Part shown: positions 1 through 17,248 of the stretch, one piece after another
Numbering within the stretch: the stretch's first letter is position 1
How the letters are laid out: the number at the start of each line of letters is the position of its first letter
Assembly: GCA_016209725.1 (NCBI GenBank)
Contig: JACQVO010000121.1
Location: 1-17,248 of the forward strand
Reading direction: 5' to 3'
Length of the DNA stretch: 17,248 nt
Origin: Candidatus Methylomirabilota bacterium
GTDB lineage: Bacteria; Methylomirabilota; Methylomirabilia; Methylomirabilales; 2-02-FULL-66-22
The notes under the pieces: model-generated
Told to the model about the DNA's origin: nothing
The model's database searches: none
What the model saw: only the letters and a program-made list of their open reading frames with translations
Translations under genes and position numbers: made by a program

Positions 1-3000
1 GTCCAGCATGTCTTCCCGGCGGACAACTGGTACTTCTGGCTCAAGGCGGCCGAGGACAAGCCGGACGAGATCATCACCGACCTGGAGGACGCCGTCGCGA
101 CTCCGCGGAAGGAGCTGGCCCGCGACATCTTCATCGCCGTCCTGAAGCTGTTCCTGGGGGAGATGCCGACCGAAGTGGAGACGGCGGCTCTGGGGAAAGC
201 CAACTCGCCCGAAGGAAGGGGACCGCAACTGCTGATCTTCATCGCCAAGATGAAAGCGGTCAAGGGCCTTCCCTTGACCGTGGCGGAGCAGGAGGCCCTC
301 CGGGAGGCGGAGGCGTCCCCTGACAAGAAGATTCAGGCGCTCCTGACCCAGATCGCACGGTGTCACACCCTGGAGGGCATCATCGTCACCCTCCGTATCA
401 ACAATCTGCACACCAAGTGGTCCGCCGGAGACCTCTGGCACGTGGTCAGGGCGGTGGGCAACCGCCTCGACCGGATCCTCCTTCCCAAGGTCGAGGGACC
501 GGAGGACATGATCCTGCTCCACCGCATCCTCTCCGCCATCGAGGCGGAGCAGGGCTGGCAGCCGAACGGTATCAAGACGGAGGCTCTCATCGAGTTACCC
601 AGCGCGGTGCGCCAGCTCGATGCCATTTCCCGGTCCACCCCCAGAATAGTCTGCAACATCTTCGGGATCGTGGACTGGACGGCGGCCACGGGCGGGCGGG
701 ACCAGGATCACCAGGCGACCTACGCCCTGTACGGAAGGCTCCGGACCGTCGAGGCTTCCGCCGCCGCCGGCCTGGAGTCTATTGACGGGATCACGCCCAG
801 CCTCCAGCGCCATCGAAGCTTCGTGGATGCCGGCAAGGCGGCCCGCCTCGGCTTCACGGGGAAGTGGAGCGTGAACCCCAACAACCTGGCGGGGAATCTG
901 GACTTCATGGACGGCCGCCGCCCGAGCCGGCGGGACCCCCGTGGGAAGCCCACACTCATCGCGCCGGGCACCTTCGCCCGGGTGTCACCCCGGACTGTCG
1001 CTCCGCCCGAGTACCCGCCCTTTCCCCTGGAAGAGCTGGCGCGATTCGCGCGGCAGAAGCGACCGCTGCTTCCCCCCCGGGTCCTCGAGCTCCGCGATGC
1101 GACCGTCCGCCGATCGGTCGTGCCCGTCGCGGCCGGCCGACCGGACGAGGTGGCTGCGGCTTTGGCCTCGAGCGCGGACGAGGTCATCGTGGATCTTTCC
1201 CCAGTGTGTGGCCCGCAGGGGGGGCCGGCCCGGGCGGCGCTCGTCGAGCGATTGGCAGCCGCGGAAACGGAGAAGACGCTCCTGGCCCTCCAGGCAGACC
1301 CCGGGATGTCCGACTGCTGGGAGGCTCTTGAGGACGTGGTGACGGGGCTCGGCACCCGCGTGGGTGCGTGCGTCCTGCCGGACGTGGACTCTCCGGTGGC
1401 CGTGCGGGTGCTGGACGCGCGCCTGACTGATCTCGAGACCCGCCTTGAGCTTCCCATTGGCCACGTCCGGATCGAGGGACGCATCCGGACGGAGGCAGCG
1501 CTGGACCAGGCGTACGATGTAGCGACGGCCAGCCGGAGGATGTCCGCCCTGATCTTCGACATTCCGATCGCGGAGCTGTTCCGGCAAGGTCGCCTCGCCG
1601 TGGCCGCCAAGACCCGATCCGTGCGGAAGGCAGAGTACCTGCTGAAGGGTCAACTCATCGTGGCCACGTCCGAGGCGGGCATTGACGCGGTGGACAGTCT
1701 CACGCGGCCGGGGAACAGGCTATCGCGCGAGGCGCTGGATGCAGCCAATCACGGGTTCTCGGGCAAGCTGGCCCGCCCCGGCGAGGTGGACGAGGTCAAT
1801 GCGCGGATGGTCCCCCCGCGGGCGTTCATCCACGACCTGATGCCCGTGATCCGGGACACCACCCCGGAGGCGGTTCGCGATGCCCTCTCTCCTGAGGCCA
1901 TCGGCGCCATGCTTCTCAGGCGCTATTCACGGGCATGGGTGGAGCCGTTCGTCAGGACTTGCGCACAGTTGGCCGAACCCTGCTGGAACGGCGCCAGGAG
2001 GATCGAAGAGTTTCCCGCGGTGCTGCGCGCCGAGCTGCTGCGACGGTGGTATCCGGCCTCCATTGAGCGGGCGCTCGAGCCCTTTGAGCTCTTTGCGGTG
2101 GCAGACCAGGACCGGGGTCTGGGCGCCGTGGCATACACCGATTCCTGGCGCGCCAATGCCATCGAGCTGGTGGATGCGGCCACGGCCCGCGTGTACGAGC
2201 ACATCATCCGGACCGCCTGGAAGGCCGGCCTCCTGACGCCGGAAGAGGAGCGGCGGTATCGTCAGGCTTTCGAGCGATTGCGCACGGCCCTCCTGGTGAA
2301 AGAGGCGGCGGGCCTCATGCCCGGCATGCGCCTCCCGGGGTACGCCGTCCCGATCGCCGATTGGATGGTGAAGGTGTTTGCGCAGGCCTCCGGCGACCGG
2401 AACTTGTACCATCTCGACGACGAGTTTGTCGCCCGGGAGTTCGGCCGGGGAGCGATCAAGTTTGACGGCCGGATCGCCCACGGCATCCTGACGCTCCTCG
2501 TCAGCCTGACGGGCCTCCATCGTGTCGCCCCCGGGTGCCGGATTCACAGCGTGGAAGAGGTCCGCTACAAGGCGCCGGTCCGGATCGGCGACGCCGTGAC
2601 CCCGGTATTCTCCGTGGTGGATGTCCACGATAGTCAAATCAGGCTGCGCGTCGAGGCGATCCGGCAGGATGGTCAGGTTGCCATGGAGGGCTCGGTGCTG
2701 GTGACGCCGCCAGCGACGTCGCGGCCGCCCGAGGACGGCACCCGCGTCCCGACAGCAGACCGAATCCGGGCGGCCCGGGAACGCAGTGCCGGCGTGGTGG
2801 CATTCCCCCGACACAAGGAAGCACCTGTCTTTGTCCTGGGGCGCACGGAACGCCAGGAGTTCCAGGCCCGGATCTCTCCGGAGGTGGCCGACGGATACTG
2901 GGCCCTCGTCGGGTCCGCCGGTCCGGCCGCGTGGAACCTGGCGGTCAGTCTCGGCATGATCGCCCACACCTCGGCCAACTTCGCCTCGCCAGGATGGATT

Positions 3001-3213
3001 CTGCTCTCCACAAAGTTGGGGGAACAGCAAGAGCCCATCCGAGAGGGCGACACCCTCACCTCCAGCGCCCAGCTCGAAGTCACGCGGGTCACCCGAGAGA
3101 GGCGCCCCATCTGCCGCATCGTCATGGACGTCCGGAACCAGCACGGCCGCCCGGTCTTCCGCGCCGAGGTCACCAAGCTCGGCCACCCCGGCCTGTGCCG
3201 CGAGCGCCCCTAG
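1..3213 (+). CDS. Multidomain acyl-CoA enzyme, 5'-partial: two CitE/HpcH-like (malyl/citramalyl/citryl-CoA lyase-type) TIM-barrel domains, a helical middle region, then two MaoC-like hotdog (enoyl-CoA hydratase) domains
   Basis: Frame 1 is open from nt 1 with no stop before the listed ATG at 163, so the gene runs off the left edge. The upstream part reads ...EIITDLEDAV, the CitE/HpcH signature. It is followed by RINNL..., LPKVEGPEDM, IELPSAV and GFTGKWSVNP, the strand/loop motifs of that family. A second, more degenerate copy has IVDLSP..., CVLPDVDSP, IEGRIRTEAA and GFSGKLARP. MaoC-type motif ASGDRNLYHLD...RIAHG starts near nt 2389. A second hotdog-like segment spans about 2830-3190. Stop TAG at 3211-3213. 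Confidence 0.7.
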   Translation, partial: VQHVFPADNWYFWLKAAEDKPDEIITDLEDAVATPRKELARDIFIAVLKLFLGEMPTEVETAALGKANSPEGRGPQLLIFIAKMKAVKGLPLTVAEQEALREAEASPDKKIQALLTQIARCHTLEGIIVTLRINNLHTKWSAGDLWHVVRAVGNRLDRILLPKVEGPEDMILLHRILSAIEAEQGWQPNGIKTEALIELPSAVRQLDAISRSTPRIVCNIFGIVDWTAATGGRDQDHQATYALYGRLRTVEASAAAGLESIDGITPSLQRHRSFVDAGKAARLGFTGKWSVNPNNLAGNLDFMDGRRPSRRDPRGKPTLIAPGTFARVSPRTVAPPEYPPFPLEELARFARQKRPLLPPRVLELRDATVRRSVVPVAAGRPDEVAAALASSADEVIVDLSPVCGPQGGPARAALVERLAAAETEKTLLALQADPGMSDCWEALEDVVTGLGTRVGACVLPDVDSPVAVRVLDARLTDLETRLELPIGHVRIEGRIRTEAALDQAYDVATASRRMSALIFDIPIAELFRQGRLAVAAKTRSVRKAEYLLKGQLIVATSEAGIDAVDSLTRPGNRLSREALDAANHGFSGKLARPGEVDEVNARMVPPRAFIHDLMPVIRDTTPEAVRDALSPEAIGAMLLRRYSRAWVEPFVRTCAQLAEPCWNGARRIEEFPAVLRAELLRRWYPASIERALEPFELFAVADQDRGLGAVAYTDSWRANAIELVDAATARVYEHIIRTAWKAGLLTPEEERRYRQAFERLRTALLVKEAAGLMPGMRLPGYAVPIADWMVKVFAQASGDRNLYHLDDEFVAREFGRGAIKFDGRIAHGILTLLVSLTGLHRVAPGCRIHSVEEVRYKAPVRIGDAVTPVFSVVDVHDSQIRLRVEAIRQDGQVAMEGSVLVTPPATSRPPEDGTRVPTADRIRAARERSAGVVAFPRHKEAPVFVLGRTERQEFQARISPEVADGYWALVGSAGPAAWNLAVSLGMIAHTSANFASPGWILLSTKLGEQQEPIREGDTLTSSAQLEVTRVTRERRPICRIVMDVRNQHGRPVFRAEVTKLGHPGLCRERP

Positions 3214-3271
3214 CCCCCGGATCCCCGCCCAACCGCCAACAGAGCAGTGGGGATGGAAAGAAGTGAAAAGT

Positions 3272-3299
3272 GGGGACGTTGTTTCTGAAATTGACTTAT
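3272..3299 (+). repeat. 28-nt repeat, copy 1 (left inverted repeat of the transposase unit)
   Basis: Direct reading: ggggacgttgtttctgaaattgacttat. Confidence 0.9.
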
Positions 3300-3351
3300 T
3301 CCTCGCTGCCGTGCTAGCCTCTCGAGTTGATCTACAGTGGAGGCTCATCCC

Positions 3352-4323
3352 ATGCCCCGTCAAGCGCGCCTCGATGCGCCCGGGACGCTCCACCACGTGA
3401 TCCTCCGCGGGCTGGAACGGGGGCGCATCGTCCGGGACGACACCGACCGGCACGCCTTCGTCACCCGCCTGGCAGAGGTCGTCCAGGCGACCGGGACCAC
3501 GGTGTATGCCTGGGCTCTTCTCCCGAATCATGCCCACCTGCTCCTCCGGAGCGGGAGGGCCGGCCTCCCGACCGTGATGCGGCGGCTGCTCACCGGCTAC
3601 GCCCTCACCTTCAACCGCCGCCACCGCCGGATCGGACACGTCTTCCAAAACCGCTACAAGTCCATCGTGGTGGAAGAGGACCCGTACTTTCGCGAACTGG
3701 TGCGCTACATTCACCTCAATCCCCTCCGCGCCGGCCTGGTGTCTGACCTCGTGGCGCTCGCGCGCTACCCCTGGAGTGGGCATGGCGGCCTGCTCGGCCG
3801 CGTCCCCCAGCCCTGGCTGGCGGCGCCGGCCGTCCTGCGCTGGTTCGGCAGAGCCGCCCGGCAAGCGCGGCAAGCCTACAGCCGGTATGTGGCCGAGGGG
3901 AGGGCGCTTGGCCGCCGCCCCGAGCTGGTCGGCGGGGGCTTGGTGCGCTCTGCGGGCGGCTGGGCCGTCGTGCAGGCCTGGCGCCGGCGGGGGGAGGCCG
4001 TCGCCGCAGACCCGCGGATCCTGGGGACAGGCGAGTTCGTCGAGCGCGTCGTGGCCGAGGCGGACCCGCGGCATCGCCCGGCACCCAGGGGCCGGCGGCC
4101 GGAGGCCATTGCCCGGGTATTCCGCACGGCCTGCAAGAAAACCGGGATTGAAGAGGGGGAGCTGCGGACCGGGAGCCGGCGCCGGGCAGTCGCCCGCCTG
4201 CGGGGCGTGGTAGCGAAGCGGCTTGTGACGACGCTTGGCCTTTCCCTGGCCGACGCCGCCCGGCAGCTCGGGGTCTCCACCTCGGCCATCTGCCGGGTGG
4301 TGGGGAAAGCCGGGGGACCATAA
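3352..4323 (+). CDS. HUH-Y1 (IS200-like / REP-associated tyrosine transposase-like) protein with C-terminal helix-turn-helix
   Basis: MPRQARLDAPGTLHHVILRG... N-terminus. HUH motif in LPNHAHLLL. Candidate catalytic Tyr in FQNRYKSIVV. YIHLNPLRAGLV is typical of this family. The C-terminal LGLSLADAARQLGVSTSAICRVV is HTH-like. ATG at 3352 is preferred over the GTG at 3337 because GGAGG (3339-3343) sits 8 nt upstream. Confidence 0.8.
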   Translation: MPRQARLDAPGTLHHVILRGLERGRIVRDDTDRHAFVTRLAEVVQATGTTVYAWALLPNHAHLLLRSGRAGLPTVMRRLLTGYALTFNRRHRRIGHVFQNRYKSIVVEEDPYFRELVRYIHLNPLRAGLVSDLVALARYPWSGHGGLLGRVPQPWLAAPAVLRWFGRAARQARQAYSRYVAEGRALGRRPELVGGGLVRSAGGWAVVQAWRRRGEAVAADPRILGTGEFVERVVAEADPRHRPAPRGRRPEAIARVFRTACKKTGIEEGELRTGSRRRAVARLRGVVAKRLVTTLGLSLADAARQLGVSTSAICRVVGKAGGP

Positions 4324-4347
4324 GTCAATTTCGGAAACAACGTCCCC
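4320..4347 (-). repeat. 28-nt repeat, copy 2 (right inverted repeat, inverted orientation)
   Basis: ataagtcaatttcggaaacaacgtcccc is the reverse complement of copy 1 with one mismatch. Confidence 0.9.
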
Positions 4348-4366
4348 TATCTTGTGGGATGGGCAG

Positions 4367-4894
4367 ATGGGTTCTGGCCAGGAACCGCCGCCGGCACTCA
4401 GGGAGTTCAAGCAGTTCCTCGAGTTCCTCCAGGGTCTGTGGGCCATGCTCGCCGGGGTCTCGGTCGTCTTCCCGCTGTCCAATACGCTCGCCCAGATCAT
4501 TCCGCTGGCCCAATGGACTGACGGCGGGTTTGCCTATCTGTCGCCTCCTGTGGTCACAGGCGTGACGACTCTCGCGTGTCTCTTCATCATCCTGTGGACC
4601 TTTGGGAAGCGCGAGGAGATGCGGAGCCACCGCACCTGGGACTCGCTTCCTCGGCAAGCAGGACGGTCCTTTGTGCTGGGGATAGCAGGGCTTGCCGTGT
4701 ACTTGGTGGGCCACTACACCGTGAAGGAGGATTTCTACTTCCGGGTGCTGGGATGGGGAAGCGACGATCTGCGGCGCATCGGCGGGGATCTGGTGTTATT
4801 GATGGCCTATGGCAGCTTCTTTGCCTTGGCGACGCGGGCCTTTCTTCTCCTGGGACTGCGGGAGTACTTGAGAGAGAGGGTTGAGGCCTCTTAG
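4367..4894 (+). CDS. Small integral membrane protein (about four predicted TM helices), function unknown
   Basis: Hydrophobic segments: LWAMLAGVSVVFPL, VVTGVTTLACLFIILWTF, SFVLGIAGLAVYLVGHY, LVLLMAYGSFFALATRAFLLLGL. The internal ATG at 4367 is chosen because the listed start at 4235 would overlap the transposase 3' end and the repeat. Third-codon positions are visibly less GC-biased than in neighbouring genes. Confidence 0.6.
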   Translation: MGSGQEPPPALREFKQFLEFLQGLWAMLAGVSVVFPLSNTLAQIIPLAQWTDGGFAYLSPPVVTGVTTLACLFIILWTFGKREEMRSHRTWDSLPRQAGRSFVLGIAGLAVYLVGHYTVKEDFYFRVLGWGSDDLRRIGGDLVLLMAYGSFFALATRAFLLLGLREYLRERVEAS

Positions 4895-4922
4895 GCTGCG
4901 GTGCGATCGGGGGCGCGATAGC

Positions 4923-4950
4923 GGGGACGTTGTTTCCGAAAATGACTCAT
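4923..4950 (+). repeat. 28-nt repeat, copy 3 (same orientation as copy 1)
   Basis: ggggacgttgtttccgaaaatgactcat has 3 mismatches to copy 1 and 2 mismatches to the reverse complement of copy 2. Confidence 0.85.
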
Positions 4951-5020
4951 GTCCCGCTGCCGTGCTGGCCGCGCGACGAGAATTTCAATGGAGGCCCGGC
5001 CGATGCCCTGCCAAGCGCGC
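4923..5020 (+). pseudogene. Decapitated second copy of the transposase unit (repeat, leader, SD, first about 6 codons only)
   Basis: After the 28-mer, the leader (cgctgccgtgct.gcc ... a.tggaggc.c..cc.ATGCCC..CAAGCGCGC) aligns collinearly with 3300-3369 of the intact copy. This includes the GGAGG and the start codon at 5003 (MPCQAR vs MPRQAR). Similarity ends at about 5020. Confidence 0.6.
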
Positions 5021-5125
5021 GGCCCATCAAGGGGCTGGAGCCGCGACGGCATCACCGTGCATGGGGGCCGGAGCCATCGCCTGGGGGAGGGCCCCTGCGC
5101 CGCAACATCGGCCGGGGCCAGAAAA

Positions 5126-5305
5126 CTACTCGTCCTCGATGAAGGACTTGAGCCGCTCGATCAACTCCGGTGTCACCTGGGTGATGCCGTGTTCCTTGGC
5201 GTGCTCCTGGGCGTTCTTCAGGACCTCTTCCACGGTGGCGCCGCGAACCGAGTGGGGACAGCCGCTCTGCGGGACGACCTTCTGGCAGTGAATGACCTTG
5301 CCCAT
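5126..5305 (-). CDS. DUF1059-family small protein
   Basis: MGKVIHCQKVVPQSGCPHSVRGATVEEVLKNAQEHAKEHGITQVTPELIERLKSFIEDE fits the DUF1059 pattern (C..x..C.h.v.g.t.eE....H....HG....tpEl). The internal ATG at 5305 is preceded by GAAGGAGGGG. The longer listed start at 5380 has no such signal. Confidence 0.7.
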   Translation of the reverse strand: MGKVIHCQKVVPQSGCPHSVRGATVEEVLKNAQEHAKEHGITQVTPELIERLKSFIEDE

Positions 5306-5405
5306 CGGACCCCTCCTTCTCAGGACGCCTGAGTCGAATTGTTGAGACAGTAAGGTATCCCCCTTGCTGGCGATCGTCAAGGCCGAGGTGGGGACGGACT
5401 CCGGC

Positions 5406-5433
5406 TTGACAGGCTCACGCCGCCCTTGATAAG
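5406..5433 (+). promoter_or_regulatory. Possible sigma70-type promoter for the epimerase gene
   Basis: Perfect TTGACA at 5406-5411, a 16-nt spacer, then GATAAG at 5428-5433. It lies in the divergent intergenic region about 60 nt upstream of the ATG at 5493. Motif match only. Confidence 0.25.
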
Positions 5434-5492
5434 GTCCAGGTCATCCCGCGTGTGCCGCACCGATTGAACAGACCAACAGCCCGGGTGGTCTG

Positions 5493-6320
5493 ATGTTTAC
5501 GCGCATCCACCATGTCGCCGTCGCGGTTCGCAGTATGGAGCAGGCGCTCCAGTTTTACCGCGATATGCTGGGCCTGCCTGTGGGGAAACGGGCCACGGTG
5601 GCGGACCAGGGGGTCCACGCGGCCCTGCTGCCCATGCAGGACGGCGAGATCGAGCTGTTGGAGCCGGCCGATCCGGCGGGGGGCGTGGCGCGCTTCCTGG
5701 AACGCAGGGGAGAAGGCCTCCACCACCTCTGCTTCGAGACCCCGGATGTCGCCGCCGCCCTGGCGTGGGCCAAATCCCTCGACCTGCCCCTGATCGACCA
5801 GGCGCCGCGCCCCGGCCTGGCTGGGATGATCGCCTTCCTGCACCCCAAGGCGAGCCACGGCGTTCTGGTGGAGATGGCCCAGCCGATCTCCCCGCCGAGC
5901 CACCCTAAAGCGGTGTCCGCCGGCATCGGTGCGGTGGGCTTCGAGACCGTGTACGTGGCGACCAAAGAGCTTGCCGGCGCGGCCGCCACGTTCGCCCGGA
6001 ACTTCCACGCCTCGGTGGGGACAGCCGGGGATGACCCCCACTTCGCCTCGAAGAACGTCGTGGTCTCGGTGGGGCACAGCCGGGTCACGTTGCTGGGTTC
6101 GACCGATCGCGTATCGCCAGTCGGGTGTTTCCTTGCGGACCGGGGCGAGGGATTGTTCGGCGTCTGCCTGCGGGTGGCGGATTTCACTGAGGCGGTCCGG
6201 TATCTGGAGGAGGCGGGCGTTCTGACCGAGATGCACGATCGGCACGCGACCAGGCCCCTGGCACGACTCGACCCCGCTCGGACCCACGGCGTCAACCTCT
6301 TCCTGTGCCCCCGCGCCTGA
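5493..6320 (+). CDS. mce: Methylmalonyl-CoA epimerase-like VOC (glyoxalase-fold) protein, double length (two VOC modules)
   Basis: The N-terminal half, IHHVAVAVRSMEQALQFY...GLP...QGVHAALLP...IELLEP...VARFLERRGEGLHHLCFETPD, matches the methylmalonyl-CoA epimerase pattern. The C-terminal half (VGFETVYVAT...GEGLFGVCLRVADF) looks like a second, diverged VOC module. Confidence 0.75.
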   Translation: MFTRIHHVAVAVRSMEQALQFYRDMLGLPVGKRATVADQGVHAALLPMQDGEIELLEPADPAGGVARFLERRGEGLHHLCFETPDVAAALAWAKSLDLPLIDQAPRPGLAGMIAFLHPKASHGVLVEMAQPISPPSHPKAVSAGIGAVGFETVYVATKELAGAAATFARNFHASVGTAGDDPHFASKNVVVSVGHSRVTLLGSTDRVSPVGCFLADRGEGLFGVCLRVADFTEAVRYLEEAGVLTEMHDRHATRPLARLDPARTHGVNLFLCPRA

Positions 6321-6456
6321 CGCATAACGCCCCGCACCTCCCCTGACGGATGCATCCGTCCCCGGGCGCGCCCTCCGCGGTCCGAGAGCCGGCGAGCATC
6401 CGCGCGGGACCCTGGTCTCCCGGATCCGTCACGTCCCAGCGCGGAAGGAGGTTGTC

Positions 6457-7569
6457 GTGGACACGCTGCTCCAGCAGATCCAGGCGTTCCTGTCGCTCCC
6501 CAGGGAGGCCCGGACGCGCCAAGGGCGCGAGGCGCTCCTCCAGGCCCTTGGGGTGCCCCAACCCTCCCGCTTCATCGAGGAGGTGTGGACCAGCCAGTGG
6601 GAGGCGGGGATCGATCGCCTGCTCGACCCCGCCAATACCCGGATCCGCCCCCTGGAGCCCACCGACTTTCACTTCAAGTGGGCCCTGGAAGCGTTCAACG
6701 GCCTGCCCGCCCCGGTCCGGGCGCGACTCTTCACCATGAAGATGGAGGCGAATGGTCTCCGGGGGCCGGTCCTGGCGCTGCTGGATGCGGCGGGCCTCTC
6801 CACGCACGCCTTCGAGGTTACGGATCTCGTGGCGCTTTCCAAGGTCCACGCCGAGGCGGCCGCCACCGTCCGCATCCACGACGGCCGCACCTGCCAGTGC
6901 GAGCTGTCTCACTTCGCCCCCGAGGCGGAGGCGCTGTACGCCGGCGCGGCGCGGCTTTTCCGCCTGCGCACCGCGACGACGTACATTCACCCCCTTCCGA
7001 CGGGCCGCCAGATCCTGCTGGAAGTCCCCTTGCACGGGATCCGTCTCGACGACGAGGACTTACCGCAAGAGGAGATGGGGCGCCTTTGGCCGTTGGCCAT
7101 CCGGGGTGTGGCGCGTCACGACGCGCTGGGCGACGTCCTGGGGACCATCCTGCGCGATCCGCACCACATCCTGACCGGGTCAGGCGAGGTCGTCTCGATT
7201 CACAACTACGAGCTGTTTCACGACATCGGCGGATTCCGCTTCGGGTTCGTCGAGCCGATCTTTCTCTCCCTGTGGCGGAGACTGCGCGGGCCGGATCGCG
7301 GCGAGGAGCGTGCCCCCCTCCGCCGGATGTTCGAGGAGTATCGCAGGGCCTATGTCGAGAAGCGGCAGGAGATTCAAGTACGCTGGAGCGAGCTGGAGGC
7401 GTATCTGACGGCGCACGGGCAGGCGATCCGGGAATACTTGAAGGGGCAGCAGGACTGGTCGGAAGTGGTGGCTGCCGTCCGGGAACGGGCATTCCGCGAT
7501 CCCGCCCAGTGGGTCCGGACGCTGTTGGAACCGTACCGGGAATCCTACCCGGACCTCCCCGAGGTTTGA
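6457..7569 (+). CDS. Hypothetical soluble protein, 370 aa, no family recognised
   Basis: GTG start at 6457 is preceded by GGAAGGAGG (6443-6451). Amino-acid composition is balanced, unlike the Arg/Pro/Gly-rich overlapping frames. No TM segments and no motif I can name. Confidence 0.6.
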   Translation: MDTLLQQIQAFLSLPREARTRQGREALLQALGVPQPSRFIEEVWTSQWEAGIDRLLDPANTRIRPLEPTDFHFKWALEAFNGLPAPVRARLFTMKMEANGLRGPVLALLDAAGLSTHAFEVTDLVALSKVHAEAAATVRIHDGRTCQCELSHFAPEAEALYAGAARLFRLRTATTYIHPLPTGRQILLEVPLHGIRLDDEDLPQEEMGRLWPLAIRGVARHDALGDVLGTILRDPHHILTGSGEVVSIHNYELFHDIGGFRFGFVEPIFLSLWRRLRGPDRGEERAPLRRMFEEYRRAYVEKRQEIQVRWSELEAYLTAHGQAIREYLKGQQDWSEVVAAVRERAFRDPAQWVRTLLEPYRESYPDLPEV

Positions 7570-7595
7570 TTCCAAATTGACGGCAAGCGGAGGAG

Positions 7596-8771
7596 TTACT
7601 GGCGGCCGGCGCGTTCCAGGATGGACACGATCACGACGATGATGGCGGCCTGGAGGATCAGGATCCCCGCGTCCAGGGGCCGGGCGTTCCGCAGTGCCAT
7701 GCCGGCCAGCCCCATGGAAATGCAGAGGGCGAATATCAGGAAGACGGTCTTCCGCCTGCTCCTCAGGAGAGTCTCCAGCCGGTGGTGCAGGTGGTCCTTC
7801 CCCACGTAGGCGATCCACTCCCGGAATGTCCGAACCTTTCCCGTCACGATCCTGGTTACCGTGATGTGGGTCATGTCGAAGATGAATATCCAGAAGATGA
7901 GCACGGGGGCCGCGATGTCCATGACGCTGCTCTCGGCCCATTCCCCCTTGATCGCCAGGGCAGCCAGCACAAAGCCCAGGAACGTGCTGCCGGTGTCCCC
8001 CAGGAAAATGGCGGCCGGACGCGTCGCCCGGAGGTTGAACGGCAGGAATCCCAGGCAGCTCCCCACGATGGCGGCCGCGAACCATCCCAGAAAGGGCTGG
8101 AAGGTCTGCGCCGCCACCAACCCCAGGAAACCCCCGGTGATGATGCTGAGACCGGTTGCCAGCCCGTCCATGCCGTCGAAGAAATTCATGGCATTGGTGA
8201 TGCCGAGGAGCCAGAGGATGGTCAGGGCCGCGTCTGCCACATTGCCGGCCACGGACCGCGGGAACAAAGTCAGCACCACGCCGGAGCCCATGACCCCGGC
8301 CGCCGCCAGGAGCTGCGTCACCAGCTTGAGCCAGGCCGGAGCGCCCCGGGCATCATCCACGATCCCGATCAGCACGAGCAGCGTTCCCCCCGCCATGATG
8401 GCCATGACCTGCTGATCCAGGATCGAGTTGGCCAGGATGGAGATCCCGAAGGCCGTATAGATGGCCAGGCCTCCGAGGAGGGGCGTCGGCTCCGTGTGGA
8501 CTTTTCGCGAGGCCGGGAAGTCGAGCACCTGCAGCAGGGAGGCGATGCGGATGACCAGGGGGGTGAACCCGAAGGAAATGAGTCCCGACACCACGAGAAT
8601 GTACAGCCAGCGGGCACCCGACATGTGCCACGTGGTCCGGACGCCGGGAAGCAAGAGAGCGCCCGCCAGCCCCAGGCTGAGGAGGCTGATCCACAGCGGG
8701 TACCGGGCGATGCCGCCTTGGGCGGGAACCGCGGGCGGCCCGATGGCCGCCCGGCTCCCCGACTGACTCAT
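7596..8771 (-). CDS. MraY/WecA-family polyprenyl-phosphate N-acetylhexosamine-1-phosphate transferase (initiating transferase)
   Basis: Multi-TM protein with NAMNFFDGMDGLA and IFLGDTGSTFLGF motifs. The start is trimmed to the ATG at 8771, which overlaps the upstream DegT stop as ATGA. The Arg/Pro-rich extension up to 9062 is out-of-frame reading of the DegT gene. Confidence 0.85.
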   Translation of the reverse strand: MSQSGSRAAIGPPAVPAQGGIARYPLWISLLSLGLAGALLLPGVRTTWHMSGARWLYILVVSGLISFGFTPLVIRIASLLQVLDFPASRKVHTEPTPLLGGLAIYTAFGISILANSILDQQVMAIMAGGTLLVLIGIVDDARGAPAWLKLVTQLLAAAGVMGSGVVLTLFPRSVAGNVADAALTILWLLGITNAMNFFDGMDGLATGLSIITGGFLGLVAAQTFQPFLGWFAAAIVGSCLGFLPFNLRATRPAAIFLGDTGSTFLGFVLAALAIKGEWAESSVMDIAAPVLIFWIFIFDMTHITVTRIVTGKVRTFREWIAYVGKDHLHHRLETLLRSRRKTVFLIFALCISMGLAGMALRNARPLDAGILILQAAIIVVIVSILERAGRQ

Positions 8772-9841
8772 CCCAGCACCCGCTGGAGGGCGCGGGTCAC
8801 CAGGGTCTCTTCCCGTGGCGTCAAGGCGGGATACACCGGCACGGACAGTCCATGGCGAAAGGCATGGGCGGCTCCGGGGAATCCGTCGAGTCCCAAGGTC
8901 AGGTGGAGGGGTCGGAAGACCGGGGGGCGGGCAGTGACACCCAATCCGGCCAGGCGGCGGGAGGCCGCCGTGGCCGCCGTGGGCACGCCGATGACGAAGC
9001 GGTGATAGACGTGGCTGCGTCCGGCGCCGGACGGAGGGAGGGTGATGGGCAGGTCTGCCCATTGGCGGCGGTAGCGTGCGGCGATGGCCGCCCGGCGGGA
9101 CAGCATGGCGGGCAGCCGGCGCAACTGGCTCCGGCCCAGCGCCGCCTGGAAGTCCGTGAGCTTGTAGTTGAACCGCATCCGGTGCTGCCGGCGTTCGTCG
9201 TACTCCCGCCGGTCCCGCATGCGAGCCACGAGGCGCGGGTCGCGACTGAGCAGCATCCCCCCTTCGCCGGTCGTCAGCAATTTGGTCGCGTAGAACGAGA
9301 CGATGCTGGCGCTTCCGAAGGCACCGACGGGCCGTCCTCGATACCGGGCGCCGAAGGCCTGGGCGCAGTCCTCGATCAGGGGAATGCCGAGGGCGAGGAG
9401 ACCCTCCAGATCCGCGGGGAGACCGAACTGGTGGGGAACGATGACGGCGCGGGTCCGCCGCGTGAGCCGCCGCCGGACGTCGGCGGGATCCAGGTTATAG
9501 GTGGCCGGGTCCACATCCGCCAGACGGGCAGTGGCCCCGACGTACTGCACGGCGTGCAAGGGGGCCACGCAGACATAGCTCGGCAGGATCACCTCATCGC
9601 CCGGACCGATGCCCAATCCCAGGAGGGCCAGGTGCAGGGCGGCGGTTCCCGAGCTGACCGCCAGGCCGGGCGGGAGCCCCAAGCACTCGCCAACCTCGGC
9701 CTCGAAACCGGCCACCTCGGCCCCCTGCGCCAGGGCCCCGCTTGCGACCACGCGGGCCACGGCCCGCACGTCGGCGGCAGTGATCCAGGGGCGAGAGTGC
9801 GGAACACACTCAGGCGACTTGGCAGTCCGGCGATCTGGCAA
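8768..9841 (-). CDS. DegT/DnrJ/EryC1/StrS-family PLP-dependent sugar aminotransferase
   Basis: HSRPWIT..., SSGTAALHLAL, PSYVCVAPLHAV, DCAQAFGA, SFYATKLLTTGEGGML (PLP lysine context). The only in-frame start is the TTG at 9841, which lies inside an octamer-repeat block, so the start is uncertain. Confidence 0.8.
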   Translation of the reverse strand: MPDRRTAKSPECVPHSRPWITAADVRAVARVVASGALAQGAEVAGFEAEVGECLGLPPGLAVSSGTAALHLALLGLGIGPGDEVILPSYVCVAPLHAVQYVGATARLADVDPATYNLDPADVRRRLTRRTRAVIVPHQFGLPADLEGLLALGIPLIEDCAQAFGARYRGRPVGAFGSASIVSFYATKLLTTGEGGMLLSRDPRLVARMRDRREYDERRQHRMRFNYKLTDFQAALGRSQLRRLPAMLSRRAAIAARYRRQWADLPITLPPSGAGRSHVYHRFVIGVPTAATAASRRLAGLGVTARPPVFRPLHLTLGLDGFPGAAHAFRHGLSVPVYPALTPREETLVTRALQRVLG

Positions 9842-9850
9842 TCGGGGATC
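9811..9850. repeat. Block of about 5 degenerate tandem octamers (caggcgac ttggcagt ccggcgat ctggcaat cggggatc)
   Basis: 8-nt periodicity read directly from the sequence. Same unit family as 9856-9919 but phase-shifted. Overlaps the first 10 codons of the DegT ORF. Confidence 0.6.
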
Positions 9851-9855
9851 CTTTC

Positions 9856-9919
9856 TAGGCGGTCAGGCAGTCAGGCAATCGGGCACCCAGGCAATCGGGC
9901 AACTCGGCGGTCAGGCGAT
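9856..9919. repeat. Array of 8 tandem octamers, consensus about CAGGCAAT / CGGGCAMC (left arm of the four-helix-bundle cassette)
   Basis: taggcggt caggcagt caggcaat cgggcacc caggcaat cgggcaac tcggcggt caggcgat, read directly from the sequence. Confidence 0.85.
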
Positions 9920-9990
9920 TCGTTCCACACCTCATCCGCAAGCATCTCGGCCAGTCGGTAGATTCGCAGACCCTTAAGACCCTCGGCCAT
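9871..9990 (-). pseudogene. Truncated four-helix-bundle (23S rRNA intervening-sequence protein / Avd-like) gene, N-terminal about 25 codons only
   Basis: ATG at 9990 is preceded by GGGAGGGAG. MAEGLKGLRIYRLAEMLADEVWNE resembles the N-terminal helix of a four-helix-bundle subfamily (..L.vYqLaeeLaDeiW..). The frame then runs into the octamer array (SPDRRVARLPGCPIA) and stops. Confidence 0.45.
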
Positions 9991-10027
9991 TTCCGCTCCC
10001 TCCCATGGATTTTCTTGTCTCCCCCCT

Positions 10028-10067
10028 GATTGCCCGAGTGCCAGAGTGCCCGATTGCCGGTTGCCAG
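10028..10067. repeat. Array of 5 tandem octamers (gattgccc gagtgcca gagtgccc gattgccg gttgccag), inverted relative to 9856-9919 (right arm)
   Basis: The reverse complement of these units (gggcaatc etc.) matches the left-arm units. For example, ccggcaatcgggcac vs caggcaatcgggcac is 14/15. Confidence 0.8.
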
Positions 10068-10070
10068 CCT

Positions 10071-10691
10071 TCAGGGATTGATATTGATGAACAACCGGAG
10101 GGGGATGAAGCCTTCGGCGTTGCGGACGCGGCCCTGGATTCCCCGGAAATGGGCCGAAGACCGGGCGATGTCCAGGATGGACAGTCCCTCGATATTGGTC
10201 TTGCCAACCTGGGAGCCGTGGGCCTGGAGGGTGGCGATCTTGTCTTCCAGGACACTGTCCACGTCCACGAAGACGGAGGGGGAGAAGTTCTGGGTGGTGG
10301 GTCCCTCGTAGAACAGGACGTTTCGCGTGTACCGGGTGGCGGTGATCGTGGAGGTGGCCAGGTGGCGGTGATCCTGGTGGGTGTCGTCGTGATAGTGGAC
10401 GAAGATGAAGTCCGGCTGTGCCTCGTGGATCACGCGCTCGACGCGCTGGATGATTTCGCGGTCCAGGGGGATGGCGGTATCGGGGTATCCCCCCCAGAAC
10501 AGCTTGGAGGCCCGGAGGATTTGGGCAGACTCCTCCTGCTCCCGCCGCCGGATGGCGCCGTCGCCGCCGCCGCTCCCGTCGGTCATCAGCAGCAGGAAGA
10601 CCTGGTGTCCCTGCCGGGCATACTTGATCAGGCTTCCTCCGCAACCGATTTCGATATCGTCCGGGTGGGCGCCGATGGCCAGGATGCGCAT
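10071..10691 (-). CDS. PIG-L/LmbE-family N-acetylglucosaminyl deacetylase
   Basis: MRILAIGAHPDDIEIGCGGSLIKY... is the canonical AHPDD.E.G.GG motif, and HQDH lies downstream. SD GAGAGGTGA precedes the ATG at 10691. Confidence 0.85.
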   Translation of the reverse strand: MRILAIGAHPDDIEIGCGGSLIKYARQGHQVFLLLMTDGSGGGDGAIRRREQEESAQILRASKLFWGGYPDTAIPLDREIIQRVERVIHEAQPDFIFVHYHDDTHQDHRHLATSTITATRYTRNVLFYEGPTTQNFSPSVFVDVDSVLEDKIATLQAHGSQVGKTNIEGLSILDIARSSAHFRGIQGRVRNAEGFIPLRLFININP

Positions 10692-10702
10692 AGGTCACCT
10701 CT

Positions 10703-10734
10703 CTCACGCAGAGACGCAGAAGCGCAGAGGAGAA
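10703..10734. repeat. Arm of the GxxExxY cassette containing 3 tandem octamers (cgcagaga cgcagaag cgcagagg)
   Basis: ctcacgcagagacgcagaagcgcagaggagaa. It matches the reverse complement of 11182-11210 at 24/27 positions ungapped, with the first 15 identical. Confidence 0.85.
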
Positions 10735-10785
10735 CTACGGCCTATTCCCAATACGACGGACACCATCCCTGATGATCAGTGCACC
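10735..10785 (-). pseudogene. Vestigial 3' end (last 16 codons plus stop) of a second, diverged GxxExxY gene
   Basis: The minus strand reads GALIIRDGVRRIGNRP*, against GAPVIKDGIRRIVNRL* in the intact gene 65 nt away. By hand alignment, 38/51 nt are identical to 10800-10850. Confidence 0.55.
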
Positions 10786-10799
10786 ACAGCCGAGCAAAA

Positions 10800-11177
10800 C
10801 TACAGCCTATTCACAATACGGCGGATGCCGTCCTTGATGACTGGCGCCCCAAAGTTGATGAGGGGGCCCAGTCTGTAGTCGAGCAGGCGAAGGTAGGTCA
10901 GGAGCTGCTTTGAGTGAACGCGGGAAAGCTCCTCCACGGATTTCAGCTCGACGACGACGCAGTGTTCTACGATCAAGTCTGCTCGAAACCCCTCCTCAAA
11001 GCGGATTCCCTCGAACTCGATGGGAACAGGCTTCTGACGCTCGACCTTCAGACCTCGCCTCCCCAACTCATGAGCCAAAACCACCTCGTAGACGGACTCA
11101 AGCAATCCCGGCCCGAGTGTGCGGTGGATGTGAAAGGCCGCATCCACGATCGTGCCTGAGATTGAATTGAGATCCAT
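10800..11177 (-). CDS. GxxExxY protein (PD-(D/E)XK nuclease-fold, PDDEXK_3-like)
   Basis: GPGLLESVY is the GxxExxY signature. FRADLIVEHCVVVELKSVE is a D...E.K nuclease-like core. Size about 125 aa. The ATG at 11177 overlaps the WbqC TGA by one nt (TGATG). A GTG at 11180 is an alternative start. Confidence 0.85.
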   Translation of the reverse strand: MDLNSISGTIVDAAFHIHRTLGPGLLESVYEVVLAHELGRRGLKVERQKPVPIEFEGIRFEEGFRADLIVEHCVVVELKSVEELSRVHSKQLLTYLRLLDYRLGPLINFGAPVIKDGIRRIVNRL

Positions 11178-11920
11178 CACCTTCTCTGCGTCTCCGCGTC
11201 TCTGCGTGAGACGTCAACGTGGCATTCGAGCGGCGACCAGGAGCGCCCCGATCGGATGATCGGCAGGCTCTCCGGGCCGCAATTGAGGAGCAAATCTATC
11301 ACTGCCAGGGTGGAAACGAAAGGCGGATATCGCTGGGGGTACTCGGGATGCCGGTAGGCCTGGACCTGGATGGCAATGCCTGCCTGGCTGAAGCGGCTGA
11401 CGTCCATGTAGGATGGGCCGGTCGGACCGGCGAGATACGTGGTGCCGCCCACCGCGCGGCAGAGGTCGATCAGGCGTCCGGTGGGGTCCTCCTGCGCCTG
11501 CAGGCTGGAGGCCAGGATACGGGGGGTTGTGATGCCCAGGTGCTGGCAGAGCACGTCCGTGACGGCGACGTTCAGCTCGCTCAGGCGGGCCCAGGGCCGC
11601 TCCAGCAGGGCCTGGAGGGCCGGCCCGAGGGGATCCCAAAACGGTGCCCGGCCGTAGTGCAGGCGGAGGGCCTGGCAGTGTTTGCGCTGCCAGTCCGTCC
11701 GGGGATTGATCTCCACCCGGTCAATCCGTTCGGGAAAGCGGTCGATGATGGGCACGGTCAACCATTGCCAGCCGTCCTTGGTGCGAATGCGGTTGCGGTT
11801 CTGCCACTCGTGCTTCGTGAACTGGACCGTGTCCAGGAGGATGAAGACATCGGCCGAGTCCAGCTTGTCGAAGTACCCCAGCCAGGGAAGGTAGTGCGGT
11901 TGATGGATGGCGACCTTCAC
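11177..11920 (-). CDS. WbqC-like family protein (polysaccharide-locus protein of unknown reaction)
   Basis: MKVAIHQPHYLPWLGYFDKL...FILLDTVQF...WQNRNRI matches the WbqC-like family N-terminus. GTG start at 11920 overlaps the upstream stop (GTGA). The last about 11 codons (SRRDAETQRR*) are encoded by the cassette arm. Confidence 0.8.
   Translation of the reverse strand: MKVAIHQPHYLPWLGYFDKLDSADVFILLDTVQFTKHEWQNRNRIRTKDGWQWLTVPIIDRFPERIDRVEINPRTDWQRKHCQALRLHYGRAPFWDPLGPALQALLERPWARLSELNVAVTDVLCQHLGITTPRILASSLQAQEDPTGRLIDLCRAVGGTTYLAGPTGPSYMDVSRFSQAGIAIQVQAYRHPEYPQRYPPFVSTLAVIDLLLNCGPESLPIIRSGRSWSPLECHVDVSRRDAETQRR
11182..11210. repeat. Arm of the GxxExxY cassette containing 3 tandem octamers (tctctgcg tctccgcg tctctgcg), inverted relative to 10703-10734
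   Basis: ttctctgcgtctccgcgtctctgcgtgag, read directly from the sequence. Confidence 0.85.
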
Positions 11921-13476
11921 GGGCTGCCTCCGCGCCCCGTCCTGACAAAGATCGGGTTGCTCAGGATCTGGTGCCCGCCCGGACCGCGGACCTCCAGGCG
12001 ATAGAACAGACTGGTCTCCGCCGGGAGGTCGGATTCACTCCATTGGAGGGTGACGGGGGTCTCCCCGCGCCCCGAGTGGACCACGCTGCCGTTCCGCACC
12101 AGGAGCGTCTGGATCCCGATCCGCCGTTCCCCCGTGGCACGGATCACGGCGCGCACCTCGGGCCTGTCGCCGGCACGCAGCGCCAGCCGATCGCCCGCCT
12201 CGGCGGCGGGGTGGTCGGGGAGAATCACCTGGAACTGGTCGAGGGCCAGGCCAATCTCCGGGGTGCGCTGCAGGGCATAGAAGCGTCCCTTGCGCAGGGC
12301 TTCGAGAAGCGCGGCCGGGTCCTTGCGGTCCACCAGGAAGACCGTTTGGACGTCGCCGAATCGCTTGCCCGCCTGCCCTTCGCGATGGTAGGCCGCCTCG
12401 CCGATCGCCCAGGCAGGAACAGCCCGACGGCCACTGAGATAATCGGCCAGGAGCCGGTCCCACCCCCCGCCGGGCTGGGTGAACGTCGTGGTGTCCTCGT
12501 AGACGCCGCCGAAGGCGGTGAACCGATCCGTCCGGAGGAGATCGGACGGGTAGGGATCGGTGTGGATCGTCGCCTGCATCCGTGCCACGGTGACCAATTG
12601 GTGATCCCGCGCCTCGGGCATGGACCAGACCGCCAGGCCGCCCCGCGCGGCGACGAAATCAATCACCGCCTGGTGCGGCCGCAGCCCCGCCTCCGAATCA
12701 TACGGGGAGACCGGGGGCGTGCGAAAGGGAAAGTTGTTCGCCAGCAGGGCTGCCCCGATCGTCAGGCAGAGGACGCCGCAGCCTGTGAACCGGCGCTCCA
12801 CGGTGAACTTGACGTGCTGGAGGCGAACGAGTCGCCTGCGCCGAACCCGGAGCAGCCACACCCCCGGCACCGCCAGTGTGACGGGGGAGAGGAGCCACAG
12901 GCTTCCAAGACCCCAATGGGCGGCGTTGGCGTTTCCGACGACGGGGAGGTCCCGGTAATCCTCGGGCCGATTCAGGCCGAGGACCAGGATGTTCTTCTGC
13001 CCGTTATACATCGTCAGCGTGCCCTGGAACAGGTTGCCCGTCCAATAATAGTGCGGGATCACCTCCGCGCCGGGAATGAGGACCACATCCTGCTGGCGGG
13101 CATTGGCGGCCCGGACTGCATCCAGGAACGGTTCGGGTCCCTGGCTCATGAGCGAGGGGTATTCCACCCGGTAGCGCAGGAGGTTCCGGAGAGGGGGCAG
13201 CCCGTATTCAAAGCGCTGCAGGTGATTCTCGGTCAGGAAGATGGCATCGACCCCCACGACGCGCGCACGGGCCACCAGTCCGTCGAGGGTGAAATCGCCG
13301 GAGCTCCACGTGGTGTGCGCGTGCACGACGGCGGGGATCGGGCGCAGGGGGCCGGCAGCGTGAAGCGGTGTGGCCGCCAGCATGACCAGACCCATCGCCA
13401 GCCCCAGATATGCGACTCTCCGTCCGGTCCGGCGTCCTAACCCCCATTCGAAATTCCTTGGCGACCTTGGCGTCAT
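11917..13476 (-). CDS. Membrane-anchored PHP-domain-like metal-dependent phosphoesterase (tentative)
   Basis: N-terminal signal/anchor (RRTGRRVAYLGLAMGLVMLAATPLHA). VVHAHTTWSSGDFTLDGLVARARVVGVDAIFLTENH resembles the PHP H.H...S.D motif block. Internal hydrophobic segments near LGSLWLLSPVTLAVPGVWLL and CGVLCLTIGAALL. No clear SD, so the start is uncertain. Confidence 0.5.
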   Translation of the reverse strand: MTPRSPRNFEWGLGRRTGRRVAYLGLAMGLVMLAATPLHAAGPLRPIPAVVHAHTTWSSGDFTLDGLVARARVVGVDAIFLTENHLQRFEYGLPPLRNLLRYRVEYPSLMSQGPEPFLDAVRAANARQQDVVLIPGAEVIPHYYWTGNLFQGTLTMYNGQKNILVLGLNRPEDYRDLPVVGNANAAHWGLGSLWLLSPVTLAVPGVWLLRVRRRRLVRLQHVKFTVERRFTGCGVLCLTIGAALLANNFPFRTPPVSPYDSEAGLRPHQAVIDFVAARGGLAVWSMPEARDHQLVTVARMQATIHTDPYPSDLLRTDRFTAFGGVYEDTTTFTQPGGGWDRLLADYLSGRRAVPAWAIGEAAYHREGQAGKRFGDVQTVFLVDRKDPAALLEALRKGRFYALQRTPEIGLALDQFQVILPDHPAAEAGDRLALRAGDRPEVRAVIRATGERRIGIQTLLVRNGSVVHSGRGETPVTLQWSESDLPAETSLFYRLEVRGPGGHQILSNPIFVRTGRGGSP

Positions 13477-13516
13477 GGCGGTTCAAGTGTTTTTTCGGAT
13501 CAGGGCTAACAGCGGG

Positions 13517-14653
13517 CTACCTGGAGCGGCCATCGGCCGTCACCTCTCGGTACACCTTGGCCAGGGCATCCAACATGGCCTGGGCGCTGTAGCGCGGGGC
13601 GCGGCGGCGTCCCGCCTCTCCCAGGGCGGCGGCCCGGGCCGGATCCTGAAGCAACGTGCCGATGGCCTCGGCCAGGGCCGCCGAATCGCGGGCCGGCACC
13701 AGCAGTCCCGCCTCCCCGTCGCCCAGGAGTTCGGCCACCCCGCCCACCCGCGTGGCCACGATCGGCTTTCCCAGGGCCATGGCCATGACCAGGACCCTCC
13801 CCATGCCCTCGTTGAGGGACGGAAGCGCCACGATATCCATTCCGGCCATGATCGAGGGAACGTCCTCGCGGAAGCCGGCGAAGGTGATCCGATCCCCAAG
13901 ACGGAGCGCGCCCGCCTGCGCCTCGAGCGCCGCCCGCGTCTCGCCGTCACCGACCAGGAGGAACCGGGCCTCGGGGCATCGTTGAAGAATCTGCGGAACG
14001 GCGTCGATCAGATAGTTGAGACCTTTGATCGGGGTGAGGCGTGCGATGACGCCGATCACCGGCCCCCCCGATACCAGGCGCACCGGCATGGCGGCCTGGA
14101 CGCCGTCGAGGTCCACCCCGCTGGGGATCGTCACGAACTGCTCCGGACGTCCGATCCCGTGCCGCAGGTGATCGCGCGCCTCCGCGTCGCTGAGCGTGAT
14201 GATGCGGTCCGTGAAGCGGGCCGCCACCCGTTCCAGCGCCAGGAAGACGCGGGTCGTGACCGGGGAGAAGTAGCCCTCGAAGATGTGGCCGTGCGGAGTA
14301 TGCAGGATGTGGGGGACCCCCGCAGCCCGGGCGGCGACGCGGCCCAGGAAGCCGGCCTTGGAGGAGTGGGTGTGGACGATGTCGGGCGGCACCCGGCGGA
14401 GGACCCGCCGCAACTGCCAGAGGGCCCGGCAGTCCGCCACCGGACTCACGAGGCGGCGGAGGTGCGGCACCTGGATCCACGCCACGCCGGCCCGCGAGAG
14501 GGTCTCGGAGAGTCCCGGCGGAGGATCCGCCGTCGCCCCCGACACGATGCTCCCGGTGAACTCCGCCCCGGGCATCCGGGTCGCGGAGATCACGGTGTTC
14601 TCCGTGGATCCCCCCACGTCCAGGCGGGTGATGATGTGGACGATACGGACCAC
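13517..14653 (-). CDS. Glycosyltransferase family 4 (GT-B, Glycos_transf_1)
   Basis: VVRIVHIITRLDVGG N-terminus, HTHSSKAGFLG, and LVGDG......FAGF.....PSLNEGMGRVLVMAMALGKPIVATRVGGVAELL (E-x7-E region). The start is trimmed to the GTG at 14653, 2 nt after the methyltransferase stop. The longer listed ORF up to 15454 is an out-of-frame extension. Confidence 0.85.
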   Translation of the reverse strand: MVRIVHIITRLDVGGSTENTVISATRMPGAEFTGSIVSGATADPPPGLSETLSRAGVAWIQVPHLRRLVSPVADCRALWQLRRVLRRVPPDIVHTHSSKAGFLGRVAARAAGVPHILHTPHGHIFEGYFSPVTTRVFLALERVAARFTDRIITLSDAEARDHLRHGIGRPEQFVTIPSGVDLDGVQAAMPVRLVSGGPVIGVIARLTPIKGLNYLIDAVPQILQRCPEARFLLVGDGETRAALEAQAGALRLGDRITFAGFREDVPSIMAGMDIVALPSLNEGMGRVLVMAMALGKPIVATRVGGVAELLGDGEAGLLVPARDSAALAEAIGTLLQDPARAAALGEAGRRRAPRYSAQAMLDALAKVYREVTADGRSR

Positions 14654-14655
14654 GC

Positions 14656-15594
14656 TCAGCCTCTGCTCTCCGGTTCGGCGAATGCCAGCAGGGATGGGGC
14701 ACACAGGAGATGGCCGGCCGTGAGGGCCGCGACGGTGCCCGCCAAGGTTCGTCCCACGGCGGTGAGGCCCGCCAGCCCCAGACGCGTGACGCCCCCGCGC
14801 GGGGAGAGCCAATCGGCCCCGCTGATCGGGGCGTTGTGGATGTGGACGAGCCCGAAGCCAGCCGTCCTCAGCAGGCAAGCCAGGGCACGGGCGTTCAAGT
14901 TGAACGGGTGGAAGATCACCAGGGCATGCAGGCGGTGCGCCAGTCGGGACGGGGTATGCCGGATCATCTCCCAGACAGCACGGTGAAAGGCCCCGTTGGG
15001 GATCCGAACCACCAGGAGCCCTTTCGCCCCAAGAACTCTGCGCACGGCTCCCAGCAAGGCGACCGGATTCGGCGCCTGGTCGAGGACGTTGATCAGGGTG
15101 ACCACATCGAATGCCCCTTCGGGCAAGTCGGCGTCCTCCAACGGCACGGCCTTCACCTTCAGGCCGTAGCGGGCCTGGGCCACACGGCAGGCTTCGATGC
15201 AGGGATCCACGCCGGCGATATCCCAGCCGATGGTACGGGCCATGGCCAGCAGGTGGCCCGCGCCGCAACCCACGTCCAGCCAGCGGCCGGGGGGCCGTCG
15301 GGGAATTCTTCCGAGAAGGCTGCGGAGCATGTCCAGGCGCTGCGCGCTGGCCTCCGACGCGCCGAAGTGCCCGAAGTAACGGTTCCGGTAGAAGGCCTCC
15401 TGCTCGACGGGGTCGGGCTGGGGGCTGGCGACATCGGCACCGCATCCCCGGCAATGGGCGAAAAACGCAGCGTCCACGCTGAAGCCACGGGCCAGATCAA
15501 CCCCGGCTCCGCACAGGGGGCAAGGGTCTGGCGGGACACCGGGGGCATCGTGTGGGGGCACGCTGACGGATCCAACCAAGGGTTTACCAAACAT
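14656..15594 (-). CDS. Class I SAM-dependent methyltransferase with N-terminal Cys4 zinc-ribbon-like motif
   Basis: CPLCG...(21 aa)...CRGCG, then LDVGCGAGHLL (SAM motif I) and FDVVTLINVLDQAPNP. Start set at the ATG at 15594 (MFGKPLVG). An alternative GTG at 15708 cannot be excluded. Confidence 0.75.
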   Translation of the reverse strand: MFGKPLVGSVSVPPHDAPGVPPDPCPLCGAGVDLARGFSVDAAFFAHCRGCGADVASPQPDPVEQEAFYRNRYFGHFGASEASAQRLDMLRSLLGRIPRRPPGRWLDVGCGAGHLLAMARTIGWDIAGVDPCIEACRVAQARYGLKVKAVPLEDADLPEGAFDVVTLINVLDQAPNPVALLGAVRRVLGAKGLLVVRIPNGAFHRAVWEMIRHTPSRLAHRLHALVIFHPFNLNARALACLLRTAGFGLVHIHNAPISGADWLSPRGGVTRLGLAGLTAVGRTLAGTVAALTAGHLLCAPSLLAFAEPESRG

Positions 15595-15805
15595 GCTGAC
15601 GCCATCGGTGCGCCCGTCGCATCCCCGCCGGGCGGTGGGCGGCCATCCGCATCGTCCTGGTCTGTGGCAGACGGATCGCGCTGCCCAGACCGTTGCCAGC
15701 TTCCCCACGCGGGAGCCGGACCGGGGGCCTTTGGGGGGGCTCCCCCGTCCCTCGCTTGTCCGTGGGGAAGGTGGCGCGGGTAATGATGTGGATCACGCGG
15801 ATCAT
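15584..15805 (-). pseudogene. Possible relic of a glycosyltransferase 5' end (73-codon ORF, only the first about 10 codons GT-like)
   Basis: The ATG at 15805 overlaps the upstream GT4 stop as ATGA. MIRVIHIITR parallels VVRIVHIITR at the start of the GT4 gene at 14653. The remainder is Arg/Pro-rich and unrecognisable, and it ends 11 nt inside the methyltransferase start. Confidence 0.3.
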
Positions 15806-17067
15806 GGGGTCAGACCTGCCGCTCTGGGCAGCGGCGCTGCAACCCGCGCTAGGTCCCTCAGAACAGCTTCAAGGCGGTCGATCGACATGTCCCAGGTGTA
15901 GTGAGTCTCCGCGTGTAGGCGGCACGCTTGCCGAAGGTGCAGACCTGGCGCCAGGTCAGGACTCCTTGATTCGAAAAAGTGGCGGAGGCCTTCGGCCATG
16001 GCCTCGGCTGTGGCGTCACGGAAGAGGAGCGAGGGGTCCAGGGGACCCAAGATTTCCGGTGTCGCCCCAACGGGAGTCCCGAGGATGGGGGTGCCGCAGG
16101 CCAGCGCCTCCACCGTGATCAGACCGAATCCCTCGAGTTGGCGGGTGGGCAACACGAAGACGTCTGCCGCTTGACAATAGAGAGGCAAATGCGCCTCGGA
16201 GACATATCCCAGGAACCGCACGTGGCCCTGGAGGTCCAGGGAGGCGCTGAGCGATTCCAGTTCGTTTCGGAGAGAGCCCGAACCCCCGATCAGGAGCAGA
16301 AACTCCGGGACATGCCGGCGCAGGATATCCAGGGCCCGGAGCAGATTATCCAGGCCCATCCGCGACTCGAGATTCCGCACCGTCAGGAGCAGGGACGATC
16401 CCACTGGGAGACCGAGCATCCTGCGTATTGCGTGGCGATCCCCCGCAGGCTGGAATCGTTCAGGGTCCACGCCGCCTGCAATCTTGATTATCCGGTCCGA
16501 CGGGATGCTGCGGTACAGCCCCCAGAGCTGATCAGCGGAGAAGCGGCTCAGGACGTGGATGCGCGTCGCCCGCTTCAGGCACGCCCTCTCGATGGCCCAG
16601 AGCATGAGCTGGATGGCCCGGCCGATGGGACCGGAGCGATGGTAGGGCGTCATCCCGGTGCGGCACATGTACTCCATCGGAGCGGGAGAGAGGAAGGTGT
16701 AGAGGCATGGAAGATCCCTGGCCGGATGCGATCGCAAGGCGCCAAAGCCGGAAAACGGCTGGTACAGGTGCAAGATGTCGGCGCCTTCTTCCGCCAGGAG
16801 CCGGGTGACACTTCGGCTAGCCTGGAGGATGGAGCTGAGGCAGAAGCGGAGTGGGGAGCGACGATCCACTGGAAAATGGCTGATCGGGACCCCTTCCCGT
16901 TCGACCGCATAGGTTACCCCATCCCCAGGAGAGCGGCTGAGGATGCGGATCCGGTGGCCGCGCTTGACCAGTCGGGAGGACTGCTCCCACAGAACCCGCT
17001 CCCCGCCGCCCGCGATGGCAAGGGGCGAGACATCGGAGATCATGAGGACGCGGAGGGCAGGGGTCAT
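15802..17067 (-). CDS. Glycosyltransferase family 4 (GT-B, Glycos_transf_1)
   Basis: RVLMISDVSPLAIAGGGERV N-terminus, and LIGGSGSL...FLGYV...VFVLPTRQLEGFGLITVEALACGTPILGTPVGATPEIL. The ATG at 17067 is preceded by GAGGTGA. Confidence 0.85.
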   Translation of the reverse strand: MTPALRVLMISDVSPLAIAGGGERVLWEQSSRLVKRGHRIRILSRSPGDGVTYAVEREGVPISHFPVDRRSPLRFCLSSILQASRSVTRLLAEEGADILHLYQPFSGFGALRSHPARDLPCLYTFLSPAPMEYMCRTGMTPYHRSGPIGRAIQLMLWAIERACLKRATRIHVLSRFSADQLWGLYRSIPSDRIIKIAGGVDPERFQPAGDRHAIRRMLGLPVGSSLLLTVRNLESRMGLDNLLRALDILRRHVPEFLLLIGGSGSLRNELESLSASLDLQGHVRFLGYVSEAHLPLYCQAADVFVLPTRQLEGFGLITVEALACGTPILGTPVGATPEILGPLDPSLLFRDATAEAMAEGLRHFFESRSPDLAPGLHLRQACRLHAETHYTWDMSIDRLEAVLRDLARVAAPLPRAAGLTP

Positions 17068-17074
17068 CGGTGGC

Positions 17075-17248
17075 TCACCTCAGCGTCCAGGGTCCGCTCA
17101 TGTCCAGGTACTGGCGCATCCACAGCTCGGCCATCATGAGGGTCCACAGGCGATCGCTGTGGGATCGGATCCCGGCCAGGTGCTCCCGCTTCAGGCTCTC
17201 CACCGCCTCGGGGACGAACAGGCCTCGGGTCCGGACCCGCTCCGGGGA
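17075..17248 (-). CDS. C-terminal 57 codons of an asparagine synthase (glutamine-hydrolysing)-like amidotransferase; continues off the right edge
   Basis: Hand translation of the minus strand gives SPERVRTRGLFVPEAVESLKREHLAGIRSHSDRLWTLMMAELWMRQYLDMSGPWTLR*. The H..D.LW.L...ELW.R tail is characteristic of polysaccharide-locus AsnB-type proteins. It is too short to appear in the ORF track. Confidence 0.5.
   Translation of the reverse strand, partial: SPERVRTRGLFVPEAVESLKREHLAGIRSHSDRLWTLMMAELWMRQYLDMSGPWTLR

Follow-up and report, generated by a model that had tools for sequence, protein, structure and literature searches.

The window analysed here, 17,248 nucleotides from a Candidatus Methylomirabilota bacterium (GCA_016209725.1, JACQVO010000121.1:1-17248), is opened by a gene for a large fusion protein (Table 1). 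As the window begins at the start of contig C50 of the source assembly, a MAG of 305 contigs and 77% completeness, the frame lacks a start codon; it is a single unbroken open frame, and comparison with full-length orthologues indicated that about 19 N-terminal residues are absent. An earlier note on this DNA had claimed an open frame of more than 1070 residues combining a lyase, a degenerate lyase-like module and two hotdog domains in one polypeptide. The composition was confirmed by Pfam, hhalign and a predicted model (pLDDT 86.9, pTM 0.84). The order is an active barrel (D1), a Pro-rich linker, a second barrel (D2), a helical insert, a lid, and two hotdogs (H1 and H2).

Table 1. Features of the window, with nucleotide positions counted from its first letter.
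Feature	Position (nt)	Strand	Remarks
Whole fusion gene	1..3213	+	1070 aa plus stop; 5'-truncated by contig start, about 19 aa missing
D1, CitE/malyl-CoA-lyase-type TIM barrel	1..900	+	aa 1-300
D1 catalytic set	E29/D30, 85-90; R132, 394-396; E198, 592-594; D225, 673-675	+	
Helical insertion in D1	154..375	+	aa ~52-125; between helix alpha1 and Arg strand; lineage-specific
Pro-rich connector	901..1071	+	aa 301-357; joins D1 to D2
D2, second CitE-like barrel	1072..1833	+	aa 358-611; all catalytic residues lost
Helical insert after D2, ahead of the lid	1834..2055	+	aa 612-685; largely missing in family f4
CitE C-terminal lid	2056..2310	+	aa ~686-770; helices plus beta-hairpin; motif GLGAVAY...ELVDAATA
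Candidate catalytic Asp of lid, D725	2173-2175	+	at MCLR Asp299 by model superposition
H1, catalytic MaoC hotdog	2311..2715	+	aa 771-905
H1 motif SGDRNLYH, Asp/His pair	D799, 2395-2397; H804, 2410-2412	+	
H2, degenerate hotdog	2758..3198	+	aa 920-1066; completes double-hotdog fold
IS200/RAYT-like Y1 transposase gene	3337..4323	+	Pfam Y1_Tnp, E 3.7e-8; between fusion and epimerase, not part of the enzyme
Methylmalonyl/ethylmalonyl-CoA epimerase	5493..6320	+	275 aa, two VOC domains; TIGR03081, 162 bits vs cut-off 115
Conserved 370-aa protein after epimerase	6457..7569	+	78% identical copy at the same place in G003

The position of the gene at a contig edge in a fragmented MAG could suggest that a frameshift or a chimeric assembly has run two or more genes together, a reading to which we assign a negligible probability. 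About 20 clusters of full-length orthologues (1078-1119 aa) were found, among them 19 further clusters, from independent contigs and different samples, that covered 100% of the query with 73-89% identity. The same architecture recurs at ~35-40% identity in another NC10 family (f4) and in giant proteins of Omnitrophota. Furthermore, the GC3 of 0.85 is typical for coding frames in the window, codon bias is uniform, and dN/dS values of 0.04-0.31 over the segments reflect purifying selection on every one. An artefactual join was rejected on these grounds, and the fusion is a genuine, conserved four-domain protein of uncultured NC10 (Methylomirabilota) bacteria. Nine of 41 related genomes carry the fusion together with Ccr, one has the fusion alone, one Ccr alone, and 30 have neither. 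The Omnitrophota giants (P0024, 2974 aa; P0026, 2640 aa; P0171, 5509 aa) contain the module with 31-36% identity and keep the invariant residues seen in NC10. Whereas mutase, ACAD and Ccr are separate operon genes in NC10, the module of the giants is one block beside mutase, B12, ACAD or Ccr-like domains. P0024 unites a mutase, a B12 domain, an ACAD and then the barrel-dead barrel-lid-double-hotdog module in a single chain; in P0026 the module precedes and adjoins a Ccr-like domain, not an ACAD. The architecture had been called unusual, but it is not unique, being present in two NC10 lineages and the Omnitrophota giants.

A Pfam scan led to HpcH_HpaI (PF03328) on residues 110-293 (E 3e-23, 82.7 bits vs a cut-off of 25), corresponding to D1, and MaoC_dehydratas on residues 782-879 (E 6.8e-10, 39.1 bits vs a cut-off of 27), corresponding to H1; D2 was missed by Pfam and recovered by profile and structure comparison. 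In a sequence search of the PDB the closest solved structures to D1 were the malyl-CoA lyases 5UGR (E 6e-16), 6KIN, 4L7Z and 4L9Y. The roles of the MCLR residues Glu44/Asp45, Arg76, Glu141 and Asp168 (PMC3832036) were applied to E29/D30, R132, E198 and D225 of D1, all of which are invariant in 38 of 38 sequences, the Omnitrophota giants included, and the Arg-Glu-Asp spacing is 66 and 27 residues vs 65 and 27 in MCLR. D1 remained below every NCBIfam equivalog cut-off: the best name was the itaconate-pathway lyase RipC/Ccl (E 7.7e-31, 107.6 bits vs 375), with citE at 85.2 vs 443 and haloarchaeal malyl-CoA lyase at 54.3 vs 500. The long insertion claimed for the first lyase domain is real: in the fusion the catalytic Arg is separated from the ED pair by 102 residues, vs 31 in the R. 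sphaeroides MCL. It was modelled as four helices (pLDDT 85-95) and is lineage-specific, being long in this genus, shorter in f4 and absent from P0023 and P0025 (alignment gaps). The lid domain is missing from D1 itself. The loop TAATGGRxQ after D225 is invariant, at a position where the lid of the neighbouring subunit makes contact in MCLs (PMC3832036).

For D2 (residues ~358-611), comparison of its profile with that of D1 by hhalign resulted in 97.8% probability (E 1.3e-12, 156 columns), and among solved malyl-CoA lyases it matched 5UGR with E 8e-13; a weak similarity to the P. aeruginosa acyl-CoA lyase beta chain (8KHL/9NZB) was also observed. At the catalytic positions the Arg is variable (Q/K/R), the Glu is replaced by S or R and the Asp by P, and the ED pair is absent in every lineage. 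The claim of a degenerate lyase-like module was thereby borne out, as D2 is homologous to D1 and has lost every catalytic residue. It is nevertheless under purifying selection (dN/dS 0.22-0.23). The stretch behind D2, previously described as a helical linker, is in large part a CitE C-terminal lid (residues ~686-770). D2 plus lid (model 377..760) superposes as one unit on 4L9Y_A 2..315 (Z 27.3, rmsd 3.2, 294 of 314 residues), which places D744 of P0002, equivalent to D725 in the window, at Asp299 of MCLR. This Asp is conserved in at least 90% of the sequences, and the lid shows the lowest dN/dS of the fusion gene (0.04-0.06). D2 seems to be a pseudo-enzyme domain with the carriage of the active-site lid as its sole conserved role.

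Of the two MaoC domains that had been claimed both are present, H2 chiefly by fold, but the Asp/His pair is found in H1 only. D799 and H804 are invariant across the aligned fusions and lie in SGDRNLYH, which we take to be the hydratase-2 motif with Leu or Arg in place of its Pro. By sequence, H1 and H2 are only weakly related (hhalign 78.8%, E 1.7e-5). The profile of H1 matched PhaJ best (5CPG, E 1e-23; 1IQ6, E 8e-13), and in MFE-2-type double hotdogs (1S9C, 5I7N, 4V12) it was the C-terminal hotdog to which H1 aligned; with a profile of 18 hotdog modules, MeaC 8HGN and 4E3E were absent among the 48 PDB sequences at E <= 1. As a structure, however, model residues 789..1083 match double-hotdog hydratases, namely 4E3E (Z 23.9) and MeaC 8HGN (Z 23.7, rmsd 2.8, 262 residues aligned). 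The likeness to mesaconyl-CoA hydratases is one of fold, whereas the sequence is PhaJ-like and canonical Mch was undetected. In the five fusion-bearing genomes checked, the fusion is the sole double-hotdog MaoC protein found, next to separate MaoC genes for PhaJ-like proteins of 149-222 aa with a single hotdog.

Downstream of the fusion, the Y1 transposase and the epimerase have counterparts at equivalent positions in G003 (55% and 71% identity, respectively). The 370-aa protein gave no Pfam or NCBIfam match, and only hypothetical proteins in an Atlas search. In G015, of the same genus, Ccr, KASIII, ACAD, mutase and then the fusion are encoded on one strand. Contig C86 of the present MAG ends with Ccr, KASIII, ACAD and mutase, 88-90% identical to the set of G015, so that the fusion is linked to C86 through the gene order of G015, the two contigs being separated by an unassembled gap. 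Ccr on C86 scored 555 bits with TIGR01751 (cut-off 378). The closest solved relative of the operon ACAD is methylsuccinyl-CoA dehydrogenase 6ES9 (419 bits vs 358 for the next); compared with Mcd, R252, R421, A285, F287 and E535 are kept, Arg376 is replaced by His, and the N-terminal extension of ~170 aa is absent. The operon mutase shows the Tyr89/Arg207 pair of methylmalonyl-CoA mutase, where HcmA aligns with Ile/Gln, although overall it is nearer to HcmA than to MCM; the Tyr/Arg pair marks it as a dicarboxyl-CoA-type B12 mutase, which may be Ecm or Mcm. Isocitrate lyase was not found above cut-off in G000, G015, G023, G037 and G040 (controls positive; G000 77% complete), and malate synthase was not found in G000 or G015. 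In f4 the fusion is not adjacent to Ccr, ACAD or mutase genes. Among the pathways listed in the earlier note, this neighbourhood of Ccr, Mcd-like ACAD, mutase and epimerase selects the ethylmalonyl-CoA pathway, where the lyase and the hydratase would act one directly after the other. Observations counted against the reading proposed below were the link to C86 by synteny, the scores of D1 below the equivalog cut-offs, the undetected sequence likeness to Mch and the Ccr-like neighbour in P0026, together with the ACAD lacking the Mcd extension and having His for Arg376, the mutase being nearer to HcmA, and the gene context in f4.

We propose, at a probability of roughly 65%, that the fusion is a beta-methylmalyl-CoA/malyl-CoA lyase plus mesaconyl-CoA hydratase that ends an ethylmalonyl-CoA pathway operon, with D2 dead and its lid closing over D1; we infer the substrates, the lid closure in cis and any channelling. 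Mesaconyl-CoA would be supplied as the product of the neighbouring methylsuccinyl-CoA-dehydrogenase-like ACAD and hydrated by the double hotdog to beta-methylmalyl-CoA via Asp799/His804 of H1, and D1 would cleave the latter to glyoxylate and propionyl-CoA. In D1, E198 and D225 are predicted to hold Mg2+, E29/D30 to lie in its second shell, and R132 to act as the base. By analogy to Mcl1, D1 probably also condenses glyoxylate and acetyl-CoA to malyl-CoA. In ordinary CitE-like trimers the lid Asp is supplied by the neighbouring subunit, and therefore the tandem would be a single-chain pseudo-dimer, in which the lid of D2 may close over D1 and give it the catalytic Asp D725. Retention of the dead D2 may be explained by the lid domain sitting only on D2 and supplying D725.

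Compared with Mcl1/MCLR (R. sphaeroides 4L9Y, M. extorquens 5UGR, Chloroflexus MCLC 4L7Z/4L80), the fusion has the same TIM barrel and Arg-Glu-Asp spacing, the ED pair, Arg, Glu, Asp and lid Asp, a lid of helices plus a beta-hairpin, and the same predicted role in the ethylmalonyl-CoA pathway. Unlike Mcl1/MCLR (~23% identity), its active barrel is lidless, and a second, dead barrel precedes the lid within the one chain; a helical insertion of ~70 aa follows helix 1, and the hydratase is fused. With Mch/MeaC (8HGN; Chloroflexus 4E3E) it shares the double-hotdog MaoC-type fold (Z 23.7-23.9 over 262 residues) and the expected pathway position, but no sequence similarity was detected at E <= 1, the nearest relatives are single-hotdog PhaJ hydratases, and the catalytic hotdog comes first. 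R. sphaeroides Mcl2 likewise pairs a CitE-like domain with a MaoC hydratase in an ethylmalonyl-CoA context.

As the best matches of H1 are PhaJ (R)-enoyl-CoA hydratases, a crotonase-type role of the hotdogs is possible; they would then be a (R)-3-hydroxybutyryl-CoA dehydratase (CroR-type) of the same pathway, an early, non-consecutive step joined to the terminal lyase. The undetected MeaC and the order in P0026, where a Ccr-like domain, a crotonyl-CoA user, comes after the module, are in line with this. We still consider it unlikely, as the separate single-hotdog PhaJ-like genes of the five genomes could serve as crotonase while no other double-hotdog candidate for Mch was found there, the ACAD directly precedes the module in P0024, and in its double-hotdog fold the module resembles MeaC and 4E3E (Z ~24). 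Moreover, fused partners usually catalyse adjacent steps. A role in itaconate/citramalate degradation, with an itaconyl-CoA hydratase joined to a (S)-citramalyl-CoA lyase on the pattern of RipB/RipC or Ich/Ccl, would agree with RipC_Ccl as the top NCBIfam match of D1 and with the weak likeness of D2 to the P. aeruginosa beta chain. This is improbable given the RipC_Ccl score far below its cut-off, the malyl-CoA lyases as solved relatives of D1, the co-occurrence of the fusion with Ccr, and an operon of Ccr, Mcd-like ACAD, dicarboxyl-type mutase and epimerase that has no CoA transferase.

The 3-hydroxypropionate bi-cycle and the methylaspartate cycle both use Mcl and Mch, and the module might serve one of these instead; the presence of Ccr, the signature of the ethylmalonyl-CoA pathway, in the operon and its co-occurrence with the fusion weaken this reading, which we consider highly improbable. 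Equally remote is an active D2, for example as a Mcl2-like malyl-CoA thioesterase with three activities per protein, which could account for its dN/dS of 0.22 and the malate synthase not found in G000 or G015, and for which the use of two CitE paralogues, Mcl1 and Mcl2, in known ethylmalonyl-CoA pathways (PMC3832036) would be a precedent. However, the Mcl2 group of (3S)-malyl-CoA thioesterases keeps Arg, Mg ligands and ED pair and has Glu for the lid Asp (PMC3832036), whereas D2 lacks Arg, Mg ligands and ED pair in every lineage and the lid residue is Asp.

On the preferred reading of a malyl-CoA-type lyase with a mesaconyl-CoA hydratase, a wider interpretation may be offered, tentatively and at somewhat less than even odds. 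A trimeric, domain-swapped lyase would have been made self-sufficient by tandem duplication, with a lidless catalytic barrel and a dead barrel donating the lid Asp in cis. Together with a non-orthologous, PhaJ-derived mesaconyl-CoA hydratase, this portable unit may have let the ethylmalonyl-CoA pathway condense first into a compact operon in NC10 bacteria and then into the megaenzymes of Omnitrophota.

The source MAG (2.9 Mb, 305 contigs, 77% complete) contributed the window as the first 17,248 bases of its contig C50, where frame 1 was open from base 1 to a stop at 3211-3213, giving an ORF of 1070 aa with a GC3 of 0.85, typical for the genes of the window. A search of 5.8 billion proteins led to 19 further clusters of 1078-1119 aa (73-89% identity, 100% query coverage) on independent contigs from several sources, and orthologue alignment revealed that the N-terminal 19 residues are the sole part missing from the window copy (P0001, whose residue numbers are used here; 19 has to be added for the full-length orthologue P0002). 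Therefore, the single-polypeptide lyase-hydratase fusion described in the earlier note is genuine, and a frameshift or an assembly chimera was ruled out by these independent full-length clusters together with the dN/dS values of the segments. By Pfam alone, HpcH_HpaI was detected at residues 110-293 (E 3e-23) and MaoC_dehydratas at residues 782-879 (E 6.8e-10) of P0001, and neither the second barrel (D2) nor the second hotdog (H2) was found. Profile comparison completed the expected set of two lyase and two hydratase domains, as D2 (residues ~358-611) is homologous to the first barrel D1 (hhalign 97.8%, E 1.3e-12) and H2 (the last ~150 residues) resembles the first hotdog H1 (hhalign 78.8%, E 1.7e-5).

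An AlphaFold2 model of P0002, calculated from a 38-sequence alignment, reached a mean pLDDT of 86.9 and a pTM of 0.84. With VIA-align, model residues 377-760, comprising the second barrel and the supposed helical linker, formed one unit matching the complete subunit of the malyl-CoA lyase from R. sphaeroides (MCLR; 4L9Y_A residues 2-315, Z 27.3, rmsd 3.2 A, 294 aligned residues), followed in the ranking by other malyl-CoA lyases, CLYBL and CitE. Much of the helical linker reported between the lyase and hydratase parts belongs to this lyase-like unit and is not just a linker. Model residues 789-1083 superposed on double-hotdog hydratases (VIA-align; Z 23.9 for 4E3E from Chloroflexus and 23.7 for the mesaconyl-CoA hydratase MeaC, 8HGN). 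When the whole 1089-aa model was searched with Foldseek, fungal fatty acid synthase chains dominated the matches via the hotdog.

Glu44/Asp45, Arg76, Glu141, Asp168 and Asp299 of MCLR are conserved in the CitE-like superfamily and in malate synthases; Glu141 and Asp168 are the Mg2+ ligands, and Asp299 is located on a C-terminal lid that, in the trimer, is swapped onto the adjacent subunit (Zarzycki and Kerfeld, PMC3832036). The equivalents in D1 are E29/D30, R132, E198 and D225, which are invariant in 38 sequences from two NC10 lineages and giant Omnitrophota proteins, with a spacing of the catalytic residues of 66 and 27 residues compared to 65 and 27 in MCLR. No lid is part of D1, and a Pro-rich connector follows the barrel. 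Alignment to solved lyases showed that all of these D1 residues are gone from D2 in every lineage (Q/K at the Arg, S/R at the Glu and P at the Asp position; ED pair absent), as anticipated by the description of a degenerate second lyase-like module. An Mcl2-type thioesterase function of D2 was rejected because of this loss, and an active D2 is improbable.

The sole lid of the fusion comes after D2 (motif GLGAVAY...ELVDAATA) and, like that of malyl-CoA lyases (PMC3832036), consists of helices and a beta-hairpin in the AlphaFold2 model. The lid contains an Asp, D725, with a conservation of at least 90%, and superposition puts this residue at MCLR Asp299. When dN/dS was computed by segment against two same-genus orthologues, the lid was the most constrained segment of the fusion gene (0.04-0.06), with values of 0.13-0.16 for D1, 0.22-0.23 for D2 and 0.14-0.31 for the hotdogs. 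As a catalytic Asp would be useless to a barrel without a metal site, the retention of D2 may be explained by its role as lid carrier for D1, and the lid borne by D2 would close over D1 within the same chain. Such a closure in cis is consistent with the TAATGGRxQ loop that follows D225 and is invariant, because in malyl-CoA lyases this place contacts the lid of the neighbouring subunit. In family f4, a second paralogue of 734-755 aa consists of active barrel, dead barrel and lid and has no hotdogs, which indicates that this three-part lyase unit is an evolutionary module.

Genes that fit the ethylmalonyl-CoA (EMC) pathway accompany the fusion. In G015, a genome of the same genus, crotonyl-CoA carboxylase/reductase (Ccr), a KASIII-like protein, an acyl-CoA dehydrogenase resembling methylsuccinyl-CoA dehydrogenase (Mcd-like ACAD), the large subunit of an acyl-CoA mutase and the fusion (79% identical) are encoded in this order on one strand. 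The first four of these genes, 88-90% identical to those of G015, end contig C86 of the source MAG, with the mutase cut by the contig end; from the synteny with G015, C86 almost certainly precedes the window with a gap of ~1.4 kb. The related genome G003 shares the order mutase, fusion, RAYT-like gene, epimerase and 370-aa gene, and the RAYT-like copy at the same position points to a long-resident or domesticated operon insert and not to a recent hop. In f4, the fusion is not located beside other pathway genes and Ccr is found elsewhere in the genomes. Farther downstream in the window lies an unrelated polysaccharide cluster.

Location of genes around the fusion and of related loci in the source MAG and its relatives
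Feature	Location	Position	Strand	Remarks
Lyase-hydratase fusion	window	1-3213	+	5'-truncated ORF
IS200/RAYT-like Y1 transposase gene	window	3337-4323	+	between fusion and epimerase
RAYT-like copy	L017 (G003)	4025-4984	-	55% identical, same position
Methylmalonyl-CoA epimerase, two-domain	window	5493-6320	+	TIGR03081, 162 bits vs cut-off 115
370-aa protein	window	6457-7569	+	GC3 0.87; 78% conserved after epimerase in G003
FabH/KASIII-family gene	L021 (source MAG G000, C86)	9955-11007	+	between Ccr and ACAD; conserved in G015
Short Mcd-like ACAD, 385 aa	L021 (G000, C86)	11076-12233	+	without the ~170-aa N-terminal extension defining known Mcd
Split mutase, large subunit only, 553 aa	L020 (G015, C64); L021 (G000, C86)	631-2289; 12532-12903	-; +	
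Second cluster: HdrD/GlpC-like Fe-S protein, ACAD, mutase large subunit	L022 (G000, C291)	1-4160	+	
Standalone CitE-like gene	L051 (G000, C141)	3756-4832	+	beside dapF; below all equivalog cut-offs
Hotdog-less paralogue	L015 (f4 genome G031, C32)	9796-12000	-	protein P0028
TPP enzyme, xylose-isomerase-like TIM-barrel protein, IclR regulator	L014 (f4 genome G037, C1)	12555-16154	-	~3 kb from fusion

Ccr scored 555 bits (cut-off 378), and the best solved relative of the ACAD was (2S)-methylsuccinyl-CoA dehydrogenase 6ES9 with 419 bits (next match 358); R252, R421, A285, F287 and E535 are retained, while Arg376 is replaced by His and Glu380 by Ser. The operon mutase is overall closest to the 2-hydroxyisobutyryl-CoA mutase HcmA and carries the methylmalonyl-CoA mutase pair Tyr89/Arg207; in the aligned HcmA chain, Ile and Gln occupy these two positions. 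A B12 small subunit belonging to this mutase was not detected. In methylmalonyl-CoA mutase this pair binds the substrate carboxylate. Judged by these residues, the operon enzyme is read as a probable dicarboxyl-CoA mutase and is a candidate ethylmalonyl-CoA mutase of unusual lineage; 2-hydroxyisobutyryl-CoA mutase, the best PDB match, was rejected as Tyr/Arg and not Ile/Gln is present. In the mutase of the second cluster in the source MAG, the first specificity position is likewise Tyr but the Arg207 position is Gln, so that this enzyme is of a different type. The KASIII-family gene could encode a putative NphT7-like acetoacetyl-CoA synthase feeding the pathway. Methylmalonyl-CoA epimerases are usually dimerising proteins of ~130-150 aa. 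The one in the window has 275 aa and two VOC/glyoxalase domains, seen as two matched stretches (NCBIfam), and would be the second case in this operon in which a tandem chain has replaced an oligomer interface. The 370-aa protein matched no Pfam or NCBIfam family and only hypothetical proteins in an Atlas search, and could be a member of the pathway that has so far gone unrecognised. The f4 genes at L014 resemble a set for glyoxylate carboligase and hydroxypyruvate isomerase; such a set would use up the glyoxylate released by the lyase.

Among 41 related genomes, the fusion and Ccr were each found in 10, nine of which contain both, with one genome for either gene alone and 30 for neither; as these genomes are kin from two lineages, this corresponds to roughly two independent associations and not to 41. 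No isocitrate lyase above cut-off was found in five fusion-bearing genomes, malate synthase was restricted to two f4 genomes of these five, and the fusion was their sole double-hotdog MaoC protein (other MaoC ORFs, 149-222 aa). Besides the fusion, a single CitE-like gene was found in the source MAG, the standalone gene at L051; it is only generically CitE-like and at most a tentative candidate for a malyl-CoA thioesterase. When 1.84 billion representatives were searched exhaustively with HMMER, only 16 proteins reached E < 1e-30, the non-orthologues being giant Omnitrophota proteins: P0024 (2974 aa) combines mutase, B12 domain and ACAD with a subsequent lyase-hydratase module, and in P0026 (2640 aa) this module is followed by a Ccr-like domain. 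Together with P0032 and P0171, these proteins from Omnitrophota MAGs (2,600-5,509 aa) contain several EMC-pathway enzymes per chain. According to a GTDB genome scan, many MAGs of Methylomirabilota/NC10, CSP1-5 among them, carry the fusion, and it is also present in Omnitrophota. Fusion fragments on short contigs from bins of Nitrososphaera, Nitrospinae and Elusimicrobia (L042, L043 and L044) reflect either mis-binning or a wider distribution; in the contig binned as Elusimicrobia, ~4 kb separate the hotdog module and the lyase part.

We predict, with a probability of about 0.65, that the fusion acts as mesaconyl-CoA hydratase and beta-methylmalyl-CoA/malyl-CoA lyase at the end of the EMC pathway. 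In the hydratase half, H1 shows the motif SGDRNLYH with invariant Asp799 and His804, and H2 has no Asp/His pair; the catalytic hotdog hence comes first and not second. A profile of 18 hotdog modules gave PhaJ (R)-enoyl-CoA hydratases as the best PDB match (5CPG, E 1e-23); in double hotdogs of the MFE-2 type, it was the C-terminal hotdog to which the profile aligned. MeaC and 4E3E were not detected in the PDB with this profile at E <= 1. Going by the predicted model, the hotdog module has the fold of a mesaconyl-CoA hydratase, yet is no detectable sequence relative of that enzyme. The main rival reading, with the hotdogs as the (R)-crotonase of the EMC pathway, is favoured by the PhaJ match and opposed by the superposition on MeaC, and appears rather improbable. 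From the several routes listed in the earlier note, the EMC pathway was retained, as Ccr, the Mcd-like ACAD and the mutase fit; a role in itaconate degradation via citramalyl-CoA and participation in other cycles are less likely.

Literature searches revealed no described Mcl-Mch fusion and, including full-text searches, nothing relevant on an EMC pathway in Rokubacteria, Methylomirabilota or Omnitrophota. The chemistry is known, but the searches found no published description of a tandem in which an active barrel is followed by a dead one with its lid and joined to a non-orthologous hydratase. The Mcl-Mch pair is used in synthetic CO2-fixation cycles, and a compact fused version could therefore be practically useful. 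If our assignment is true, an obligate oligomer would have been turned into a single-chain unit through a lid-supplying pseudo-enzyme domain, a clear natural case of such a domain kept solely to supply an active-site lid, and mesaconyl-CoA hydratase would have a second, non-orthologous origin from a PhaJ-like hotdog. It would also account for the building block found repeatedly in the giant fused Omnitrophota proteins of this pathway, and would mean an EMC-type route of C2/C4 assimilation in uncultured Methylomirabilota (NC10).

Follow-up and report, generated by a model that had tools for sequence, protein, structure and literature searches.

An NC10 (Methylomirabilota) bacterium carries, at the junction of two genes of a sugar pathway that encode a PIG-L family deacetylase and a DegT/DnrJ/EryC1 aminotransferase, a short open reading frame enclosed by inverted arrays of tandem octamers. 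The locus raises the question of what this frame is and why repeats surround it. We analysed the whole 17,248-nt stretch of DNA containing the junction (the window) together with related loci. A preliminary description had divided the junction into an upstream octamer array, a Shine-Dalgarno sequence with its ATG, a short piece of a four-helix-bundle (4HB) gene and a set of downstream octamers; all four parts were located by inspection of the sequence, TRF, a repeat search and the ORF list (Table 1). The upstream arm begins 3 nt beyond the PIG-L stop codon (TGA, 10073-10071). At the opposite end, the longest DegT ORF (357 aa) opens at a TTG (9841-9839) inside downstream block D2, and the spacer before this block holds a TAG stop and, 7 nt 5' of the TTG, a Shine-Dalgarno-like AAAGGA. 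The equivalent start was picked by gene callers in contigs L001 and L005, a GTG 27 codons downstream being the choice of other gene callers. TTG 9841 is the probable DegT start codon, so that D2 would be partly coding. A scan of both cassette-bearing junctions of the window detected neither a promoter nor, at the arms, a terminator; a function of the stem as a terminator was ruled out because neither arm is followed by a T-run. Neither rRNA nor any Rfam family (E <= 1) was detected in the whole window, the other window junctions (15455-15801, 13477-13516 and around 7596) contain no arrays, and an exact look-up of the window's PIG-L protein returned no record.

Table 1. Coordinates of features at the PIG-L/DegT junction and in the neighbouring GxxExxY cassette (cassette 1), numbered along the window.
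Feature	Position	Strand	Evidence or remark
Cassette 1 upstream arm, CTCAC + ACGCRGAG x3	11184..11210	-	overlaps 3' end of WbqC ORF
Cassette 1 cargo, intact GxxExxY / PDDEXK_3 gene	10800..11177	-	PF13366 E 6.5e-41, TIGR04256 E 5.8e-42
Second, diverged GxxExxY 3'-end remnant, about 13 codons + stop	10735..10776	-	sequence; also in L003/L006
Cassette 1 downstream arm, CTCTGCGY x3 + GTGAG	10703..10730	-	ends 11 nt before PIG-L ATG
PIG-L family deacetylase gene	10071..10691	-	PF02585 E 3.7e-28
Upstream arm, about 5 tandem octamers GGCAMYCN (sense = minus strand)	10025..10067	-	TRF, repeat search, pattern test
Relic ORF leader, Shine-Dalgarno-like GGGAGGGAG 5 nt 5' of ATG	9991..10024	-	sequence; kept in L001-L006
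24 remaining 4HB (23S rRNA IVS protein / S23p) codons MAEGLKGLRIYRLAEMLADEVWNE, helix 1 only	9919..9990	-	BLASTP + custom HMM
Out-of-family tail of 39-codon ORF, read from octamer array, ends TGA 9873-9871	9871..9918	-	translation
Downstream block D1, 8 tandem octamers NGAYYGCC	9856..9923	-	TRF + repeat search
Spacer TAGAAAGGATCC, 12 nt	9846..9857	-	sequence
Downstream block D2, 4 octamers, contains DegT TTG	9811..9845	-	alignment with 4-unit downstream arm of full-length cassettes; ORF list
DegT/DnrJ/EryC1 aminotransferase gene	8768..9841	-	PF01041 E 1.6e-80

The ORF between the arms starts at an ATG (9990-9988) and runs for 39 codons. That it begins with a truncated 4HB gene, as had been proposed, is borne out by orthology with contigs L011 and L087-L093, identity over the 24 residues ranging from 71 to 83%: 17/24 residues are identical to the full-length protein encoded at L011:4158-4589 (BLASTP, E 3e-11) and 20/24 to those of L091-L093. 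The profile search suggested as a check on the fragment succeeded only in part. Pfam and NCBIfam profiles gave no match to the 39-aa or 25-aa peptide even at E 10, and the stump was recognised only by a custom HMM of 81 more distant homologues (16.8 bits, E 9e-5, profile positions 4-24), for which it was the sole match in a six-frame translation of the window. Searching the PDB with the peptide by phmmer gave spurious weak matches only (fibroin-modulator-binding protein, NusA); the 30-aa form of the relic found in L001 (P0002), whose tail differs, retrieved only itself from 1.84 billion representatives, and a word-indexed search found only the copies of the same relic in sister contigs. Judged by these alignments, the 24 codons are evidently a real remnant of a PF05635/TIGR02436 gene. 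The core motifs of the family (S-I-G-A-N-I-A-E-G..R and A-R-G-S..E-T) and helices 2-4 are deleted, the ORF running on into the octamer array after codon 24, and for this reason the fragment is most likely a pseudogene remnant and not a functional family member.

Comparison of orthologous PIG-L/DegT junctions, another check that had been suggested, revealed the gene in complete form. A full-length 143-aa gene lies between like arrays in L011 and L087-L093, and its product in L011 matches PF05635 (E 1.5e-23) and TIGR02436 (E 7e-24); across the sister lineages (L011, L087-L094) the intact gene at this junction encodes 127-143 aa and is likewise accompanied by inverted arrays. The relic is common to L001-L006. 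Its Shine-Dalgarno sequence, ATG and 24 codons are kept in seven contigs, with three substitutions, including two non-synonymous ones at a single codon, and gene callers annotate the ORF (P0001, P0002). L001 retains 31 nt more than the window does, and the upstream arm shows an 8-nt difference in copy number in L001/L002; the number of upstream units varies from 3 to 11 among orthologues. Where the unit sequence has changed, the two arms have switched type together, the complementarity of upstream to downstream arms at the orthologous site being 18-32 within a type versus 7-17 between types. At all seven orthologous junctions the arms are kept and the differences are internal deletions, and among the seven there is no clean presence/absence polymorphism with an empty site. 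A heptamer element at L003:650-770 is missing from the window, its flanks being too diverged to define an empty site. An internal deletion in the window's lineage has left 24 codons of the gene between surviving arrays, and the 4HB cassette has been a vertically stable resident of the PIG-L/DegT junction across diverged NC10 lineages.

A metagenome scan with the 4HB protein returned the orthologous junction only, and the breadth of contexts comes from seven look-ups of more distant homologues. Flanking heptamer arrays were found in six of these seven independent contexts, on both sides in five, and the 4HB genes in them are all co-directional with their neighbours. Such arrays flank 4HB genes in L097, L108 and L109, and their number varies even between near-identical contigs (9 heptamers in L110 versus 21 in L109).

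TRF detects period-8 repeats in the upstream arm (10031-10058, 3.5 copies, 85% matches) and in block D1 (9863-9902), where the repeat search places 7 copies in register. D2 is 4 nt out of phase with D1, and alignment with full-length cassettes indicates that it is most likely the ancestral 4-unit downstream arm adjoining DegT. According to the repeat search the arms are inverted copies of one another over 29 nt with 90% complementarity. The pattern GGCRMTCN x3, allowing up to 3 mismatches, has 10 matches (0.08 expected), all within 9813-10058 and without a further copy in the 17-kb window; none of 200 shuffles reached this number. Among 116 loci, GGCRMTYN x3 occurs in NC10 contigs only, at this junction and in one arms-only pair (L011 2130-2152). 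Within the limits of these 116 loci, the idea that this unit type is a generic genome-wide repeat unlinked to ORFs is therefore rejected. When joined by a GAAA loop, the arms fold at -71.5 kcal/mol compared with -44.4 +/- 3.6 for shuffles (z -7.4). The helix predicted, about 33 bp long and interrupted 3 times, joins 10058-10026 in the upstream arm to 9899-9866 in D1 and is seen in both the MFE and the centroid structures of the junction, which over its entire 276 nt folds no better than G+C-rich shuffles (z -1.15).

The same operon holds, in the same orientation, a neighbouring cassette with GxxExxY cargo (10703-11210), with which the preliminary description had compared the relic. The two indeed share their architecture, a small ORF between inverted 8-nt arrays at an operon junction, and differ in unit sequence. 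The GxxExxY cassette is distinguished by the PD-(D/E)XK nuclease fold of its intact cargo, by its octamer ACGCAGAG and by having 3 units per arm; an arm-arm helix is present in its fold too (z -5.6). Sister contigs have lost its gene body by deletion but not its arms, so that the decay of cargo between lasting arms, suggested earlier for the relic, is directly visible for both cassettes. Inverted ACGCARAG-type arrays accompany 72/80 GxxExxY loci from many phyla (score >= 14, 200-nt flanks), or 58/79 by a stricter count (score >= 16, within 150 nt). Unit type tracks cargo, ACGCARAG occurring with GxxExxY and GNCANT-type units with 4HB genes. By a crude ORF rule, 75% and 69% of GxxExxY genes are co-directional with their neighbours; this matches ordinary gene order and makes their orientation uninformative.

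Several known repeat systems invite comparison. Intervening sequences (IVSs) of 23S rRNA that bear an S23p ORF are found in Leptospira, Xanthomonas and Brucella as well as in Coxiella. The helix-45 IVS of Coxiella burnetii contains an S23p ORF, a 28-bp stem that RNase III cleaves at the first repeat, and two to three copies, variable in number, of the heptamer GACAGAT upstream of the ATG; its ORF is decaying and the RNA element is kept (PMC4990558). The relic resembles such IVSs in its PF05635 cargo, its tandem short repeats, its decaying ORF within a retained element and its terminal inverted repeats, which form a stem around the ORF (about 33 bp predicted here, about 20-30 bp in IVSs). It differs in its site, which is not helix 9, 25 or 45 of 23S rRNA but, in an mRNA, the junction of two protein-coding genes, PIG-L and DegT. 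Unlike those of the Coxiella IVS, its units are octamers, one side is longer (8+4 units) and the cargo is reduced to 24 codons; a role for RNase III would here be borrowed by analogy.

The junction also holds, in one intergenic region between co-directional genes, two inverted arrays, each with three or more tandem units of 7-9 nt, as do cyanobacterial STRR hairpins and paired sites of Geobacter. For the STRR hairpin between hupS and hupL, the suggested roles are in the stability of the transcript or in translational coupling (PMC2670836), and STRRs are also reported within the gene for RNase P RNA (Vioque 1997). Both STRRs and the present arrays are inverted, hairpin-capable runs of tandem short units in an operon junction. 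STRRs, however, have 7-bp units, belong to cyanobacteria and were described without cargo, whereas here the units are of 8 bp, the host is an NC10 bacterium and a cargo remnant reveals the origin. The unit sequences may be equal to those of published STRRs. In Geobacter metallireducens, paired 'global regulator binding sites' of classes 1-3 consist of 3-5 tandem octa- or heptanucleotides per site, lie on opposite strands with variable spacing, and occur between adjacent genes such as proB/proA, moaA/mosC and pdh E1 alpha/beta (Aklujkar et al. 2009, PMC2700814). Compared by eye, their units resemble ours: GTTGCTYN and (G/A)TTGCCNN, TCTCCGTS and TCTCCGCG of the GxxExxY arms, MTYCTGA and GTCCTGA of L114. 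Unlike the arrays described here, the Geobacter pairs were read as IHF/HU-type protein-binding sites and were not linked to small ORFs (PMC2700814).

The intergenic hairpin repeats of enterobacteria and Neisseria (REP/BIME, ERIC and Correia elements) also sit at operon junctions, where they are transcribed as imperfect palindromes and influence the stability of the mRNA; RNase III cuts those of the Correia type, and some repeats of these types are deletion derivatives of larger elements. Their arms, as generally understood, are of unique sequence and enclose neither 4HB nor GxxExxY cargo, unlike the octamer arrays. The TAACTGA direct repeats of Beggiatoaceae and cyanobacteria are tandem heptamers, mostly forward and ending just before start codons; almost all are single direct arrays, with one inverted set out of 170, and no cargo is described (MacGregor 2015). 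The downstream arms at our junction, and those in L108 and L097, similarly abut the start of the next gene.

With moderate confidence, we regard the junction as a decayed stem-loop cassette, in which a promoterless S23p-family gene in a polysaccharide operon was framed by a co-transcribed, RNase III-type stem, and whose distal array now serves DegT initiation. As the junction contains neither promoter nor terminator, it would be part of the operon's transcript, within which the upstream arm and D1 would pair as an imperfect helix of about 33 bp, looping out the relic ORF. This helix is likely to be an RNase III substrate or an mRNA-stability element, by analogy with 23S rRNA IVSs, which contain a gene of the same family, a 28-bp stem and tandem heptamers and, in Coxiella, are cut by RNase III. 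The unpaired distal part, comprising the spacer and D2, would supply the ribosome-binding site and TTG of DegT, and this use as an initiation region would explain why it cannot be lost. Persistence of the arrays would probably reflect slippage, homogenisation within the hairpin and use by the host, and not cargo function; copy number changes in 8-nt steps, and the arms have stayed complementary even in lineages whose unit sequences differ.

A doubtful but possible alternative is that the arrays act as DNA, being the ends of a foldback/MITE-type mobile or recombining cassette or protein-binding iterons, with the RNA helix a by-product. The binder might be the cargo's own product, a nucleoid protein of the kind invoked for Geobacter or a hairpin-specific recombinase, and complementarity would then reflect two copies of one recognition sequence or homogenisation through single-stranded DNA hairpins. 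This explanation keeps some probability because an RNA helix under purifying selection would be expected to prefer G.U pairs, and a sense-strand bias of this kind is absent both from 38 canonical GxxExxY cassettes (32 G.U-type versus 31 A.C-type mismatched arm positions) and from a wider set (73 versus 80). The dedicated unit type of each cargo family fits it as well, as do arms-only pairs and tandem multi-copy arms (L011:2119-2239, L003:650-770, L028, L031) and the outer ends of GxxExxY cassettes, (C)TCAC...GTGA(G), which are sharply conserved across phyla. Against it, target-site duplications are lacking: 24/34 GxxExxY cassettes have no flanking direct repeat, with one of at least 3 nt in a single case, and the orthologous junctions record deletions that leave arms and no insertion with a clean empty site. 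The membership of GxxExxY in the PD-(D/E)XK nuclease superfamily speaks for it; no catalytic domain is known in the 4HB cargo, whose cassette has been vertically stable at one junction. The Geobacter pairs, read as protein-binding sites, have IS110-family insertions beside them (PMC2700814). Units of 8 bp, for their part, do not keep step with the turns of the DNA helix and count against it.

It is improbable that the arrays are merely slippage-prone, microsatellite-like leftovers of a dead insertion, without function in DNA or RNA and kept only since their loss would take the start region of DegT with it. In favour are the clear dispensability of the cargo, the drift in copy number and the absence of wobble bias; in Coxiella, moreover, the RNA of the IVS undergoes rapid degradation and was considered possibly neutral (PMC4990558). 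Neutral decay is nevertheless difficult to reconcile with arms that remain complementary after a change of unit type at the orthologous site, and with a design that recurs with two unrelated cargo families in many phyla. Over 79 GxxExxY loci, moreover, arms are more complementary within than between loci (20.9 versus 12.3, a comparison of means made without permutation); in the 58 loci with a self-score >= 16, a subset biased by this selection, the values are 24.3 and 13.5, and 0/2000 permutations were as high. We give very little credence to the proposal that the 39-codon ORF encodes a functional small protein or a leader peptide whose translation opens the stem and couples PIG-L to DegT. The conserved start region and the gene-caller annotation speak for it, and the window's copy of the ORF extends across the paired part of D1, its stop lying 29 nt 5' of the DegT TTG. 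In L001, however, it stops before D1, so no coupling scheme is conserved; the C-terminal part is wholly different between lineages (39 aa versus 30 aa), two of the three substitutions are non-synonymous at one codon, and the ORF is no better conserved than the flanking non-coding arms.

One orthologous site provides a dated decay series, from full gene with arms to stump with arms, and the neighbouring cassette a second; together they demonstrate that arms-only repeat hairpins can be remnants of such cassettes. The 4HB (S23p) and GxxExxY proteins rank with the most abundant small bacterial proteins that still lack characterisation; where 23S rRNA intervening sequences come from has been a standing question since about 1990, as has the function of cyanobacterial STRRs. 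We tentatively suggest, as a possibility less likely than the reading of this junction itself, that there is a single phylum-spanning class of cassette, a promoterless 4HB/S23p or GxxExxY ORF within family-specific inverted 7-8-nt arrays at transcribed junctions (operons, 23S rRNA, RNase P RNA). IVSs, STRR hairpins and Geobacter pairs would be its decay stages, and the cargo would recognise its own arms and drive spread or maintenance. If the finding generalises, several unexplained repeat families would become one type of element, with RNase III processing of the arms or recognition of the arms by the cargo at its centre. Inverted tandem 7-8-mer arrays at operon junctions would then mark cassette sites for annotation, and the start codons of downstream genes may fall inside them.

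The short gene remnant at the PIG-L/DegT junction had been taken in the preliminary description for a truncated four-helix-bundle (4HB) gene. Its peptide had no match among curated profiles, gave noise only in a PDB search, and found itself only in an exhaustive phmmer search. A word-indexed search recovered this 24-codon stump, called as a gene, in seven contigs with the order WbqC-PIG-L-stump-DegT, including L001 (GCA_040961535.1) and L002–L006, whose junctions are ~96–97% identical as judged by eye from the alignment. The decisive evidence on what the codons are comes from L011, an NC10 (Methylomirabilota) MAG in which this operon is also present. Here, the PIG-L/DegT junction holds a 143-aa ORF for a complete four-helix-bundle protein (PF05635, E 1.5e-23; TIGR02436, E 7e-24; record name 'four helix bundle protein [candidate division NC10 bacterium]'), and 17 of its first 24 residues are identical in the stump (E 3e-11). 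The same arrangement occurs in eight metagenomic contigs (L087–L094), with 20/24 residues identical in the L091–L093 proteins. When the window's 357 six-frame segments were all searched, unfiltered, with a custom profile of 81 more distant homologues (51–61% identical to the L011 protein), only the stump matched (16.8 bits, E 9e-5, profile positions 4–24; next best E 1.3). Together, these identities and the profile match identify the stump as what is left of a deleted four-helix-bundle gene, its helix 1. The earlier reading stands on the orthologues and the custom profile, though not on the curated ones.

The operon on the minus strand of the window encodes polysaccharide functions: two GT4/GT1 glycosyltransferases, a 519-aa PHP-like protein, WbqC, the GxxExxY protein, PIG-L, DegT and a WecA-like GT4. 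The 519-aa protein (11917–13476, minus strand) is conserved in the operon and has no Pfam match; its score against NF038032 (CehA/McbA metallohydrolase, PHP-like) is sub-threshold (52 bits, cut-off 80). Sequence and repeat searches recovered every part of the PIG-L/DegT junction exactly as first described. The octamer pattern (three units, up to three mismatches) has 10 matches, all within 9813–10058 (0.08 expected), and the arms are inverted copies of each other over 29 nt (90%).

Features of the PIG-L/DegT junction (D1 and D2, downstream blocks)
Feature	Position	Strand
PIG-L stop codon	10073-10071	minus
Upstream array, ~5 octamers GGCAMYCN	10067-10025	minus
Shine-Dalgarno-like GGGAGGGAG, then ATG opening 39-codon ORF	ATG at 9990	minus
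D1, 8-unit array NGAYYGCC	9923-9856	minus
12-nt spacer TAGAAAGGATCC	between D1 and D2	minus
D2, 4-unit array, phase shifted 4 nt	9845-9811	minus
DegT ORF start, TTG	9841	minus

Comparison of the junctions, in NC10 contigs that are not independent of one another, yields a decay series. All full-length cassettes carry 3–11 units upstream of the gene and 3–4 downstream, the latter abutting the DegT N-terminal coding sequence. In L001/L002 the gene breaks off after codon 24, but a further 31 nt are left, with a stop codon and the CTTTCCC motif that precedes the downstream arm in L091; the window and L003–L006 have lost these 31 nt as well. L001/L002 also have one upstream octamer fewer, a clean 8-nt indel. 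D2 aligns with the ancestral 4-unit downstream arm, while D1, the predicted pairing partner of the upstream arm, is confined to stump-bearing lineages. The last gene-derived bases adjoin ATCGCCTG, which is also present at codons 26–28 of intact genes and equals an array unit, so that D1 may have arisen by repeat-mediated deletion or expansion. The series, from a full-length gene in L011 and L087–L094 to a stump with arrays in the window and L001–L006, bears out the original proposal that the cargo decayed and the arms persisted. By unit, the orthologous NC10 junctions fall into two groups, GGCACTCG/CGAGTGCC and GGCAATTN/NAATTGCC; upstream–downstream complementarity is 18–32 within a group and 7–17 between groups, indicating that both arms changed together.

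The match in architecture to the neighbouring GxxExxY cassette was likewise upheld. The cassette at 10703–11210 has an intact GxxExxY/PDDEXK_3 gene (E 6e-42), with CTCAC-(ACGCRGAG)x3 on one side and (CTCTGCGY)x3-GTGAG on the other; in the predicted fold (z −5.6) the closing helix is made of these arms. The gene body is deleted in L003 (3040–3255) and L006 (530–746), where the last ~12 codons are left, and a single diverged 3' remnant is left in L001 (9180–9330) and L002; all four keep both octamer arms. A second, older 3' remnant within the window (10776–10735) suggests that this site has been occupied more than once. At 11177–11210 the WbqC ORF runs through the upstream GxxExxY arm, its stop overlapping the cargo start (TGATG), so the array encodes the WbqC C-terminal tail; the Pfam match to WbqC reaches residue 219 of its 247.

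The PIG-L/DegT arms, joined by a tetraloop, have a predicted fold of −71.5 kcal/mol (z −7.4), and an arm–arm helix (10058–10026 with 9899–9866) appears in both the MFE and the centroid when the whole junction is folded. The junction as a whole, however, is no more stable in folding than G+C-rich shuffles of it (z −1.15). Scans of the PIG-L/DegT and GxxExxY junctions found no promoter or intrinsic terminator in either, and because of this the arms are almost certainly transcribed as part of the operon.

Scanning a genome collection with the window's GxxExxY protein gave 80 loci from Verrucomicrobiota, Planctomycetota, Desulfobacterota, Acidobacteriota, Gemmatimonadota, Pseudomonadota, Bacteroidota, Armatimonadota and NC10, all from one subfamily (60–94% identical to the query). 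Inverted repeats scoring at least 14 within 200-nt flanks were present at 72/80 loci, and at least 16 within 150-nt flanks at 58/79. Nearly all arms are three tandem octamers, CTCAC-GCAAAG-RC-GCAAAG..., with lineage variants of the unit (GCAGAG, GCGGAG, GCAACG, CCAAGC). Arms match better within their own locus than with other loci (mean 20.9 vs 12.3, all 79 loci); the 58 loci with a self-score of at least 16 give 24.3 vs 13.5 (0/2000 permutations), a subset test biased by that selection. Arms-only pairs and tandem multi-copy arms of this type occur in L028, L031 and L056. There (L028:150–1760, L031:2189–2806, L056:2766–3466), the arms are repeated in alternating orientation at ~110–160-nt spacing beside a GxxExxY gene and resemble tandem strings of arms-only units.

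For the 4HB genes, exact look-up gave seven independent contexts (hemE/4HB, SNF2/4HB/MmeI, T2SS-E/4HB/T2SS-F, RNase III/4HB/GFO, T2SS-F/4HB/pilin, nuoC/4HB/nuoD and AP-endonuclease/4HB/MFS), again one subfamily (51–100% identical to the query). The gene is co-directional with its neighbours inside an operon in 7/7, and tandem heptamers (GTCAGTT/AACTGAC, GGCAGTT/CACTGAC or GTCCTGA/AAGGACY; up to ~20 units) accompany it in 6/7, on both sides in five. These heptamers may correspond to the published STRR units. Near-identical contigs differ strongly in copy number downstream of the same gene (CACTGAC, ~21 units in L109 and 9 in L110, after 1896; AACTGAC, 7 in L097 and 3 in L101), which indicates rapid slippage. 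In L108 (1108–2384), a 4HB cassette with ~20 + 12 heptamers immediately follows the RNase III gene (rnc), a single case whose fit with the IVS/RNase III link is suggestive.

Among 116 loci, the GGCAMYCN unit was found in NC10 contigs only, at the PIG-L/DegT junction and in one arms-only pair. This pair lies at the PHP/WbqC junction of L011 (2119–2157 / 2176–2239; GGCAATNN x4 / CCCAGGTG x5, ~19 nt apart), so a second junction of this operon has the stump-type unit with no cargo. The GT/PHP junction of L003 (650–770) carries an arms-only heptamer hairpin (CAATGAC x5 / GTCATTK x5) whose 34-nt loop keeps AAGGAGG...ATG, nested inside a second inverted repeat (611–631 / 791–811); its counterpart in the window (13477–13516) is a 40-nt gap with two CGCCAAGGN units. 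Elsewhere in the window, a RAYT-like gene (328-aa ORF, 3337–4323, plus strand; Y1 transposase domain of IS200 type, PF01797, E 3.7e-8; NF047646, REP-associated tyrosine transposase, 68 bits, below the cut-off of 80) has a 28-nt inverted repeat at its flanks (3272–3299 / 4320–4347; 96% complementarity). These REP-like ends are unrelated in sequence to the octamers, and the gene is also present in L001.

Known systems share parts of this design. The Coxiella 23S rRNA IVS combines a terminal stem of 28 bp with an S23p (four-helix-bundle) ORF, and upstream of the ATG are 2–3 tandem GACAGAT heptamers that vary in number by strain; RNase III cuts at the first repeat, the ORF is under reductive evolution with a 176-bp deletion in one strain, and the authors concluded that the RNA part is more important than the protein (PMC4990558). 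Cyanobacterial STRRs are 7-bp tandem repeats; they form hairpins at junctions within operons, hupS-hupL for one, with a proposed role in transcript stability or translational coupling (PMC2670836). According to a paper citing Vioque 1997, the RNase P RNA gene contains STRRs as well. In Beggiatoaceae, direct TAACTGA repeats end immediately before start codons (PMC4679880). In the literature found, which is an incomplete coverage that leaves room for an earlier description, such repeats are neither linked to GxxExxY genes nor treated as decayed cassettes.

What DISCRIMINATES the mechanisms is the promoter/terminator scan together with arm-mismatch types, target-site duplications and empty sites. 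No target-site duplications flank the cassettes and comparison of sister-contig junctions found no clean empty site, which speaks against transposition of the ordinary DDE type. Over 38 canonical GxxExxY cassettes, 32 mismatched arm positions are G.U-type and 31 A.C-type (73 and 80 in a wider set), and so bear no signature of selection for sense-RNA pairing. Arm complementarity could be kept by RNA-level selection too weak to show in this comparison, by DNA-hairpin homogenisation, or by a protein reading the same units on both sides. Geobacter metallireducens has 24 + 21 + 8 pairs of opposite-strand sites between adjacent genes, each with 3–5 tandem octa- or heptanucleotides (GTTGCTYN, TCTCCGTS, MTYCTGA), which its authors read as IHF/HU-type 'global regulator binding sites' (PMC2700814); by eye, the units resemble the 4HB-type and GxxExxY-type arms here. 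That the arrays act primarily at the DNA level seems to us less likely than the RNA-level reading below, and the little weight left is shared by their neutral persistence and a leader-peptide role.

We lean, somewhat beyond even chances, towards a decayed cassette that still works in the RNA. The arms would pair in the operon transcript as a ~33-bp helix, a length typical of RNase III substrates, looping out the stump, and the spacer and D2 would remain single-stranded and supply AAAGGA-N7-TTG as the DegT initiation region. In the full-length relatives, too, the downstream arm adjoins the start of DegT; GGAG and GTG are found within its CGGAGTGC units. As to what the element is, the comparisons support well a vertically inherited, decayed four-helix-bundle cassette of IVS/STRR design, residing in an NC10 mRNA junction.

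Follow-up and report, generated by a model that had tools for sequence, protein, structure and literature searches.

The 17,248-nt stretch of DNA analyzed here (the window) contains a minus-strand polysaccharide operon of NC10 (Methylomirabilota) in which the two consecutive junctions WbqC–PIG-L and PIG-L–DegT are both occupied by compact cassettes. Each cassette consists of a small ORF between two inverted arrays ("arms") of 7- to 9-nt tandem repeats, and both are inserted in sense orientation into the few bases separating consecutive operon genes. The cargo ORFs are a GxxExxY PD-(D/E)XK nuclease and a four-helix-bundle (4HB), Avd-like 23S_rRNA_IVP protein. With a probability of about 0.55, the two cassettes belong to one architectural class that is to mRNA operons what ORF-bearing intervening sequences (IVS) are to 23S rRNA. 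The same design is found in many bacterial phyla and also in rRNA-fragmenting spacers, and thus appears to be a single type of gene cassette that is widespread but little described.

Anatomy of the two cassettes

Tandem Repeats Finder (TRF) identified period-8 arrays at 9863-9902/9858-9916, 10031-10058, 10706-10729, and 11183-11207 and no further period-8 arrays in the 17 kb window. The original prediction of two small genes at consecutive junctions, each with its own inverted octamer arms, was confirmed in all its features.

The first cassette follows WbqC (11177..11920, minus strand), the Pfam match of which ends at residue 219 of 247, with the tail encoded by the spacer and the 5' arm. This arm (11181..11211, minus strand; sense TCTCACGCAGAGACGCGGAGACGCAGAGAAG) contains three CGCRGAG units at 8-nt spacing and was recovered by TRF, as an inverted repeat, and by a pattern test. 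WbqC reads through it, and the stop codon at 11179-11177 overlaps the ATG of the cargo (TGATG). The intact GxxExxY gene of the PD-(D/E)XK superfamily (10800..11177, minus strand) encodes 125 aa from the ATG at 11177, with the GTG at 11180 as an alternative, and matches TIGR04256 (E=5.8e-42) and PF13366 (E=6.5e-41); residues E27, Y30, D67, E77, and K79 were invariant in 28 homologues. Downstream, an 11-nt 3' arm stub is followed by the vestigial, diverged 3' end of a second GxxExxY gene of about 17 codons plus stop (10733..10799, minus strand). It accounts for a 65-nt direct repeat (10724-10788 versus 10789-10853, 75% identical), which when aligned represents the diverged last ~17 codons plus stop, and it is about 70% identical to the 3' ends in loci L001, L002, L005, and L089. 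The 3' arm (10702..10732, minus strand; sense CTCCTCTGCGCTTCTGCGTCTCTGCGTGAGA), with GTGAGA at its outer end, pairs with 11181-11211 over 31 nt at 87% complementarity, and this pairing closes the minimum-free-energy fold (z=-5.0). The motif CGCAGAG-N-CGCAGAG occurred four times in the window, always within these two arms, compared to 0.43 expected, a count reached in 0 of 200 shuffles. The Shine-Dalgarno sequence GAGGTGA and the ATG of PIG-L (10689..10701, minus strand) directly adjoin the 3' arm, as they do in L001, L089, and L091.

The PIG-L/LmbE deacetylase gene (10071..10691, minus strand), the product of which is identical to P0121 of a 17,249-nt NC10 MAG contig, separates the two cassettes. 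Three nucleotides past its stop codon begins the 5' arm of the 4HB cassette (10025..10067, minus strand; sense GGCAACCGGCAATCGGGCACTCTGGCACTCGGGCAATCAGG), composed of GGCAnTCn octamers and detected by TRF and as inverted repeats. The cargo is the stump of a 4HB gene (PF05635, 23S_rRNA_IVP; 9871..9990, minus strand), codons 1-24 of which (9990-9919) are homologous to intact orthologues, and beyond codon 24 the reading frame continues into the 3' arm. No library HMM matched this stump. Its 24 codons (MAEGLKGLRIYRLAEMLADEVWNE) were, however, 71% identical (tblastn; L005, L001) to the N terminus of intact 143-aa PF05635/TIGR02436 genes that occupy the PIG-L–DegT junction in orthologous operons, and a profile made from these intact junction genes matched the fragment with E=7.5e-7. 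Together with the vestigial GxxExxY end, the stump bears out the decay that had been proposed for each junction. The 3' arm (9818..9916, minus strand) comprises two octamer blocks (9855-9916 and 9818-9851), and positions 9866-9899 pair with 10025-10058 over 34 nt at 79% complementarity, with 90% in a 29-nt core. The sole in-frame start available to the DegT aminotransferase gene (8768..9841, minus strand) is a TTG at 9841-9839 inside this arm, with AGGA 8 nt upstream; the DegT Pfam/PseC match starts at residue 13-21 of the ORF. In all orthologues, the DegT start is a GTG abutting the 4HB 3' arm or a TTG inside it, in agreement with the claim that the elements preserve downstream translation signals.

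A solo array of the CGCCAAG type is located at a third junction, GT4–CehA-like (13456..13483, minus strand), and contains the ATG (13476) of the CehA-like ORF. It is shared by L001, and L005 has a complete arm-loop-arm hairpin at this junction. The window also encodes a REP-associated tyrosine-transposase-like (RAYT-like) gene, flanked by a different, 28-nt repeat that is unrelated to the octamers.

Arms and cargo across bacterial phyla

Seventy-nine GTDB loci with 60-94% identity, from at least nine phyla and with 81 GxxExxY gene copies, were surveyed. At least one arm of the CTCAC-(GCAAAG-NC)n type was present within 130 nt of 74 of the 81 copies, and the simple form 5' arm-ORF-3' arm was found for 34 copies, compared to 2 with reverse polarity. 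Unit triples numbered 168 at 8-nt spacing versus 0-31 for spacings of 6-13 nt. Of 177 arms, 128 fell into the 11% of the sequence adjoining GxxExxY genes, an enrichment of about 21-fold, which supports the proposed recurrent class of junction elements with cargo-specific periodic arms. Arms also exist in RefSeq genomes, namely at Sphingomonas fabD–fabG, between radA and the gene for an FAD-dependent protein in Bacteroides finegoldii, and in Bernardetia. The 8-nt periodicity that had been predicted is not universal: the period is as a rule 7 for 4HB arms outside NC10, and a period of 9 occurs in Bacteroides.

The arms might be common REP-like repeats of the host that have nothing to do with the cargo, with genes located between them by chance. 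The remaining 49 of the 177 arms, which lie away from GxxExxY genes and include cargo-less pairs and tandem clusters (L022, L029, L046), and the presence of the RAYT-like gene in the window would agree with such an origin, albeit the repeat flanking that gene is not the octamer. The 21-fold enrichment and the strict polarity contradict it. Moreover, the core class of the arm was the same in the nearest-neighbor protein in 57 of 78 cases (null mean 14.9, maximum 35 in 5000 permutations) and still in 50 of 71 when the neighbor was forced to come from another phylum, each core class being distributed over 5-8 phyla; in L004, two classes reside on two paralogues in one genome. The arm core type thus tracks the phylogeny of the cargo, not the host. 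This rules out cargo-unrelated host REPs, the alternative against which the original prediction was to be judged, and makes such an origin extremely improbable.

The same co-variation of arm class with protein lineage would be expected from a foldback-type DNA transposon, the arms of which would be terminal inverted repeats cut by GxxExxY as excision or mobility enzyme, with RNA pairing incidental and the 4HB cassettes mobilized in trans or by another enzyme. The termini are sharp and conserved (C|TCAC...GTGA|G), the arms mirror each other even in irregular, non-periodic parts (L067, L044/L051, L050), and the cargo-less derivatives are MITE-like; tandem or fused double copies also occur. Sense and antisense duplex stability gave no strand-specific RNA signal in the arms (40 versus 40 loci, p=0.61), and the arm mismatches, 23 G.U-compatible versus 17 A.C, showed no clear excess of the G.U-compatible type. 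Due to this missing asymmetry, the arms resemble symmetric inverted repeats of DNA no less than stems of RNA. Nevertheless, a transposon of this kind seems unlikely: no target-site duplication was found at the cassettes, no identical copies exist in different contexts, a symmetric element would not be expected to lie strictly in sense and in the direction of the host operon, and the architecture is common to two unrelated cargo families. In addition, a 125-aa PD-(D/E)XK protein is not known to have strand-transfer activity.

The placement at operon junctions is general. A same-strand ORF ended upstream in 59 of 71 loci (median gap 53 nt) and one started downstream in 48 of 71 (median gap 45.5 nt). 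No promoter-like sites were found, and the count of terminator-like sites did not exceed that expected by chance (1 versus 1.0). The 76 neighbor proteins matched 108 Pfam families, only a handful of them sugar-related, and neither GxxExxY nor 4HB genes showed a bias toward polysaccharide loci, so that the supposed association with such loci was not upheld.

Polymorphism, decay, and selection at the junctions

Close relatives of the window contain intact, internally deleted, solo-arm, and empty versions of the junctions, which verified the expected polymorphism. At WbqC–PIG-L, both arms are retained in L089/L090, with only 5 initial and ~12 terminal codons of GxxExxY remaining; L093 possesses a solo arm, and L091/L092 and L094/L095 no arms. 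Intact 4HB genes occur in L005, L080-L086, and L091-L095; the gene is truncated in L089, as in the window, and L002 lacks it. L005 has additional cargo-less hairpins between genes that are tightly spaced in the window. Remnants of further GxxExxY copies, located at this junction on the upstream side in L001 and on the downstream side in the window, support the suggested repeated insertion or replacement.

Intact cargo is under strong purifying selection. The dN/dS of GxxExxY versus orthologues was 0.075-0.087 (~0.08) at a dS of 0.6-1.27 that equaled that of the neighbor genes, and the dN/dS of 4HB was 0.06-0.19. The GC3 was 0.58-0.78 for the cargo versus 0.76-0.88 for the flanking genes. There was no sign of recent movement, and exact proteins were found in one context only. 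The insertion in the window is not recent but old, vertically inherited, and co-diverged with the operon. No recombinase was found, and GxxExxY did not occur in any of 50,697 phage genomes and hardly at all in plasmids.

A free-standing gene similar to those of homing endonucleases would also generate presence/absence polymorphism among close relatives. GxxExxY would cut cassette-free alleles or cargo-less arm pairs and be copied in by double-strand-break repair, the arms being homology or target. The series from intact via degenerate to lost fits a homing cycle, as do the extra-copy remnants and the cargo GC3 below that of host genes, and phage seg/mob genes are similarly placed between conserved genes. 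On the other hand, the cargo phylogeny at the junction matches the host operon at equal dS and thus gives no indication of re-invasion. Strong selection maintains intact genes long past fixation, the one checkable cargo-less arm pair (L089/L090) retains ORF ends and is therefore a deletion product instead of a virgin target, and 4HB proteins share the architecture yet are not nucleases. Homing is thus quite unlikely.

Strong purifying selection and positions conserved over long divergence could alternatively indicate a module beneficial to the host, with the arms serving as hairpins for regulation or stability (in transcript processing, in translational coupling, or as global-regulator sites as proposed for Geobacter) and the small proteins as ordinary accessory genes, e.g., for defense or nucleic-acid repair. 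There is precedent, since the paired arrays of G. metallireducens have been interpreted as sites for a regulator, and STRR hairpins have been assigned roles in stability or coupling (PMC2700814, PMC2670836), and restriction-modification genes often adjoin GxxExxY. However, the neighbors are functionally unrelated, no significant match to defense-system models was obtained, and the closest relatives often show loss or internal deletion that leaves the operon intact. Arm sequences vary by locus, even between orthologues, which argues against a single trans-acting regulator. A beneficial module is very doubtful.

Proposed life cycle and likeness to rRNA intervening sequences

As mRNA-operon counterparts of IVS, the cassettes, without promoter or terminator, would be transcribed by read-through of the host operon. 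The arms may pair in the transcript into a ~25-31-bp duplex with the cargo ORF looped out, and RNase III may cut this duplex as in the Coxiella IVS, which would detach the cargo RNA from the cistrons on either side and limit cargo expression; this analogy covers the 4HB family only. At the outer edge of the 3' arm or inside it, the downstream host gene would keep or gain a Shine-Dalgarno sequence and a start codon, so that the insertion may be tolerated. Slippage could allow the arms to grow, shrink, and change their unit sequence with inter-arm complementarity maintained. Given the agreement between arm type and cargo lineage, probably the GxxExxY nuclease recognizes its own arms as DNA or RNA. 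Arms and ORF would be acquired rarely and horizontally as a unit, followed by long vertical persistence with the cargo under purifying selection, and loss would proceed by internal ORF deletion via cargo-less hairpins and solo arms to nothing. The decayed, cargo-less hairpins may be of the kind described as STRR or "global regulator site."

Several observations count against the IVS-type interpretation. Strong purifying selection is unusual for a merely tolerated parasite, a strand-specific RNA signal is missing, GxxExxY was never in or near rRNA, and some 4HB genes have no arms. There was also no sign of recent movement, and neither a target-site duplication nor a recombinase was found that could explain the insertion.

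The presumed IVS association of both families has to be divided. For GxxExxY, it was not supported: no rRNA was present in or near the gene in 128 loci, and no link to rRNA was found in the literature. For 4HB, it stands. All NC10 orthologues possess arms with differing units (GGCACTCG, GGCAGTCG, GGCAATTG, CGTCAACT) and copy numbers from 3 to 9, and the two arms nevertheless stay complementary. Inverted repeats were above the 95% null in 13 of 18 4HB loci. Heptamer arms are present at thyA–4HB–folA in Gallionella, and arms were also seen in Azospirillum and in the cultured cyanobacteria Calothrix, N. punctiforme, T. variabilis, and Picosynechococcus (cas10–cmr3). A Pseudanabaena plasmid gene has no arms and L112 none on the 3' side. 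The Coxiella 23S IVS contains an S23p (4HB) ORF, a 28-bp terminal stem, and 2-3 tandem GACAGAT heptamers, the number of which varies by strain, is cut by RNase III at the first repeat, and carries a 176-bp ORF deletion in one strain (PMC4990558). The 4HB cassettes and this IVS share the same anatomy, including the variable tandem heptamers (PMC4990558).

Two armed cassettes in one polysaccharide operon

The window belongs to an NC10 (Methylomirabilota) metagenome-assembled genome. The polysaccharide operon at 7.6-17.1 kb of the window is located on the minus strand and runs from the genes for GT1 (15802-17067), a methyltransferase (14656-15708), GT4 (13517-15454), a CehA-like protein (11917-13476), and WbqC (11177-11920) to those for GxxExxY (10800-11177), PIG-L (10071-10691), a four-helix-bundle (4HB) stump (9871-9990), DegT (8768-9841), and a GT4/WecA-like protein (7596-9062). 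Two of these are cargo genes, the full-length GxxExxY gene at the WbqC/PIG-L junction and the truncated 4HB gene at the PIG-L/DegT junction. Both are bracketed by arms, inverted arrays of short tandem repeats upstream (5' arm) and downstream (3' arm) of the cargo. No promoter-like site was found in 9600-11400, terminator-like sites were at chance level (1 found vs 1.0 expected), and no Rfam family matched the window at E<1, with a single tRNA as the only result from eight related loci.

The GxxExxY arms at 10702-10732 and 11181-11211 pair over 31 nt with 87% complementarity, and those of the 4HB cassette at 9866-9899 and 10025-10058 over 34 nt with 79%, rising to 90% in a 29-nt core. The pattern CGCAGAG-N-CGCAGAG occurs four times in the window, each time inside an arm, vs 0.43 occurrences expected, and period-8 arrays were recovered at the four places named in the original prediction and only there. 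An arm-like match at position 2765 was discarded as a chance match within coding sequence. The arm ends are sharp (C/TCAC...GTGA/G). In the RNA of the GxxExxY cassette the arms close the minimum-free-energy fold (z=-5.0). The 4HB vestige is GC-rich and reached z=-1.6; the stem of its arms was part of both the minimum-free-energy and the centroid fold, and with arms of 29-34 nt and 79-90% complementarity, a stem of about 25-30 bp is predicted around the ORF. No strand-specific signal was seen in the arms: sense and antisense duplexes were equally stable, a weak comparison because duplexfold over-extended the duplexes, and G.U mismatches were not clearly above A.C mismatches.

The window GxxExxY protein clears the curated cut-offs of TIGR04256 (142.7 bits vs 35) and PF13366 (139.8 vs 22). 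It carries an E...D...ExK signature, with G24, E27, Y30, D67, E77, and K79 invariant in 28 sequences. A sequence search found no solved structure of a homologue, and an AlphaFold model of mediocre quality (pLDDT 69.6) yielded nothing but noise when searched with Foldseek in the PDB, with no match at E<0.7. The protein is a putative nuclease of the PD-(D/E)XK superfamily. The 4HB stump was not detected by library hidden Markov models. A profile built from the orthologous 4HB genes matched its 24 codons at E=7.5e-7, and the orthologous operons carry an intact gene for a 133- to 143-aa protein of this family at the same PIG-L/DegT junction (PF05635, E=1.5e-23; TIGR02436, E=7.2e-24), which also matches the PDB entries 2gsc and 2rld. 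The comparison with these operons proves the stump to be the remnant of a 4HB gene.

The position of the arms relative to the translation signals fits the expectation that downstream translation signals are preserved. WbqC runs through the 5' arm, and its stop codon overlaps the GxxExxY start (TGATG); the Shine-Dalgarno sequence GAGGTGA and the ATG of PIG-L directly adjoin the 3' arm of the GxxExxY cassette, and the only in-frame start of DegT is a TTG within the 3' arm of the 4HB cassette. At the DegT start (9803-9841, minus strand), the window and L084-L086 have GTT in place of the ancestral GTG seen in four related loci (L005, L080, L081, and L087), so that translation has to start at the TTG in the arm, which adds about 12 arm-encoded residues. 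The C-terminal tail of WbqC and the N terminus of DegT are both arm-encoded in the window.

Another gene of the window is flanked by different repeats. A RAYT-like ORF of 328 aa at 3337-4323 (plus strand) matched PF01797 at E=3.7e-8 and NF047646 at E=5.7e-19 with 68 bits, below the cut-off of 80. It is bracketed (3272-4347) by a 28-nt inverted repeat, GGGGACGTTGTTTCTGAAATTGACTTAT, of 96% complementarity, with a third copy at 4923-4946. This is a REPtron-like unit, the repeats of which are unrelated to the octamer arms.

Descent, polymorphism, and decay at the junctions

A scan of one genome per GTDB species identified Methylomirabilis metagenome-assembled genomes as the source of the closest relatives of the window GxxExxY protein. 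The gene occupies the same WbqC/PIG-L junction in L001, L002, and L005 with 94%, 90%, and 83% identity, respectively, which equals or exceeds the identity of the neighboring genes. Its dS is that of the neighbors, and dN/dS is 0.075-0.087. This indicates an old insertion that descended vertically under strong purifying selection. The GxxExxY tree is congruent with the operon and gives no support for re-invasion. The idea of an IVS-like (intervening-sequence-like) element class with decay at gene junctions holds. The copy present here is ancient and not recently inserted. Recent transposition was also rejected: two exact proteins found on 8 and 12 contigs each had essentially one context; the exception was a short contig with protein P0113 (L117), on which another gene follows downstream. 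Direct repeats of 2-6 nt at the flanks were no commoner than in permutations, with no target-site duplication; there was no transposase domain in the cargo, and the window ORFs scanned encoded neither an integrase nor a recombinase domain.

The presence/absence polymorphism among relatives that had been anticipated was found at the WbqC/PIG-L junction, which exists as intact, mini, solo-arm, and empty forms. The GxxExxY gene has been lost in relatives closer to the window. L089 and L090, the PIG-L of which is 92% identical to that of the window, keep both arms and only the first 5 and last approximately 12 codons of GxxExxY. A solo 5' arm is fused to the PIG-L start in L093, and L091/L092 and L094/L095 are without arms. 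At this arm-free junction, L091/L092 contain at 4975-4995 a small perfect palindrome, GTTTTCGC-GAGA-GCGAAAAC, possibly the final vestige of a cassette or else a hairpin of other origin. In the window, a 65-nt direct repeat represents a second GxxExxY copy, of which a diverged 3' end persists. Such remnants of additional copies, situated downstream of the intact gene in the window but upstream in L001, share about 70% identity with intact genes and with one another. L005, L080-L086, and L091-L095 retain an intact 4HB gene; that of L089 is truncated, though less so than that of the window, and L002 lacks the gene along with DegT.

Cargo-less arm-loop-arm hairpins are located in L005, another NC10 genome, at the GT4/CehA and CehA/WbqC junctions, which in the window are tight or overlapping. 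The GT4/CehA junction of L005 (7404-7580) harbors three different tandem arrays, AGTCGACT, CCAGGCAA, and a CGCAAAG-type hairpin, and its CehA/WbqC junction (9128-9250) a cargo-less TTGGCAAT/CCCAGGTG hairpin, where the window genes overlap by GTGA. A solo CGCCAAG-type octamer array with the CehA-like ATG inside it is present in the window at 13456-13483 (minus strand), at the GT4/CehA-like junction. This solo array occurs also in L001, and the full arm-loop-arm hairpin occupies this junction in L005, indicating that a third operon junction was once occupied.

The GC3 of the cargo was 0.58-0.78 vs 0.76-0.88 for the flanking genes in the window (10601-11200), L001, L002, L005, L091, and L094. Although cargo and operon had diverged together to a dS of about 1, the cargo stayed 0.10-0.25 lower in GC3 than the flanking genes, without amelioration.

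Distribution, cargo-matched arms, and neighborhood

The same scan of one genome per GTDB species yielded GxxExxY homologues of 60-94% identity at 79 loci, which belong to Methylomirabilota, Verrucomicrobiota, Desulfobacterota, Planctomycetota, Acidobacteriota, Pseudomonadota, Bacteroidota, Gemmatimonadota, and Armatimonadota. Most loci possess CTCAC-(GCAAAG-NC)n upstream of the ORF and the reverse complement ending in GTGAG downstream, leaving gaps of 0-50 nt to the start codon and of 0-20 nt to the stop codon. At least one arm was within 130 nt in 74 of the 81 gene copies; the simple form of 5' arm, ORF, and 3' arm was present in 34, and reverse polarity in only 2. Unit triples numbered 168 at a spacing of 8, vs 0-31 across spacings of 6-13. 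Scoring of the flanks for inverted 8-nt-periodic arrays, as proposed with the original prediction, located 128 of 177 arms within the 11% of sequence adjoining GxxExxY genes, an enrichment of about 21-fold. The other 49 arms, many of them short hairpins, were more than 600 nt from any GxxExxY gene, as counted in 1.03 Mb of flanks. RefSeq genomes contain the cassettes as well: Sphingomonas parapaucimobilis between fabD and fabG with the same arm design, Bernardetia with that design, and Bacteroides finegoldii next to radA with an arm period of 9. The observation made in the window was real, and far more general than could be known from this sequence.

The arm units vary by locus (CGCAAAG, CGCAGAG, CGCGGAG, CGCGACG/CGCAACG, CGCCAAG, or CACAAAG), and within one locus both arms of a GxxExxY gene use the identical unit. 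The nearest-neighbor protein from another locus shared the arm class in 57 of 78 cases (permutation mean 14.9, maximum 35 in 5000), and still in 50 of 71 when it had to come from another phylum. Every class is spread over 5-8 phyla, the protein of the CGCGGAG class is longer, and in L004 a single genome carries two arm classes on two GxxExxY paralogues. The arm class follows the phylogeny of the cargo, which means that arms and ORF were inherited and transferred together. Repetitive extragenic palindromes (REPs) of the host were rejected as the identity of the arms, because the arm class tracks cargo phylogeny across phyla. In public data, GxxExxY proteins fall into at least 20,000 clusters when grouped at 50% identity. 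It was absent from 50,697 phage genomes and was found on 4 plasmids only, all large and non-mobilizable. Some proteins of 250-295 aa, among them P0241, P0242, and P0244, contain two GxxExxY domains in tandem and are presumably fused or read-through tandem cassettes.

The 4HB "IVS proteins" are among the commonest uncharacterized small proteins of bacterial genomes and, to our knowledge, neither they nor the GxxExxY family have a known function. All NC10 (Methylomirabilota) orthologues of the 4HB gene have inverted arms of 3-9 octamer units. These units differ, being GGCACTCG in nine copies in L080, GGCAGTCG, GGCAATTG/GGCGATTC, or CGTCAACT in L001, and the arms remain mutually complementary despite this. 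The metagenome scan gave only 4HB orthologues at the same junction, and the generality of these cassettes is drawn from IMG/VR and plasmid records. The arms of 4HB genes outside NC10 have a period of 7. Such arrays occur in most of 13 distinct IMG/VR loci, and inverted repeats exceeded the 95% null in 8 of 13 non-NC10 loci tested and in 13 of 18 of all loci tested. Nulls permuted across loci are inflated, since arms resemble each other between loci, and the real excess is therefore larger than the counts quoted. A Gallionella genome has the gene between thyA and folA with GGATTCA/TGAATCC arms, and armed 4HB genes are also present in Calothrix brevissima, Geminocystis, Nostoc punctiforme, Trichormus variabilis, Picosynechococcus, Stanieria, and Azospirillum. 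One Pseudanabaena plasmid carries a 4HB gene without arms. Six cyanobacterial 4HB loci (L105-L108, L132, and L133) share a conserved duplicated leader, ACTTCAAACTT...ACTTCAAACTT, that follows the 5' heptamer array and immediately precedes the ATG.

An ORF of 80 codons or more on the same strand ended no more than 200 nt upstream of the cargo in 59 of 71 loci (median gap, 53 nt), and such an ORF began at most 200 nt downstream of it in 48 of 71 (median gap, 45.5 nt), gaps that are just the arms. The 76 neighbor proteins hit 108 functionally unrelated Pfam families, few of them sugar related, and included ResIII, gyrase, glutamate synthase, NADH dehydrogenase, and leuS. This indicates that the elements are specific for junctions and not for pathways, and the suspected bias toward polysaccharide loci had to be given up. 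None of 128 loci from both families showed rRNA similarity or association, a weak negative since contigs of metagenome-assembled genomes seldom carry rRNA; the description of GxxExxY as an IVS- or rRNA-associated family was accordingly not borne out. GxxExxY cassettes are located between mod and res of a restriction-modification operon in L113-L116, and an armed 4HB cassette on a Picosynechococcus sp. PCC 7003 plasmid (L138) separates cas10/cmr2 from cmr3 in a type III-B CRISPR operon. Models for defense systems gave only sub-threshold Cas4-like similarity.

Interpretation and relation to known systems

An IVS-like cassette class that dwells at gene junctions exists, with cargo-matched arms, polymorphic and decaying, and the element represents an IVS-type cassette that lies outside rRNA, uses a second cargo family, and has arms built of repeats. 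Its removal from the transcript by RNase III, with no subsequent ligation, may be considered in view of the predicted stem and the experimental precedent of Coxiella. More tentatively, with a probability of roughly one in three, all these elements may belong to one widespread unnamed class of foldback cassettes composed of a small ORF (GxxExxY, 4HB, possibly others) and inverted arrays of 7- to 9-nt repeats. Binding or cutting of the arms by the protein they flank would make the arrays co-evolve with the cargo, and the cassettes would cross phyla without phages or plasmids and settle in operon and rRNA spacers. Loss of the ORF would leave the cyanobacterial STRRs, the Geobacter sites, and the ORF-less rRNA IVSs.

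This would supply an origin for rRNA IVSs, STRR hairpins, and the paired "regulator sites" of Geobacter, which until now have been described separately. GxxExxY and 4HB gain a concrete and testable context composed of cargo-matched arms, inter-gene operon sites, and an anatomy in common with IVSs processed by RNase III. Gene callers lengthen neighboring ORFs through the arms, as in the WbqC tail and the DegT N terminus, and operon predictions may overlook a processing site. Cultured hosts of the cassettes (Bacteroides, Sphingomonas, Nostoc punctiforme, and Trichormus variabilis) permit experiments. The literature yielded no link between such arrays and GxxExxY or 4HB cargo, nor were the arm sequences found there; GxxExxY itself was mentioned in three papers.

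REPIN/RAYT systems are a small gene flanked by inverted short repeats, which are also dispersed as cargo-less hairpin doublets. Different from a REPtron, the cargo here is PF13366 or PF05635 instead of a Y1/HUH transposase, the arms are internally periodic, and the cargo is multi-copy, whereas the REPtron has a single-copy gene with hundreds of REPINs. Eukaryotic Foldback transposons have long terminal inverted repeats of short tandem subrepeats in variable number and many non-coding copies, but they are eukaryotic, far larger, and possess a dedicated transposase, and no homology is implied. The free-standing homing endonuclease genes seg and mob of T-even phages are small nuclease genes at the junctions of conserved genes, polymorphic among relatives and in a cycle of decay and loss, which belong to the GIY-YIG or HNH families and are without flanking inverted arrays. 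The presence/absence polymorphism at one conserved site, WbqC/PIG-L, resembles such homing genes; unlike them, GxxExxY is not found in the 50,697 phage genomes. The cassettes differ from classical insertion sequences or transposons with terminal inverted repeats in having neither target-site duplication nor a transposase domain, and from integron cassettes in arms that are split on both sides of the ORF, with no single attC and no integrase in the window ORFs scanned.

Geobacter metallireducens contains 24, 21, and 8 pairs (53) of 3-5 tandem 7- to 9-nt repeats on opposite strands (PMC2700814). They are located between consecutive genes such as those for pdh E1 alpha and beta, ntrX and ntrY, or proB and proA, and were read as sites for IHF/HU-type global regulators, with no cargo recognized (PMC2700814). 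The Geobacter-clade GxxExxY genes of the survey carry CGCGACG/CGCAACG arms; the consensus units of G. metallireducens differ (GTTGCTYN and TCTCCGTS). Copies of ISGme8 (IS110 family) and ISGme9 (IS481 family) reside at a fixed distance from paired octanucleotide arrays (PMC2700814, Table S4), which suggests that the hairpins are also insertion targets of other mobile elements.

Cyanobacterial STRRs are hairpin-capable 7-nt tandem repeats of unknown function between co-transcribed genes, for instance, hupS and hupL (PMC2670836). The same genera hold 4HB genes bracketed by inverted heptamer arrays, and STRR-type architecture was found here as arrays of period 8 in the window, period 7 in Gallionella and cyanobacteria, and cargo-less forms in L005. 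STRRs were described without cargo; their connection to 4HB or GxxExxY cassettes and their origin by ORF deletion are proposed, with the process shown for the NC10 examples only.

The closest counterpart in anatomy is the 23S rRNA IVS. That of Coxiella burnetii contains the S23p (4HB) ORF and a 28-bp terminal stem. Its Shine-Dalgarno sequence precedes 2-3 GACAGAT heptamers in tandem, the number of which varies by strain, and RNase III cuts at the first of them (PMC4990558). One strain has a 176-bp ORF deletion, the GC content is below that of the host, and 23S IVSs were acquired horizontally and then maintained vertically (PMC4990558). As in the cassettes, the IVSs of Coxiella and Leptospira have an ORF of about 0.4 kb of the PF05635/TIGR02436 family, terminal inverted repeats, tandem short repeats of varying number, and in some cases an ORF deletion; the Coxiella heptamers are positioned between the 5' end and the start codon. 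In contrast to IVSs in helix 9, 25, or 45 of the 23S rRNA, the 4HB element is located in a protein-coding operon between PIG-L and DegT, the arms of NC10 have a period of 8, strong purifying selection acts on the cargo while the Coxiella ORF decays, and an unrelated second cargo family, GxxExxY, uses the same design. The Coxiella IVS and the present cassettes nevertheless have the same anatomy and the same decay pattern, one inside rRNA and the other inside an operon.

Follow-up and report, generated by a model that had tools for sequence, protein, structure and literature searches.

A GxxExxY nuclease-family gene between inverted octamer-array arms in a Methylomirabilota operon: probably one copy of a cross-phylum family of hairpin-bounded cassettes

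Among described genetic elements the intervening sequences (IVSs) of bacterial 23S rRNA come closest to the locus analysed here. The IVS of Coxiella burnetii is 428–444 nt long overall, with a 28-bp terminal stem and an ORF in the loop; two to three heptamers GACAGAT immediately precede the ATG, the GC content is below that of the genome, and the Shine-Dalgarno region is removed by RNase III (PMC4990558). An ORF-bearing 23S IVS has also been attributed to Leptospira (Ralph and McClelland, 1993, as cited in PMC4990558). The origin and mobility of rRNA IVSs have been open since the early 1990s, and the hypotheses have been reviewed (PMC4990558). A second point of comparison is provided by the RAYT genes, on either side of which their REPs stand as inverted copies (PMC3116915, PMC3337134). 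GxxExxY/PDDEXK_3 proteins, which are the subject of this analysis, and the S23p "23S rRNA IVS protein" are both very large families of unknown function, GxxExxY/PDDEXK_3 comprising 20,447 clusters at 50% identity.

The window, i.e., the whole stretch of 17,248 nt that was analysed, contains an intact gene of the first of these families between a WbqC gene and a PIG-L gene (Table 1). The 126-aa ORF matches PF13366 (E 6.5e-41, 139.8 bits, cut-off 22), its sole match in Pfam, and TIGR04256 (E 5.8e-42, 142.7 bits, cut-off 35), and its translation carries the motif residues G25-L-L-E28-S-V-Y31, D68, E78-L-K80 and Q92-L-L-T-Y96. In 37 homologues the GxxExxY, D, ExK and QxxxY residues either do not vary or are conserved to at least 90%. 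On the Pfam match and these motifs the protein is a putative PD-(D/E)XK nuclease; phmmer gave no match to it in the PDB, and its AlphaFold model (pLDDT 73) gave no Foldseek match in the PDB at E below 1, results that do not speak against the fold. A dN/dS of 0.07–0.15 against relatives shows strong purifying selection on the gene. GTG at 11180 and ATG at 11177 are the candidate start codons, and both overlap the TGA of WbqC. The earlier note had described the gene as intact and as less GC-rich than its operon, and it was right on both counts (GC 0.56–0.58 for the gene region vs. 0.65–0.72 in the neighbours).

Table 1. Features of the two cassettes and their host genes in the window
Feature	Position	Strand	Description	Basis
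WbqC, upstream host gene	11177..11920	-	247 aa	PF08889, E 1.6e-74
5' arm	11181..11211	-	sense strand TCTCACGC AGAGACGC GGAGACGC AGAGAAG; TCACGC head, then three 8-nt units	inverted repeat, TRF, alignment, duplex energy
GxxExxY/PDDEXK_3 gene	10800..11180	-	intact, 126 aa	PF13366, TIGR04256
Relic	10724..10788	-	65-nt diverged duplicate	direct repeat, alignment
3' arm	10702..10732	-	CTCCTCTGCGCTTCTGCGTCTCTGCGTGAGA; terminal GCGTGA head	inverted repeat, TRF
PIG-L/LmbE-family deacetylase, downstream host gene	10071..10691	-	206 aa	PF02585, E 3.7e-28
5' arm of second cassette	10025..10058	-	8-nt units GGCAATCG/GGCACTCT	TRF, 3.5 copies
23S_rRNA_IVP remnant	9916..9990	-	first ~25 codons of a four-helix-bundle, S23p/Avd-like protein; rest of gene deleted	
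3' arm array of second cassette	9858..9916	-	units CCTGACTG/CCCGATTG, ~5 copies	

The two arms enclosing the gene are 31 nt each, 87% complementary and 448 nt apart. They had been said to match at 24 of 27 positions, the first 15 being identical, and to consist of three tandem 8-nt units each; the former holds by direct reading of the sequence and the latter agrees with independent calls of Tandem Repeats Finder (TRF), which reports period-8 arrays at 10706-10729 (3.0 copies) and 11183-11207 (3.1 copies) and elsewhere in the whole window just at 9863-9902 and 10031-10058. The inverted repeat has the best score at its spacing in the window (42 vs. 15 ± 3). Its pairing is far more stable than that of shuffled controls: the arm duplex is predicted at −52.8 kcal/mol vs. 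−18.7 ± 3.7 in 1000 shuffles, and in the minimum free energy (MFE) fold of the minus-strand RNA 10690-11225 the two arms form a stem (z = −6.3). The antisense strand would form an equally good duplex (−53.4 kcal/mol). The fold thus bears out the arm pairing in the proposal that a stem on the minus-strand RNA loops out the ORF, the looping-out itself being a step that we infer. The 5' arm aligns with the arms of five related loci (L001, L003, L004, L006 and L008), and GAAGG at its inner end is likely the Shine-Dalgarno sequence of the GxxExxY gene; that of PIG-L, GAGG (10698-10701), follows directly after the 3' arm. Reading of the sequence showed no T-run 3' of this arm, and a search of Rfam (E up to 1) matched nothing in the window.

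With WbqC and PIG-L as flanks, the element lies inside an mRNA operon and not in rRNA, as the earlier note stated, but its placing of the cassette exactly between the WbqC stop and the PIG-L Shine-Dalgarno sequence has to be corrected: the WbqC frame runs through the entire 5' arm (tail ...SRRDAETQRR, the last ~11 codons being arm-encoded), and its TGA overlaps the start of the gene. WbqC has 233 aa in relatives with an empty junction, and the length classes are 233 vs. 242–255 aa. Empty WbqC-PIG-L junctions occur in close relatives (L209-L213). Where the WbqC-PIG-L order was compared, the cassette lies between the two genes in L001, L004 and L215 and is lacking there in L209 and L211, the contig of L209 carrying the cassette instead at GT4-AsnB, another junction of the same cluster. 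The homology between the cassettes of the window, of orthologous loci and of L003, which is at a different site, starts and stops at the arms. These alignments show that the arms move with the gene as a unit, which close relatives possess, lack or have at another site. The filled and empty junctions are too diverged for their alignment to define the insertion footprint, and the GT4/methyltransferase junction of the window showed no homology to the L003 site on alignment. The seven annotated insertion sites (WbqC/PIG-L, GT4/AsnB, Mtase/Res, LeuS/SpoU, fabD/fabG of Sphingomonas parapaucimobilis YK209, ade/manC and radA/FAD) are without exception co-directional and tight, inside operons. No direct target-site duplication, as expected of a TIR transposon or MITE, was seen outside the heads; the bases there are complementary and variable (GC/GC, TGGT/ACCA, AGGT/ACCT) and prolong the stem by 2–4 bp. 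At synonymous sites the cassette has diverged about as much as the flanking genes, or only somewhat less, and within Methylomirabilis it has therefore probably been inherited mostly vertically. The cassette in the window is best explained as having long been part of the Methylomirabilis polysaccharide cluster.

Between the stop codon of the gene and the 3' arm there is a relic, overlooked in the earlier note, in which the last ~18 codons of the GxxExxY gene and the inner edge of the arm are duplicated (10724-10788 vs. 10789-10853, 75% identical). It reads ...ALIIRDGVRRIGNRP (stop), and the gene ends ...APVIKDGIRRIVNRL (stop). The relic is without counterpart in the orthologous cassettes of L001 and L004, appearing as a window-specific insertion in the alignment, and is best explained as a trace left by a previous rearrangement.

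The adjoining PIG-L/DegT junction (9858-10058) is occupied by a second cassette, now decayed, whose protein family is that of the 23S rRNA IVS and which likewise has inverted octamer arrays. Its inverted repeats (29–34 nt, 79–90% complementary) are paired in the MFE fold, the TRF array at 9863-9902 (period 8, 5.0 copies) pairing with 10025-10058. In L004 this junction has an intact PF05635 gene of 124 aa, to the N-terminus of which the remnant is identical in 15 of 18 aa; intact IVP genes are found here in L004-L008 and L215. The arrays of S23p/IVP type are built from GGCAATTG units. These cassettes encode a non-nuclease within the same architecture and show no conservation of arm sequence, and therefore the encoded protein need not be the mobility enzyme.

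The arm-gene-arm unit is by no means confined to this cluster. Among relatives of the GxxExxY protein at 60–93% amino acid identity, 82 of 83 have TCACGC-headed period-8 arms, the commonest layout being arm-gene-arm and the arm pair being clean in 61 of 80. Relatives at 45–55% identity are also armed (Sphingomonas, Bacteroides, Bernardetia, Gemmatirosa and one viral contig), and the armed distant members fall in four further phyla. The earlier note's question of whether other GxxExxY genes have inverted octamer arms is thereby answered in the affirmative. About three tandem 8-nt units with the consensus R-R-A-G-N-C-G-C follow the TCACGC head, and a 16-mer of the arm core with continuing arrays was found, among the matches listed, in Cyanobacteria, Gemmatimonadota, Planctomycetota, Bacteroidota, Acidobacteriota and others. 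The genes have a mean GC content of 0.51 vs. 0.59 for the host flanks (46 loci). The reading that we favour, with a probability of roughly 60%, is that the locus belongs to a large family of selfish gene cassettes of the IVS type, each bounded by a hairpin, which has spread horizontally and spans many phyla.

Phages were considered as the vector and rejected: 2.9 million viral contigs, searched with particular patterns, contained one relative. A plasmid collection yielded just 4 protein and 3 hairpin matches. Host GC content was also considered as a cause of the unit type and rejected, the GGAG, AGAG and AAAG classes being similar in mean host GC.

The arm-gene-arm cassette is, on present sequence comparisons, apparently widespread and undescribed. 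In the literature on GxxExxY/PF13366 we found nothing on repeats, and the arm strings occur in no relevant paper. The earlier note knew of no description of octamer-array arms for this gene family. The arm design is nevertheless not wholly new, because tandem short repeats in an IVS arm, the heptamers of Coxiella, have published precedent.

Hairpins of the TCACGC family without a gene far outnumber full cassettes, and some cassettes are partly deleted. The IVP remnant of the window, a frameshifted cassette copy in Gemmatirosa and solo hairpins with loops of 4–15 nt form a series of decay. When the search started from the arm, a GxxExxY gene stood beside it in only 1 of 120 genomic stretches, and of 42 paired arms 28 formed hairpins of 53–94 nt without an ORF. 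Several contigs of single Longimicrobium MAGs carry the arm core (among the matches listed). Rfam gave only sub-threshold matches to microRNA precursors, i.e., to generic long hairpins, for eight hairpin-rich loci. The abundance of such hairpins speaks for a REP/REPIN-like element, in which a hairpin of ~65 nt is primary, either maintained by the host (as mRNA stabiliser, insulator or structural element) or self-propagating, the long-range pairing is incidental, and GxxExxY genes insert by preference in or between hairpins or serve them in trans as a RAYT does. Some GxxExxY genes are indeed placed between a pair of complete hairpins or next to hairpin strings (L217, L186, L188 and L201), other cargo is found between arms (a PIN/VapC-like gene, an IS transposase), a hairpin lies in-frame within a methyltransferase gene in L217, and the flanking of RAYT genes by inverted REPs is a parallel. 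REP families are lineage-specific, however, whereas the arm sequence is common to many phyla; the unit type tracks the GxxExxY protein tree and the arms abut the ORF in most cassettes at 0–20 nt, which fits co-inheritance as a unit; and the partly deleted cassettes illustrate how a solo hairpin can arise from a cassette. Nor is the protein a Y1 transposase. A link to RAYTs was rejected in the one case where a true Y1_Tnp gene was at hand, in L217, where it is surrounded by different REPs of GGGGCAACGCCCC type. We regard a REP-like origin as rather unlikely.

The favoured reading, a cassette that spreads as a unit, can be put as follows. A promoterless GxxExxY gene between its arms would have been inserted co-directionally between host operon genes. 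On the operon transcript the arms would form a stem of ~28 bp from which the ORF is looped out as in the 23S IVS; this stem would be an RNase III substrate and would hide the ribosome-binding site of the cassette, making the insert tolerable in essential operons. At the DNA level the conserved arm sequence may be a cis-site for the spread and maintenance of the cassette, with the encoded nuclease most likely recognising it, and solo hairpins would be deletion derivatives or non-autonomous copies.

In the arm alignment the two arms co-vary in a way that preserves their complementarity. In a set of arm pairs that were preselected for pairing and are phylogenetically related, 94.6% of the arm cells are paired vs. 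87.7 ± 0.6 in shuffles and 80 cells show double changes vs. 32.5 ± 8.2, none of 500 shuffles being as high; slid controls of the alignment are paired to 31–59%. For example, the columns 8/49, 16/41 and 24/33 are divided into about 15 A-U and 14 G-C, with exact G-C/A-T swaps. Over all arm positions there is a weak excess of G.U over A.C on the sense strand (49 vs. 33), and the bias is clearer at position R1 of the unit (G.U 19, A.C 6).

This tolerance of sense-strand G.U at R1 would be expected if the arms acted purely at the RNA level, just as an RNase III stem, with the GxxExxY gene as unrelated cargo (cellular or defence) and with passive spread by recombination and horizontal transfer. The geometry of the Coxiella IVS, the co-directionality at 7/7 operon sites and the position of the Shine-Dalgarno sequence and start codon at the inner end of the stem point in the same direction, and so do the IVP-type cassettes, which keep pairing and period despite drift of the arm sequence. 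But although RNase III needs no particular sequence, 30–40 independent arm pairs show no variation in TCACGC, CGC and G; between Cephaloticoccus (Verrucomicrobiota) and the window the arms are 97% identical (30 of 31 nt) and the gene is only 71% identical at the nucleotide level; all units of both arms change in concert; and lone arms and hairpins occur also away from any obvious transcript context. We therefore hold a purely RNA-level element to be improbable. The arms outconserve the gene across phyla and are mostly ORF-less; a plain RNase III stem does not account for this, which points to sequence-specific recognition of the arms, possibly at the DNA level. The interpretation in the earlier note, an IVS-like element within an mRNA operon, is supported in part: the three checks by which it could have been refuted (stable pairing, armed relatives, empty junctions) turned out in its favour, and the likeness to IVSs is apt; its looping-out of RNA stays conditional, and the conservation of the arms goes beyond what its plain stem provides.

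Intrinsic termination was also considered for the hairpins and rejected, a T- or A-run being found beside only 9 of 40 solo hairpins and none after the 3' arm of the window. That nothing more is involved than a vertically inherited accessory gene, next to which the inverted repeat is due to chance, a pair of terminators or an integron attC, is very improbable: the cassette dS is close to that of neighbours in several comparisons and T-runs follow a few solo hairpins (L098, L090), but the repeat is far beyond chance and recurs in nearly all relatives, empty junctions and alternative sites exist, most solo hairpins are without a T/A-run, cassettes occur in essential operons (fabD-fabG, for example) that a terminator would harm, the scanned window ORFs yielded no integrase, and the arms are without GTTRRRY/RYYYAAC cores.

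Going further, GxxExxY proteins could be sequence-specific nucleases of an unrecognised class of mobile elements, whose enzyme recognises TCACGC-headed hairpins of octamer arrays and which seed gene-less hairpins across bacterial phyla, as a nuclease counterpart of RAYT/REPIN systems or as a hairpin-homing element, and would be the free-living source of the ORF-bearing 23S IVSs. The 8-nt units might then be the binding sites of the subunits of an oligomer, ~3 for the nuclease and 4–5 for the pentameric S23p/Avd-like protein. This proposal is tentative, and we regard it as less likely than not.

The two large families to which the cassette proteins belong are found in like hairpin cassettes (arms of tandem 7–8-nt units) in ordinary operons, with arms that are conserved or co-vary across phyla, which would give these proteins a concrete cis-element. 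A cassette landing in an rRNA helix is a model for the origin of IVSs, and cassettes may account for a class of cross-phylum hairpin repeats. The arms should also be thought of in genome annotation because they lengthen the ORFs next to them, as in the WbqC tail and in gene calls extended at the N-terminus, and in-frame translation is possible. If the stems are processed, operon mRNAs such as that of fabD-fabG would be cut too, adding a further, new level to the regulation of operons.

Compared with the 23S rRNA IVS, whose geometry had been invoked from the beginning and proves apt, the cassette is alike in size (~430–510 nt), in its long-stem termini and the ORF in the loop, in the short tandem repeats before the ATG and the AG-rich ribosome-binding site inside the stem, in a GC content below that of the host, in its sporadic distribution and in an ORF that tends to decay; moreover, the decayed cassette in the next intergenic region encodes PF05635, the classic family of IVS ORFs. 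It is unlike the IVS in lying in a protein-coding operon rather than in an rRNA helix (9, 25 or 45), and a search for universal 16S/23S rRNA motifs in 228 related loci found none. Its ORF belongs to PD-(D/E)XK (PF13366) and not to S23p/PF05635, it has octamer arrays on both sides with a TCACGC head common to phyla, and the upstream host gene is translated through its arm. Any excision by RNase III would, in the cassette, act on a thermodynamically predicted stem.

With the REP/REPIN-RAYT systems it shares a family of palindromic repeats that is mostly gene-less and partly arranged in strings, an associated gene flanked by inverted repeats, and a repeat type that matches the protein clade. The cassette protein is PD-(D/E)XK, however, and RAYT is an IS200-like Y1 (HUH) transposase; the repeats are tandem octamers with a sequence shared between phyla; and cassettes are found at seven operon junctions across organisms, whereas RAYT genes are typically single-copy. 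The palindromic elements of Rickettsia (RPEs) and other MITE-like palindromes reportedly insert in-frame into genes. The cassette arms resemble them in being without stops in most frames, as exemplified by the L217 hairpin that is translated in-frame and by the arm-encoded WbqC tail, but RPEs are not known to have an ORF, octamer periodicity or a distribution beyond a single genus. Integron attC cassettes, finally, are also small promoterless ORFs with imperfect palindromes that are transcribed from the host or platform, and some GxxExxY genes lie, like them, between two complete hairpins. No integron integrase was found among the scanned window ORFs, and by sequence reading the arms lack attC cores (RYYYAAC ... 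GTTRRRY) and there is no cassette array. Unlike attC cassettes, the cassettes described here occur singly in housekeeping operons, and it is the sequence of the hairpin and not just its structure that is conserved.

The GxxExxY gene of the window and the repeats that enclose it form an IVS-like/REP-like hairpin cassette, which is real and general and for which a mechanism is proposed here. The earlier note had described an intact gene between inverted arms, each of three tandem octamers, and both points hold (table). The encoded protein carries the GxxExxY motif, D68, E78-x-K80 and Q92-xxx-Y96, and the gene region is, as had been remarked, less GC-rich (0.56–0.58) than its surroundings (0.65–0.72). 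The predicted arm duplex is far more stable (−52.8 kcal/mol) than that with shuffled partners (−18.7 ± 3.7 kcal/mol), and in the predicted fold of the whole minus-strand RNA the arms are paired (z = −6.3), in agreement with the stem envisaged before; the antisense strand of the arms is predicted to pair as well as the sense strand. The arm pair scores 42 versus 15 ± 3, and no rival pair of segments at the same spacing within the window comes close. The placement of the gene exactly between the WbqC stop and the PIG-L Shine-Dalgarno has to be corrected: the WbqC frame (11177–11920) reads across the whole 5′ arm, which lengthens it by approximately 11 codons (SRRDAETQRR; 11177–11211), and ends in a TGA that overlaps the start of the GxxExxY gene. 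The 65-nt duplicate consists of the gene's last codons and the inner edge of the arm, is missing from orthologous cassettes and resembles a scar left by slippage or by two cassettes recombining.

Coordinates of the repeats, genes and gene remnants of the two cassettes in the window
Feature	Position	Strand	Remarks
Arms of inverted repeat	10702–10732 and 11181–11211		31 nt, 87% complementary
Period-8 arrays, about 3 copies each	10706–10729 and 11183–11207		Tandem Repeats Finder, independent of the inverted-repeat call
GxxExxY ORF, 126 aa	10800–11180	minus	Between the arms; PF13366 (PDDEXK_3) E = 6.5e-41; TIGR04256 (GxxExxY) E = 5.8e-42
Diverged duplicate of GxxExxY gene 3′ end, 65 nt	10724–10788		Between stop codon and 3′ arm; 75% identical
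Remaining period-8 arrays of the 17-kb window (no others)	9863–9902 and 10031–10058		Tandem Repeats Finder
Decayed 23S_rRNA_IVP (S23p/Avd-like) cassette	9858–10058		GGCAATCG-type inverted 8-nt arrays around the first ~25 codons only

The remaining arrays lie in the next intergenic region, PIG-L|DegT, and are mutually inverted (29–34 nt, 79–90% complementary). The stub that they enclose matches 15 of the first 18 residues of a 124-aa PF05635 gene (23S_rRNA_IVP, S23p/Avd-like), which is intact at the same junction in relatives L004–L008 and L215 and is flanked there by inverted GGCAATTG-type octamer arrays. Of the two cassettes in the window, which share their architecture, one is thus live and the other decayed, and between them they encode the two protein families that database annotation ties to rRNA intervening sequences. 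At the orthologous IVP junction the unit has changed from GGCAnnnn to GTCAnnnn, and each unit of both arms has the compensating change. As the IVP cassettes show, the architecture does not require a nuclease. PIG-L|DegT is a hot spot for insertions; in one relative (L211 7017–8921) it contains IVP gene fragments and an IS630-like element with DDE_3 and HTH ORFs. In another (L004 4408–4470), a lone array of ~8-nt units, ATTCCGCA ATCCACAT TCCGCATT CCGCATT, between the 3′ arm of the orthologous GxxExxY cassette and PIG-L may have been left by a further cassette.

The nearest homologues of the GxxExxY gene are from Candidatus Methylomirabilis/NC10, and the cassette is also present at WbqC|PIG-L in L001, L004–L008 and L215. 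The empty sites that the earlier note had proposed to look for do exist. In the related locus L003 a 92%-identical gene with the same arms lies between a GT4 glycosyltransferase and an asparagine synthase gene, homology with the window begins and ends at the arms, and the WbqC|PIG-L junction on the same contig (L209) is empty. This junction is also empty in L210–L213, where WbqC has 233 aa as compared with 242–255 aa. Between the same genomes, the synonymous divergence of the cassette (0.32–1.23) resembles that of WbqC and PIG-L or is somewhat lower, and dN/dS of the gene is 0.07–0.15; in this lineage the cassette is therefore a long-standing resident that is under selection and for the most part passed on vertically, with occasional loss or relocation.

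That comparable arms accompany other GxxExxY genes, a point on which the earlier note had made its reading depend, was found in a protein-first scan of metagenomes (80 loci, 60–93% identity), to which the window, L001 and L003 were added: TCACGC-headed period-8 arms adjoin 82 of the 83 genes, the lone exception having almost no flank. Most often the order is arm-gene-arm; some genes instead have a complete hairpin at each side or strings of hairpins. Members from cultured organisms with only 45–55% identity show the same arm design, for example in Sphingomonas, where TTCACGCGAAGGCGCGAGGACGCGAAG precedes the ATG and the partner arm is translated as a C-terminal extension, and in Bacteroides finegoldii (arm TTCACCACAGAGGACGCAGAGGACACGGAG); arms are also present in Bernardetia and one viral contig. 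All seven annotated insertion sites (WbqC|PIG-L, GT4|AsnB, methyltransferase|restriction subunit, LeuS|SpoU, fabD|fabG, ade|manC and radA|FAD-protein) are co-directional, tight and within operons. The family comprises 20,447 clusters (50% identity; E up to 1e-3). Since most frames of the arms lack stop codons, neighboring ORFs are often extended. Many database entries of the family have N-terminal extensions or are ~280-aa tandem fusions. The cassette behaves as a unit. Its position and presence vary, it crosses phyla and is under purifying selection, and it leaves derivatives that lack the gene or are partly deleted.

An arm-first scan of one genome per species (596 Gb; query CTCACGCRGAGACGCR) yielded at least 120 stretches; about a thousand occurrences of the bare 16-mer are expected by chance, and in most of the matches listed the array continues past the 16-mer. 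The matches listed are from Cyanobacteria, Gemmatimonadota, Verrucomicrobiota, Planctomycetota, Bacteroidota, Acidobacteriota, Chloroflexota, and others. Paired arms among them are mostly gene-less hairpins of 53–94 nt with three units per arm, and only one of the stretches listed, from Cephaloticoccus (L024), encloses a GxxExxY gene; its arms are identical to those of the window at 30 of 31 positions and its gene is 71% identical (nucleotide). In a position profile of 40 non-redundant arm pairs the unit is R1-R2-A-G-N-C-G-C after an invariant TCACGC head. At R2, G-C and A-T swaps are nearly equal in number (39/40 paired), at R1, G·U (19) is tolerated more than A·C (6), and N is often unpaired. 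In 30 arm pairs, 94.6% of the cells are paired versus 87.7 ± 0.6% in shuffles, with 80 double-change cells versus 32.5 ± 8.2, and slid registers are 31–59% paired. The unit types GGAG, AGAG, AAAG and AACG track the protein tree rather than host GC; because of this, and because the IVP units of both arms change together, the arms evolve in concert. No direct target duplication was found outside the arms, the stem only running on for a few variable base pairs past the head.

Hairpins of this family also occur in other settings. Cargo between same-family arms can be a PIN/VapC-like 131-aa ORF (L063 2093–3008), a 442-aa IS transposase (L094 4823–6394) or an unknown 131-aa ORF (L053 1485–1957). Three near-identical hairpins in L077, with an AGAG-type 5′ arm and a CGTTGCG-type 3′ arm paired only at the TCACGC/GCGTGA head, may be chimeras from recombination between hairpin subfamilies. 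In the model cyanobacterium Nostoc sp. PCC 7120, an intergenic region of plasmid alpha has a lone arm, CTCACGCAGAGACGCAGAGACGCGGAGAG (188394–188424; L229 1501–1531), with no partner nearby. The solo hairpin at 2918–2987 of the related locus L217 lies inside an N6_N4 DNA methyltransferase ORF and is translated in-frame (...LTQSRRDAEKTPELDLRDSAAPRE...), which is reminiscent of the Rickettsia palindromic elements.

Under a REP/RAYT-like logic the hairpin would be the primary repeat and the GxxExxY gene its frequent lodger. We consider this less likely, since arms are identical across phyla, arms and ORF adjoin each other tightly, and cassettes can be seen in successive states of decay. L217 also carries a 150-aa Y1_Tnp (RAYT-like) gene amid another repeat family, GGGGCAACGCCCC/GTCCCCTTCGGGGAC hairpins (380–1500 and 4500–4700), which occur downstream of its GxxExxY cassette too; the two repeat systems coexist there and are distinct.

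For the cassette as an IVS-type element, steps at two levels can be envisaged. At the RNA level, the arms would base-pair within the sense transcript, mask the ribosome-binding site of the cassette and be cut by RNase III, which would account for tolerance in essential operons, strict co-orientation and the G·U tolerance at R1. At the DNA level, the invariant head and core may be the recognition site of a specific factor, because RNase III is sequence-blind and cannot account for the invariance. The sole constant companion of the invariant arms is the encoded, predicted PD-(D/E)XK nuclease. That all units of both arms change together would fit a protein that recognizes each unit or, alternatively, a DNA hairpin or cruciform in which mismatches are then corrected in shifted registers.

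Rfam has no family for the TCACGC-arm hairpins (an Acido-Lenti-1 match at L098 4544–4589, 39.8 bits versus a gathering threshold of 37, is unrelated to them), and the PDB contains no relative of the GxxExxY protein by sequence. The literature naming GxxExxY or PF13366 has nothing on flanking repeats, and none of the arm strings was found in a relevant paper. By contrast, the stem-loop-with-ORF design and heptamers in Coxiella are already known from the IVS literature (PMC4990558). In the 23S rRNA IVS of Coxiella (428–444 nt), inverted repeats at the two ends make up a 28-bp stem whose loop contains an S23p ORF, and the ATG is directly preceded by two or three tandem heptamers; an AG-rich ribosome-binding region is lost through RNase III cleavage in mid-stem, the GC content is below that of the genome and the ORF is decaying (PMC4990558). 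Because this anatomy almost describes the window cassette, the latter is, by analogy, most likely an IVS-type cassette that came to lie in an mRNA operon instead of an rRNA helix, the location of the 23S rRNA IVS. The IVS literature examined describes no cassettes in protein-coding operons, no arm sequence conserved across phyla and no association with GxxExxY genes.
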